The notes under the pieces were generated by a model. That model saw only the letters and a program-made list of their open reading frames with translations, searched no databases and was not told where the DNA came from. The translations under genes were made by a program, and so were the position numbers. A DNA stretch of 55,994 bases, counting the filler, from Sphacelaria rigidula (lineage: Eukaryota), in NCBI GenBank assembly GCA_964200075.2. It is 6 parts of 6 records of this genome, joined end to end, with 100 filler letters (N's around TTAATTAATTAA, not from the genome) between each part and the next. Parts side by side here need not be neighbours in the genome. Positions count along the whole stretch, not along the records: positions 46,746 to 55,994 come from CAXNAA020008932.1; 5 more parts are not named here. One strand, given 5' to 3'. How positions within the stretch are numbered: position 1 is the first letter of the stretch; every line of letters starts with the position of its first letter. This document shows, piece by piece, positions 1 to 55,994 of the stretch.

Positions 1-3000
1 TATATTGGTGGTATGCTCCTTGCACTCTGTGACCACGGGTTCGAGAGATCGAGCTAATGTGATGGATAAAATAATTTAATAATAAATAATAATATTTATA
101 CGTCAACTACGCCATATGGAGAGCTCCGGCGTTCGAAGGCAATCGTTGTGCGCCGGCCAGAGGATGCTGTCTTCGTATTCACGATCTTCCGCCGTGTGCG
201 TATGTTGGCCGTTGGCGTTGTGGTGGACGCAGATGGTCGAAGACTGTCATCGAAGATTTAAGGACGAGCTAGTGGAAGAACTCATCCAACTTTTGGAGAC
301 ACACGTGAGCGCTCCGAGTTGTGTGCCCGCCGCAAACGCCTCTTTACTTCCGTGGTGTACGCGTGTGCGCGACCCCATGTGTTCCCCGTGCTGCGTTGTG
401 TCCATTCTCTGGGGCTAGCGTCGAATTCGAAGTCTAAAGCTATAGAACCCATCCTACTCATTCTGCAGTATATGTTTTGTAGTGATGCTTTGTGCGGCCT
501 GGTACGTGGATTACCTCTTTGGGAATCACGTAGCGCTTGCGACAACTGGAGATGTCGCCTGGTCCATGCAGAAGGGGAAGGCTGTACGATGTAGTAAACG
601 AAGCGATCGCGTGATGTTGCATCCCCGACGAAAATACCCGGCTCTTTGTGGTCGTACACCATCGCAACCTGGATCTTCCCTCTCCCGTTGATTTTGGTCC
701 CAAATACAGCTTGGGATGTGTTGCACCCTGTGTCACTGCTCGCTGCGGAGTTTTCAGTCGCCAATTTTGTAGCAATGGAATCCTGATGGTGTACGATTAT
801 CTCCCTGTGTGCGTCCACACGCACCGGCTATTCGAGAAATGAGATTTCAACGAGTAATCCGGAAAATTAAATTGTGTCATGTAAAATACTGCTCATCATC
901 GCTCGAAAAGGTCGCGCACCAAAAAATCTCATCGTCGTCCGGTGGGTGCCCCGCACTGCTGCCCCTCGCTTCTGCCTTCGTCCAGCTTGGGAAGCGACCT
1001 GAGGAGGATACGTAGCCTGCACCCGGTGCAAGGAATATATAGTGAGAAGGTCCACCTTCTGTACTTGACGGAGAGTAAACTCTCTCCATTGATCACAATT
1101 TTGCTGTCGACGACCTTGGGGACCTTGGGAACTGCGGAGGTTTCCACGCAGCTCAAAGTGGCGTCGTTGGAAAGCTCCCGTCGAGCTCGGTATAAAGTCG
1201 GGATTTTCCGGAAGGAAGTGCAGGCCTAATCCTCTCAAGAGAAAGAAGAATGGAAACCTCGTTGCCGGGGAGGGTGTTCTATACCGTCACCTACGGTGTT
1301 TTTAAGTGTATAGTGTGTTGCCGTCGTCGCCTGGGGAAGAGTACATGCTGTGTTGCTGCGATGAAGGGGCATAGGGTACAACACTCGCTTGGCGTTGTTC
1401 TGATGAAATGAGAAATACTCCTCAACCGTTTCAGACCCGGAGCTTTTTGCAGGAAAATGAAGCCCATGCGAAGGTTGCTTAGTGGTGTTTGCTAAAAAAG
1501 ATGTCATCATGGAAAGTCTGCAAAACATAAAATGTGGCTCATCCGTACGCCGAAGAAGACTCCGGTCCCCGAAATCCGGGTAAACGTGTGGATATGGAGA
1601 TTTGAGCTACGAGGACCACAACCAATGTCCTTGTTTTCAAGGCTCCTCTAAGAGCCCGAATTACTTGTTTTCGGTGCGTCCATGCCACTCATTCATCCAT
1701 GGTGTACACAGGGTCAAGAGGGCATGCTTCTGAAGGGTGAATCTGCAAGCTTTTTTTTTTTGTAACACTTTTATATAACCCCTCCCCTTCCCCGGGACGA
1801 GTCCGTGGTCTCAGGGGATCAACCCATCTCTCCACCGGTAGTGCTTTTATATATGCATATGTGTGTAGTGAGGTTTCACCAGGATATAGTATCGAAGTGT
1901 GGTGTTCAGTGTCGTGCACAACAAAAAGCTTTTTTAATTTTGCCCTACGCTGACAGCTGGGATTGGATTGGCAAATAAATATTAATTTTTGGCTTGGAGT
2001 AAAAATGGATTTGTTGTCCATCCCAAACATTGTGCTCCCCTTAAGCACTGCAAGGCCACGAAATGATGTGTGCTTTTTTCAGCCAAAACCAAACCCGTGA
2101 GTGACTTCAGTGATTGATCGATTGTCGCACTTTAACTGACCCCCCAAGTAGCGTGGTGAACTCGCACTAAACTTGGGGTCAAAAGCGTTTCATTTTGTGC
2201 ATACCTGAAACTAAAACGTGAACATCCCATGAACAGTTCACTTGGCATGTTGTGCAGTGTTATTGCATCTCAACTTCAAAGGATCGTCATCATTTTTTGG
2301 CCGTGTGTTCACGTACTACTGAATCTTCTGCTTGTTTGCACTCGTATCAATCGTCCCTCTTTGCCGGCAGTTGCTGGTGGAGAGTTTCGTGTGTACTTAT
2401 TATGCAGAGTTTCGTATGTGCAATAAAAGAGTTTCGTGTGCTGTACAGTGGTGACAGAACAATGCTGCTACGGCAGGGGTGCACTTTTTGCCCAATATCT
2501 TGTCTGTTTCAGGGTCTCCTCACGATTCCAGATTCACAACAATATGGGTCAGGGCATCCCCGTTTGGAAGTTCATTTGGGATACCCTCACCACATCGCAA
2601 TAGTAATCCTGGAGCACTGTCACATATTTCACAAGTCGTGTTTTGGATTGATATAAAGGGCTCCTAGCAACTCCAAGCTCAGAAAGTATTTTTGCGCTCC
2701 TACCGTAGCATCACTCAACAATACATGGAAAATCCGAACACGCCAAGAAACAGGATGTTAGCCAACAACATGCGGTAATACATGGTCAACAACATGCGCA
2801 GTAGGTTTCGTGCTGATGACGCAAGATTTTTCGTTCCACTGACGACGACATGTGCAACGGCACTGTAGTGTACGCGCCACAATACTTTAAACGAGGAACC
2901 GCCATATATTGTGCTCTCTTTTGACATTTTCTACGACAGCCCCCCCCCCAAAAGTGCCTGGTTTGGGGAGGCAAATTCTTCACGTGAATCAAAATGGAAA

Positions 3001-3509
3001 AGGCCGAGCACAACGAGCAGCTGGGAATGCCCACGCTTGGGTGCGTTCTTGCCAATGTCGCCCATATGAAGCGCTTCATGCAGCTTGAACCCAAATATCA
3101 GGCGCTGTATGACCATTTTTTTCATGACACTTTTGAGCTGGTTTTGGGGGAGGGGGCTATCGTACAAATTGTCCCCCCCAAAAAAGAATCAATCCTCTAT
3201 TATAACAATCTTGAATTAATTGAAATCCGTTGATTGATTATATTGTTGTGTTAGTAACGTGGCACATGCCGAAAAAACACAAAAAAATGAAATCGAGTTC
3301 CATAACGGACTCAAATCTCGAGGTGCAAACCTGGACACATTCAACACTGCGTGCGAGAGCTGAAACGACAGAATGCGATACGAAAATGGAAGATGTGTAC
3401 CGAGCGAGGAATGTGCTGGTCCCTAGAGCCGACGAGCTCATCTCAGGGAAGGGGTGGGATTGAAAGCATGACGGGAGGGAAGGAAGTAGCTAGGGGGTGA
3501 ACAATGCAC

Positions 3510-3780
3510 GTACCTTGCCCGATAACTGCCCATTAAGGGTCGGACTCTTCCGACTTGTTCGGGAAAAAAGATAAACTTTCTCCCCTCCAAAAATGTACCA
3601 GCAGATTTCTCAACCAGGCCAAAGAATAGAACAATCTAAGCCTGACTACACAATACTCGGAAAAATAAGCGTCGGATATATATATATATATATATTCAAG
3701 CTTCAATTGTTTTTCCCGTTAAAGTCGAAAAAGTCTGAAAAAAAAGTCCCGTCAACCCTTTGACCGCGAGGGCAAGATAC
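3510..3780. mobile_element. Possible small MITE-like element
   Basis: GTACCTTGCCC (3510-3520) and GGGCAAGATAC (3770-3780) are inverted with one mismatch; subterminal AAGGGT/ACCCTT and CGACTT/AAGTCG are also inverted; AT-rich interior with a (TA)n run. Confidence 0.35.
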
Positions 3781-5163
3781 CTACTGAATCGGCATCAATT
3801 TTCACTTGAAAAAAGTATGCGTGGTCTAGACGGACTACCATACCCGCACCGCGGTCTAAGGACTAATAACGACCCTGCCCCACGGGGCGTTAGGAACGAG
3901 GATGACGCGCGGGTAGCCGCTGTGTGCAACAGGTCGGTCGGAGTCGAATTGCCGCAGCTACGTGCACAGAGAAGGTTCCCTCACCACCGGACCGGGAGAG
4001 ATGTTGGATCCCCTGAAACCACGAAGTCATCCCGGGGAAGGGGGGGGGGTTACAAGTGTGCCAAGCAACAAAATGAGCGCGTGTTCATTACTAAGCTGCA
4101 GCGTGGCGGGTTGGTTGTATTGCACTCAGAACAGTGCAGTACAATATTGCGGAACAGTGGTCATGGCACTTCAATTTTTGGAAAGCTTTGGGGGGGGAAA
4201 CGGTGACATATCTCCCCCCGGCCGAAAAAAGAACAAGAAACTGAGAAACGCTACGAAAGGGCCGCAATTACGTTCATGCTTGAAGGGGAACGGACAACCG
4301 AAGCTCAACGCCGCACAGGCCAGCCTCTCGATGCCTCTATTGGCGCTTGGATAGATGGTTGAAGGAGACGAAACGGTGTGCCGCATGAGCGTTATCTTCA
4401 TGCGGACCAAAGTTCCGGACGAATGAGACACACACGCGCTTCGCTTCTTCCGTCGTTGCGCCCGACGGCTTTGCTTGAAAAAGTTTTTTGCTGCATTCGA
4501 TGATATGGCGCGTTATTCTTTTGCCACGCGTGGAAAATGTCACGCGACCGGTCAGTAAATCCTTGGCTGAATACTCAATTATATACATCTCCGAATCTCA
4601 CCGCACACGCAAAACTTCACCGCTGCCTTTTTGCATATACTACACGCATGCCCACTGAGCTGTACACCTTGGCTCCGAATCTACAGAGTTCTGAGCGCAT
4701 CTATCGCGAAACCAACTGGGGGTAGCTGAGGCGGGAAAAGAAATCAGGATTTCTCCCGTTTACGTTGCAATTTTGACCTCAAGTTCACAAGCGTGTTCAA
4801 AGTCACAGTGTGGAACCCTATTTAGTTCGTCTGCCCTCTGTATTCGCGTGCCTTCGCGCGGTTGCTTCTGAAGCGCCTACATACGCCCAAGATACGCAAG
4901 GTATACCCTTTTCTGGTCGAAGCCGTCGCCCACACGCCGACATCTCCAAGACTCGCGCAAGGTATATACCCTTGCACGTTCCGTTGGTACCTTGGTTTTG
5001 TACTTTTTTACACGACCCGTCGCTCAAATGGCGATCAAATCTCAACATAGTTCCCGAGGTAACGACACGTATCCCCAAGAAACGAACTAACACCAGTCCC
5101 GAAAATATGCATGATATACCAAGGTAAACCCTTTTTTGTCTATCACCCTCTCGCATGTATCTC

Positions 5164-8100
5164 TCACACGAGCTGTCGCTGTGACTTTGGCCTCGCCCGC
5201 CTCCGACCGCGGCTATGCCCGATGTCTCCAGTAGTAAATCCCACACTAGAGGCAGGTGACCCCTCAGATTTTGCTTCCCGTCGACTTGTGTAACTCCCTA
5301 CACTGCCTACGCTGCGCGAACTCGCACCAAATTTAGAGCCAGGATCGACGCTACTATTGCGTGGGCCTTCGTGTGTGCCACTTCCTCGTCGATGGAACAG
5401 ACCGCGGCCGCTTGACGGGGTGCTTTTGGTCTCAGCGTTGTTCTCATGGTCGCCACCACCGACAGCGATAGAATCTCGTCTTGATCGTAACGAGGCGTTA
5501 TCATCACTGCTTGTTCCGTCAGCCTGGTTGCTGGCTGTGATGATGCTGCTTTTGATCGACGTTCGTCGAACAGAACGATCTCGAGAACCCGGCAAACGAC
5601 TGCTGCTGTCGCGGTCGTGGGTATCATGGTGACGGTGATGGCGATCATGCAACATGTGCTTCATACCGACGACGTGCTCATCGTGGGTATGGCTGTATTC
5701 AGCACCAACAGCAGCAGCAGCAGCAGCAGCCTGTCCTTGCTGCTCCACGTCTTGGACTCGTTCTGGAAAATGACTGTCTTCAAGATAATCTGTAGGATCT
5801 CGGAGACTCGCCTGAGTCTGCAGCGTAGACCGTAGCTTGTTTTCTTCATCGCTGTTTCGGTAGGGGCGGCGGAGACAGTGAGTGCCGTGCGGTGAGCAGC
5901 AATGCACAGGATTGCAGGAGCACTGCCGATGTGGGACAACCTCGAACAATGTCGTGTACATTGGCGACGTCTAAGCTTCCTCCGCGCGATACGCATGGAA
6001 GCTCCACCGCAACAAGCACTGCTCGTGCACATACGTACAAGTATGAAATCCACAGTGACACCGGTCATTCGAAAATAAAAATAAAAAACACCAGACGAAT
6101 TTTCCGAATCATCTGCAAAAAAACACAGCTCACCAAAACTGCGAAAGAAGTTCCGTCCTCGCCTGCGCCCACTGTCCCCTCTCCCTCCGCTCTAGCTCGA
6201 GACGCTGTCGAAGTGCTGTAAGCGCAAGTTGTCGCAGGGAATTTCGAGGAACATGACGACTCAGACGAGGCAGTGCTCTTTACGCATCTCAGGCACGCGC
6301 AGAGTGTTGTGTTTTTCCGTCGCATAGTGGCTGCTCCCCGTGTTCGATCCCCCCGCACGCTGCTGTGTTTCCCTCTCACAAGTCTCTCGAGTCTAACCCA
6401 ATTGCAACGCCAATAAGTAACAACAAGTACCCTTTCATCTCCCATAGCATGTATGCGATACCAAAGGATTGCAATGCGAAGGAAATACAGGCTTGACACC
6501 CCCAAATCAAGAGAATTTCAGCAGAAACACGACAGTATCGCGATCGTGTTTTCTAGAGCGATACTCAAAGGCAAGGTAGGACGGCGCTGAGGTTCAGCGC
6601 GATGCGTCCATGTCTGTCTGCCTCTGATTTTGAGTCCCAAGCGGTCGGTCTTCCCTTTTGAACGAAGATAGAAAATGGAGCAGGGTGTGGACAGGGAGCA
6701 ATCGTCTAGCCACCTTCCACAGTCCTATGGAGCAAAATTCAAAATTCACGTCTAAGCGACGCTCTCCTTAGTTGCTCCAGGAGAAAATACGGGTGTACAT
6801 TTTGTACGAGCAGCCACGTTTGTGTAGTTGTGCAGGGGAGTAGGATACAGGTTAACATCGTATTCCACAATAACGAACTGTTACCGTGCGCTATAATAGG
6901 AGTCACACTTATGCATTAGGACTTTTGGGGGCGGATCTTATGGGTTCAATTTTCCACGGCATGTAAGATTCATTTGAATTCTGGTTGCTGGCGTCCGCAA
7001 ACGTAAATTTGCACGACTACGACGACCATTAATCCGTTTTAGTTTCCATTTCTCTACCGGTTTTGCATTGCTCCACGCGCGACCGCGTAGATACGCCCCC
7101 CCCGAGACCTTTTGAAAATACATACGCGCGAGGACACGACCTTTCGGAAGGTCTCCAGCAACGATACCGTGCTACCGGTGGTTGACGTGTGCCGAATCAC
7201 TGGACCACCCTGAACGATCACTAGTTGAATCGTTGAGCTGATGGTCTCACATTAACGGATCCACTGTTATATCATCATCAGTATCCAGCCGTGATCACAG
7301 GACATACCTACTCGAGATGGATGAGCGTGAACAATATCGTGGTTATATTCGGGCTCGCCACTCCCTGCACCGTAGGTAGTGCTAGTGTATCGACTGCCTG
7401 CCCGAATCCACATGGAGGCGGTAAGCATTATACGCCACAATTCCGACAGGTAGGTGCTCAATAGGCGATAGTGCGCAATGCAAATTACCATGAAATTGTA
7501 ACGGCCTTGTGGGTGGTGTACTATACTCATGATCTCACGTGCCATCGTCATATGACCATCGACCTCGCTTCCCTACAAAGCCGGGACGAAGCACGCCGGT
7601 TTCTCGCCGGACCAGGCTCGCACTTAATCTTGTGAACATTTTTGAAGGTGTTCTGTGATGTTCATTTCAGTACGTGAAGAACACGCTCTTGACGTCCCCG
7701 AGGTTCGGGTCCTCGGCCCCCTGGGCGGCTTTCACAACGGGTTTTCTCCCAGCGTGATGCAGCTTTGACAGCTGACCCGCTGCCCACGAGAGAACAGTCT
7801 CGATCATAGGCAACCTGTGTGCGCTCCACACTACACTCAGGAACCTGAGATTCAAGAAACAGAGCAGAGCACGGTCCTGATGGAAGGTAGTCTTCCGTTG
7901 GACCATAGTGCTCCTCTGTGGCGTCATGATTGTGGAGACTACGAGTATTGGGTACAATATCTCGAAGTGGACATGGAGCGGTCAGTCTCACATCGAATGG
8001 TGTCGTCTTTGTCACTCAAGGCCTGGCGCACTTCCTTTTGCTGAGCCGCCAGCTCTCGCAGTTTCTTGACGTCCTCGCGGAAAGTGGCCATCTTCTCTCG

Positions 8101-8827
8101 CCAAGATAACGCGCACGTAGAAGGGACACGAGAAAAAGAATCCGCCATCGACACCAGCAGCGGAGTCATGATCCACAGCAATCAGCGTCACCAGTATTTT
8201 CAATATATTGACAACACTAAACAAGGCCTCTGCTTTCGTAAGTGAATTAAAATAAACGTAGAGCGCTGACATTCTTTCTGGCGTACCTACAGTCATCATC
8301 CAGAGCATTTCACATCGTTTGACGCTCGGACGCCGTGGCAAAATAACGTGCAATCCAACGATGTAGCCGAGCGCTGCACTCAGACGCACGGCAGTGGCAA
8401 CCTATTCCACATCTTTCGTATTTGGGTGCTTCCGCAGCGGCCGACGTTTCACCTTCGTCCAGCGCGTGATTCTCACTGCACAAGAAAAAAAATGCAAAAT
8501 TAGCCTCATTAACGTGTCTTGTATCTGATCATGTTCCATCACATATGCCAAACATACTGCTCCATCCACCTCTTCGCAACTCGCGAACTACCCCTGGTAA
8601 AGGGTCGCTCTCGATTAACGTCGGTAAATATGTATGACAATACACACCTCATCTCGGTGCTTGAGCAGCTGTCGACCCTTCTCCGCTGACTCCGCTCTCG
8701 CCTTCAGCACCTCTTCCTTGAGCTCATCCGCACGGCCGGCGATAGCCCTTAGCTTACTGGACGCAGCCGAATCCTCCTGTTTTCGCCGTTCGTGAATCTC
8801 CGACAGACTAGCACGCAGCTCCTCCAC
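5164..8827 (-). CDS. 3' part of a multi-exon gene for a coiled-coil protein with a low-complexity Ser/Arg/His-rich C-terminus; exons 8827-8648, ~8091-7992, 6215-6134, 5851-5164; 5' exons outside the segment
   Basis: All four exons have AG/GT borders and compatible phases (0, 1, 2). They splice to VEELRASLSEIHERRKQE...LLKHRDE|MATFREDVKKLRELAAQQKEVRQALSDKDDTIR|SLRQRLELERRERGQWAQARTELLSQF|CDEENKLRSTLQ...RQLV*, a charged heptad-like helix. The exon-2 acceptor could be at 8094 instead. Confidence 0.75.
7540..7629 (+). repeat. Interspersed repeat family R1, short copy
   Basis: TCCCTACAAAGCC...AGCACGCCGG.TT..CGCCGGACCAGGC is shared with 19120-19490 and with the reverse complement of 36980-37296. 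Confidence 0.75.
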
Positions 8828-9249
8828 CTTGGGGGTCGCAAAAATCCATGGATGTATAACAATCGGATGAATAGAACAGGTTACAACAGCTCGACTGAGT
8901 CTATCGGACGTGATCGATTGATACAACAGATTAGTTGGTTGATTTGATTTATAGTCGCACTTGAACGTACTTGCTACGAATACAGTCGTGGTCAGATGGA
9001 AGAGAGACGTATGAGAACCTATGCATGGCCAAATTAAAGCAAAAAAAAAGAAGTCAAACCAAAGCACGGATTCTGGTCCAAACTATGGCCGGCAGTATTG
9101 CGACGCGCCAGATCAACCAAGGCTGCCCCCCAAAAGGTTCCCATTTCTTGAAACTACAGTTTTTTTTTTTTTTTTTTTTATTTTGTTATTCTTTTGTTTT
9201 TTTTTCTTTTTTTTTTTCTTATACTTCCCTTAGCCAATAACCCGGAGTC

Positions 9250-9349
9250 NNNNNNNNNNNNNNNNNNNNNNNNNNNNNNNNNNNNNNNNNNNNTTAATTA
9301 ATTAANNNNNNNNNNNNNNNNNNNNNNNNNNNNNNNNNNNNNNNNNNNN
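9250..9349. other. Artificial 100-bp contig linker (N run, TTAATTAATTAA, N run)
   Basis: Identical linker at 9250, 18599, 27948, 37297 and 46646, a constant period of 9349 bp. Confidence 0.97.
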
Positions 9350-9414
9350 GAACCCCCCAACTCAACCATCAGAAGGTTACGAGGTTACCAACTAAGCCAC
9401 CGGGGCGACCGGCT
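9350..9414 (-). mobile_element. tRNA-derived SINE head, cut by the segment end
   Basis: Minus strand reads GCCGGTCGCCCCGGTGGCTTAGTTGGTAACCTCG...GGGTTC (A box and start of B box); same head as the copies ending at 11960 and 29798 and starting at 49060. Confidence 0.8.
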
Positions 9415-11305
9415 TACATGGTGCGCATAAAGTTTCCATACTAAAATCAATATATTACGAGCAGAGGCACTAGATGCCCTAAATCTGGATATCGAGTCTC
9501 AGTTGTTGAGAGTTGTGCTATGAAAAAAAAATGTTCGTATGGAGAACCGCCAGTGCATAAAAAAATGAAATGAAACAGCTTTATACATTTTTTTCGTCTT
9601 TTATGATTTTTTTTTTGTGTTTTTAGTGGACTTTCGAGGAGAGATGAACATTTCTCTTAGTCCTCATCTCGTTTAAGCCCAATTTTTAGAGCTGTGATTT
9701 GAAACTTAGCGTGGAGAACCACGAAGGTGGGCTGAATTAAAAAAAGTGGGCCTTCCTTTTTTTCTTTTTTCATAGAGGTTACGGCGTTCTCGTGAAGAAA
9801 TGGTCTTTACGATACTAGAACACTCTTAACCAGTGAAAAAAACAAAAAAACACCTGACCCACTGAGTCTTTTAATTATGCCCTAGCGAGGGCTCACACAA
9901 AATATCTATCCACGAAAAACAAACGTGGGCCGGTGGGTGGCCTGCGAAATACTGTTCCGAATTTTCACTGACCCGGTTCGAAAAGGCGAATGCGCCAGCC
10001 ATTATTTAGAGTTCGAGCGTAAAATTTGCTATGGACAATGCATAGGGCATAATTTGTTTTTTTACAGAAGCACCTGAAGTTTTTTTTTCGTGAGATAAGG
10101 CTACTTCTCATGTATCGAAAAACCTCCATCAGAAAACGCGCTTCCTGATAGAATTTTTTTCTGATAACAAAAAGCGTTTGAACCTCGTTTGAACACGTTT
10201 GAACACACATTACAGCCCACGACAGCACCTGCGATGGCTTGGCTGCCATCACTACTAATGCTGTCGCCGGTGCTCGCGGGCACTGAGCGTGTTGCATCAT
10301 TTTCCTTCGCTCGCCAGTAGCGTGGTGGCCCTTTACCCCACGAGAACAGCAGAGGGCAGGGTCGATGACGACTGCTGTACAGACAGGACAGTCTATGCTG
10401 TATGTCGCCCGTACAAAATTGTAGCTCAGTTCAGGTCTGTGCACGCAGTGTGTCGTCAACAACAGCCGTCGCAATGCTTTACAGACTGCCCCCGCACCCA
10501 AGCCTTATAGAGACAGGACCGGACTGACAGTACACACAAGACAATTAGATAGGTAGTGCTACTACTGCAGTACACCCGACGCATACAACAGTGGTGTCTA
10601 TACTGTACTGTTGTCTGTGCTGGCCGTACAACCGAGTACTACAGTGCAGCGAACTTGCAGCTCGCTTGAGATCTGTGCATGCAGCTTGTTGCGAACAGAC
10701 GTCGCTTTGCAGTACAGGTTACCTACGCACCCAAGCCTTGTAGATACAGGACCGTACTGACAGTACACGTAAGACTATGAACAGTACTACTGTTGTAGTA
10801 TTACAGCCGATGCATGCAATACAGCACTGTTGTGTGTACCGTTGTGTGTGGTGTCCTTTCAGTCAAGTACTACCGTGTAGTGAAAAAGCACAACCGTCAC
10901 TTCTACAGTCAGTTGGTACAGCAAGGCGGTGTTCTTTTTGATGGTCTTGCGTCACGCAGCCCACCATGAATTGCTCAGGCCATGTATCACAGTAGTACAG
11001 ATAGTCAGTACGGACCGTATACCACGACAGGGCAGCAGAGTGCTGCGTCTCTCTCGCGCCCCCCAGAATTTGAAATTATGCCTGCACACCTGATAAAAAA
11101 CGATGAATTCTGCGTTTTCAATGTTGATAGCGCGTCGATCACGTAAGAAGGGCTACTTTAAAAAATGATGTTGGAAAACTTGTTGTTGAAAAAGGGCTTT
11201 TCTGACAACGTGTTTTTTTGTACATAAGAAGTAGCCTAAGGGCAATAATCAGTTTTTAGGTATCAGTAAAATGCCCTTAACTCACGAAAAGAAAAACTTC
11301 AGGTG

Positions 11306-11960
11306 TGTGTGCGTTGTCATCCCATCTATTCTGGACGCACGTCTACACCTTTCGGTATATAACAATGTTTTCGTGAGATTGAGAGTAGAGCGCTAATTGA
11401 GAGTGGCTTTGATCATTCGCTCTAACTTCGTAAACTTTTCATCCCGTTTGTGCTTTTTTTCGCCTCCATCGTTGGCGTGTGCTTACAGCTAGCTACACGT
11501 CGATATCCTACTCAGGAATATTAAGGGCCTCAGTGGCAAGCTACTACAGAAAGCATATCGAGCCTCGTGGAGGGGCATCTCGGGACTGAAACGATTCATC
11601 AACTAATTGACCGCTTTTCACTCTCAATCGTATCCTCTACGCTCAGTCTCACCTAAACATCGTTATATGTGGGCGCACCAGCCGGGGTCACACAGGAGGA
11701 AGGTCAACACAGGACTTTTTTCTTTTTTGTTTTTAGTACTCCACCTTCCTTCTGCGGTGCTTGCTTTCCTTTTTTATCGCGAGAGGAGTTCAGCAATCCC
11801 TTTCCCTCGTCGACCGTTGAGTCGAATGTGTACCCACGACATAGTCGCTTTTCACTGTTGGGCACTGTGTGAAAAAAAATCCCAGATCGCTCCGAGATTT
11901 GAATCCACGACCCAACCGTCAGGTTTCGAGGTTACCAACTGAGCCACCGGGGCGACCGGC
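11306..11960 (-). mobile_element. tRNA-derived SINE (full length, CA-rich tail), interrupted by a MITE
   Basis: A box TGGCTCAGTTGG and B-box-like GGATTCAAATCTC on the minus strand; body matches 28382-28643 and 49060-49582; sits in the host TIR with GTG on both sides. Confidence 0.85.
11361..11664. mobile_element. MITE, 304 bp, ~30-bp TIRs, flanked by ATAT
   Basis: AACAATGTTTTCGTGAGATTGAGAGTAGAG ... CTCTACGCTCAGTCTCACCTAAACATCGTT; the empty site CGGTATATGTGGG is present in the SINE copy at 28441; second copy at 48732-49031. Confidence 0.88.
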
Positions 11961-13467
11961 GTGCTTCTGTAAAAAAACAAATTATGCCCCGTGCATTATC
12001 CATACCAAATTATACGCTCCAGCTCTAAATATTGGCCGGCGCATTCGCCTGCAAACTTCAAATCCGTCGCTAGGCTGGCCCAGCTCGTACTCGTACAGTG
12101 CAGAAGGATTTTTGCTTGGTCGTTGTGTTGGAATCAGCATTTCATGACCACGACAAGGTACAAGTCAGCGGAGTGGACCTGTCTCTGCAGGCTTGAAACG
12201 GTCGCTCTCTCACCACATGATTCCAGGTGCCAAAAAACTGGACAGTGGTCTCTTGGTGCGCCTTAGCCGCTGATGACAGCCACCCCTTGGAGCTTTGACG
12301 GTGGCGACCCTGCCGAGCGTACCGAGTGGATACCTCGCACGAGCGATATCTACGTCTGCGTCGGTGTTGCGTGGTCGTGATGTTGATCCCGACGAGCAGC
12401 CCGAGAAGGTATCCAAAGCAACCTCTGTTCCGAATCGAGGGTATTTCCCGCTGTGTACGTGAACAGCGTGCACTGATCGTGTGGAGCGCAGACTGGTGAT
12501 GGTGGTCATCACCACGAGTAGCTGCCGGCGTGATGGTACATACTGTCTACGAGTGTGTTTCATGTCTCACGCTAAAGCTTCCACGGACAGTGTTGCCAGC
12601 GTTTTAATTGCCCAGTTGAGCCGCATCCAGCTACCACGCGCCCATAAGGCGCGGTGCGGTATGATACACGACAACACGGACAGCTATAGTGGGTAAGCGC
12701 GCTGGAGAGAAATGGGCATGCTTTGAGTTGCACGGGACAGGCCAAAACGTCATGCAAACGTGTAAATGGCACCGATCTTCTCTCTTGTCAATCCCGACAG
12801 CAGGATGACAAGTAGATTCAGAACAACTAATTCAAGGGGGATGCGGCGTATGTACGATCCTGTGCTGTCCGTTACAATATAACAGCTTTTTACAGTAGAC
12901 AGTAGTTGCACAAAGAGCGGGTACTGACGTGCTGGTCGATCGAGGCAATGTTTTACAAGCTATTCGGTTACAAAGATCTATCACATATACAAGTGATCAT
13001 GACACAACAGGCATGGCGCGCGGGTCAGTGGACAAGCTTTGTATTCCGAAACGCGTCGTCCTGTTACTGACTGGTGTATTTGTATTTGGATGTTTTTGTC
13101 TCCATCTATAGAAGTGATACTACCGACGCTGGTAGCTGAAGGTTCGAAATAGCCACGTCGTGGCATCCTGAGTGCTATTGCATAGCTTCAACTCACTATG
13201 ATTGCTAAAAATACTCACAGTCACAGAGGTATCGACTGCACGGAGACTCGATACAGGTCCATGCATGTCCTCGTTCGTTGACGGAAAGTGCGGCGGGATT
13301 TCCACGATCACAGATCACAGAATTAAGAAATCCACTCACTCGAGGTAAGAAGTCATACTCCAGCGCACCACCGGGCGAGCTGTCGAATCCTTCTGTTCAG
13401 CGAATCTCCATTCACAAGAAAAGGAGAGAGAACTAGATAGAGTAGGAGGATCAATCGAAGACAACAG

Positions 13468-13667
13468 AGATGGACGTGCTCATAACGATATGGGCTGGCT
13501 GCAGCGTGGGGCTCTGGGCGCAGCTTATTGACCAAGAAACTAAGGGTGTCAGCTTGGAGGGCATTCTGGCGAAAATTGGCTCGACAGAGGCTTTTCAGCA
13601 GCAGCCGTTGCTGCTGCAGGCCAATGTCGCGATGGTGTCGCTCCTCTCCGCCCTTGTCGCGATCAAG
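13468..13667 (+). CDS. Possible isolated coding exon, unknown protein
   Basis: CAG acceptor at 13465-13467 and AAG|GTATAC donor bracket an open, protein-like frame (MDVLITIWAGCSVGLWAQLIDQETK...LSALVAIK); no partner exons identified. Confidence 0.25.
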
Positions 13668-14690
13668 GTATACCCAGTAGATTTGAATGCCTTTGTTTTT
13701 CTATATGAATCTGAGATATGCTAGTGCTGCTGCATCTCGAGAGTAAGATATCGAGAGCAATGGCGAGGGTAATCGGGCCTTTATGACGGTACTCCTCGCT
13801 GCAGTACACTCAGGACGATACAGATGGTACAATCAAGTAGTACCGGGACAGTGCAAAACAGACTACTCGTACTCTACAGTACAGTACAACAGTGTCACCT
13901 GCAGAACTTTTTTTGTTGTTGTTCTTGTTACATGACGCCATTCATCACCGAGTAGATGCATCCCGTTGATGCAACTCAAGCCCTTGTGAGCTTGTGCTTG
14001 CTTCTCGTATTGCAGTGAACTAACCTATCGAAGATACCGTGCAAGCCACAGGCCCACAATGCATGCTTCCCACAGAGTTTCGCTCCTTTGTAGATTCCAC
14101 ACCCTGGACAATACTCGTAAACGGCATATATTGGGACAGCAATAGAATCTGCTGCAGTAGATGCCAATATTGCCGTCCGTAATGGCGATCGATCGGCAAG
14201 TTTATCTTTCTATTGTCGTCGGCAATGTCTGTTGATAGACCAGTTTCCCACACTCTTGTCCGGGCAGCAGTCTGTTGTGGCCCTAAACCGGAATCTATTG
14301 CGGTCGACCAAATGTGTTAATCGATACCTGCAGTTTCCCGAATCTATCAACTCTTTCGAGACTGAAGCTCACCAACACCACGTTCACGACGTGTTCGTAA
14401 AATAATAATAAACAAGTCTGGGAGCGACCTGTCCAATCAGGGCGAGGCGAAAATTATCGACATCAGAACGACCAGTGGAGGGGGGGACTGTTGCCGGGAG
14501 TGATGTCACTGCAAAGTTGGTGTACCCTGTCCCTGGCCCACAGAAAAAGCCTTCGAAGCAAAAGAAAGCCTACACTCTCGGGGCTCGGATTCCCGAATTT
14601 TTCATCATTTACTTGCATTTTACAGTGTTATTCCTTTTCAATAATATGGAGGCGGTATTTTTGGGAAATAGGCGCCCCAACACCGCACAC

Positions 14691-15900
14691 CTGGCGTCTG
14701 ACGGAGCTGAAAGTTGATGTGTGTGTGGGTTGAAGCCGAAGCTATGTATCGACGCGGCAGTTGCGGCGATCCAATGCGTTTTAAGCGCGGCGTGACCTGA
14801 AACGAAGATTTTGGACAATGCTGAACCTGTTCCGAAAAGTATAACACTTTCTAATGACAGTTCTAGAGGGTAATGGTATCAAATCCGTACGGAGCCAGGG
14901 GCATATCCTGCCAGCCTTGTTGTCTACATCGACCCCCTGTCGGTCGAGGCTGGCACCAAGACGAGAGTTGCTCGACAGTGAAGGTTCTCTACATGTTGGA
15001 GGTAGATTCCGTCGGGGTTTAGGCGCCGTGTCGAGCAAAGCGGGGCCGCGCAGAGTAGCCAAAGAGGAGAGTATGTTCAGCCGAGGAGCACTGCGAACCT
15101 GCTCCGGCAGCAGGCAACGTCTCTCATCCTTCAGTGCCAGACTTACCGTTCACGTCATCACCGCAGCCTGAAAATGATAGGGGGGGTTCTTGTAGTTTTC
15201 TTCTATCGCAATCAACCGGATATTCTGCGTCTCTCTGATCCCGCGTCAAGATATTGACATTTCCCTGACAGGCACGCCGTCGGCGTTTCGCGGGCTTGAC
15301 GTCATTTTCATTTGATCCTAGTATACAATTTCCGCCACCCCAGCAGCCACCTGTCGCAACAGGTGTACTGCGTACAGTATGGTACGTTGTTTGTATCGCG
15401 ATCGCATTTTTCGTACTGTACGCAGTACACTTGTCGACAGCAAATGCCAGGGGTGCACTGCGGAATACCACGGGTATAAACAGGAAGCGTGGACGGAGAA
15501 ACACAACTGGCAGTAGCAATGTCCATCGGTACTCCTCGTGCAGTCCCTGCAACACACCGTGGAGCGGGTCTTCTGCGATAACGGTAGTTGTGACGGACAT
15601 CTATCGGTTCAAGTTTGGGTAAGACGTTGAAACCTATTGCGTGAGATGATGCACGGTGTCAGCACCGTGCAGCGTGATCGACTGTTACAGGTAATTTGAA
15701 GCAAACACGGCGCGCGAGTCTTTTCACCGCACATTCCGGCGGTGCTGGGATACAGAGACCTTTAATATCCTTGGCGTCATGTGATAGAATAAGTTACAGC
15801 CCAGGTACGCGCGGGATTTTCGTGGCCAGTTCGGGATCGCTTCTCATCACAGCTCAAGTGTACGTACGCGAGGCACCAGCTGCGAAGGCCTGGGCTGATA
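14691..15900 (-). CDS. Possible internal exons of an unknown gene (15900-15868, 15350-15147, 14796-14691)
   Basis: TAG/GTACGT, CAG/GTAAGT and CAG/GTGTGC borders with consistent phase-1 junctions giving SAQAFAAGAS-RGCWGGGNCILGSNENDVKPAKRRRR...CGDDVN-GHAALK; no recognisable domain. Confidence 0.3.
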
Positions 15901-18315
15901 CTACGGTAGGGGCGTACTTTTTGTGTCTGAGGTCAGGATTTGTTTTCTTGCCTTCATCTAATCCAAAACACCACCAATGAAATATGTGAGAGTGCGCCAG
16001 GTTTGTAATTTCAAAGTACGAAGAATATCCCGAATAAACTTGCAAACGAGGATGCCCTCACCCACACACTATTGTGCATCTAAAGTCGTTCGGAGCCCCT
16101 GAACCAGACAAGATTTTGCGTCGAGAGTGCACTCCTGCCGTAGTATTGCTCCCGGGGGGAACCTTGCCCTCTCGCGTTATCATGACCCCCCAGTATTTGT
16201 GGCGATCAGCATTTCGATGGGTGTTTGTGCACTCATTGGGATGTGGATTGTCTGTAAAGCACGGTCCGTGCGCCCAACTTGTCGTCGTAGTCGTTGTAGT
16301 TGTTGTCTACAGCGTTTAAACCGTTCCGACATCACCGCATCGCTTTGTACCTGGCATATTACGCGGACGCTTCCCGCGGTAATATCAGGCAAAGATTCCA
16401 AACATAGGGCTTAAGAGATTAGAAAAACCAATCGTGGTACAAACAAAACACACAGACGCGAAACAAAAACAGAAAAAAAACGAATGAAAGTGGTATCAAA
16501 ACAACTAAAACGCAAAGGAGACAAAAATAGGGGGTCGTCGGCGCGCGCGATCGCTTCGCGGTAGCAAGTCGTGCACACCCCACAAGCATACATATCGCAA
16601 ATCTCGACAGGTTTTGCGTGCCTCCCCGCCCCTCGCGATGATATCCCAGCCGCCGTGTGACGTGAAAACTCATCTAAGTATTTTCAAGCTTCGCACCACT
16701 CGGTGACTAATACAACCTGAAATGAGTGTTGCCGTGCAGCACCGCTAGAACAATCAAATGACGCCCCTGCACGGCACCGCGCTAAATGAAAACCCTCGCC
16801 TCTATCCGCCCCGGCCCCCGCATATATGCCGTCGCACCGCACGGCCCGCAACTTTGGGCGCTTCCACACTTCCACACAAATTGTCTTTGTCGTCGCAATT
16901 GCCACCACCTCATCACCCAACAATTAGCTTGGCGTCACACATGACGGGCGGGCCGTGGTGCATCCACCTCGGCCGCCAAGTACACTCGCCGCCGGGTCCG
17001 GACGTTGGGATTTGCGCGGCAGAATCACGGGGTGACCGGCGTTACTACAGCATAAGTTCATCTGCCCCGTCCCTGCGGCCGCACTCCCTCCCGTTAAATG
17101 CCATGCCTTGCCATCCTGCGGCGCCCTTCGTCCCATGGACATCGGGTAAATCTTTAGACCTGTCCGACGTGAATACCTGCGCCACTCCCTGTAACAGGCG
17201 CGCACGACGGTGGTGTGGCGTGTTTAATTCCGGTGATATTCCAGCATGAAGTTGCTCTATTTGAATCATTGATTGATTGTCGCACTTTGACTGCCCCCCC
17301 AGGGATCTAGCCGTGGTCTCATGATAGACGTACCCAATAAAACAAAGACTGAAACACTCGCTGAAGAAAAGAAGGAACAGATAAAACAAAAAGTCGACCA
17401 GAACGACATGTTAGAGTGATTGGTAAGAAAATAATAATATTCAAGTGCGAGAATCAGTCAACCAATCAATCAATCAATCAAGCATCGACGATAAGAAAAA
17501 AAGTCAAGAAAAGCAAAGCACAGAAGTTAATGGCCGACCTAAAACTAGGAAAAAAGGAAGAGAAGAGGAAAGTAAAGAGCAGGGGCGATACAATTAAAAC
17601 AATATTTATAAAAAAAGCAAAAGCCTCTGGGATTGAGGGCAGCAGAGCAGGTACAGATACACACCAGTGGGCACGGTTCGGTCATCGAACAACATGATCA
17701 ACACCCGATATGATTTATGTCAGACGCAATATTCACTACTTCGGGGAATTTTGTGAACATTCTCATCTGCGGTGATTTTGCATGACTTGCGCGCGCGACT
17801 CCTGTTGTTGCCGTGCGGTTTTCCAATATCGTGTTCTGTACGGTCTGTATACCAGAGGCACTCTCCCAGGTATTCACGACATTTTATTATTCCGCCTGTT
17901 ACTTTTTGCTGTACGTCTACGTATACTATATACTTATGTCATCCTTTTATTCTGCTTCTAAGGGTTGTCAGGGTCGGTTTTGAGTTTTGCTATGTCTTGG
18001 GTACGTCTATGATGTCACCTCCGCCGACTTGCTGGGGGCTTACTTCAAGTGCGACAATTTGCGCGTAAGGGCGGTGCTTCGCTCACCGTCTGCTGGCCCC
18101 GCAACCCCCGAAGTAGCACCCGGTGCATGTCCCGTTGAGATCGCTGCGGCCGCCGTGTCATCCGGGCCTATAGCGGGAGGTCCGCATGCACCGTTGCATC
18201 CACAATATCCATATACACATCGCTTGCCCCTCTTGCCACAACTGCCGTTAACAGACAATTCTATAGAGTGAGGTTCATCAATTAAATGAGATTCGAGCCC
18301 AAAACAGTACTTTCT

Positions 18316-18598
18316 CCCCACTTTCAGCGATGGTGCCCAATGACTTTCTTGTCGGTCTAATGCCCCTCGATCGCGTGGATACTTCTTGAGCGCATTTTAC
18401 CGACTCTGTGAGCTTACAGCGCTGTCCAAAACCGCCATTTCTACTTATGTTGTAGGGGGGGTGATATCAGGGTAAACAGCGGTTTCGGTCAGCGCTGTAA
18501 GCTCACAGAGTCGGTGAAATACGCTGAAGAAGTATCTACGCGATCGAGGGGCACTAGGCCGACAAAAAAGTCATTGGGCACCATCGCTGAAAGTGTGG
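18316..18598. repeat. Foldback/MITE-like inverted repeat, ~120-bp arms, ~40-bp spacer, cut by the segment end
   Basis: CACTTTCAGCGATGGTGCCCAATGACTTT...ACCGACTCTGTGAGCTTACAGCGCTG pairs with CAGCGCTGTAAGCTCACAGAGTCGGT...AAAGTCATTGGGCACCATCGCTGAAAGTG. Confidence 0.9.
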
Positions 18599-18698
18599 NN
18601 NNNNNNNNNNNNNNNNNNNNNNNNNNNNNNNNNNNNNNNNNNTTAATTAATTAANNNNNNNNNNNNNNNNNNNNNNNNNNNNNNNNNNNNNNNNNNNN
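18599..18698. other. Artificial 100-bp contig linker
   Basis: Same N/TTAATTAATTAA/N pattern. Confidence 0.97.
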
Positions 18699-18721
18699 AT
18701 CCTTTTTTTTTGTTTCGGCAG

Positions 18722-21700
18722 TACCCCAAACCTTTGATCGATCGCCTCAAGTCGGAGCTAAGCGGATCGTTCGAGGACCTTGTGCTCGCTCTCCTCAAGG
18801 GAGAGCGCCAAGAAGATGTCGTCGACGAGGGGCTTGCAGTCCAGCAGGCTCAAGAGTTGCATGATGCCGGCATCGGCAAAAGGATGGGCACAGACAAGAA
18901 GACCTTCATCCGCATCATCACGCAGGCCTCACGCCCCCAAATTGAGGTACTGTACACTGTACTGCGGCCTGGATCGTGCCGAATCTTGTGGCATCATATT
19001 ATTTCACCGCTCTATACTGGTCGGACTTAAGCACCCCTCTGATTGTATCAGCTGATGGCTTTTGTTGAAGAATTGTGTTAAGAGTGGGCGGGTAGGGGGT
19101 GGGGCACTTTTCAGTGCATGCCGTAGCCATAAGACCGTTGATCTCACATCCCTACAAAGCCAGAACGGAGCACGCCGGGTTTCCGCCGGACCAGGCACGC
19201 AATCAAACACCGAGCACGAAGTGCCGTGATGTGTTCGGCGAGTCACATGAAGGGTGAGCTGGACCTTGCGAAGATTGTCCGGCCCGAAGCGTACTGATTG
19301 TCATGCATCTGGATGACAGCCTCCAACGAGTTGCTTCATTTTCTGATATCGCCACGTGCAGAGATAGCCGCGGCTTACGCACTGCCTCACGGGCGTCTCA
19401 CCATATAAACACTACGTGGTACGATCACCCCCTTTGCACAGAATGGAAGTTCTCCCACCCTGCACAAAATGATCTAGCTCGACCACCATTATGGTTACCG
19501 CAAAAAAGACGCAAGCGTGCAAGGACGAAATCCGGATCGGGGGGAGGCAGGATTGTTTTAAGACCAAACGGAAGGTTGTAAACTGTTGTGGAGTAGGATT
19601 TTGTCCGGCTCATGGTTGCCGTACAAGAGCCAACGTGTTGTCGTTCGTTTTTGTTTCTCTCCTGCAGGACCAGTTTTCTCCGAAATAAGGTAAAAATCAA
19701 GCAAGATGCCACGGCTGTATCCTGTTGTGACAAACATAAGGTTGGGGTTGGCTTCGCGGTAGGCTGTTTATTTTCAGTCAAATATCCCACAATATTTTGT
19801 CGGAAAAGTCAACATTTTTTGCGTCGAATTTTTGTCCTGATTTATTTTGTTCGTGTTATGCCTCAACGTCTAACCTGTTGGAACATCCCTCGCACGGTCG
19901 GAAGGTCCCACAGAAACCTTAACGAGTACATCAAACCAACGTTTTTTTACCCGCGCTATGCCCCACAGCGTCGCTTCCCCCCGCGTACGTGCGTGTGCTT
20001 CCGTTCCCCGCGCCATTCCATGGGTGTGACGTGTCGTCTCCTACGAATGTGCGTGCACGCTGTCAGCTCATCCGCAAGCACTACGAGCTGAACCACGGCA
20101 TGTCCTTAGAGAGGGCCATAAAAAAGGAATGCTCTGGCTCATTCGAGGACCTCTTGCTGGCGCTCATCGTGGAGCCAATCACCTACTACGCCCTCTGCGT
20201 AAGTCCGTGTGCCTTTTCCTACCGTCTCACCAGGCGTTTGCAATGAAACGATGAAGAGGCTTCCATTGTAGTAAGGGTCGGACGAGATGCCAAAATGTTT
20301 TGTTCTCTGCCGCACAATACTTCCTGGTGCATGACCACTTTCTATGCGTATTTATGCGCGTTAGTTAGTCAAAGTTTAGAACGGTATGGGTGAATGTGTT
20401 GTTTGGAGTGAGCGTGGGGGAGTTGCAGTATATCGCATCGAGAGAGCTCCGTTGGGAAGTTGGGAAAAAATCGTCTGTGTGTGCAACCGCGCTGATGGGA
20501 AGGTTTTGGATAGTTTCGACGATGCGTCGACGTGGACAACGACCATTTTTTTATGCTTTCGACGACAGTACCCGGCTTCATGGGCCGGCCGATGTCGGTA
20601 GTGGACACGAAAAGATGTATCAATGATCAAAATACGGTGCAACGATGGCCGAAATCGGCAAAGATGTGAACAGAAAGAGCTGAAGCCCCAACAATGATGG
20701 CACTATGACCCGAAGGAAAACTAGTCGTGTTTTGGGATTCTAAACGGAGCGATCCTACATGTTTGCTGAGTAGGCACCGTCCCGTTCTTTTCTCCATGTG
20801 CGCCAGAGTTGAGCATCACCACGTGTTATCGGGTAACAGAACGGAAGCCGAGTCAAATCCACGCCGTTTTTCGGGCCCTGAGGGAAGCTCGTTATGCACT
20901 GAACCACCGTACAGCAGCGAAAATTGCCACTTTACCCCTTTTTCTGTTCATTTGCCGTAGGTTGAGGCGGTTCAGTTTTTCGCAGTTTCGCTGCCCTTCA
21001 TTTGAGGGAAAAAGTGTCCTCCGACGCCGTTGGGGCGGAGGTTGTCACTCTCAATTGGTGAATTTGGGGTCATGAGTTTTCACTTGTAGGGAAAAAGTGT
21101 GTCAACCATATTGCGCGTTCGAGTGGTTTCGTTTGAAGGAAGCACAGAAAAGGGGAGAAGAACGCCAATTCTACCTTGACACATTTGTGATTCGATCAGT
21201 CAAGAAGATACCCACCGTAATTGCACGCTTATTCTTCTGTTGAGGTATTTTATACAAGAGAAGTCCTGACGACGAAGCGATGTGACGGTACTGCATTCAG
21301 CATACCAGATATTTCGCCCGAGCGCCAGGTGTTCACCCGCCTTGCTTTCCTTGCGCGCTTGACACCATTTGGCACACCGCATCACCCCTATTTCCTCCCT
21401 TTTCACCCACAACTACACTCTCCGTAATTATTTTCTTAGTAGACAAAACCTCCTCGCCGTTCGGCCGCCCGTTACTCACCCGCCTGTTACATTTCCACGG
21501 GCTGGCTGTGTACGCGCGTTTGTGTGTTTGTGCGTGCAACGATGGATGTGTCCTCGGTTGTAAACAGCTCAAGGAGGCATTCCAGGGCGTTGGGACGGAC
21601 AAGTCAGCCGTGGCCCGCATCCTGGGCGGTAACGACAAGGTACAGAGTGGCGTCATCGTGCGTTGGTCGGGTTTGGAGTGTTGCGGTGGCCGATGGTGGT

Positions 21701-24700
21701 TTGGGTGTGTATGTATGTGGCAGGTTTTGTTGGAAAACTTGGCCAATTTGCTTTTCAAGTGCGCCGCCCACTGCTACGTCACAGCATGTAGTTCGGCTCC
21801 CAAGCAGCTCTGCGTTGTTGCATGTACTGAGATTTGTCCCCCGCCGCCCCCCCCCCCGCCCCACGCATGCGAGGTCAATCGTCAAATGCCTACCGCATGC
21901 AAGATTATGAGTACACCCCTTCTTCCACACACCCCGCGCGCGACACCCATGCACGACCCCACCCCGGACCCTTGCACTTTTTTTTTTCTTCTCGTTTGCG
22001 TCATCGGGCAGGCGACGGTGCAGCAAATCGCAGACCGCTTCCAGGAAAATTATGGGGAAAGCTTGGTGAGTATTTTTTTGTCGCCGTGAGAGTGGACAAG
22101 TTGACACGCGTGAGTAAAGGACGGGAGACCATATATGGAAACAATATCACCGCTGGATCGTCCCCAGGCTATTTGGTGAGGCGGGGGACTCGGTGGATAT
22201 GTAGAGGCATATTGTACTGAATTCCAGACGATGACTAGAAATATTGTCCAGCATGTGTTGCCTAGCAAGAGAACATTCCGGCCGCCTTGCGTACAGTGAT
22301 TGATCGTTCTGAGGTCTTTAGCTACGATCGGCGTTGGGCCAAAGAAGCGCTTCGTATTCGAGGGAAAGTGGCTATTTGTGGTTGAGGCGACATTTATCTC
22401 ATGAAATCCATCTGAACCGCGAAAACGTGCGTCATGGTAGTAGTGTACCGTAGTGTGAGTACTACTAGTGCTTGATTGTCATGTGCAAATGGTCCCTTCT
22501 CGAGTATGCTGCTAGAGGGAACAAAACAGACCACTTTGCATGGTTTTGGACAATCTTCCTACTACGGGGGAACATTGTTAGTACAGTAGGAGTTAAAAAT
22601 GCGCGAGGAATTTTTTTCAAGAAAAAATGTGCAAATAATAATCTTACTTATACGCGTCTACACGGTATTTTCTTCCGCAGTTTTCAGACAACACCCACGG
22701 GAGGACATGAGTAATGATATGCATTGTGCACACCGTAGGAAAGCTGGCAACTGTGGTGGTTTCCTCCCCAGGCGTATTGTACAACATGCAGAAGAGGAGG
22801 TCAAGATGATCATAACAGCACTGTTTTTCGTTCGGGGGGAGGAACGCCATCCCCACACCCTTTGAACAAACATGCAAACGATCAAACGACATATCGATGA
22901 CAACCTTGGAATATAACCGAGGAAGCTCTTGAAACCGTCTTTCTAATTTTGAAGATGCGCACGAGAAATTACCAGCTGAAGTGGGGGGCTGCAGGTCGAA
23001 GCGTACCCCAGAGCGATGCCCCGCAAAAGAGGTCGGAAAACAGCAGCGCCACCTGGCGCTGCACCAAAGGTGGCAAGAGACGAGCTACTCATGTACATCG
23101 AGAAGCAGATGGAAGGACGTGAAAAAATCGTTGCTGGGCGAGAGACAGCCATTGCTGTAATACAGCCCCGTTTCGTTTGCGCTGCATTTCTGTTCCATTC
23201 CGCGTTTTCTGTCCCGCGACGTGTTTTCTGTGTGTGTTCGTTGCATGCACGTGAACCGGTGTCAGCTTTCTCCAATGCGTTTCTACATTATTTCAATGTC
23301 CGTGAGCGTTTCACCCGTTGTATGTGTATGATTTATAGCCAGAGGTACAAAAATCTCTTTTTTTTTTTTCTTATTATCTCTGAAGGTGAGACTTCAACCA
23401 TGCACAATAGTAATATATCTGGTTTGTCCTGCTGTAATCGTTTGACATAACACCATGAGCTCTCAACGGAAAACTACGGCAGTTGGTACCAAAACGCCGC
23501 CCCTTCATACGAAGCACTACTGTACGTGTACTGTCCGGTTCTCTCCGAAAGCATGTGCCAGTTCTAACCGACGTCATGCTGTGATTTTGTGTGCATCTGG
23601 AATATTTTCGTACGCGCAGATTGCAGCGCTGAAGAGCGAGTTGAGCGGACGCCTGCGTCGCGCAACGCTGACCTGGGTTGCGGCTACCGACCCCATGCAC
23701 GCGGGGTAAGCGATTCGATAATGTGATGCTCACTCACCTGAGCCAGCAGCATAACGGCGCACCCTCCGATTCCCCCACCCTACCGACGAACAACTAGACG
23801 GGCGTGCATATATTGCGTGCACACGGCGGCGTCTCTCGTGCCATACCCGAAGTCCTCGAGGACACGTCAGATGAGAAAACACACATATCATCAATGAAAG
23901 AAGAGAACGCGGCATATATACAAGACGCGAGCCGTTGAATCATACTGGTTGTCAAGACGTGCTCAACACTGTATCACAGGAAGCAACTGAAGCAATCACA
24001 ACACACGAGCAGGCACAACACAGGCATGATACCCATGCCTGCGACATCATGACACCCACACACACTGAAAGAAGAGAGACGTTTTCGAACCACAACATCT
24101 CTTTTGCAGAGGCAAACTAGCCGAAGCTTTGGAAGATCTGCCGGAAGACGAACCCTGCGCGGAGGACGAGGTTATCGTGGACGAGGAGGATAAAGAGGCC
24201 GAACCAGAGCCGGAACTGCCCCCCCCCCCGCCCCCGAGCTACAGCAACCACGTCGCCGCACAGGGTGGCGGCCCTCCCCCGCAGTACAACGTCACTCACG
24301 TTACACAGGTAGGGAAACAGGATCGGGACTAGACGGTAGGGATGCGACGGAGGGATGACGTCCAAATGTTGGTGCTATGCAGAATCAGTTTTGAAGCCGT
24401 GTGAAAGCGCTATTTCGGAAGCGTGAGATGTCGAGTCTTGAAGACATGTGAGATACCGGCGGGGAGTTGCGGATGAGGGCTGGGCTGAAGTGGTCATGCT
24501 GAGGTGTTGTGTGAGGGGGACGGAGGTGGCGGAGGGGCGGGCTGCTTTGCTATTATCATTGCTGTGTGCTCGTGCGGGCGTTTTTGTGCAGTTGATACAA
24601 GTGCGTTCAGCACCCTTACCAAGAAACAGCCAAGGCAAGTGACGGCCCTCTCCCCAACGTGCAGGCCACAGGCACGGTATAGAGAAAATTCTAAGGGAGC

Positions 24701-25906
24701 GGGCAAGCGTGAAAACAAACAAAAGTCATCAACTGGAGGAAGTAGGAGCATTTTTTTATAAACGCTTGGTAGGGCACTTGATATATGGATGAAGTAAAGT
24801 AATGGCCCGAAAATAGCAAACAAACGAGGTTATCCGTTCATGTGACAGTCATGTCCAAGGGTCCCAACAAGTTTCCATGTTTTCACGTGACTTGACAAGA
24901 AGACCATATTGTCAACAAAAGGGCGCTCGCTCTACTCGAGAAAAAATTTGACGTCCGCCACAATTGATTGAACTCTGTGGGCTAGGGTACCCCTCCAGTC
25001 GTATTAAATCTCGCTAAGGAGTAGCCACCCGCGTCGATAGTCCCTAATATGCATGGCGACAACCGTACCTCTGTTTTAAATCACGCAGAACTGCAGAACC
25101 GGTGCATGCTAATATTCGCTGCCGAAACCCCGCCCCGTTCCCCTGATGCTTTCACCTCTCCGATTTTTACCCCCGCCCGTACAGGATGAGGGTTAGGGTG
25201 CGGGAAAAGAGTAGTGAGACGAACCAGGGTTTGGAACACAGTCTCACAGGGTAGGGGTTGGTCAAGTCATGGTAGTCTTGGCGAGAAAGTACGGCGTGGG
25301 AGTGAAAATGTCAGTACCTTGTGCAATACTGTAAACTATCGATCAATTCTTGTGAAATTAAGCATGGGCGACAGCTTCTCTAGTGTCTTGCCCTTGACCA
25401 GAACCCCCCAAAATAGCCCAAATCCCCCAGAACCAACCCAATCCCACCCCGACTCTTTCATTAGACCCGTTCATGAAAATCAAACAGTCAATCAACCCCG
25501 CCTCCCCCCCTTGTTATTTTGTATTGACGGGTTGATGTTGAAAGTGCGCTTGGGTGGGTGGGTGGGTCGAGACGTGCGGTCATTTGTAATGTTCGTATTG
25601 CAGACAGCTGTACAGACGAACAAGACCGAGGCTACTAAATAGCAACAGCATGACATATGGAAACAGTTACCGATACATTAACCTCTACAGTGTATTAACA
25701 CTGTAGCCGCCACGTCTGTTTCCTCACCTAAACGCCCACCCCTCAACCCCCCACCCCCCTTCCTCCCCCAACAGTACTACCAGGCGCCACCGCCACCCGC
25801 AGCTATCTACTACGTGGCCCCGTCCCAGCAAGTCCATGGCGCAACGTCTGTCCACGCTCTCGGGGGCATGATGGCTCAGGGCATGAACTTCTACCCAACA
25901 AGGTGA
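18722..25906 (+). CDS. Annexin, 5'-partial; exons 18722-18946, 20067-20198, 21568-21639, 22012-22065, 23620-23705, 24110-24308, 25775-25906
   Basis: Every exon has a CAG acceptor and (except the last) a GT donor, with matching phases. The spliced peptide has annexin-repeat signatures LKSELSGSFEDLVLALL, AQELHDAGIGKRMGTDK, AIKKECSGSFEDLLLAL, LKEAFQGVGTDK and LKSELSG. The end could instead splice at AG|GTGAG (25902/25903). Confidence 0.93.
19120..19490 (+). repeat. Interspersed repeat family R1 in an annexin intron
   Basis: Colinear similarity to the reverse complement of 36980-37296 (e.g. CATCTGGATGACAGCCTC, GATCTAGCTCGACCACCAT) and to 7540-7629. Confidence 0.8.
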
Positions 25907-27947
25907 GATAACCATGGCGCAACGCCCATCCTTTTGTCCTGTACGTCTTGTGGTTGTGGCACTGGCTTCAATCATTTGAAGAGAAGTTGGAGATACAGTA
26001 ATTTGATTGATCGATTCATCCAGAGACTGGTTGAATACACTCTAAATGCACTGCTGCTTTTTTTGTGTGTGTCTTGTTGGTTTGATTTTTGGTCGGTGCT
26101 GGGCGCGGAGAAGATAACGATGATGCATTTTTTGCCTTACAGTGAGTACTACGGTTTAACCCGTCTTTGTTGAGGTACCCAAAGGCATATGTGCTGTACA
26201 CTGTTGGCGAAGTGCTATGTACAGTACAACTGTTGCGTGTGTCTGATGTCCGCCCCTCCCATTCCCGCGCTTGCGTCACACGGCATCCGTTACGTCCGTT
26301 ACCTGATTCGGTGCTTACAGCGTTACACACACCGAGCAGCAGCAGTCGAGAGGACCCCCCCCGCCTTACGGTAAGCGGAATCCAATCATAGGGTGGAAAA
26401 TTGGCCATTGATTTGATACAGACGACTCTGTGGTCGGTAGTCGTACGGAGTTTAGCCGCGACCACTCGTGTATGTTGTTGTGGTGTAGTCATCATTCTGC
26501 GCTGCACAAAAGGCAACGGTGACGACTATTTCTGCAAGCTGAACAGTATCTATTTCACAGTCTTTTGTGCTACGATTGTATCGCTGCATCGAACCGTGTA
26601 AAAAAAAGACCGAACGACATGATCAGGTGTACCTGGACAGTGTTGAACCAATACAGGTACCGCCTCTAGTTGGTATGTTCTACCCAATAATCTACCCACT
26701 TGCTCGGCAGACGCTGGCGACTGCACTCACCTCGGTGAAAAAAAGGCTCAAATGTACCCGTTCCAGAGTTTGTTCTCTGGCAAACCTGTACCTGAACGTG
26801 GACTCCCCACCGAGTGTGGCGGTCGGGCGTTACTTTTTCGTAGCGGAAATTGTACCCGATTCTGGCTATTCGCACCAACACGGAGAATTTCGCCGTCGTT
26901 GAATCAGTGATCGAATCCAAACCCTTGTATTGATCCTGATCCTTCTTCACGCAGCAAAGTCGAACCAGTACACCACCGTGAAGCACCTGGCCTAACGATG
27001 ATACAGAGTGTCGTACACCAACTCGGTCGCTAGAAGCTTGAAAATGTCCAGGCGTACCCGATCGTGCTGCCTGTTTGCCTCAAGAAGCAACTCTGCGCTT
27101 TTCGCACGAAAAGCTACGGTAGGGGTTGCACTTTTCAAGCAGAAACATCTCTCGGGGTGTTGGACGGATCATTTTGAGAATCGGCACAATTTTTACTTGG
27201 AAAAGACTGAAGATGATGCCGATTCACGAAAAGGCCCCTGCGTGCAAACACCATGTTTCTGGTAGTCCGGTCCTTGGAGGTTTGGATTGCACAGTAAGCC
27301 CCATATATTTGGGCTTGTACAAAAAAAAAAAAGTGCAACCCCTACCGTAGCATTGCTCCGTGTATCATGTGCAGCTCGATGCGCCTCTCTGTCGGTACTT
27401 TCGTCGCGTTGATTCTCGACACGAGCCTGTCGCCGACTCTAACCGACAAGGATACACATTTTTCGTTTCTGTTTACTTTTTTACGTTTGGTTCTGTTGTT
27501 TGGGATAGACGGAGACGACGACTCTTCCGACAGCTCAGACGACGATGATGAGCAGGACTACAGCATGGGCGGTGCCACGCCAGAACAGGCAAGGACGATC
27601 CAGTTTTCTTGCGGTATCGATGGCATCGTTTTCTTCGGTGCACGTGATTGGACAGTAACAAAGTACCCTCTGACTGTGAGCTGAGCGCTGGATAGTCAAG
27701 AAAACTTGATAGTTTGCTCACCTCCCTCTTCCCCTGAAATGAATATGCAAATGCGCGGTCAGTTGCAGATTTCGTCGGAAGTTTCTGTAACTTTGCTCGC
27801 AGTGAAACCACTGGCTGCTGCGGGCATGTAGACTTGCGTGTTGCTTGCACACCCTCACCTCAGCTTCCTCTTTCTGAAGCTGAGCACGCTTCAAACTGGA
27901 TGCCTTGCCCACTCGTTTTTATTTTCGTTTTTCTTCGCCCCCCCCCC

Positions 27948-28047
27948 NNNNNNNNNNNNNNNNNNNNNNNNNNNNNNNNNNNNNNNNNNNNTTAATTAAT
28001 TAANNNNNNNNNNNNNNNNNNNNNNNNNNNNNNNNNNNNNNNNNNNN
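27948..28047. other. Artificial 100-bp contig linker
   Basis: Same N/TTAATTAATTAA/N pattern. Confidence 0.97.
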
Positions 28048-28643
28048 CTGTGAAAGTACTTCTTCACCCGCCCCGGGAGATGACTGTTCGGGCCAATGCC
28101 AATGCTAGGGGTCCGGTTAGCGGATTCGTACTTTACTTTGTGCGGGGGTACACATGCGTTCGGGACCGTTCGAACGGGCGCGCGATCGCGGTGGTCTTGC
28201 AATGTTTCCGGCGGGCATGAACATTATTTCGAGAGAGGATATATTGTCACGAGGGCTGTCACGAGGACTTGGCAAGGCAAGAATACCGAGACCCTCGGAA
28301 AAGACGGACGGGACCGGGGCGCAGCCCCGGGTCCCGTGCGGCTTGTATATANNNNNNNNNTTGAGCCGCCGTCTGTCCCCGGTGTGTGTTGTGTGTACGT
28401 GTTGTTGTCCCATCTATTCTGGACACCGGTCTACACCTTTCGGTATATGTGGGCGCACCAGCCGGGGTCACACAGGAGGAAGGCCAACACAATTTGTTTC
28501 GTTTGTTTGTTTGTTTTCGTTCTCAACCTTCCTTCTGCGGTACCTGTCTTTCTTTTTATCGCGAGAGAGGTTCAGCACTTCCTTTCCCTCGTCGACCATT
28601 AGGTCGAATTTTGTGTACCCACGGCATAGTCGCTCTCCACTGT

Positions 28644-29460
28644 TATGCCCGTGAATGATGACCCTAGCGACCAAAAATCCGTGGGCAAAACACAGTGAAA
28701 AGAAACGCCGAGGAATAATTACGAATGATGAAGACGTCATGGACTGGTCGGACGTTTGCCTCACCTCTGCCGAGCAAAACACACGCTCCATCCCAAGTCA
28801 CCCAAGTTTAGTATGCGACACATGTGATTGTTTCATCGCGATTTTCTCGAGGCAGGCAGCAAACCGGCCTGTGGCACTTCACAGCCCCCCGCACACACAC
28901 TACACCCAGTCAATGTAGCGGCGGAGTTGCTCAACTCGCCACAGCGGGTCCGAAAAGCCCCAGATTGTCGAAGAAAACGCGTATTTTTGTACATTTCGTG
29001 TTCGGTGAATTGGTTTGCAAAGTGCTGCGGCCTCCGCAGCATGCGCTACGGAAATTCGCCGTCATTCTGACTAGTTCTGGTATGTGGGAAGCGCACGCAT
29101 CAAACCGCAGTCTAATCCTCTGCTTCGTTGCCGAGAAAAACTGCGTTGAAAGATTTAGGCACAAGAACATACTGCAGCAAGAGGGGCACAACAACAACAC
29201 GAGCAGCAGCTTCTATCGTCCTGTTGTAACCCTGTGTACAGATGTACAGCAACGTCAGTCACAGGTTTGTCGTAGAATGTACTATAGTAATGGTAGATTT
29301 GGTATGAGCATCGTCGTCATTTCGAGTGACGCATGTATTTGTGATTGATATTGATTGGCTCATGTAGGTCTCATTTCTTCTGCGTTCAACCGACGGTGTA
29401 GTCGGTCGATCCATTTTCCCGATATATAGTGCCCAGAATCGGGCCCCATTCACCGGCGTA
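28644..29460. mobile_element. Non-autonomous TIR element with an apparent 5-bp target duplication (ACTGT)
   Basis: Ends TATGCCCGTGAATG and CATTCACCGGCGTA are inverted at 12/14 positions; ACTGT lies at 28639-28643 and, after removing the nested MITE, at 29690-29694. Confidence 0.65.
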
Positions 29461-29461
29461 A

Positions 29462-29687
29462 GGCCGCTTCTTATAGACTGAAAAAAATCTGTCTGGGAAC
29501 TGCCCTTTTGAACCCTTCATCACGGATTATTGGCGGAATACGAGCCTTGGCGGATTTGGCCTCCTCGGAAATATTTGCTAAATGTTTCACGAGGGTTCTA
29601 GCGCCCGTATTCCACCAATAATCCGTGATGAAGGGTTCAAAAGGGCAGTTCTCAGACAAAAAAGAAAACAATTTGTAAGAAGCGGCC
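29462..29687. mobile_element. PIF/Harbinger-type (Tourist-like) palindromic MITE, 226 bp, TAA target duplication
   Basis: TAA|GGCCGCTTCTTA...TAAGAAGCGGCC|TAA; long internal inverted arms GAACTGCCCTTTTGAACCCTTCATCACGGATTATTGG / CCAATAATCCGTGATGAAGGGTTCAAAAGGGCAGTTC. Confidence 0.88.
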
Positions 29688-30435
29688 TAACTGTTGGGCA
29701 TCGTGTGCGGGATATCCCAGTTCGTTCCGAGAATTGAACCCACGACCCAACCATCACAAGGAGTCGAGGTCACCAACTGAGCCACCGGGGCGACCGGCTG
29801 ACTTTACGGCCACATGTTTCGGGTTTTTGAAGCCAAGGATTCGGGAGTCTTCTTTCATGGGTTGTGTCAGACAGAGATCACGATCTGTTTGACGGATAAA
29901 TAAGTTGGAAGCCTTGTGTTGTACTGTCCGGGAGTACAGTAGTGGGAGGGTTCGAATCCCACCCAAGATGTACGGAGTTTTTCTTGGAGTGGTTCTAAGG
30001 CAGGGGTGCACAATTTGTTTCCAAGGCTCTGCACTGTTGTAGGCTAGCCTCTCGATGATACACACACACACATATGGGGCTTCAGTGTCCAGCCTCAGAA
30101 AACCTTCGGGCTGCACTGTGCATGCACCCCTGCCAGAAGAATCACTCCTTGGAGATATTTAACTCTTGTCTTCGAAATTGTGAGGAAGAGAGTAACACGG
30201 GAACACTGACGAAAATGGATGCTGTGTGGTGCGCGCGCGGGAGTGCGGATCCAATCCACGGCACCATCATGTCGAAGGCAGGGCGGGCAGGTATCGCTAC
30301 CATAGGAAAGACGGGCGGGTTGATTGTCTCGAGAATACGGATTCGTCCTGAGGAAGACAAGGGTTTATTAAGCATGGCGAAGAAGAAAAAACAAACTTGA
30401 GTAACGCCGCGATAGCCCCCGCCCCCCTCTCCCCC

Positions 30436-30942
30436 AAACGTGCTCCGTCTCAAAAGGGGTGCGTGGTCAATGGTCGAACGACCAAGTCAAGCAACGAATG
30501 AGTACGCCCCCCCCCTTTGGACGCTGCGAAAAATGTGAAACTGCGATTTCGGGTGGGGGATCTGGACCCTTCAGAAAGAAGAGAGATATATACCAGTCGT
30601 CGGAAGGAGGAGGAAGTAGATGGGCAGAACTGCCCCTGTGGCGAAGGAATATAGAGAGCAGAAGTCATGTAGTGGCAGAATGTGAACTATACAAGGAGGA
30701 ACGGGACGTGCTAAAGAGGGAAATGCGGGACGTAAATGAAGATATCGTGGAATCGTTTGATGCATTCGACAGTAGGGAGAAAACGATGCCTGTACTAGGA
30801 GATAGATGACGACCAGAGACGGTGAAACGGGGTGGAGGTAAGATATGTAAAAGGTTTTCGTGTAATGTATGGAAGAAACGTAATGAGCGCCGGAATGTTG
30901 GAGGTGGCTCTATCAGGAGTAGGAACGGTGCTCCGTCTCGAA
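30436..30942 (+). mobile_element. Degenerate non-LTR retrotransposon (LINE) ORF2 C-terminal fragments, the extreme 3' end placed before the upstream part
   Basis: Frameshifted peptide KLRFRVGDLD...NCPCG/IESRSHVVAECELYKEER...LGDR*...NVWKKRN resembles the post-RT CCHC knuckle and W..RN motif of LINE ORF2. GTGCTCCGTCTC occurs at 30440 and 30928; 30463-30515 matches the reverse complement of 55941-55994. Confidence 0.75.
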
Positions 30943-30959
30943 TATTGTCTTCCCCTTTG

Positions 30960-31062
30960 TCCAAAAAATAAAATCCATCCATCAGAATAAATCCAACCAT
31001 CCAAAAAATAAAATCCAACCATCCATCAAAGCAAATCCAACCATTCAACCATCCATCCTCAA
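30960..31062 (+). repeat. Degenerate minisatellite of (AAATCCAACCATCC)-like units
   Basis: About five imperfect tandem units are visible. Confidence 0.7.
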
Positions 31063-32537
31063 TCAACGTTCAATTAATATTCTTGAACAAATATTCCTGC
31101 TTGCTGACCAGCATAAAAGGAGCATAATTGCGACATGCGACATTATTTGTTTGAGTAGATCGAGTACCACCTCCAATACTCTACTCAAAAATTGAGTACT
31201 AAAAAGACGACTCTTCGAAAATACTGAGTACAGTATTGAGTATACTCTACTCGACCTGCCCTTGAACATTTGATCCCAAAGTTTGGGGATCGGGATATTC
31301 TACTCTTAGTCTTCGCAAAAGTAATGGTTGTACAGACCCTCAAATTTGGAGATCGGGAGCCGACAAAAAACGTGATTGGTCAAGAACACCCCATCAATCA
31401 GCCTGTAAGTCGTTCAACATTGAGCGCAAAAATGACTTTAATTTCGGAATGTGGAGCGGATGCATAGTATCTCCCGGTCCTCAACTGCGGGATCGAACGA
31501 TCACTGGGATGAGGGGTGGCACGCGAGAAAACTATTCAAATGACCGACTACGAAAAATTTCAATATTCTCCTGATTCCAATGTTAACAACTGTAGCGGCG
31601 AAATGGTTTCTCGACCAATCAACGGGCTTCAAAATGTGATCTTAATCAAATGTACGATTTTCCAACTTATTTCCCTCCACTCTTCACATGCTTCAAATCG
31701 CACAGTACTGGCCATCAGCTTGGGAATCTAACGGGGAAACGTTCTTGAAAACGGTAACTATGATATCGAATCATTCCTCAAACCGTGGTAATTCGATGAT
31801 GCGGGGTTTTGGCGGCGTCAGATTTCCTCTCATGGCATGCACAAATACAAAAATCTGCGGGCGGTTTCCCTTACATGTGTAGGAGAAGGCTCAGATCGCC
31901 GTCGAACTTGGCAGTTTGGTGGCTATTGGTGCCCCAGATGTAGAAAAAAAGTATTGTTGAGATATTATAAGTTTTTTCGCTCTTTGCTGACTTCCGGGGG
32001 CCCAGGTGTCGAGACCCCCGGAGGCCGGTACAGAATGCCTCAACAAAAAAAGTAGAATATTATCGTCCCGTGGTAGTCCAAGGAACATTCGTGCGAGATT
32101 TCGTTGCGGAACTCGATAAACTGATGGAAGGGGGTCGTTGTCACGTCGAAAAAGGCCCTTTATACTTACTAATACTAAAATCAACTAGTTGGGAGATTGT
32201 ACCGGTCATTCAGGCACACTTCCGCAAAATTTCACGCAGGTTTTGAAGTCAGGCTCCGAAAAATTGCACACATGTTCTTGAGATCATTTACGAAACTTTC
32301 TGACACGGGGGTGTTCGATTTTTATTTGTCACCACTTATTGGAGGTCCCAGAACGGCATGTGATCCCCGGAATCTCCCAGAACCCGATCACTGGTGAAAA
32401 AAAAAAACACGTCCTCTGAAAGTTTTGTAGTGACCTTAGGTACATTACATGTTTGCAATTTTCAGTCTAACTCCAAACACCAGCGTGAAGTTTTGCGGAC
32501 GAGTGTATTTGGGGTGTTCACCGCAAAGGTTATGGCA

Positions 32538-32768
32538 TATATACACAGGTAGTGAGTGCACTTGTTTCTATTCCGATTGTTCCATACTAAAATATTATAT
32601 GAAAAAAAAAAGTCGTCTGTGACCCACAGACGGTGCAGTTGGATATATATATATATATATACAAAATGTATACATAGGTAGTGACTTGTTTCTGTTCTGA
32701 TTGTGTCCCATACTAAAACATACGAAGTATATGAAAACAATCCCAACTGCACCGTCTGTGTGTCACAA
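32538..32768. repeat. Mixed direct and inverted duplication
   Basis: AGGTAGTGA..CTTGTTTCT.TTC.GATTGT..CCATACTAAAA occurs twice in direct orientation; CACAGACGGTGCAGTTGG and CCAACTGCACCGTCTGTG are inverted. Confidence 0.65.
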
Positions 32769-33120
32769 ATGATGACGAATATCCCAGCGAGTGCACTACC
32801 CATGTATATATGTCATAACCTTTGGTTCACCGTGAAGCAGTCTACTTGTGAACCCGCGCACACGCCAGCGAAACGTACCTCCAGCTTACTTGTGTGTTTT
32901 GCGATACCCTCCAAAATATGAAGACCCGCGACACAATGCAACAACGTAACCGTGTTCGCTTCCTGAACAAAAGATATGCTGTGTGGTCCGTCCCGGCATG
33001 ACACATGGGTGATCTCCGGTGCCCTTGCCCCTCTCACTGGTTTAATGGGTAAACTGTTCGCTTCCTGAACAAACCCAGCTTCCCTCCCGCCCCATTCACA
33101 AGGTATCGTCACCGTCCACC

Positions 33121-36100
33121 ATGGCTAGCATCATCACCAAAACCTCGGACGAGGTAGACCTTGTGTACGGCTTACCCCCAGACTCCACGACAGGCGGTTG
33201 CGTCGTGCAGCGATCCTTTGAACACGACCTTCGCACCGCGGGCGCAACGGTCCGCACCTACGTTGGCTCCACCCTTCAGAGCGCCGCAGCGGTCTACCGT
33301 ACTCTGATGGACGGGGACCGGGAACACGATAATGAAGCGACAAACCGCGTGTTGCTCGTCGACGGCATCGCTTTGCTGTTCTTGAGGGACAAGCTGCAAG
33401 CTCTGCGGGATGGTGGAGGGGGCGGTAACAGCCGGTCAAGCACGGGGAGGCGTTTTTTGGTTGGCCTTGTGCATTGTCCAATCGGGTAAGAAGGTCGTAA
33501 CTGCAAAGTCGGGAATATGGGGTTGAAGGAAGGTAGATTGCTGATGTGCAGGGATTTTTTTTATTTTGTTTTTTCTCGGTCACTCTTTTCTTCTGGGTAG
33601 TCCAAATTTGCTTTTGTTCGGGTGTCGTGGGTGTCATCTTCGGGAATTTAGCCTTCAGAACGTCGTCAGTTCCTTCGCTTTCAGGATCCGCATCCATTCC
33701 TTGTGTCAGTCCGTGTCTCGACTGCCGAGTCTAAACACGGTGGCCTTCGCCCACGATTCGTCGTTGATTGCTTGTACTGCCTCCAAAAACTGTAAAAAAA
33801 AACTGTACAGCAAGCGCTTCTACCGACAAGAGCCATGGCTGTGAGCCGCGCTTCCCCAGCACCTGCTTGATGCACCCGACGGCACGGGGCTCCAAAGAGA
33901 AGAGATGCGTCTCTTCGCCATTTTGGATCGAATCGCTGCCGTCGACGCAACATGCCAATCTATCCTCATCAAGAGGTACAGCGTGCCTCAGACCTCCATC
34001 ATTTTACTAGAGCCCGCATTCCGTTCCCCACCACCGCAGTCAAGCGACGATCTTCGCGGAGCGGAGGGCACAACGACCAAAAGAGAAAACGGGATTCCAC
34101 GGAAGCACCTTCCAGGTTGTACGATGAACGAACACGAACAGACGAGCGTAGGCATCTCCGGTACAGATGCAAATGGCAATGGTGCTGTGTACCCGGGTTC
34201 TAGCACGGTGCCAGTGAAGATGGAGCCGACGGAAGCAGGCGTGGGGGGCAACAAAAACTCGCCTTCGGTTCGTTTCGGTTGGCACGTTGTGCCCACGAAA
34301 ACATCAGCTCAGGCTGATTGCTGCATTCGCCGCATCATGCACCGCCCACCCGTATGAACTGAGGGGATCAATATTGTCGCTCATTGGCGGCGAAGGGGGT
34401 GATCCCGCATACGCAGCACGGGTGACCGCCGCCGTCGCTACCGTTACCGCCGCCGGTAGCGGCCATGCCCCCATCGGTAGCGGTCCAGCGCTTGGTGATG
34501 TCGCACCGTGTGAAATTCGTCGAATAGCGATGCTTTCCTCTTCAGCTCTCGTCTAGAGAGCTGGATCATCATCTTGAGACACTCCACCAGCCAGCACTAT
34601 CTCGTTTATTTCGATGCGCGACAGTAGGCGCATCCCATATGAACCAGACCTCCTCGAAGCGATGCAGCGACCGCACTCCCCCCCCCCCCCCCCCCACCCG
34701 GTCCACGGTTAGACACCCATGAGGCAGTGTAAAAGCTGCGGCTGTCCCGTTGAAGCGGCTTTCCTAGGTATTCCGGTGATTTTTACGAGGGTGGGTGCGC
34801 AGGTCCAGTCACTCCCTTCGGAATCTACCATATGGGTGGGGAGAGAGGAGGTGGATGAAGAAGAAGACGGACAGGCGAACGTTGCCACCAACGTGTCAAA
34901 CGGCGATTCTTGCGTCGCTGGTCGCCGTAGGGGCAACGAATCGAAATATGGCTGCAAGGGCTGTGATTCATCCATTGAGAGCGGGGGATCGCTGGCGTCT
35001 GTATCAGACTGGGACGCTGCCCTGGTCTGCTTCGCTCGGTTCCGATCTGAGCTGAAGGCCGAAGCTAGGCGGGCTAGACCGGAGCTCGAGCAGCGGTTCG
35101 GGAAGGCAGCGTTGGCCCGCTCAAGGACCCGTACAGTACAGGTTTTACTGAGACCGAAACCGCCAGGCGACACACAAGAATTATTTTCATCACTGTCGCC
35201 GTCCTCGCGGGCCACGCCGCCGGTCAAACGCACCGCTGACTATGAGAGCTCGGAGAAAGAATATGCAGCGTCCGCGGGGGGCTCAGGTGTAGAAGGCGCT
35301 GCGATGGAGGAGAAAGAACGCGTCCGTCGCGCAACCGTGATGCATGCCCTTGCGTGTGTCTGCGCTGGAGTGTTGTCCCTCTACAGGACCGGCGGTGGGC
35401 TTGGCGCGCTCGGCGGTCTCGTGTCGGGGCAGGCGCTCCTGCTTGTTAGCCTCGCGCCACCGATGTCGCCGGCGAATGTTGTCACCATTGTTCGGGGGTT
35501 CATTCCTCCGGCGGTGGTGTTGTAGAAGGCTGGCGCCGACTTTGGTGAGGTGAGGACACTCTTGCTTGCGCAGGTCGGACACAAGGGCGGTCCCGACCAA
35601 TTTGATATGCACCAAGAACGGAGAATTCTTGCAGCTCCGGAGTACTTGGTGGTCATGACGGTTTCCTGGTGTGGGAACAAGTCCGTTTGGGCTTTTACTT
35701 TGGGCTTAGCTTGGGCCAGGGTCGGCAGATAAGGGGATCGTATGAGCAGGTGTTTAAATGGCTAGTCCGACGGTGATGGGGTGAGCATTGGCCGCACAAG
35801 TCATTCCCCGGCTGTTCCCCTGCAAGTGTACACCCACCCCCCACGACCATTGTTCTCTGTGATACACGCTTTCGTGGCGGTCGTTGTTGTTGTTGTTGTT
35901 GTTGTTGTTGTCGTTGTCTTCACATTAAAAACCGTTCCGATATCTGAGCGTGTTAAGACTTTTTTTTCGTCATTTTCGATAACATATAATACATGATGGA
36001 CCTGATCAGAGTGTTTTGCGCACGAAGATTTCCATCTACCGGCAATCGCTCTCTCGTGTATAGGTAACATCGATCTTGTATCTACCGTGAGTGACAAACA

Positions 36101-36554
36101 GCTGCAAGTCCCGCACAGGCTACAGACGCAATAATTCCCCCTTTCCGAAATTCGTACGATCTGAAGTGTTTATTTCTACAAGCTTTGGGCAGAACAAGTT
36201 TTTTGGAGCAGACGTTGTATCTTGTATCCTTTCGTGGAAGCACTAATTTGACCCCGTCCCGTCCCCAAAACCCCGTGATTCCTTCCCATTCGAACTGGCA
36301 TGTATATCTCCTCCGATTATGCATATTCTCACCAATAACGAACTGGGACTGTACGGCCGCATGCACGTGAAGCGCTGATGCAGGTGCAAGCGGCAGACGT
36401 GTCCGCCTTTGGCGCGCTTTTCGTGGCGCTAGACATGGTGGACGAGGCTCTGGCGCGGAGATCTAAAACTGAGCCGACCAGCACTGGAGCTGCGCTGGAC
36501 GTGGAAAGTGACTCAATGGCGGTGCTTTTTCTCAGCCTTGCGGCCAGTCGAAGG
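33121..36554 (+). pseudogene. Pseudogenised fusion gene: GT-B family-4 glycosyltransferase followed by a CDP-alcohol phosphotransferase membrane domain; exons ~33121-33485, ~33811-34510, ~34712-35549, 36384-36554; 3' end missing
   Basis: GT4-like motifs in order: PPDSTTGG, LLVDGIAL, LVGLVHCP, YSVPQTSIILLEP, RFVSVGTLCPRKHQ, DPAYAARV, VEAAFLGIPVIFTRVGA. Then PANVVTIVRG and LDMVDEALARRSKTEPTSTGAALDVESD (DxxDGxxAR..GxxxDxxxD with G changed to E). Lesions: in-frame TGA 33842, frameshift near 34240-34260, in-frame TAG 35523. Confidence 0.8.
35879..35917 (+). repeat. (GTT)n microsatellite, intronic
   Basis: About 13 GTY units. Confidence 0.9.
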
Positions 36555-36979
36555 GTGAGGAGCGAGAGCATAGCTGTCTTGTAGAATAATCCCGTGCTCC
36601 CATAAGAAATGGATACGACTGGTGTTTCTGTGTGCCCTCCCGGTTTGCCCGTGACTTGGTCGATCGCATTTGGGAGTTTTTTTTTTCCATCACACTTCAA
36701 CCCCCCCCCCCCCCCCTCTTTTCTGTCTTCGTGGTGGGGCGGGGTTGTGCGAGGGTGGATATAAACCCACAGGCNNNNNNNNNNTTTTCCTCTTCTCTTG
36801 GTGTGTTTGTTTTGGGGGTTCTTTTTTCCCATCCCCCTCCCACCCCCCCCCCCCCTTCTGTTTCCCTCATGGGCTTGGCGTCGGTTGGCAACGACGTTAT
36901 ACAACACACCACTGACTTCGTAAGCTAGGTAACCATGTTACCGTTTGTTTTCTGCTTGCGTTTTTCCTGCGGTAACTAT

Positions 36980-37296
36980 GATGGTGGTCGAGCTGGATCA
37001 TATTGTGCGGGGTGAGAGAACCTCAACTCTATGCAAAGGGCATGATCATACGGTATAGTGTTGAAATGGTGAAAACCACATGAGGCAGTGGGTAACCTGT
37101 GGCTGCCTGTGGAAATGGCAATACCAGAAGCAACATATTCGAGGCTGTCATCCACATGCAAGATCATCAGTACGATTGAGGCCGGACAATCTTAGCAGGA
37201 TACAACTCATCCTTCATGCGACTCGCTGAACATATCACGGCGCTTTGTGCTTGGTGATTGATTGCGAGCCTAGTCCGGCGAAAACCCGGCGTGCTC
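36980..37296 (-). repeat. Interspersed repeat family R1, cut by the segment end
   Basis: Reverse complement aligns with ~19168-19490. Confidence 0.8.
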
Positions 37297-37396
37297 NNNN
37301 NNNNNNNNNNNNNNNNNNNNNNNNNNNNNNNNNNNNNNNNTTAATTAATTAANNNNNNNNNNNNNNNNNNNNNNNNNNNNNNNNNNNNNNNNNNNN
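37297..37396. other. Artificial 100-bp contig linker
   Basis: Same N/TTAATTAATTAA/N pattern. Confidence 0.97.
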
Positions 37397-37426
37397 TGTC
37401 TGTGGCTCGTCTTGTAAGACGCCGGC

Positions 37427-37740
37427 GACGATATCGCGGGTGGTCGTGTTAAGCTCGAATCGGCTGGGGTGCGCCGCCCTTCCCCGTCCCGTGTTGTGTT
37501 GGGGGATGATTTTCAAAGAGGACGGCGACGATGTCGCGGGTGGTGGTGTTAAGCCCGAATCGGCTGGGGTGCGCCGCCCTTTCCCGCCCAGTGTTGTGTC
37601 GGGGGATGATTTTCAAAGGGGGCTGCGACGATGTCGCGGGTGGTGGTGTTAAGCTCGAATCGGCTGGGGTGCGCCGCCCTTCCCCGTCCCGTGTTGTGTC
37701 GGGGGATTGTCTTAAAGATGGCGGCGACAAAGTCGCGAGT
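37427..37740. repeat. GC-rich tandem repeat, 100-bp unit, three copies plus a partial
   Basis: GACGAT.TCGCGGGTGGT.GTGTTAAGC.CGAATCGGCTGGGGTGCGCCGCCCTT starts at 37427, 37527 and 37627; a remnant lies near 37930. Confidence 0.92.
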
Positions 37741-40700
37741 GATGATATTGGGCCCGAAATTTCATGATGATTTAGACGTGCGGCGTTGGCTGGTTGACGA
37801 TGAATTGTCCCTGTATAGAGCAGCATCATCGTAATCCCCGGTGTGAATATCCGCGTCCAGAGTTGTGACGGGGGATACCTAAAAAAATAAAAAAAATAAA
37901 AATAAAAACAAGGAAGAAAAGGGCGACGACGATGGCGCGGGTGGTGGTATTGAGCCAGGAGGTTCACGGTGATCCAGCGTGTGGCGTTGCGTCGTTGATT
38001 ATGGATTGTCACGGCGTGGAACAGCAATAACATCCCTGGTATAACGCTTGGTGTTGCACCCGCCCATATTGTCCTTGCCTTCGGATGCGTCGGACGCGGC
38101 TGTCAGGGGCTATTGTTTGCCGTCGGGTATGTGGCGGCGGTGTGACTTTACCGCTGAGGAGAAACCCCATGTTAAAGGTTCTACTGTGCACTCGGATGAT
38201 GATATTCGACGAATTCAATGGAAAGATTGGGTACGGTAATGTCGGCGCCGGTAATATTTCTTCTGTGCAGGAGACGTCCACGGTTACGTGCTGGTTGCGT
38301 GCGGTTGTAAGGAGACAACTCGTTCGCCGTAATGTGGGTATGAATAAGCTCAGAGTGGTAAGGAGCCGCGTTCGGGTGCTGTGATACGCATGCTTGGTGT
38401 GCTGGAAATCGACTTGGGCTTGGTGTTGAGACGAAGCATGTTCCAGAAATTTCAATGATGTGGCCGAAGCAATTTGTGGTGGCCCATGGGTGGTGTTTCC
38501 GCTAACTTTTTGTCCCACTGTCCCGGTATTCAATGGCATCTGCAGGACATCAGGACAGAGTGGAGGCATCCGTGCAGGCTTTTGGACTCGGGCTCGTCCA
38601 AAATGCCATTGCGCGGTCGTCTGCGAGAACGTACGAGGGATATTCGTTCATTAAGAATACGTTGATGGAATTGAAACGTAAGTGCGTTGTGATGAAAACA
38701 TAGCAACGAGTTTGGCGGCCGCTTCATCGTCGGTGCTGTTGGATGGGGAACATTTGTCCCTTGCGTGGGGCCCGGGTGGTCACGTGTTGTAGTTGTGTAT
38801 CTGTGCCTCCTTTTCCTTTTGACGAGATCACACGGGATGTGCACCCATCCTGTTTCGTTCCCATCACCCAGTAAACCTGTGCGTAGAAGTGATTTGGCAT
38901 TCTATGGGGGAAAGACGCAGTTGCGTCGACGTGTTTGGAACAACGGGGGAATTCTGATATGGGTTTGGGGTTAGAAGCTTTCGCCGATCAGCGTAAAAGT
39001 GGGATCAGTAGCCTGGTCAGGGCAAGGATTAGAGGGACGAGTAGAGACCTCATTGGGGGAAGGCGGCTCATGACGCCCAGTTACATGATGGATGCTACAT
39101 AAAAAATAATAGCACTGAAAGGGATACGGTAACATACGGTAAATGAATGGATAAGTGAAGTGTAGTACAGACATGTGTCAACGAAGAGGATTGGATGCCG
39201 GAATCGGAGCCGAGACTAAGTTGCGGCCACATGTGCACGGAAGTGTGTTGCCCCTACGGAATGGATTGCATTGGTGTGTCGGGGGAGAGCGTAGGGGAGA
39301 CATGTTGTATCCGCGCATTTGCTTAGGTTCTTGTGGAGGCTGGTGCCACTGCGCTCAGCGCAATCTCCAGATGGGAGCCAGCGGTCGGATACGTGAGGAG
39401 TCACACTGTTTTTGAACGGGTGATTCATGAGGTTTTCCCTACCCACCCCCCACAAGCTGGGTTGGGGGCGGGAGTGCATAATGTGACGAAATTCGAAAGC
39501 AACTGCACAAAAGGCTCGATTCTGTGTTATAGAAGAATCGATGTTTTGTGCAGAAGCGGGAAGAATTTTCCCAGATGTTTATAGTGGTTGCAGTATCTAG
39601 AAGCCATTTCAGGACACATTGACATGCAAAATTGCCTGTGTGATGAACCAAGTGAGCCAGTTCAGTGTGGGAGAAGCAGTAAGGTACAAGGGCAAGTGCA
39701 TCCACGATGAAGTGACATTGATGGTGTCTGGGTTGAAGTCGAGGTTTATGAGACCTGGGAGACGGGTGTGGTGCGACCATCAGTTGGTGACAGCATCGCG
39801 AATCGATATTGTCTGAGATTTTTTCACGCCCACCCCTCCCATTGGCGTTTTATCGCAAACCGGATCATTGCTACCTTTCTTTGCTCTACCGCTTCGGCCG
39901 CTCAGAGGTCGTCACCGTAGCAACATGTACCGAAGTCGCAACATCTGTCACAGCTCTAGAGTTTGATATTCATGAAGTTCATCCGCAAAATCAAAACGGT
40001 TCTCAAAACCTGAGGGAGGACGGCTTTCCTGTCCCTCAGCCAGGCATCAATGAACGAGGGAAGACTTTTACAGGCGAATACAACACACATGGGGCCCCGG
40101 AGAAGTATCTTTCCATCAAAATCTGTGTTTCCCAAGCTGCAAAGTGTTCCACGCCCGTTGTTTTCTAATACGAACGGTAACTTGTCGATTTCTGTTCCGT
40201 TGTTCGAGCCCTGCCTGATGCTGATCCCGGAAAAGTTTCGTATCGCTGTTCGATGGTTTCTTCGGATGTTTAACACTTAGACGACGAGCGTCACCTCGGA
40301 ACAGTCGTACAGGCGCACAGTCTCGAGACATCCGGGGGTTTCCAGTGCTCGGGGGGGGGAGGGGGGGGGGTGTCCATACGCAGAGCACCACCGAAGCCCA
40401 CGGAGTCAATCATGCGCGTTTGGAAGTTTCCCGCGGAAAATTATGGGCCTTGCAAGGGGCTCGGGAGGCGCGGTATGACCATTCTGACCAATCACTGTCG
40501 TCAAAATGAGCACTTTTGTTACGTTTCTGTAAGACTGCTGTAAGACTGGTTTCGTCGTCAAGCATGGAAGCTCATTATGGTCACCTTAAATCAACCATAA
40601 ATTACATAAACCAAGAAGCATGTGTTGCTGGGTGTCTGTATCTTCAGTGATGCCTGAGCTTGGTACTACCTGCATACCTCATCTGGTATACAACGTAATG

Positions 40701-41624
40701 GCGCTACACGCAAGCCCCCACCACGAGTATCCGCCCAGTGCGCATTACGATTGACGCCCACGTCTACGGAGATGTGACTGCTATTGCGGACCAGATATTG
40801 GAGGTTTGCATACACTTCGCACACCATCCTCGAGAGTTCGCTTACGAGGCTGCAGCGACTGTCGGCACCAGGCGGCGCTACACAATGGGCCGATCCCAGG
40901 GCTGGACGCTAGTGTAAAGGGTGACGCGCTCGTAGAGGCGGCCGCAGCTCATGTTGATCTATGCTGGGAGACGTGGTGGCCAAATAGGGTTCGACGTCTG
41001 CGAAGAAATACCGCGACCAGGTGAGGACAAGCCTCTGGTGTATCTGTGCATAGTGAGGTCGTGTGTGACCTGCTTATCGAGGTGTCGTCGCCATCAAACT
41101 AACTCACGCTTAGAGGTTAGACCCGTTTTGGCACATGGTGCAGTAAGTAATGTGTAGCACTCTACAGTTGCGTGAAGGCGGTCTTACTTGGAGGTGCCGC
41201 ACTTGCTTTGTACAAGGGGGCGCCATCGCGTCAAACCGACCGCGTGTACAGCAGATTCTTACTCGCGTCTGGATATACTGTAGTATATACAAAGAAATAT
41301 ATACAGTAGGGTGTAGGGTGATATGTTTTTCATACGATCTGTAAAGATACTGTACTGTCTGCACAGTGTACATATACTGTACTGTACAGTACAGAGGCCG
41401 CTACCGCTCGAAGCCTCGCAGGTAGGGAGGTGCGCCATGCGGCCTATTTCACAGGTGCTCGCGAGTGTGCGATGTGCGAGGTCGACGACCTGCTGCTATT
41501 TAAAAAGAGCACTCAACACACTACACACACGCGCGGTGCCTATAGTCACGCTCTAATTACGAGCGGCTATGGGTGCTCCAGTTTTGATGTGTGTGGTGAG
41601 ACTACAGACTGCGCAGGTACCCTA

Positions 41625-42035
41625 GGTTATTGGTAAATACCAGTACCCGGTACCGGTATTTGGAACATCGCACACCGTACCGATACGGGTCCAATCGTAT
41701 ATTTACAAATATCATGTCTATGACACCCACGATACCACGGTATTTTGAGGTTTCCATACCTTCCATACTCGCCCAACCGGGTATTTTCTAAAATCGTACC
41801 AACGATACCTACGATATCACCGTATTTCTACATTTCATCACCCACTGTACCCGCTCAATCGGGTATTTTCAAATGCCGTACCTATGATACCTATGATACT
41901 ACGGTATTGCGATATTTCGAAACCTACCGTACCCGCTCAATCGGATATTTTGAGAACTAATGCCTACGATACCCATGCGAACCACGGTCATGGGATACCG
42001 CGGGAAATACCGAGGATGTACACCGTGAATACCAG
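41625..42035 (+). repeat. Repeat family R2 with internal ~60-bp tandem units
   Basis: Units such as CCGTACCCGCTCAATCGG.TATTTT...TAC.ATACC.ACGATACCACGGTATT; homologous to 42888-43030 and to the reverse complement of 47327-47730. Confidence 0.8.
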
Positions 42036-42887
42036 ACGCGATGCGATCCCCACGGTGCAGCAGCTGGTCCCAACTTATGCAAGGGCCAAAAGTTGTAAGA
42101 GCAGGTTTTCACTTGTTTTCACAAGTAATATATACCCTGATTCCTCCTGATTTTTGTGTTTGCATTAATTCGAATGAACTTGTTATGGTATAGTCTGATT
42201 ATCTGGGTAATAAATGGATATGGATATTTTATCATTGTTACGGCGCTGTACATTGTTTCATCATCCATGTCGAACACGAGCATTATACAAGATAACACTT
42301 CACGTGCAAACAAGCAGAGAGAAAAAAACGAGAAGGAGAAGCAACAAAAAACGCGAGGGGTCGCAGAAGCCATACAAAATAGACAACAAGGTGCCAAAAA
42401 ACCGAATGAGTAACGGCACATACATACATTATATATATTATCCTGTTATTACTGTGCCATTGCCGGGTGCTCTACATGAAAAAGTACAACCATATGGAGA
42501 GGTGAAGCCTGGTCCTCAGTGCCACAATGTACAGCGCTCCCCCCTCGAAATGAAAATCTGCCCATTAAACTTTAAATTTACCCGTACTACTGCTCTATCC
42601 TCAGAGTGCTCTCGTCTCTGCACCCACGTCAATAACCACGAAAACTACCACGCAGTACTCATGATCGAGCATGGATTGGGTGTCTCGCCTTGTCAGCTGA
42701 TTGCAACAATCCAGCTGGTGGTCATGATGGGATTCTGTGTGCTTTGAGGTCCGCAGGTCAGCGTTGTGCGTTGTATGCGTATGGGGGTGGCGCTGCCCAC
42801 CTCGGGCACATCAGTAATTTGACTTCCGAACTTGCACAGGGATCTCAAACGCTTCTCCGCACTGCGGATGACAGTCTTGAAATCGGC

Positions 42888-43030
42888 ATAGGGGGTAAGC
42901 CAGGTACCCCGTACTGGTATTTCGGACATCTCATACCCTACCGATACCGACCCAATCGGGTATTTTCAGGGGTCATACCTACGATACCCACGATACCCCG
43001 GTAGTTCAGCATATCAGTACTTACCGTACC
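42888..43030 (+). repeat. Repeat family R2, truncated copy
   Basis: GGGTAAGCCAGGTACCCCGTACTGGTATTTCGGACAT matches the reverse complement of ~47688-47728. Confidence 0.75.
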
Positions 43031-43140
43031 TGTTCCTCTCGTACCTGTTCCTTCTGCAGTCAGTGAACACCGCTTAGCGACTTGTGTGCACCTTTTCTGT
43101 TGCCACGGAATAGGCGTTCGTCTCAACTGGGGTACGAGTC

Positions 43141-43231
43141 TGTGACGGTTTAAGAGACAACCAACTAGACTACTGACCAGTCAGCGCTGACTTGGTCAGT
43201 AGTCTAGTTGGTTGTTTCTTAAACCGTCACA
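43141..43231. repeat. 91-bp near-perfect palindrome with TGT...ACA ends
   Basis: TGTGACGGTTTAAGAGACAACCAACTAGACTACTGACCAGTCAGC|GCTGACTTGGTCAGTAGTCTAGTTGGTTGTTTCTTAAACCGTCACA has one bulge, one G-T pair and no spacer. Confidence 0.95.
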
Positions 43232-43336
43232 AAAGTTAGTCGTGGGGGTTTGATCCCCGTCACTTTCACTCCGAGGAGTTATGTATGGAGAGGTACAGAG
43301 GCGCCAATCGGGTTTGGTTCAGCGATTCCTTCCCGT

Positions 43337-44015
43337 TGCGGGTCGGCGCCAAAGCAAGCAAAGGGGGGTGGTGTGTACTAGCAGTGAAACATCATATTCC
43401 GACGTCAGCACCCTCCCATAGATGACAAATCTTCATATATCTTCATGTCGCTCGAAAACATGCGGTGGAAAAAACAATTGCCATCGCATTTCTCCACCAC
43501 ATTCTGCTCCTAGTTGGCATCAACGATTGTTTTATCATTACGGCGTGCCTTCGCATATCATTTTTATATGGGAAGCGTACGGTGGAAAAGGAAGACTCCG
43601 ATTTGATAGGCCGTAATTTCAGCTATTTTATATTCAATTATCGTTTCCCCACATTAGTCCGATTTCTCGAACCCGTGGTCACAGACGTAGGCTCGTCCTT
43701 CCAATACCGTCCCTTCTATTCAGCTATCGTAATTCCTGTAGAAACCGGTTCATATTACGACCTATTTCATCGGAGGTTCTGATCGCCACCGCACGTTTTC
43801 GATCGAAAAATGATATACGAAGACACGGCCTTAGTGGCGAGCGGAGAAGAAATGAAAAATAATCAACCTCGCCTTTTCCTAACAGACATACGGGCGGAAG
43901 CACCGAGAGGCGCTCGGCCCCTCACACACAGACCACCACACCACATACCATCCGTTCAAATGATCATGCAAACTAGTACACACCATTCCTCGTTTGCTAC
44001 GGTCGCAACCCTGCA
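43337..44015. mobile_element. Possible non-autonomous TIR element
   Basis: AGCAAAGGGGGGTGGTGTGTACTAG (ending 43381) is inverted relative to CTAGTACACACCATTCCTCGTTTGCT (starting 43973); outer limits uncertain. Confidence 0.5.
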
Positions 44016-44240
44016 GTATAAAGCAGGAGTTGAGCACAAGCATGGATGCACTGCAGTATGTCGGCGAAAACTTACACACGTCGGACGAGTCATTTCTCGT
44101 CGCAACGAGTACACTCGTTAATGTTTCTCGACACCACCACGAGCACGACTCGTGTGCTCGAGTTATTCATTTGTCTTCACCAAGATCGATGACTCGTATG
44201 CTGGAGCCATGATTCTTCCCACCACGAACAATGATTCGAG

Positions 44241-44604
44241 TGTTAGAACAACATATTTGTTAGTGGTCTCTTATTTCGATAGTCGCTCATATCGGGTAAA
44301 TAGCAGTACAACTTCCGCATCCTCAGAGGATTGCAACTGTTCTAAGATTGTTAGCGGAGCTTCCGTCTCTGTCGGGTTACTGTAAAGTTCTAGGATTCTC
44401 ATTACTTTGTTCTAGAGTTCTGTCGGGTCAATGTAAAGTCGTAGGATTCTCATAAGTAAGAATATTCTCATAAGTAAAACCTTAGGCGTAGCGCATTGAC
44501 TCGAGGGTACTTGTGGGTTGCTCCCACACCCTCTCACTCTCTTTTTCTTCTTCACTCTCTTCACTGAGATATCACGCCACATCAAGAACTACCTCATTCT
44601 TTCA
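44241..44604 (+). mobile_element. 5' LTR of a Ty1/copia retrotransposon (~364 bp)
   Basis: TGTTAGAA...TTCTTTCA ends, immediately followed by the PBS; internal duplication CTGTCGGGT.A.TGTAAAGT..TAGGATTCTCAT. The left boundary is inferred because no 3' LTR is in the window. Confidence 0.7.
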
Positions 44605-44615
44605 GGTTATGAGCC
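44605..44615 (+). promoter_or_regulatory. Primer-binding site, internal (half-molecule) tRNA-iMet type
   Basis: GGTTATGAGCC directly after the LTR-terminal CA; resembles the copia-type GGTTATGGGCCC site complementary to the anticodon arm of initiator tRNA. Confidence 0.8.
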
Positions 44616-44793
44616 TCGATCGTGATCAGCACGCCGCATCGACGTTCTTCTAGGTCCGTCACTTCAAGCCGCATCCTCCGAGGGAGCACCTCCGAGGATC
44701 ACCGCAATTCTCCGGAGATTTTCGTCTAGAATAATTTCGACGAGATATCATCCCCATCTTCGACTACTTCTAGTTCAACCGCCAGTGCCTATC

Positions 44794-46645
44794 ATGGGAG
44801 AGTCCACTTCGGCGGGTAGTCAACTCATCAGGAGTATCAGCAAGTTTGATGGTAACCACTTCGTGCCGTGGCGGAGGACACTCCGCGCAACGGCTGACCT
44901 CCTTCATCCCGAAATTTCTCGGATTCTGGACGGCGAGTCTCGATCCTCCGTCACCTACGAGCGCAGGACTCTGCAGAGGACTGCGACCACCCCAGCCATC
45001 TCAACCCGCAGGACGAGAGGCTCAGGGGGCGACACCGGCACCAGCGCTGACTCCGGGAGGATGGGAGGAACCGAGGCCAGCGGAGCTGAGGGTGGCCTCT
45101 CCAGCGGGCGCTCCGCGGAAATTGCCGCGTCAACAGTTCCTACCGACGATCTGTTCACCGATACGACGATCAGCAACCAAACAGATCTGAACGCTTGGGG
45201 TGGCTACAACAGGCAGCTCTTTAGCGTCCTCCTGCTGTCCACCAAGGGAGCGGCCAACAGCTTCGTCAGTAGCTATGCCGCGCGCGAGGGCCAAAAGCCG
45301 AACGGCCAAGCTGCGTGGATTGCTCTAAACAAGAAATACCTCAATTCTTCATCACAAAGACGGCGCATTTTGATGCGGGTTCTCCAGCAACATCTCATTG
45401 CGCCCAATCAAGACCCGGACGAGTACATCCTGGCCATGCATCAAAAGCGGGACGAGCTCGAACAGATCAACGAGCCCGTATTGGACGCCCGCATGCAGGA
45501 CCTCATTCTCGAGGGCCTGACTGGTGAATATGAGACACTTCGCTTCGCGGCGGAGAGGGACCCCAAGATGACGCTCGAAGAGATCGAGACCACTGCTCGG
45601 AACATGTTCGCCAATCGTGTGGCGCGCGGCGAATTGTCGGCGCCATCGCGCACAAAAGGGCGCGAGTTCGCTATGACTGCGACTCCATCGTTTCGGGGCA
45701 CGTGTTATTACTGCAACAAGCCTGGACACAACAAATCGCCCTGTTTCATCCTGCAACGCGATCGCGACGCTGGCTCGTCATCCAGATCTGGCCGGAGAAG
45801 AAACTGGTGGTGCAGCTACCACAAAACGCATCTCCACGACAACGCCGACTGCATGAAGCAGCAACGGCAAAGGAACGGCGGCTCCAACGGGACCGACGGA
45901 GCCGGTCGCAACGGTGGCGGCAGCAACGGCGGCGGAGGCCGGAACCGCAGCAACAACAACGGACGCCGGAGTGGGGGAGGATCGACCTTAGGACAGGCCA
46001 ACACGGCTGTCACCGTGGACTCTACGACTACAGCAACAGCTCCACCCCCGGCTCCACCGCCAGCGGCAGCGGCTACGCCCGCGCCGTCAGCAACGACTAC
46101 ACCATATAACAACCTATCTACCGCCCCCCCGTCCGGCATTGGCCACTCTTTCCTGGCAGCCGGCTATCCTACTCCAGACCCAGTCCAGTTTACCATGACG
46201 TCGGACTGCGGAGCTTCGTCACACTTCGTTGATAGCCACCTTATCAAGGACATCGAATCGCGCATATCCGACTTCGTCCGGCTCGACCCGCCGGTGACGA
46301 TCGTCATCGCCGGCAACAACACTCTCGCCGGAGTCAGCATGGCTACTCTCACCGTGAGCGCCATCGACGACCGCGGCACGGCCCACGACATCTACCTGCC
46401 GGCCATAAACGTGCCGGGGCTAGGGCGTCACCTGTTTTCGGGAGGTACGGCAGCACGCAAGGGGGTTAACACGGTTGTCGCCAAGCAGTCGTACGTGGAC
46501 GTTGGACCGTTAAAGATTCCACTTCGAAAGAACATCGACTGCCCCACTATCGATTATGTCGATCTCAAGATAGCCCCTACCATCAAGACCCATGCGGAGG
46601 CAGCCTTTCCAACTAAAGTCATCTCTGGACATACTCTTCCGATCG
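44794..46645 (+). CDS. Ty1/copia gag-pol polyprotein, N-terminal part (Gag, zinc knuckles, aspartic protease), cut by the segment end
   Basis: Uninterrupted ORF of over 600 codons with KFDGNHFVPW, GQAAWIALNKKY, QDPDEYI, knuckle CYYCNKPGHNKSPC, WCSYHKTHLHDNADC, protease MTSDCGASSHF and VPGLGRHLFS. Confidence 0.92.
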
Positions 46646-46745
46646 NNNNNNNNNNNNNNNNNNNNNNNNNNNNNNNNNNNNNNNNNNNNTTAATTAATTA
46701 ANNNNNNNNNNNNNNNNNNNNNNNNNNNNNNNNNNNNNNNNNNNN
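46646..46745. other. Artificial 100-bp contig linker
   Basis: Same N/TTAATTAATTAA/N pattern. Confidence 0.97.
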
Positions 46746-47326
46746 TCCCGCTCCTCCCTACATCTGTTTGCTTGTTGTTGTTGTCGGGTGGGGGGGGGGG
46801 GGGGGGGGGGGGGGTAACTAGGGTCAAAAGTGCGGTAGTACGGGCGAGACGAAGTGTGTACAGCTCGTGTGGATGAAATCGCGATTTGACTCATATTCCA
46901 CATTTGTACGAGTCAATCATACGATTCGTTAACAAGCTGTGATTCGTACATGTCTTGGTTTCGTGATCCGTGTGACACTACCTGGAGTGTACACATTCCC
47001 AGTTCGTGATTCGTGCGGTGCGCAGTCGAAGGAACACATCCAACCTTTTTTTCATATGGTATGGCTCATGAGAACATGTTTCCCAATGTCAACTCATGGA
47101 GCATGAATCATAGGCACAAGTTCCCCACCTTCCATTCATACGCGATGAATAACAGGTACATGTTTATACCCTTCCATTCATGCGGCATGAATCTTCGGTA
47201 CGTTGGGAGGGATGTGAAGAAGAAGCGGGCAACGTACAGCACAGACAGTACAGGACTATCTTCACTCTCTGCACACAACGCAACGTGAAACACATTTCAA
47301 CAACGTGCAGTTTTACACGGGAACCG

Positions 47327-47730
47327 TAGGTAAGGCATCGTACCGAACGTACCCCCGGTAGTTACCGAGGTATCTTACACCGTGGTATGCGTGGGTATCG
47401 TGAGTATGAGTTTTGGAAATACCTGATTGAGCGGGTACGGTAGGTGGTGAAATCTCAAAATACCGTGGTACCGTAGGGATCGTAGGTATAAGTTTTGAAA
47501 TACCTGATTGCGCGGGTACGGTAGGTACTGGTACCTCGAAATACCGTGGTATCGTAGGGATCGTAGTAATGACATTTGAAAATACCTTCTTGATCCGGGT
47601 ACGGTAGGTATCGGTACCTCGAAATACCGTGGTATCGTAGGTATGGCATTTGAAAATGCTCGAATGGACCGGTTTCAGTAGGGAATGACATGTCCCAAAT
47701 ACCAGTACCGGGTAACTGCCTTACCCTCTA
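47327..47730 (-). mobile_element. Repeat family R2, apparently complete MITE-like copy with ~60-bp internal tandem units
   Basis: Short TIR GGTAAGGCA / TGCCTTACC with TA near both ends; four to five internal units of AATACCGTGGTATCGTAGG / CGGGTACGGTAGGT. Confidence 0.7.
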
Positions 47731-48731
47731 TACCGACATCAAAAATGTCATACGGCAGTGCGGATAAGCGTTTCAGGGCGTGACTTTGGCTACTTTTCAA
47801 GTATCGAAGAATAAAAGTTGTTGAAGAGTGCATTTTTGGCCCTCCTTCGTCGTTATTCACCCCAAAAGAGGGCGAGGCTGATGTTCACATCTTGGAATGG
47901 CTTACTCTACTCTCTGAGGCCGTTCCAGAGCACCTTTACGTTTTCCGTATAGGTCACGGTTTCGTTTTTGGCAAAACTTGCATTTTCAATGAAAAACGGT
48001 TAAGTTACCAAAAAAATCAGTTTACCCCCTGTTTTTGTGGTTTGTGTTTTTTTCTTGCTCTGGTCTCAGTCACATTTTAGAAAACAACGTAGGAGTATAC
48101 CATATATGAAGAATACAAAAAGGGGACATTTTGCTGACCAGGCTCGCAACAAAATAGGAACCCGAAATACGACCATGGAAGTTTGGAGTACCGAAGTCTG
48201 AAGCCTGTCCGCCTGTCTGGTGACGAGTCACGCCAGATACATGGAGCACTTTCGGGCAGCTGGCTGCAGGCGCATGAAAACAAATCGCAACTTTGAGCGC
48301 GTTTTATGCGCGTTTCAAGCATAATGATAAGCTTTGTCATAAAAAGTGAAGGATCGAAGCGGAGCGGGATTTGCGGTGTGTGTATCGGTACGACTCGTTA
48401 CATAGTGCAACGGATCAAGCTGACGGATTACAGTGCAGCAGGAATCGGATTCAGCGTGGTCGGGAAAATGAGTGGTACCATACAAGACAACAAATAAGAA
48501 AGGCAGGTGCACGGGGACGTGGTGAAACAACAGAACAGTACAGCCTTTATTGAGCAATATCGTCAAGCAACGCAGCAGGCGATTTCGTTTCCCGTCCCTC
48601 GCAGAGGAAAATTTAATAAAATCATTCCAGATTCACAAGAGGAGCAAAGGTCTATTTAACCCTGACAGGCGGCGAGAGGTGGATCATCTGTTGGATGGGC
48701 ATCAATCTCACTCGAAAAAAAGTACACATAA

Positions 48732-49031
48732 AACAATGTTTTCGTGAGATTGAGACTAGTGCGCGGATTGAGAGTGACTTGGATCATTCGCTTCAACTCA
48801 GCCAATATTTCATTCCGTGTGTGATTTTTTTGTATATTGTCACTGCCGTGTGCTTACAGCTACACGTCGGTATCCTACTCGGGGATATCAAGGGCCTCAG
48901 TGGCAAGCTACTACAGAAAGAATATCGGGCCTCGCGGAGGTGCATTTCGGAACTGAAACGATTCATTCACTCATTGACCGTTTTTCACTCTCAATCATAT
49001 CCTCTACTTTCAATTTCACGAAAACATCGGT
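48732..49031. mobile_element. MITE, 300 bp, same family as 11361-11664, flanked by ATAA
   Basis: ATAA|AACAATGTTTTCGTGAGATTGAG...TTCAATTTCACGAAAACATCGGT|ATAA; interior colinear with the first copy. Confidence 0.88.
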
Positions 49032-49059
49032 ATAATCGAGATGGCCTACCCTGGTTCAA

Positions 49060-49582
49060 GCCGGTCGCCCCGGTGGCTCAGTTGGTAACCTCGAAACCTT
49101 CTGAAGGTTGGGTCGTGGGTTCAAATCTCGGAGCGATCTGGAATTTCCTCTCACACCATGCCCAACAGTGGAGAATGACTATGTCGCGGGTACACAAAAT
49201 TCAACTCAACGGTCGACGAGGGACAGGGACTGTTCAACCATTCTCCCGATACAAAAACAAATTGGGTCGTGAGTTCAAATCTCGGAGCGATCTGGAATTT
49301 CTTCTCACATCATACCCAACAGTGGGGAACGACTATGTCGCAGATACACAAAATTCGACTCAACGGTCGACGAGGGAAAGGGACTGTTCAACCATTCTCG
49401 CGGTACAAAATAAAAGGCAAGCACCGCAGAAGGAAGGTCGAGCGCTAAAAACAAACAAAAAAGAAAAAAACCCTGTGTCGACCTTCCTCCTGTGTGACCT
49501 CGGTGGATGTGCCCACATATACCGAAAGGTGTAGACCGGTGTCCAGAATAGATGGGATGGCAAAATACATAATACACAACAC
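49060..49582 (+). mobile_element. tRNA-derived SINE, full length, with an internal ~154-bp tandem duplication
   Basis: A box TGGCTCAGTTGG and B box GGTTCAAATCTC; the B-box segment is repeated from 49262; CA-rich tail; degenerate target duplication CTACCCTGGTTCAA / CTACCCTCGTGGTCCAA. Confidence 0.88.
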
Positions 49583-49956
49583 TACCCTCGTGGTCCAAGG
49601 GCAAAAACCCCTTTTGGAACTCACAGTGGAAAAATGATCATTTGCAGTTGACGATTTTTGAACAAGATGTGGTTGATGGTTCACAGCTCAGACGTAACAA
49701 AACTCGCCCAATGCTTATTTTTCGGACCCGTGCAACTGACGAGTTGAGCAGAACAAGGTTTCTCATTTGCACGGCAAAAAGTACATCCACCTATATAGGT
49801 GAATCCTTAGTTCCACCGTCACTTTTCATCATGACCGATCCCGAGTTGATTTTTTCAATTCGGGAGTCTGTGAATCACACTTATGAGAACCCAACACACC
49901 TTATAGTTCTGTCCAAGAACCTATATTTGGTTCTACTCATGGGAACGTTCTAGCAC

Positions 49957-50385
49957 TGAGGAAGGTTTCTCAGACGTCCGCTAGATCTCGGGAGGATGGT
50001 CCGTTTGTCTCGGAATATCGGGACAATATCACACCGAATATGCCCAAGAGTCACAGAACGTTGTACACACCAAACCCGAGGTGATCTACACGTTGAACTA
50101 AACTCTAGGCCAATGTCTGTCGGTACATGGTCCTTTGATCCATGTCCTGTTGTCTGCGATGAGCTGCATGGAGAGATCGCAGATCATCCCCACCTCAGCT
50201 CACAACAACTCCTTCTCTTCCCCTCCACTCTGTCTGTCAAGCTCACTCGAGCCCTGCCCGGTCCACTCAACGCTACCGACGTAGCTTAATTGGAAAGAGA
50301 GATCACTCTGCGTCTCGCTCGCGTTTCGCAGAGAGAGGGAGGGTTCAAATCCCTTCGTCGGTCTTCTTACCGTATACGACTCTCA
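49957..50385 (+). mobile_element. 5' LTR of a Ty3/gypsy retrotransposon
   Basis: Ends in ...CTCTCA with one spacer base before the PBS; left end taken as TGAG at 49957 (alternative TGAGA at 49884); no 3' LTR to confirm. Confidence 0.6.
50275..50363 (+). ncRNA. tRNA-like cloverleaf with Pol III A and B boxes inside the LTR; not a canonical tRNA
   Basis: Acceptor stem ACCGACG/CGTCGGT (7/7); A box TAGCTTAATTGG; T arm GAGGG-TTCAAAT-CCCTT; anticodon arm replaced by a CTCTGCG/CGCAGAG stem with a 14-nt loop. Confidence 0.75.
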
Positions 50386-50386
50386 T

Positions 50387-50404
50387 TGGCGTCGACGGTA
50401 GGAC
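50387..50404 (+). promoter_or_regulatory. Primer-binding site, complementary to a tRNA 3' end (probably tRNA-Ser)
   Basis: TGGCGTCGACGGTAGGAC(TCGAA) is complementary to TTCGAGTCCTACCGTCGACGCCA, i.e. T loop, stems and CCA; GTCGACG-CCA resembles eukaryotic tRNA-Ser ends as I recall them. Confidence 0.8.
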
Positions 50405-50419
50405 TCGAAAACGGTCACA

Positions 50420-53400
50420 TTGAATCAATCAGATGCCAAACGCTTGCCTCGATTGTCTGGTAGTGTAGAAATCGGCAATGCGAGCGATGTAGATGTACAG
50501 TCTGTACTAAATCAATATCGCACGGTTGCAGGATTTCGCGCCCAATCTGTCAGACCAAATGACCCAGAATATGCTGACAGACTCGCTTTTGAGTACTTCA
50601 GTATTATTTTCGATGGTCCAGCTGCCACAATGTATCAACAGCTAATGTCAGGATGCATTAATTGGCAAATATCTGTCATAAACACCGACACCAATGAAAA
50701 GGCCGGTTCGTTTCCTCCCCCTTCCAACTGGAAGGAACTGTCTAATGCTGTACTAGATCTTTTGATGCCTAGTAACAGTGTCGAAGAGTGCGCTCTTCGT
50801 CTCGCTTCGTTCAAGATGGAAAAAAAACGAGTCTGTCCAAAAATACGCTCTTCGTTTTTGTTCTGTCTTGACACGTTTCGAGAGATCTGTCGGTAGAGCA
50901 ACCCCTGGCCGTACGCCCTGGGTTGCCATGTCTGTCGTTTTGTGGCAAAATGGCCTCGCACCAGCCATTCAATGCCTTCACCTGTCAGAAAAGCCGGTCA
51001 CCTCTTTCCGTGAGGCTGTCGATCGTGGTAGACGCCACGAGGGTGCTAGTCTCGTTGGTGGTGCCACGACCAGTGCATTATCATTCACACACATACCCAA
51101 CCGCTTCGCAATTGCTCAAGAACAGTTCGCTCATGATGCTGCTTCAAGGGGTTACAATACCCACCATAAGAAGAAGAACCAACGCCAACATTCGTACAAA
51201 GGAAAAGCGAAAGCCAACCACAACGTCGAACCTACCCCTTCACACGAAGGAGAACGGAAAGGACGCCCGCATTGCACGTGGGACCCGTGTGAGAAGAAAC
51301 CTGGCCATACGTACGAGAACTGTTATCAGAGGCAACGGTTTGAAATCCAACAACAGCAGCTTCAACGGAAGAAGAACAAGAGAGCGAAAACTTCAGCTAA
51401 GCGTCCTGTGTCTAATAGTACAGATAGTAAAGGTAGCAAAGATGAATGATGTTGCCCAGCTGTTGTAGCGTCTGATACAGTTGGGTTGTCTCCTGTCTCA
51501 CACGGGAAAGACGTGAAGAGGAAAAAATCCCTGTCCACGTCAGCAGCAGTTGGCACTTATTCTTCAGTTGTGCCCCGAGTTCGTGTTCGGAATCAGCAAT
51601 ATGTCGTACCTTATATTCGTGACTGTACGCAGGGTACAAAGAGAAGTCAAAAGGGTACATGATTTGAGTGTCCCTTCGTTAGAAAACACCGTTGATGTTT
51701 CCCCAACTACAGTTTGTAAATCGCTGAAGCGAGTAACTTTTCCCGGTAGATTACCTGAGTCTACCAGTAGGCAGAGTCGTGAGTGTTTTCAAGAGGAAAA
51801 TGTTTGCACGAAGGAAAAAAAAAGATGATATAGCTCTTCGCTGATCCACAAACCCAAGTCTCTCTCTCTCTCTTTTTCGTCACGACGTGTCCGTGTTGCT
51901 GGATATGTCGATGACCATCACGTTGATGACGTGACTATCGACACTGCTACTGACGTGTCTATTGTTTCACGAGGATGGCTGAGAGCCCACCCAACAATGC
52001 GAAACATGCCACTCAAACCTGTTCCAACTGCTGATTTTTCATTGAGCGCACCGAACGGTTCACCAATGAATGTTCTTGGTTTCATCGATTTCCCCCTGAC
52101 TCTTGGTGACGTTACTCGTACAGTTACCGCACTCGTTGTCCCATCACTTGGACCTGATTATATACTTTTAGGCAACCAAGTCATGTCTGATTTCGGAGCA
52201 ATATTAAACTGGGAAAATCAAACACTTTCTTTCACGTCAACGGGTCTGTCAATCCCAGCAGTTCACCGCGAAAATACTGCTACACAACGTCACACTAATG
52301 CCTGTTTTACGGCACTAAATGTATCTTCGCAATCTGTCGCTACTATCAATAGCAATGCTGAGGCAAATTAAGTTGGTTTGTGTGAAATGTAAATTTAAAA
52401 CAAATGAATGAAGCTCTTGCAGTAGGTTTAACAAATTGTCTTCCACCTGAAGACTGTACAGTGATTATCGAGCCGCGAATAATAACTGAGGAGGAATTTT
52501 CAAACGACCCGCAACTGATACCCTTCCAAATATTGTTATAGCCCGCACTCTCTCTACATGGAGAGCATCGGATGGGTCTGCAGCTGTGCAAATAGCCATC
52601 CCATCTAAAGATGGTGTAGCCCTGCACGCAGGACTATGTCTCGGACACCTGTTCACAGTTACGGTCACAACTCCAACACAAATTAATGTCAGTGCAGTCG
52701 CGAAAACTTCACAGACAGCACAAGAAGTCAAACGTGCAAGATCTGAACTTGAAGGTCCTTTATCCAAGGCGTTTTCAACGACAACGCTTACCACCGACCA
52801 ACAGGCATCGGTTCTAGATTTGTGTGCTAATTTTTGACCTATTTTTTCGCTGTCTATGTCAGAATTAGGTCGCTGTACTATTGCAGAAGCAACTTTTCCT
52901 GTCCCTCCTGGTACTCGTCCTGTAGACAGACCTCCTTATCGCCCCAACCCACGTGCTTCCGCAGTAATTGACAAGTGTGTCAAGGAAATGCTGGATTGGG
53001 ACATTATTGAAAAAAGACCAAGTCCGTGGGGTAGCCCATGTACCATTGTAGTCAAACGCAATGGTAGTCCACGGTTCTTTGTTGACTATCCTCACACTCG
53101 TAACCATCATATTGTCCGCAAGAGTTGGCCCATGCCAAATCTTGAATCCTGCCTTGACGCAGTAGTTGAAGCTCTATACATTACTGTATGCGATGTCCTC
53201 AGCGCATTCTGGCAAATTCCAGTGGCCGAAGAACATGTGGACCGGACTGCGTTCGTCACACCAAACGGGAAGTACTGTTTTAAGCGTATGCCTTTTGGAG
53301 TATGCAATGCACCTTGGCTTTTCCAACATATGATGTGAATGGCTCTAGGTCATCTTGGCCCATAATCTGGTGTTCTGTCATACATGGATGATTTAATTTG

Positions 53401-55940
53401 TATCAGTTACACATTCGAAAATCATCTCCAATCGTTGGAGCAAATGTTTTCAGCACTCTAAGCAGTAGGCTTAACTCTAAAACCATCGAAAATTCAATTC
53501 GGACAGAAAGAAATCGAATACCTCGGACATACTATTTCTGCGAAAGGAATTTCTGTCAGCAACAACCGCATAGAAGCCATCCAAAAGCTGCCCACGCCAA
53601 CATGCATCAAAGATCTCAGATCAGTTTTAGGCATGTTAAATTTTGTCCAGCGTTTTGTCAAAGATTATGCTGACATCACAGCACCACTTGTCGATCTAAC
53701 TCGCAAAGAGTTTGCCCTAGAAGGAAATTTTAAGAAAGCTTGGGGTACAGCACAAGACACAGCCTTCACGAAAATTGAACAAGTGCTAGCTTCTGCCACT
53801 ATCCTACACTTTCCTGGTTTTTCGAGAGAATTTGTAGTTCATACCGATTCTTCAGAAATTGGTGTAGGCGCTTTTCTCGCTCAGCCATGCAACGATAGTG
53901 TCGACGGTAAAGAAATTGATATGGTGACATATTATAGCAAACGCTTTTTCCAAAAGCCAATGCCATTATAGTCCAACTATGAAAGAATGCCTCGCTATTG
54001 TCTGGTCTTTTGTACACTGAAGGCCATATCTCTGGGGTCAACATTTCACCTGTCATGCAGACCATCAAGCTCTCACATACTTATATAACATGCAAGATAC
54101 ATCTAACATGTTGACACGTTGGGCTATAGCACTTCAATATTTCGATTTCACTGTCAAGCATGTCCCAGTAAAATCTAATATTGTACCCGACTCACTGTCT
54201 CGTCTTTTCACAGAAGTGAACGGCGAAGAAATACCTTCTGAACCTAGGTTAGCAGCAATCTGTCGAAATGCACCAGAAAATAAACCATTTCATCCGCCTG
54301 CACCTAGAGAATACGAAGTATCCGCCTATAACTTAGACGATATAGTACCCGTGGAAAGCGACCGTGAATTATTCTCGAGTGTAGTATCTGTTTTTTCCTG
54401 CTGTTGATTCAATGGAGTTACTAGAACAACAGAAAAATGAATTCAATCAATATTTTAAATATCTTCTCGAGCCTAACTCAGCTCCTGTCCCAGCTCAACA
54501 ATCGAAATCGAGTATGAGCAAAACATTTTGTCCACGGCGATTTATGATATCGTTCTTACCGCCCTGGTCACTTACGCCGCCGCGGTGATTTCCGTGATCA
54601 CCTAGTAGTACCCGATTCACTACGGAAACTGATTATTAACGCGTGTCATGACTCACCATCTTCTGGTGGTCATTTAGCTTTCAAAGCTACATTCGACAAA
54701 GTGCGTGATCGATATTGGTGGCCTACAACCCATACGGATGTACAACAACATGTCAATAGTTGTGTATCATGTCAACACCGTGAAACTTCTCACCGTCCAC
54801 CCACCTTACCTGTGGGATATCGTCATGTCGAACGCACATTTCAATGTGTTGCAGTAGACCTTATCGAATACAAATCTCCATCAGAAGGCAATCGACACAA
54901 ACTGTCAGTGATCGATCATTTCACGAGATTTGTTATATTAATTGCCATTAAAAACAAAGAGGCTACTACAGTTGTTCGAAAACTTGTTGACCACGTTATC
55001 TCGGTATTTGGACCACCCGAAACTCTTCATTCTGATCATGGAACAGAGTTCGAAAACCATTCAGTCAAAGACTTACAAACTATCTTTGGATACAAAAAAA
55101 CACGGACAGCCGCATATCGTCCACAAGGCAATTCTGTCATGGAATGAGTACACAGCACTGTCCATAATATGCTCGCCATTTAGCAATTTAGCCTGCGCTA
55201 ACTGGGCTGAATTATTAGCTTTTGTCCAACTGGCACACAACACAGCATATTCATCAACACTCGAGGAAACACCTCATTATTTAATGTTCGGAAGAGCAGC
55301 TGTACTCCCAGTGGATCTAATCCTTGGCCTTCCAGCCACATCTGTACCGCAAACACGACTCGATTACTCTCGTCAAACTGTCAACAATTTACAACTAGCA
55401 TACGAGCTAGCCCGGCGCAATCTCAAAGAACGCGCAGATAAACAAGTGGTTGCAAATGAGAAACTGTCGTTTCCCAGTTTCAAACAAGGCGATAATGTTT
55501 TGATACATCGCCCATATCACGAGTCTGACGGTCCCAATCCTCAGCTTTACAGCCCATGGCATGGTCCGTATGTAGTCCGAACGCAACTGTCACCAGTTAC
55601 CTACCGAGTCAGTGAACCAAAGGATCCGGCGGAAATAACTTTTCACCTTGGTCGCATGAAAAAATACAACGATCCTATATCGTCACCTGTCCCCGACCTT
55701 GAAGCGCTCGACGGCATATTCTTAGGAACAACTCTTGAAGTCCCAGACCTTGATGGTTCAGTGCACAAGGTCATGTAAGGACCATATACGGTAGAGTATA
55801 TTGATGGTCATAAGCGGGGGGTTGGAGCCGGTTCACAAGAGAATTTCCAATATCATATCAAAATCAAGGATTGGCCTCCTCAACGTGGAGTATGGCGACA
55901 TATCGTACCATTCAACAATGTCACGAGTCATCCTACGATA
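50420..55940 (+). pseudogene. Decayed Ty3/gypsy gag-pol: Gag (50420-51449), protease, RT, RNase H, integrase, GPY/F, chromodomain-like tail
   Basis: Gag knuckle CTWDPCEKKPGHTYENC with a frameshift in the A-run near 50820; VTIDTATDVSIV; SPWGSP, AFWQIPV, RMPFGVCNAP, YMDD at 53381; TDSSEIGVGA, NIVPDSLSR; H..H..CVSC, VAVDL, SDHGTEF; WHGPY. Order PR-RT-RH-IN; many stops and frameshifts. Confidence 0.95.
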
Positions 55941-55994
55941 GGGGGGGGGGCGTACTCATTTGTTGCTTGCCTTAGTCATTTGACCATTGACCAC
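55941..55994 (-). mobile_element. 3' end of the LINE family seen at 30436-30942, inserted antisense into the gypsy element
   Basis: Reverse complement GTGGTCAATGGTCAAATGACTAAGGCAAGCAACAAATGAGTACG(C)10 versus GTGGTCAATGGTCGAACGACCAAGTCAAGCAACGAATGAGTACG(C)9 at 30463-30515. Confidence 0.85.

Follow-up and report, generated by a model that had tools for sequence, protein, structure and literature searches.

To our knowledge, LTR elements carrying a small-RNA promoter (Cassandra, Helenus, and Ajax) are known only as miniature noncoding parasites. As far as the available text of the two articles cited here goes, Cassandra is the TRIMp3 lineage with transcription evidence, with a 5S domain and PBS that lie 8 to 173 nt apart (PMC7215508) in a noncoding element of 565 to 860 bp (PMC10886601). 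Helenus, of the TRIMp3 group, is defined there among TRIMs of <1000 bp, with noncoding families of 311 to 1263 bp and LTRs of up to 323 bp, and the Helenus/TRIMp3 layout is given as two LTRs around a PBS and a polypurine tract (PPT), with 4- to 5-bp target-site duplications (PMC10886601). In the same available text, Kojima (2024) expects autonomous partners not to share such LTRs (PMC10886601). In the literature searched, no coding Ty3/gypsy family is described as carrying a complete tRNA-like cloverleaf within the LTR. Ty3 targets tRNA genes and is itself not known to carry one.

We analyzed a stretch of 55,994 bases (the window), in which the part with the module is CAXNAA020008932.1 (positions 46,746 to 55,994). 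With high confidence, this part holds a decayed tRNA module fixed in a high-copy 517-bp LTR, which here is the 5' LTR of a broken Ty3/gypsy-type gag-pol element. The type of module is already known from Helenus and Cassandra; here, one copy of the LTR heads a full-size broken gag-pol element. The features are as follows:

49869-50385 (+), 5' LTR, 517 bp, TG...CA, from contig loose ends, with termini read from the sequence
50275-50363 (+), tRNA-derived module, discriminator base included (ARAGORN tRNA-???; Rfam RF00005, 33.2 bits)
50275-81 / 50356-62 (+), acceptor stem, 7/7 pairs, read from the sequence
50282-50293 (+), A-box-like segment (D arm), from the sequence and the Rfam alignment, labeled by what we take to be the A-box consensus
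50306-12 / 50327-33 (+), 7-bp hairpin with a 14-nt loop replacing the anticodon arm, read from the sequence
50342-50352 (+), B-box-like segment (T arm), from the sequence and the Rfam alignment
50387-50404 (+), PBS-like 18-mer, one base past the LTR end, implying a tRNA 3' end with CCA
50402-51468 (+), gag-position ORF fragments in three overlapping frames, assigned by position only
51829-52371 (+), protease-position ORF, assigned by position only, no Pfam match
52838-53338 (+), reverse transcriptase (RT) fragment (Pfam RVT_1, 9.7e-10)
53462-54407 (+), RNase H, over two frames (Pfam RT_RNaseH_2, 5.7e-14; RT_RNaseH, 9.5e-09)
54548-55778 (+), integrase, in two overlapping frames (Pfam Integrase_H2C2, 1.8e-20; rve, 1e-12; Integrase_p58_C, 5.3e-06)
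55779-55943 (+), in-frame tail past a stop codon, from translation, with a chromodomain motif fitted by eye only
55941-55950 (+), G10 run, possible PPT, followed by a short repeat up to the window end

The 89-nt tRNA-like cloverleaf announced by the original prediction at 50275-50363 is real. ARAGORN calls it as the sole gene of the whole window ("tRNA-???" on the plus strand, with a 4-base "anticodon"), and RF00005 (tRNA), the sole Rfam family above its gathering score across the 55,994 bases, scores 33.2 bits there (cut-off, 29; window-wide E = 0.0037) in a complete alignment (model positions 1 to 71 of 71). The acceptor stem of 7/7 pairs, the A box, the T arm with its B box, the 7-bp hairpin with a 14-nt loop, and the distance of 22 nt to the LTR end are all as that prediction described them. 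The Rfam score rests on the acceptor, D, and T arms; in the alignment, the D arm has a single mismatch (G50284/A50298) and the anticodon-arm region is oversized, with 34 nt for 17 model positions. The oversized arm holds an 11-nt tandem duplication (50310-20 and 50321-31, 8/11 identical). The module scores above the curated Rfam tRNA threshold, as a genuine tRNA gene would, and lacks the 5-bp anticodon stem, 7-nt loop, and readable anticodon of such a gene, which was rejected on the 4-base "anticodon" and the oversized arm. 5S rRNA was absent among the four Rfam matches at E ≤ 10 within 50200-50450, and with tRNA as the only family at gathering score the module is not 5S rRNA-derived, as Cassandra's is. 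Regarding its fold, the cloverleaf is not the minimum-energy structure (-24.4 versus -29.4 kcal/mol), the folding z-score of the whole module is thermodynamically unremarkable (-1.08), and pairing probabilities are 0.08 to 0.09 in the D stem and 0.52 to 0.54 in the T stem.

The module starts 406 nt into the LTR unit and ends 22 nt before the LTR-terminal CA (50384-85) and 24 nt before the PBS. Downstream of it come the PBS or copy-specific flanks, with no SINE body and no A-rich or LINE-derived tail, as had been noted from the sequence. Like tRNA-derived SINEs (SINE2), it combines tRNA-related sequence, A and B boxes, a degenerate anticodon region, and many copies; unlike them, it lies at the 3' end of a 517-bp unit and not at the 5' end, and unlike flanks begin 20 to 22 nt past it, a subset of copies then having a PBS. 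A tRNA-derived SINE was ruled out by this position 22 nt from the 3' end of the unit, without body or tail, and a tRNA gene at the integration target by the placement of the module between the LTR body and the PBS. The "local SINE head" previously proposed near 29941-29960 found no Rfam match at E ≤ 1. A protein search with the ORF spanning the module (50163-50423), for miscalled ORFs of other copies, gave no match, and module pattern scans of metagenome, viral, and genome contig collections gave 0 matches.

Public contigs from four runs were compared with the window: X1, X2, and X3, of DNA type, and X6, which is RNA by the tool's guess only, whose cover ends at 50414, and in which, as in any contigs, RNA ends cannot be seen. 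The comparison lists 32 of 1219 contig pieces and 40 of 157 rows of differences between the window and the majority letters. The LTR unit begins at 49869, reading TGTGAATC..., and not at 49957, where it had been misplaced by 88 bp: in all three DNA-type runs, contigs have loose ends with low-agreement flanks before 49868/49869 (7 + 14 in X1, 18 in X2, and 12 in X3). Loose ends with unlike flanks lie behind 50383 in 9, 9, and 8 contigs of X1, X2, and X3, respectively. Summed depth in X1 is 1235 to 4745 in the LTR bins, 38.6 to 59.5 in two left-flank bins, and 242 to 447 in the internal bins, with an LTR/internal ratio of 2.8 to 19. The four module bins (50244-50379) have summed depths of 1687 to 4745 in X1, 4600 to 14253 in X2, and 3520 to 9744 in X3, at least equal to those of the remaining LTR, and in every DNA-type run no other LTR-proper bin (49870-50379) is as deep as the one with the 3' part of the B box (50346-50379). 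Among the 32 pieces listed, diverged copies in records 6 (50146-50367) and 32 (50244-50369) span the full module with upstream LTR, and the contigs of records 5, 23, 30, and 31 continue from upstream LTR into the module. Since depth stays high across the module bins and diverged contigs join the upstream LTR to the module, the latter is a fixed component of a high-copy LTR family and not a private insertion, in agreement with the original prediction. Within the window, repeat search, blastn, and tblastn found no second copy of the LTR, the module, or pol.

In the majority letters of the copies, the A and B boxes are both kept. Most other copies have C at 50290 (T>C, in the D loop), and the change of G to A at 50339 turns the closing pair of the T stem from G-U into A-U. 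The length variants listed inside the module all fall in the stretch that separates the A box from the B box: 4 nt are deleted at 50300 (2 to 6 contigs per DNA-type run), 1 nt and 2 nt at 50297 and 50302, and the number of 11-nt units varies, exceeding two in one X6 loose end. Single-locus deletions removed the A-box half at the joints 50205>50318 and 50203>50340 (2/9 joint types listed), and variant 5' acceptor strands, with their 3' partners out of view, occur in loose ends of 3 contigs in X2 and 6 in X3. In the 40 of 157 difference rows listed, the window copy departs from the majority at 5/89 module positions and 24/406 upstream LTR positions, ~6% each. The stems had been described as intact despite the decay of pol; the acceptor stem is indeed paired at 7/7 positions, but with equal divergence in and out of the module, and unbroken stems expected by our estimate in about 1 in 4 cases by chance, this is no sign of selection.

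The coding interior behind the LTR covers ~5.5 kb and is now broken. Pfam searches with its gag-position ORFs were negative at E thresholds of both 0.01 and 1. As in Ty3/gypsy elements (Metaviridae), a TG...CA LTR is followed by a PBS, and Pfam places RT, RNase H, and integrase in the Ty3/gypsy order; the closest solved structures are those of Ty3, namely, the RT 4ol8 (6.8e-22) and, for the integrase, the Gag-Pol structure 7q5b (3.3e-16). The integrase comprises a zinc finger, a core, and a C-terminal SH3-like part; it falls in generic retrotransposon clusters only in the ESM Atlas and has no relatives in the viral contigs. The chromodomain-like tail attributed to the element, which would mark the chromovirus branch of Ty3/gypsy, gained no support from the tools used: 55779-55943 has no Pfam Chromo match at E ≤ 1, and the rows listed from a phmmer search of the PDB contain designed SAKe proteins and KEAP1 (Kelch-like ECH-associated protein 1; best row, E 0.0068, 20.1 bits) and no chromodomain protein. 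Allowing up to 3 mismatches, the PBS-like 18-mer is unique within the window. The tRNA that it implies differs from the module, as proposed, with 8/15 positions of the module 3' strand identical and 13/15 identical or transitions.

The locus resembles Helenus, within the available description, in an LTR with tRNA-derived sequence, boxes A and B, and no credible anticodon, here found across LTR copies; in a PBS that follows the LTR and is not complementary to the module; and in LTRs that greatly outnumber internal parts (PMC10886601). It is unlike Helenus, which is miniature and described there as having no coding capacity, in that the 517-bp LTR heads a gag-pol region of ~5.5 kb, so that the window copy, with its RT, RNase H, and integrase, falls outside the noncoding size class of less than about 1.3 kb. 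Of the layout with two LTRs, PBS, and PPT, the window holds one LTR, the PBS-like 18-mer, and the possible PPT (G10), and ends before any 3' LTR. The Helenus hosts in the part of the source available (Table 1) are fungi, animals, and Selaginella (PMC10886601), while one run with the present sequence is labeled "algae metagenome."

By analogy with these systems, we tentatively propose, at somewhat less than even confidence, that the module is an inherited tRNA-derived type-2 Pol III promoter (a putative TFIIIC site) that would serve only short derivatives. A tRNA retro-copy or SINE head would have entered an ancestral LTR once and then been copied with every LTR, acting like the Cassandra and Helenus modules as an internal type-2 RNA polymerase III promoter and TFIIIC/TFIIIB entry site. 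Transcripts starting at the module would have a short R-U5 of ~110 nt beside the PBS and would be complete genomic RNAs only for short noncoding derivatives, which could explain some of the surplus of LTR relative to gag-pol sequence. A genomic RNA of the coding element, at 5.5 kb, could not be made from the module and would need a Pol II promoter within the upstream ~400 bp of the LTR. TFIIIC binding to the B box may persist in dead copies.

Several findings argue for this promoter: the tRNA identity called by two independent programs (ARAGORN and Rfam), the deep module bins in X1 to X3 with LTR depth 2.8 to 19 times the internal depth in X1, the majority letters that keep or improve promoter-relevant parts (50339 G>A and 50290 T>C), and the confinement of the listed length variation to the space between the boxes. 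Pol III type-2 promoters, with their flexible box spacing, tolerate such changes of length. Moreover, 11 X3 contigs have a different sequence downstream of the LTR end, and the site near the PBS mirrors that of the 5S domain of Cassandra, a vascular plant element with a small-RNA-gene module near the 3' end of each LTR, at a PBS distance of 8 to 173 nt in the available text (PMC7215508) versus 24 nt here. The Cassandra module is described there as derived from 5S, with boxes A and C plus a terminator; the present one derives from a tRNA, has boxes A and B, and is not followed by any T4 run before the LTR ends, hence it has no built-in terminator of the Cassandra type.

Against the promoter, X6 depth begins at 49869 and rises at ~50108, ~170 nt upstream of the module, unlike a start at the module, and no run recorded as RNA is listed among those holding the sequence. 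Pol III terminates at T runs. The gag-pol interior has 35 sense-strand T runs of at least 4, the first at 50587, so that Pol III could not transcribe the whole of it. In most other copies, a TTTT near 49922-49925 (read from the changes at 49923, 49925, and 49926) means that Pol III would stop in the 3' LTR ahead of the module. The window LTR itself has no T4 run; as a Pol III signature this was rejected as not significant, since 83% of shuffled LTRs have at least one such run and ~17% have none. The equal divergence in and out of the module (40/157 rows) and the position of the cloverleaf 5 kcal/mol above the minimum-energy fold also speak against a promoter, as does Kojima's argument, in the available text, that autonomous partners should not share such LTRs (PMC10886601).

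The same module could be a passenger relic, a neutral retro-copy of a tRNA or SINE head that was duplicated along with the ancestral LTR and plays no role as a promoter, insulator, or RNA, which we regard as possible at well below even confidence. The module middle is freely variable in length among copies, the A-box half is deleted at 50205>50318 and 50203>50340 (2/9 joint types listed), and the fold is ordinary (z = -1.08). The window module is no better preserved than the rest of the LTR (5/89 versus 24/406; 40/157 rows), and tRNA-like pieces are reported in "not a few" Repbase LTRs in the available text of Kojima (PMC10886601). However, the boxes are kept and one T-stem pair is improved in the majority letters, the module occupies the site of the working promoter of Cassandra, and the family attained its high copy number with the module retained.

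Whether or not the module is a promoter, the LTR may be foreign to the gag-pol lineage, a question of ownership and not of function. Its 5' end is a breakpoint within another repeat, which in other copies runs on differently past 49866 and whose continuation matches no site in the window when up to 3 mismatches are allowed; since it never returns, LTR and gag-pol probably arrived as one insertion. The claim that the module belongs to a coding element stands in part: the LTR is followed by the PBS-like 18-mer and by a Ty3-type gag-pol at canonical distance, but among the 32 of 1219 contig pieces listed there is no second case of this LTR joined to this gag-pol interior. Conversely, the LTR could belong chiefly to a nonautonomous Helenus-like family, the present copy being a hybrid or a later rearrangement, which we consider rather unlikely; a hybrid would have arisen when reverse transcription switched templates at a PBS common to both types, leaving unlike 5' and 3' LTRs. 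By eye, the start of the 5' LTR has no resemblance to the 44 nt behind the G10 run, and a blastn search of the window gave no further LTR-like stretch. These 44 nt are part of a short repeat with two more window sites, 30463-30515 (-) and 21873-21919 (-), where purine runs likewise precede it, at 30515 (-) and 21919 (-). Interior-related contigs (~86% alike, e.g., records 7, 8, 15, 16, and 24) begin at 50406, and the interior relatives share an unlike upstream 30-mer (4 contigs of X1, agreement of 0.91). In addition, 11 X3 contigs leave the LTR end into TTGG... and then into sequence not matching the internal region of the window, and the joints listed include no LTR-interior joint.

Nevertheless, the LTR end, the 1-nt spacer, the PBS, and gag follow each other exactly as in a native element, and the absence of the continuation of the surrounding repeat from the remaining 6.1 kb argues that LTR and interior integrated together. 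At the 3' end, the short repeat could be an unrelated insertion, given that tblastn found no pol upstream of it at its two other window sites, and bridging copies may exist beyond the 32 of 1219 pieces listed. LTR sharing between autonomous and nonautonomous partners is also common in other families. If the association is native, the coding gypsy element would be a direct test of Kojima's argument and a candidate progenitor; if it is a one-off hybrid, what remains is a Helenus-like family whose LTRs are unusually long and whose host group is new. A further-reaching model, which we hold as doubtful, would see here a coding Ty3/gypsy family with a working tRNA-type module in both of its own LTRs, the autonomous stage that gave rise to Helenus-type elements. 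Such a family would make Pol II genomic RNA for itself and short RNAs, from Pol III or punctuated by RNase P/Z, that seed miniature derivatives, so that TRIMp3 would have arisen by reduction and not by SINE insertion into an existing TRIM, in a host group beyond fungi, animals, and lycophytes.

It is improbable that the module acts at the RNA level, as a tRNA mimic in a Pol II R-U5 leader. It would then be either an RNase P/RNase Z signal, which would trim or punctuate transcripts, or a decoy or handle for the primer tRNA or packaging, a handle helping to seat the primer tRNA on the adjacent PBS. The acceptor stem and T arm, which are the part recognized by RNase P, RNase Z, and the CCA enzyme, are intact while the lower half varies, and the module lies 24 nt from the PBS and shares 13/15 identical or transition positions with the PBS-implied tRNA. 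The X6 contigs, if RNA, cover the module and ~170 nt upstream of it, as a Pol II leader would; however, RNA is the tool's guess for X6, and RNA ends are invisible in contigs. Cleavage of the 5' leader would presumably strip R, needed for ordinary strand transfer, complementarity between the module 3' end and the PBS stops after the first bases, and pairing probabilities are low in the D stem (0.08 to 0.09) and intermediate in the T stem (0.52 to 0.54). A module RNA as the primer itself was rejected on this lack of complementarity. Retrozymes, nonautonomous LTR elements discussed in PMC10886601, offer a parallel in a small structured-RNA module in both LTRs that could define RNA ends; theirs is a self-cleaving hammerhead ribozyme, whereas the tRNA mimic here would require host RNase P/Z.

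A one-off, that is, a true tRNA gene or pseudogene or a SINE beside or within a single LTR copy, would fit the single copy of LTR and module in the window, and is extremely unlikely given the deep cover through the module, the diverged contigs linking it to the upstream LTR, the divergence of flanks only after 50383, downstream of the module, its place between LTR body and PBS (impossible for a target-site tRNA gene), and its noncanonical anticodon arm. With copies in the hundreds, such LTRs inflate the number of predicted tRNA genes and spread B boxes, as potential TFIIIC sites, across a genome.

The tRNA-like module at 50275-50363 (+) is the single tRNA-type gene called by ARAGORN in the entire window, as 'tRNA-???', and the Rfam tRNA model matches the same coordinates over model positions 1-71 of 71 (33.2 bits versus a cut-off of 29; E = 0.0037 for the window), tRNA being the sole Rfam family at gathering score across the 55,994 bases. 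ARAGORN, the Rfam alignment and the sequence agree on the cloverleaf, which the original prediction had described accurately.

Features of the LTR element
49869-50385 (+): LTR, the repeated unit; 517 bp, TG start, CA end (contig loose ends)
50275-81 / 50356-62 (+): acceptor stem, perfect 7 bp (alignment and sequence)
within 50275-50363 (+): D arm, 1 mismatch (Rfam alignment)
50306-12 / 50327-33 (+): hairpin in place of the anticodon arm, 7 bp, 14-nt loop
50339-43, loop, 50351-55 (+): T arm (alignment and sequence)
50387-50404 (+): PBS-like 18-mer, one base past the LTR end (sequence)
downstream of the PBS (+): reverse transcriptase, Pfam RVT_1, 9.7e-10
downstream of the reverse transcriptase (+): RNase H, Pfam, 5.7e-14 and 9.5e-09
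downstream of RNase H (+): integrase, Integrase_H2C2 1.8e-20, rve 1e-12, C-terminal domain 5.3e-06
55941-50 (+): G10 run, then 44 nt to the window end

The hairpin and its loop lie within 34 nt where the tRNA model has 17, which together with the 'tRNA-???' type rejects a genuine tRNA gene. This oversized arm holds tandem 11-nt units (50310-20 and 50321-31, 8/11 alike), and since the arm minus one unit has the normal anticodon-arm size, the module is, as judged from its sequence, a decayed copy of an entire tRNA rather than an invented fold. An alternative fold scores better than the cloverleaf (-29.4 versus -24.4 kcal/mol), pair probabilities being 0.58 to 1.0 in the acceptor stem, 0.52 to 0.54 in the T stem, 0.41 in the hairpin and 0.08 to 0.09 in the D stem, and the module folds no better than its shuffles (z = -1.08). 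Elsewhere in the window, a B-box/T-arm-like 20-mer at 29941-29960, 90% alike to the module T arm, is probably the 'local SINE head' of the original prediction; 29700-30200 gave no Rfam match at E <= 1, and ARAGORN made no call at the 20-mer.

Repeat, blastn and tblastn searches found no second copy of the LTR, module or pol in the window. Contigs of four public sequencing runs were aligned to 49700-50700 at 80% likeness (X1, 376; X2, 384; X3, 411; X6, 31); X1 and X2 derive from a single sample of one organism, X3 is labelled 'algae metagenome', and X6 is only guessed to be RNA. Summed contig depth, which the tool warns is not equal to copy number, was in X1 38.6 to 59.5 in the two left-flank bins (49700-49767), 1235 to 4745 in bins covering 49870-50379, 573 where the bin spans the LTR end and 242 to 447 in internal bins up to 50685. 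Low-agreement loose ends, representing unlike flanks, piled up before 49868/49869 (7 + 14 contigs in X1, 18 in X2, 12 in X3) and behind 50383 (9, 9 and 8 contigs, respectively), hence delimiting the repeated unit as 49869-50385 and moving the LTR start from the 49957 first proposed. The 3' terminus is CA in the window copy and TA in most other copies. LTR-region contigs are mostly <95% alike to the window, and the commonest change, often at CpG, is from window C to majority T (26 to 27 places among those listed in each DNA-type run); the LTR family is old, and deamination probably drove its decay.

Immediately upstream, 49774-49866 is a separate short repeat, even more abundant than the LTR, in which a small hairpin surrounds a T6 run; bins 49768-49903 have the highest summed depth on the aligned stretch (4491 to 8389 in X1, up to 20890 in X2). 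Other copies of this repeat share a common continuation after 49866 (13 to 21 contigs per DNA-type run, agreement 0.71 to 0.75), which makes it the insertion site of the LTR element.

Summed depth in the four module bins (50244-50379) was 1687 to 4745 in X1, 4600 to 14253 in X2 and 3520 to 9744 in X3, bin 50346-50379 being the highest among LTR-proper bins in all three. Among the 32 contig pieces listed of 1219, two contigs carry the whole module with upstream LTR in diverged copies (X1, 50146-50367; X6, 50244-50369) and four more pass from upstream LTR into the module; flanks diverge among copies only past the module. Altogether, these findings rule out a one-off SINE or tRNA-pseudogene insertion, the case that the original prediction had named against itself, and the module belongs to the LTR family. 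A SINE is further rejected by the position of the module at the 3' end of its unit, without a tail.

Two of nine joint types listed lack the 5' half of the module (50205>50318, 50203>50340), both represented by single contigs of low depth. Most other copies carry C at 50290 (D loop) and T and A at 50338-39, the change at 50339 turning the closing T-stem pair from G-U to A-U, and part of them carry T at 50320. Every length variant listed within the module is located between its two boxes, A and B. Each DNA-type run has 2 to 6 contigs that lack 4 nt at 50300, losses of 1 and 2 nt occur at 50297 and 50302 (X3 and X6, one contig each), and one X6 contig has the 11-nt unit in more than two copies. 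Loose ends of 3 X2 and 6 X3 contigs carry variant 5' acceptor strands whose 3' partners fall outside the visible sequence. CpG steps abound in the stems, and their decay can give only seemingly compensatory pairs. The copies say very little on constraint. The window copy differs from the majority at 5/89 module and 24/406 upstream LTR positions (among 40 differences listed of 157), and at this ~6% divergence we estimate that stems would stay unbroken by chance in roughly one copy in four; intact stems beside a decayed pol, as originally stressed, therefore carry no weight.

Behind the LTR lies the PBS-like 18-mer, which occurs only once in the window even with 3 mismatches allowed; its complement has a CCA end and C at tRNA position 61. 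The gag- and protease-position ORFs gave no Pfam match, the pol domains are scattered over several frames, and the best solved relatives are Ty3 reverse transcriptase (6.8e-22) and Ty3 Gag-Pol (3.3e-16); by these matches the element is of a broken Ty3/gypsy type. Its tail (55779-55943), in frame after the integrase stop, fits by eye the chromodomain-like motif originally claimed, with no Pfam Chromo match at E <= 1; the PDB matches listed, to single Kelch-repeat blades, comprise only Kelch-like ECH-associated protein 1 (best KEAP1 match E = 0.0068, 20.1 bits) and designed SAKe proteins (3.6e-12 as the sum of six weak blades). Both the chromodomain and the Kelch reading are tentative.

Whether this LTR is native to a coding family stands at about an even chance. 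The LTR 5' end is a breakpoint of the surrounding repeat, whose continuation is absent from the remaining 6.1 kb (no match when up to 3 mismatches are allowed), suggesting that LTR and interior most likely arrived as a single insertion. This, and the native order of LTR end, spacer, PBS and gag, speak against a hybrid or rearranged window copy, which we consider rather unlikely. In its favor, the 44 nt after the G10 run are unlike the LTR start by eye, interior-related contigs (~86% alike) start at 50406 behind a common unlike 30-mer (4 contigs in X1), and 11 contigs of X3 run past the LTR end through TTGG... into sequence not aligning to the interior. No second LTR-to-interior junction was seen among the 32 pieces listed of 1219, and blastn found no other LTR-like stretch within the window, beyond whose end the 3' LTR position falls. 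These 44 nt either open a 3' LTR of another type or derive from an insertion unrelated to the element. They are part of a ~50-nt core that occurs three times in the window, at 55942-55994, 30463-30515 (-) and 21873-21919 (-), the latter two 90.6% and 80.9% identical to the window-end copy, each time preceded by a G-rich or purine run, with no pol upstream at 30515 (-) and 21919 (-); the core may represent the beginning of some other LTR family, or else a mobile or satellite unit of small size.

As for function, the placement resembles Cassandra, a 5S-bearing TRIM whose module lies 8 to 173 nt from the PBS (PMC7215508), and the module fits Helenus, defined in PMC10886601 by LTRs holding a tRNA-like sequence in which boxes A and B are conserved and a credible anticodon is missing. 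On these grounds we tentatively adopt, at somewhat less than even confidence, an inherited type-2 Pol III promoter or TFIIIC site. Strict Helenus membership is rejected, since the window copy is not miniature and non-coding and its LTR of 517 bp exceeds the longest Helenus LTR reported in that paper (323 bp). There, Kojima limits the screen to TRIMs under 1000 bp, mentions 'not a few' Repbase LTRs with tRNA-like pieces and argues that Pol II transcription, and no sharing of the LTR, is to be expected of autonomous partners; our literature search found no coding LTR element described as carrying a module of this kind.

A Pol III start at the module would define an R-U5 of ~110 nt and could serve short derivatives only, the RNA of the coding element not being producible from it because T runs of at least four bases occur 35 times on the sense strand of the interior, from 50587 onward. 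Counting against the Pol III reading, there is no T4 run from the module to the LTR end, most other copies would have TTTT near 49922-25, upstream of the module, as we read three letter changes, and X6 depth rises ~170 nt upstream of the module. A neutral passenger is possible, if doubtful, and a tRNA mimic acting at the RNA level within a Pol II leader is improbable.

The neighborhood of the element is repeat-rich, with tandem and dispersed repeats: two 154-nt units (49108-49415), 81- to 91-nt units at two sites (41684-41938 and 47412-47656), 100-nt-spaced units (37397-37716) and a dispersed pair 83 to 88% alike (11357-11785 versus 48728-49034). Twelve N runs in 9250-46745 (459 N in total; ten of 44 bases in regularly spaced pairs, plus 9 and 10 bases) look more like masked stretches than assembly gaps.
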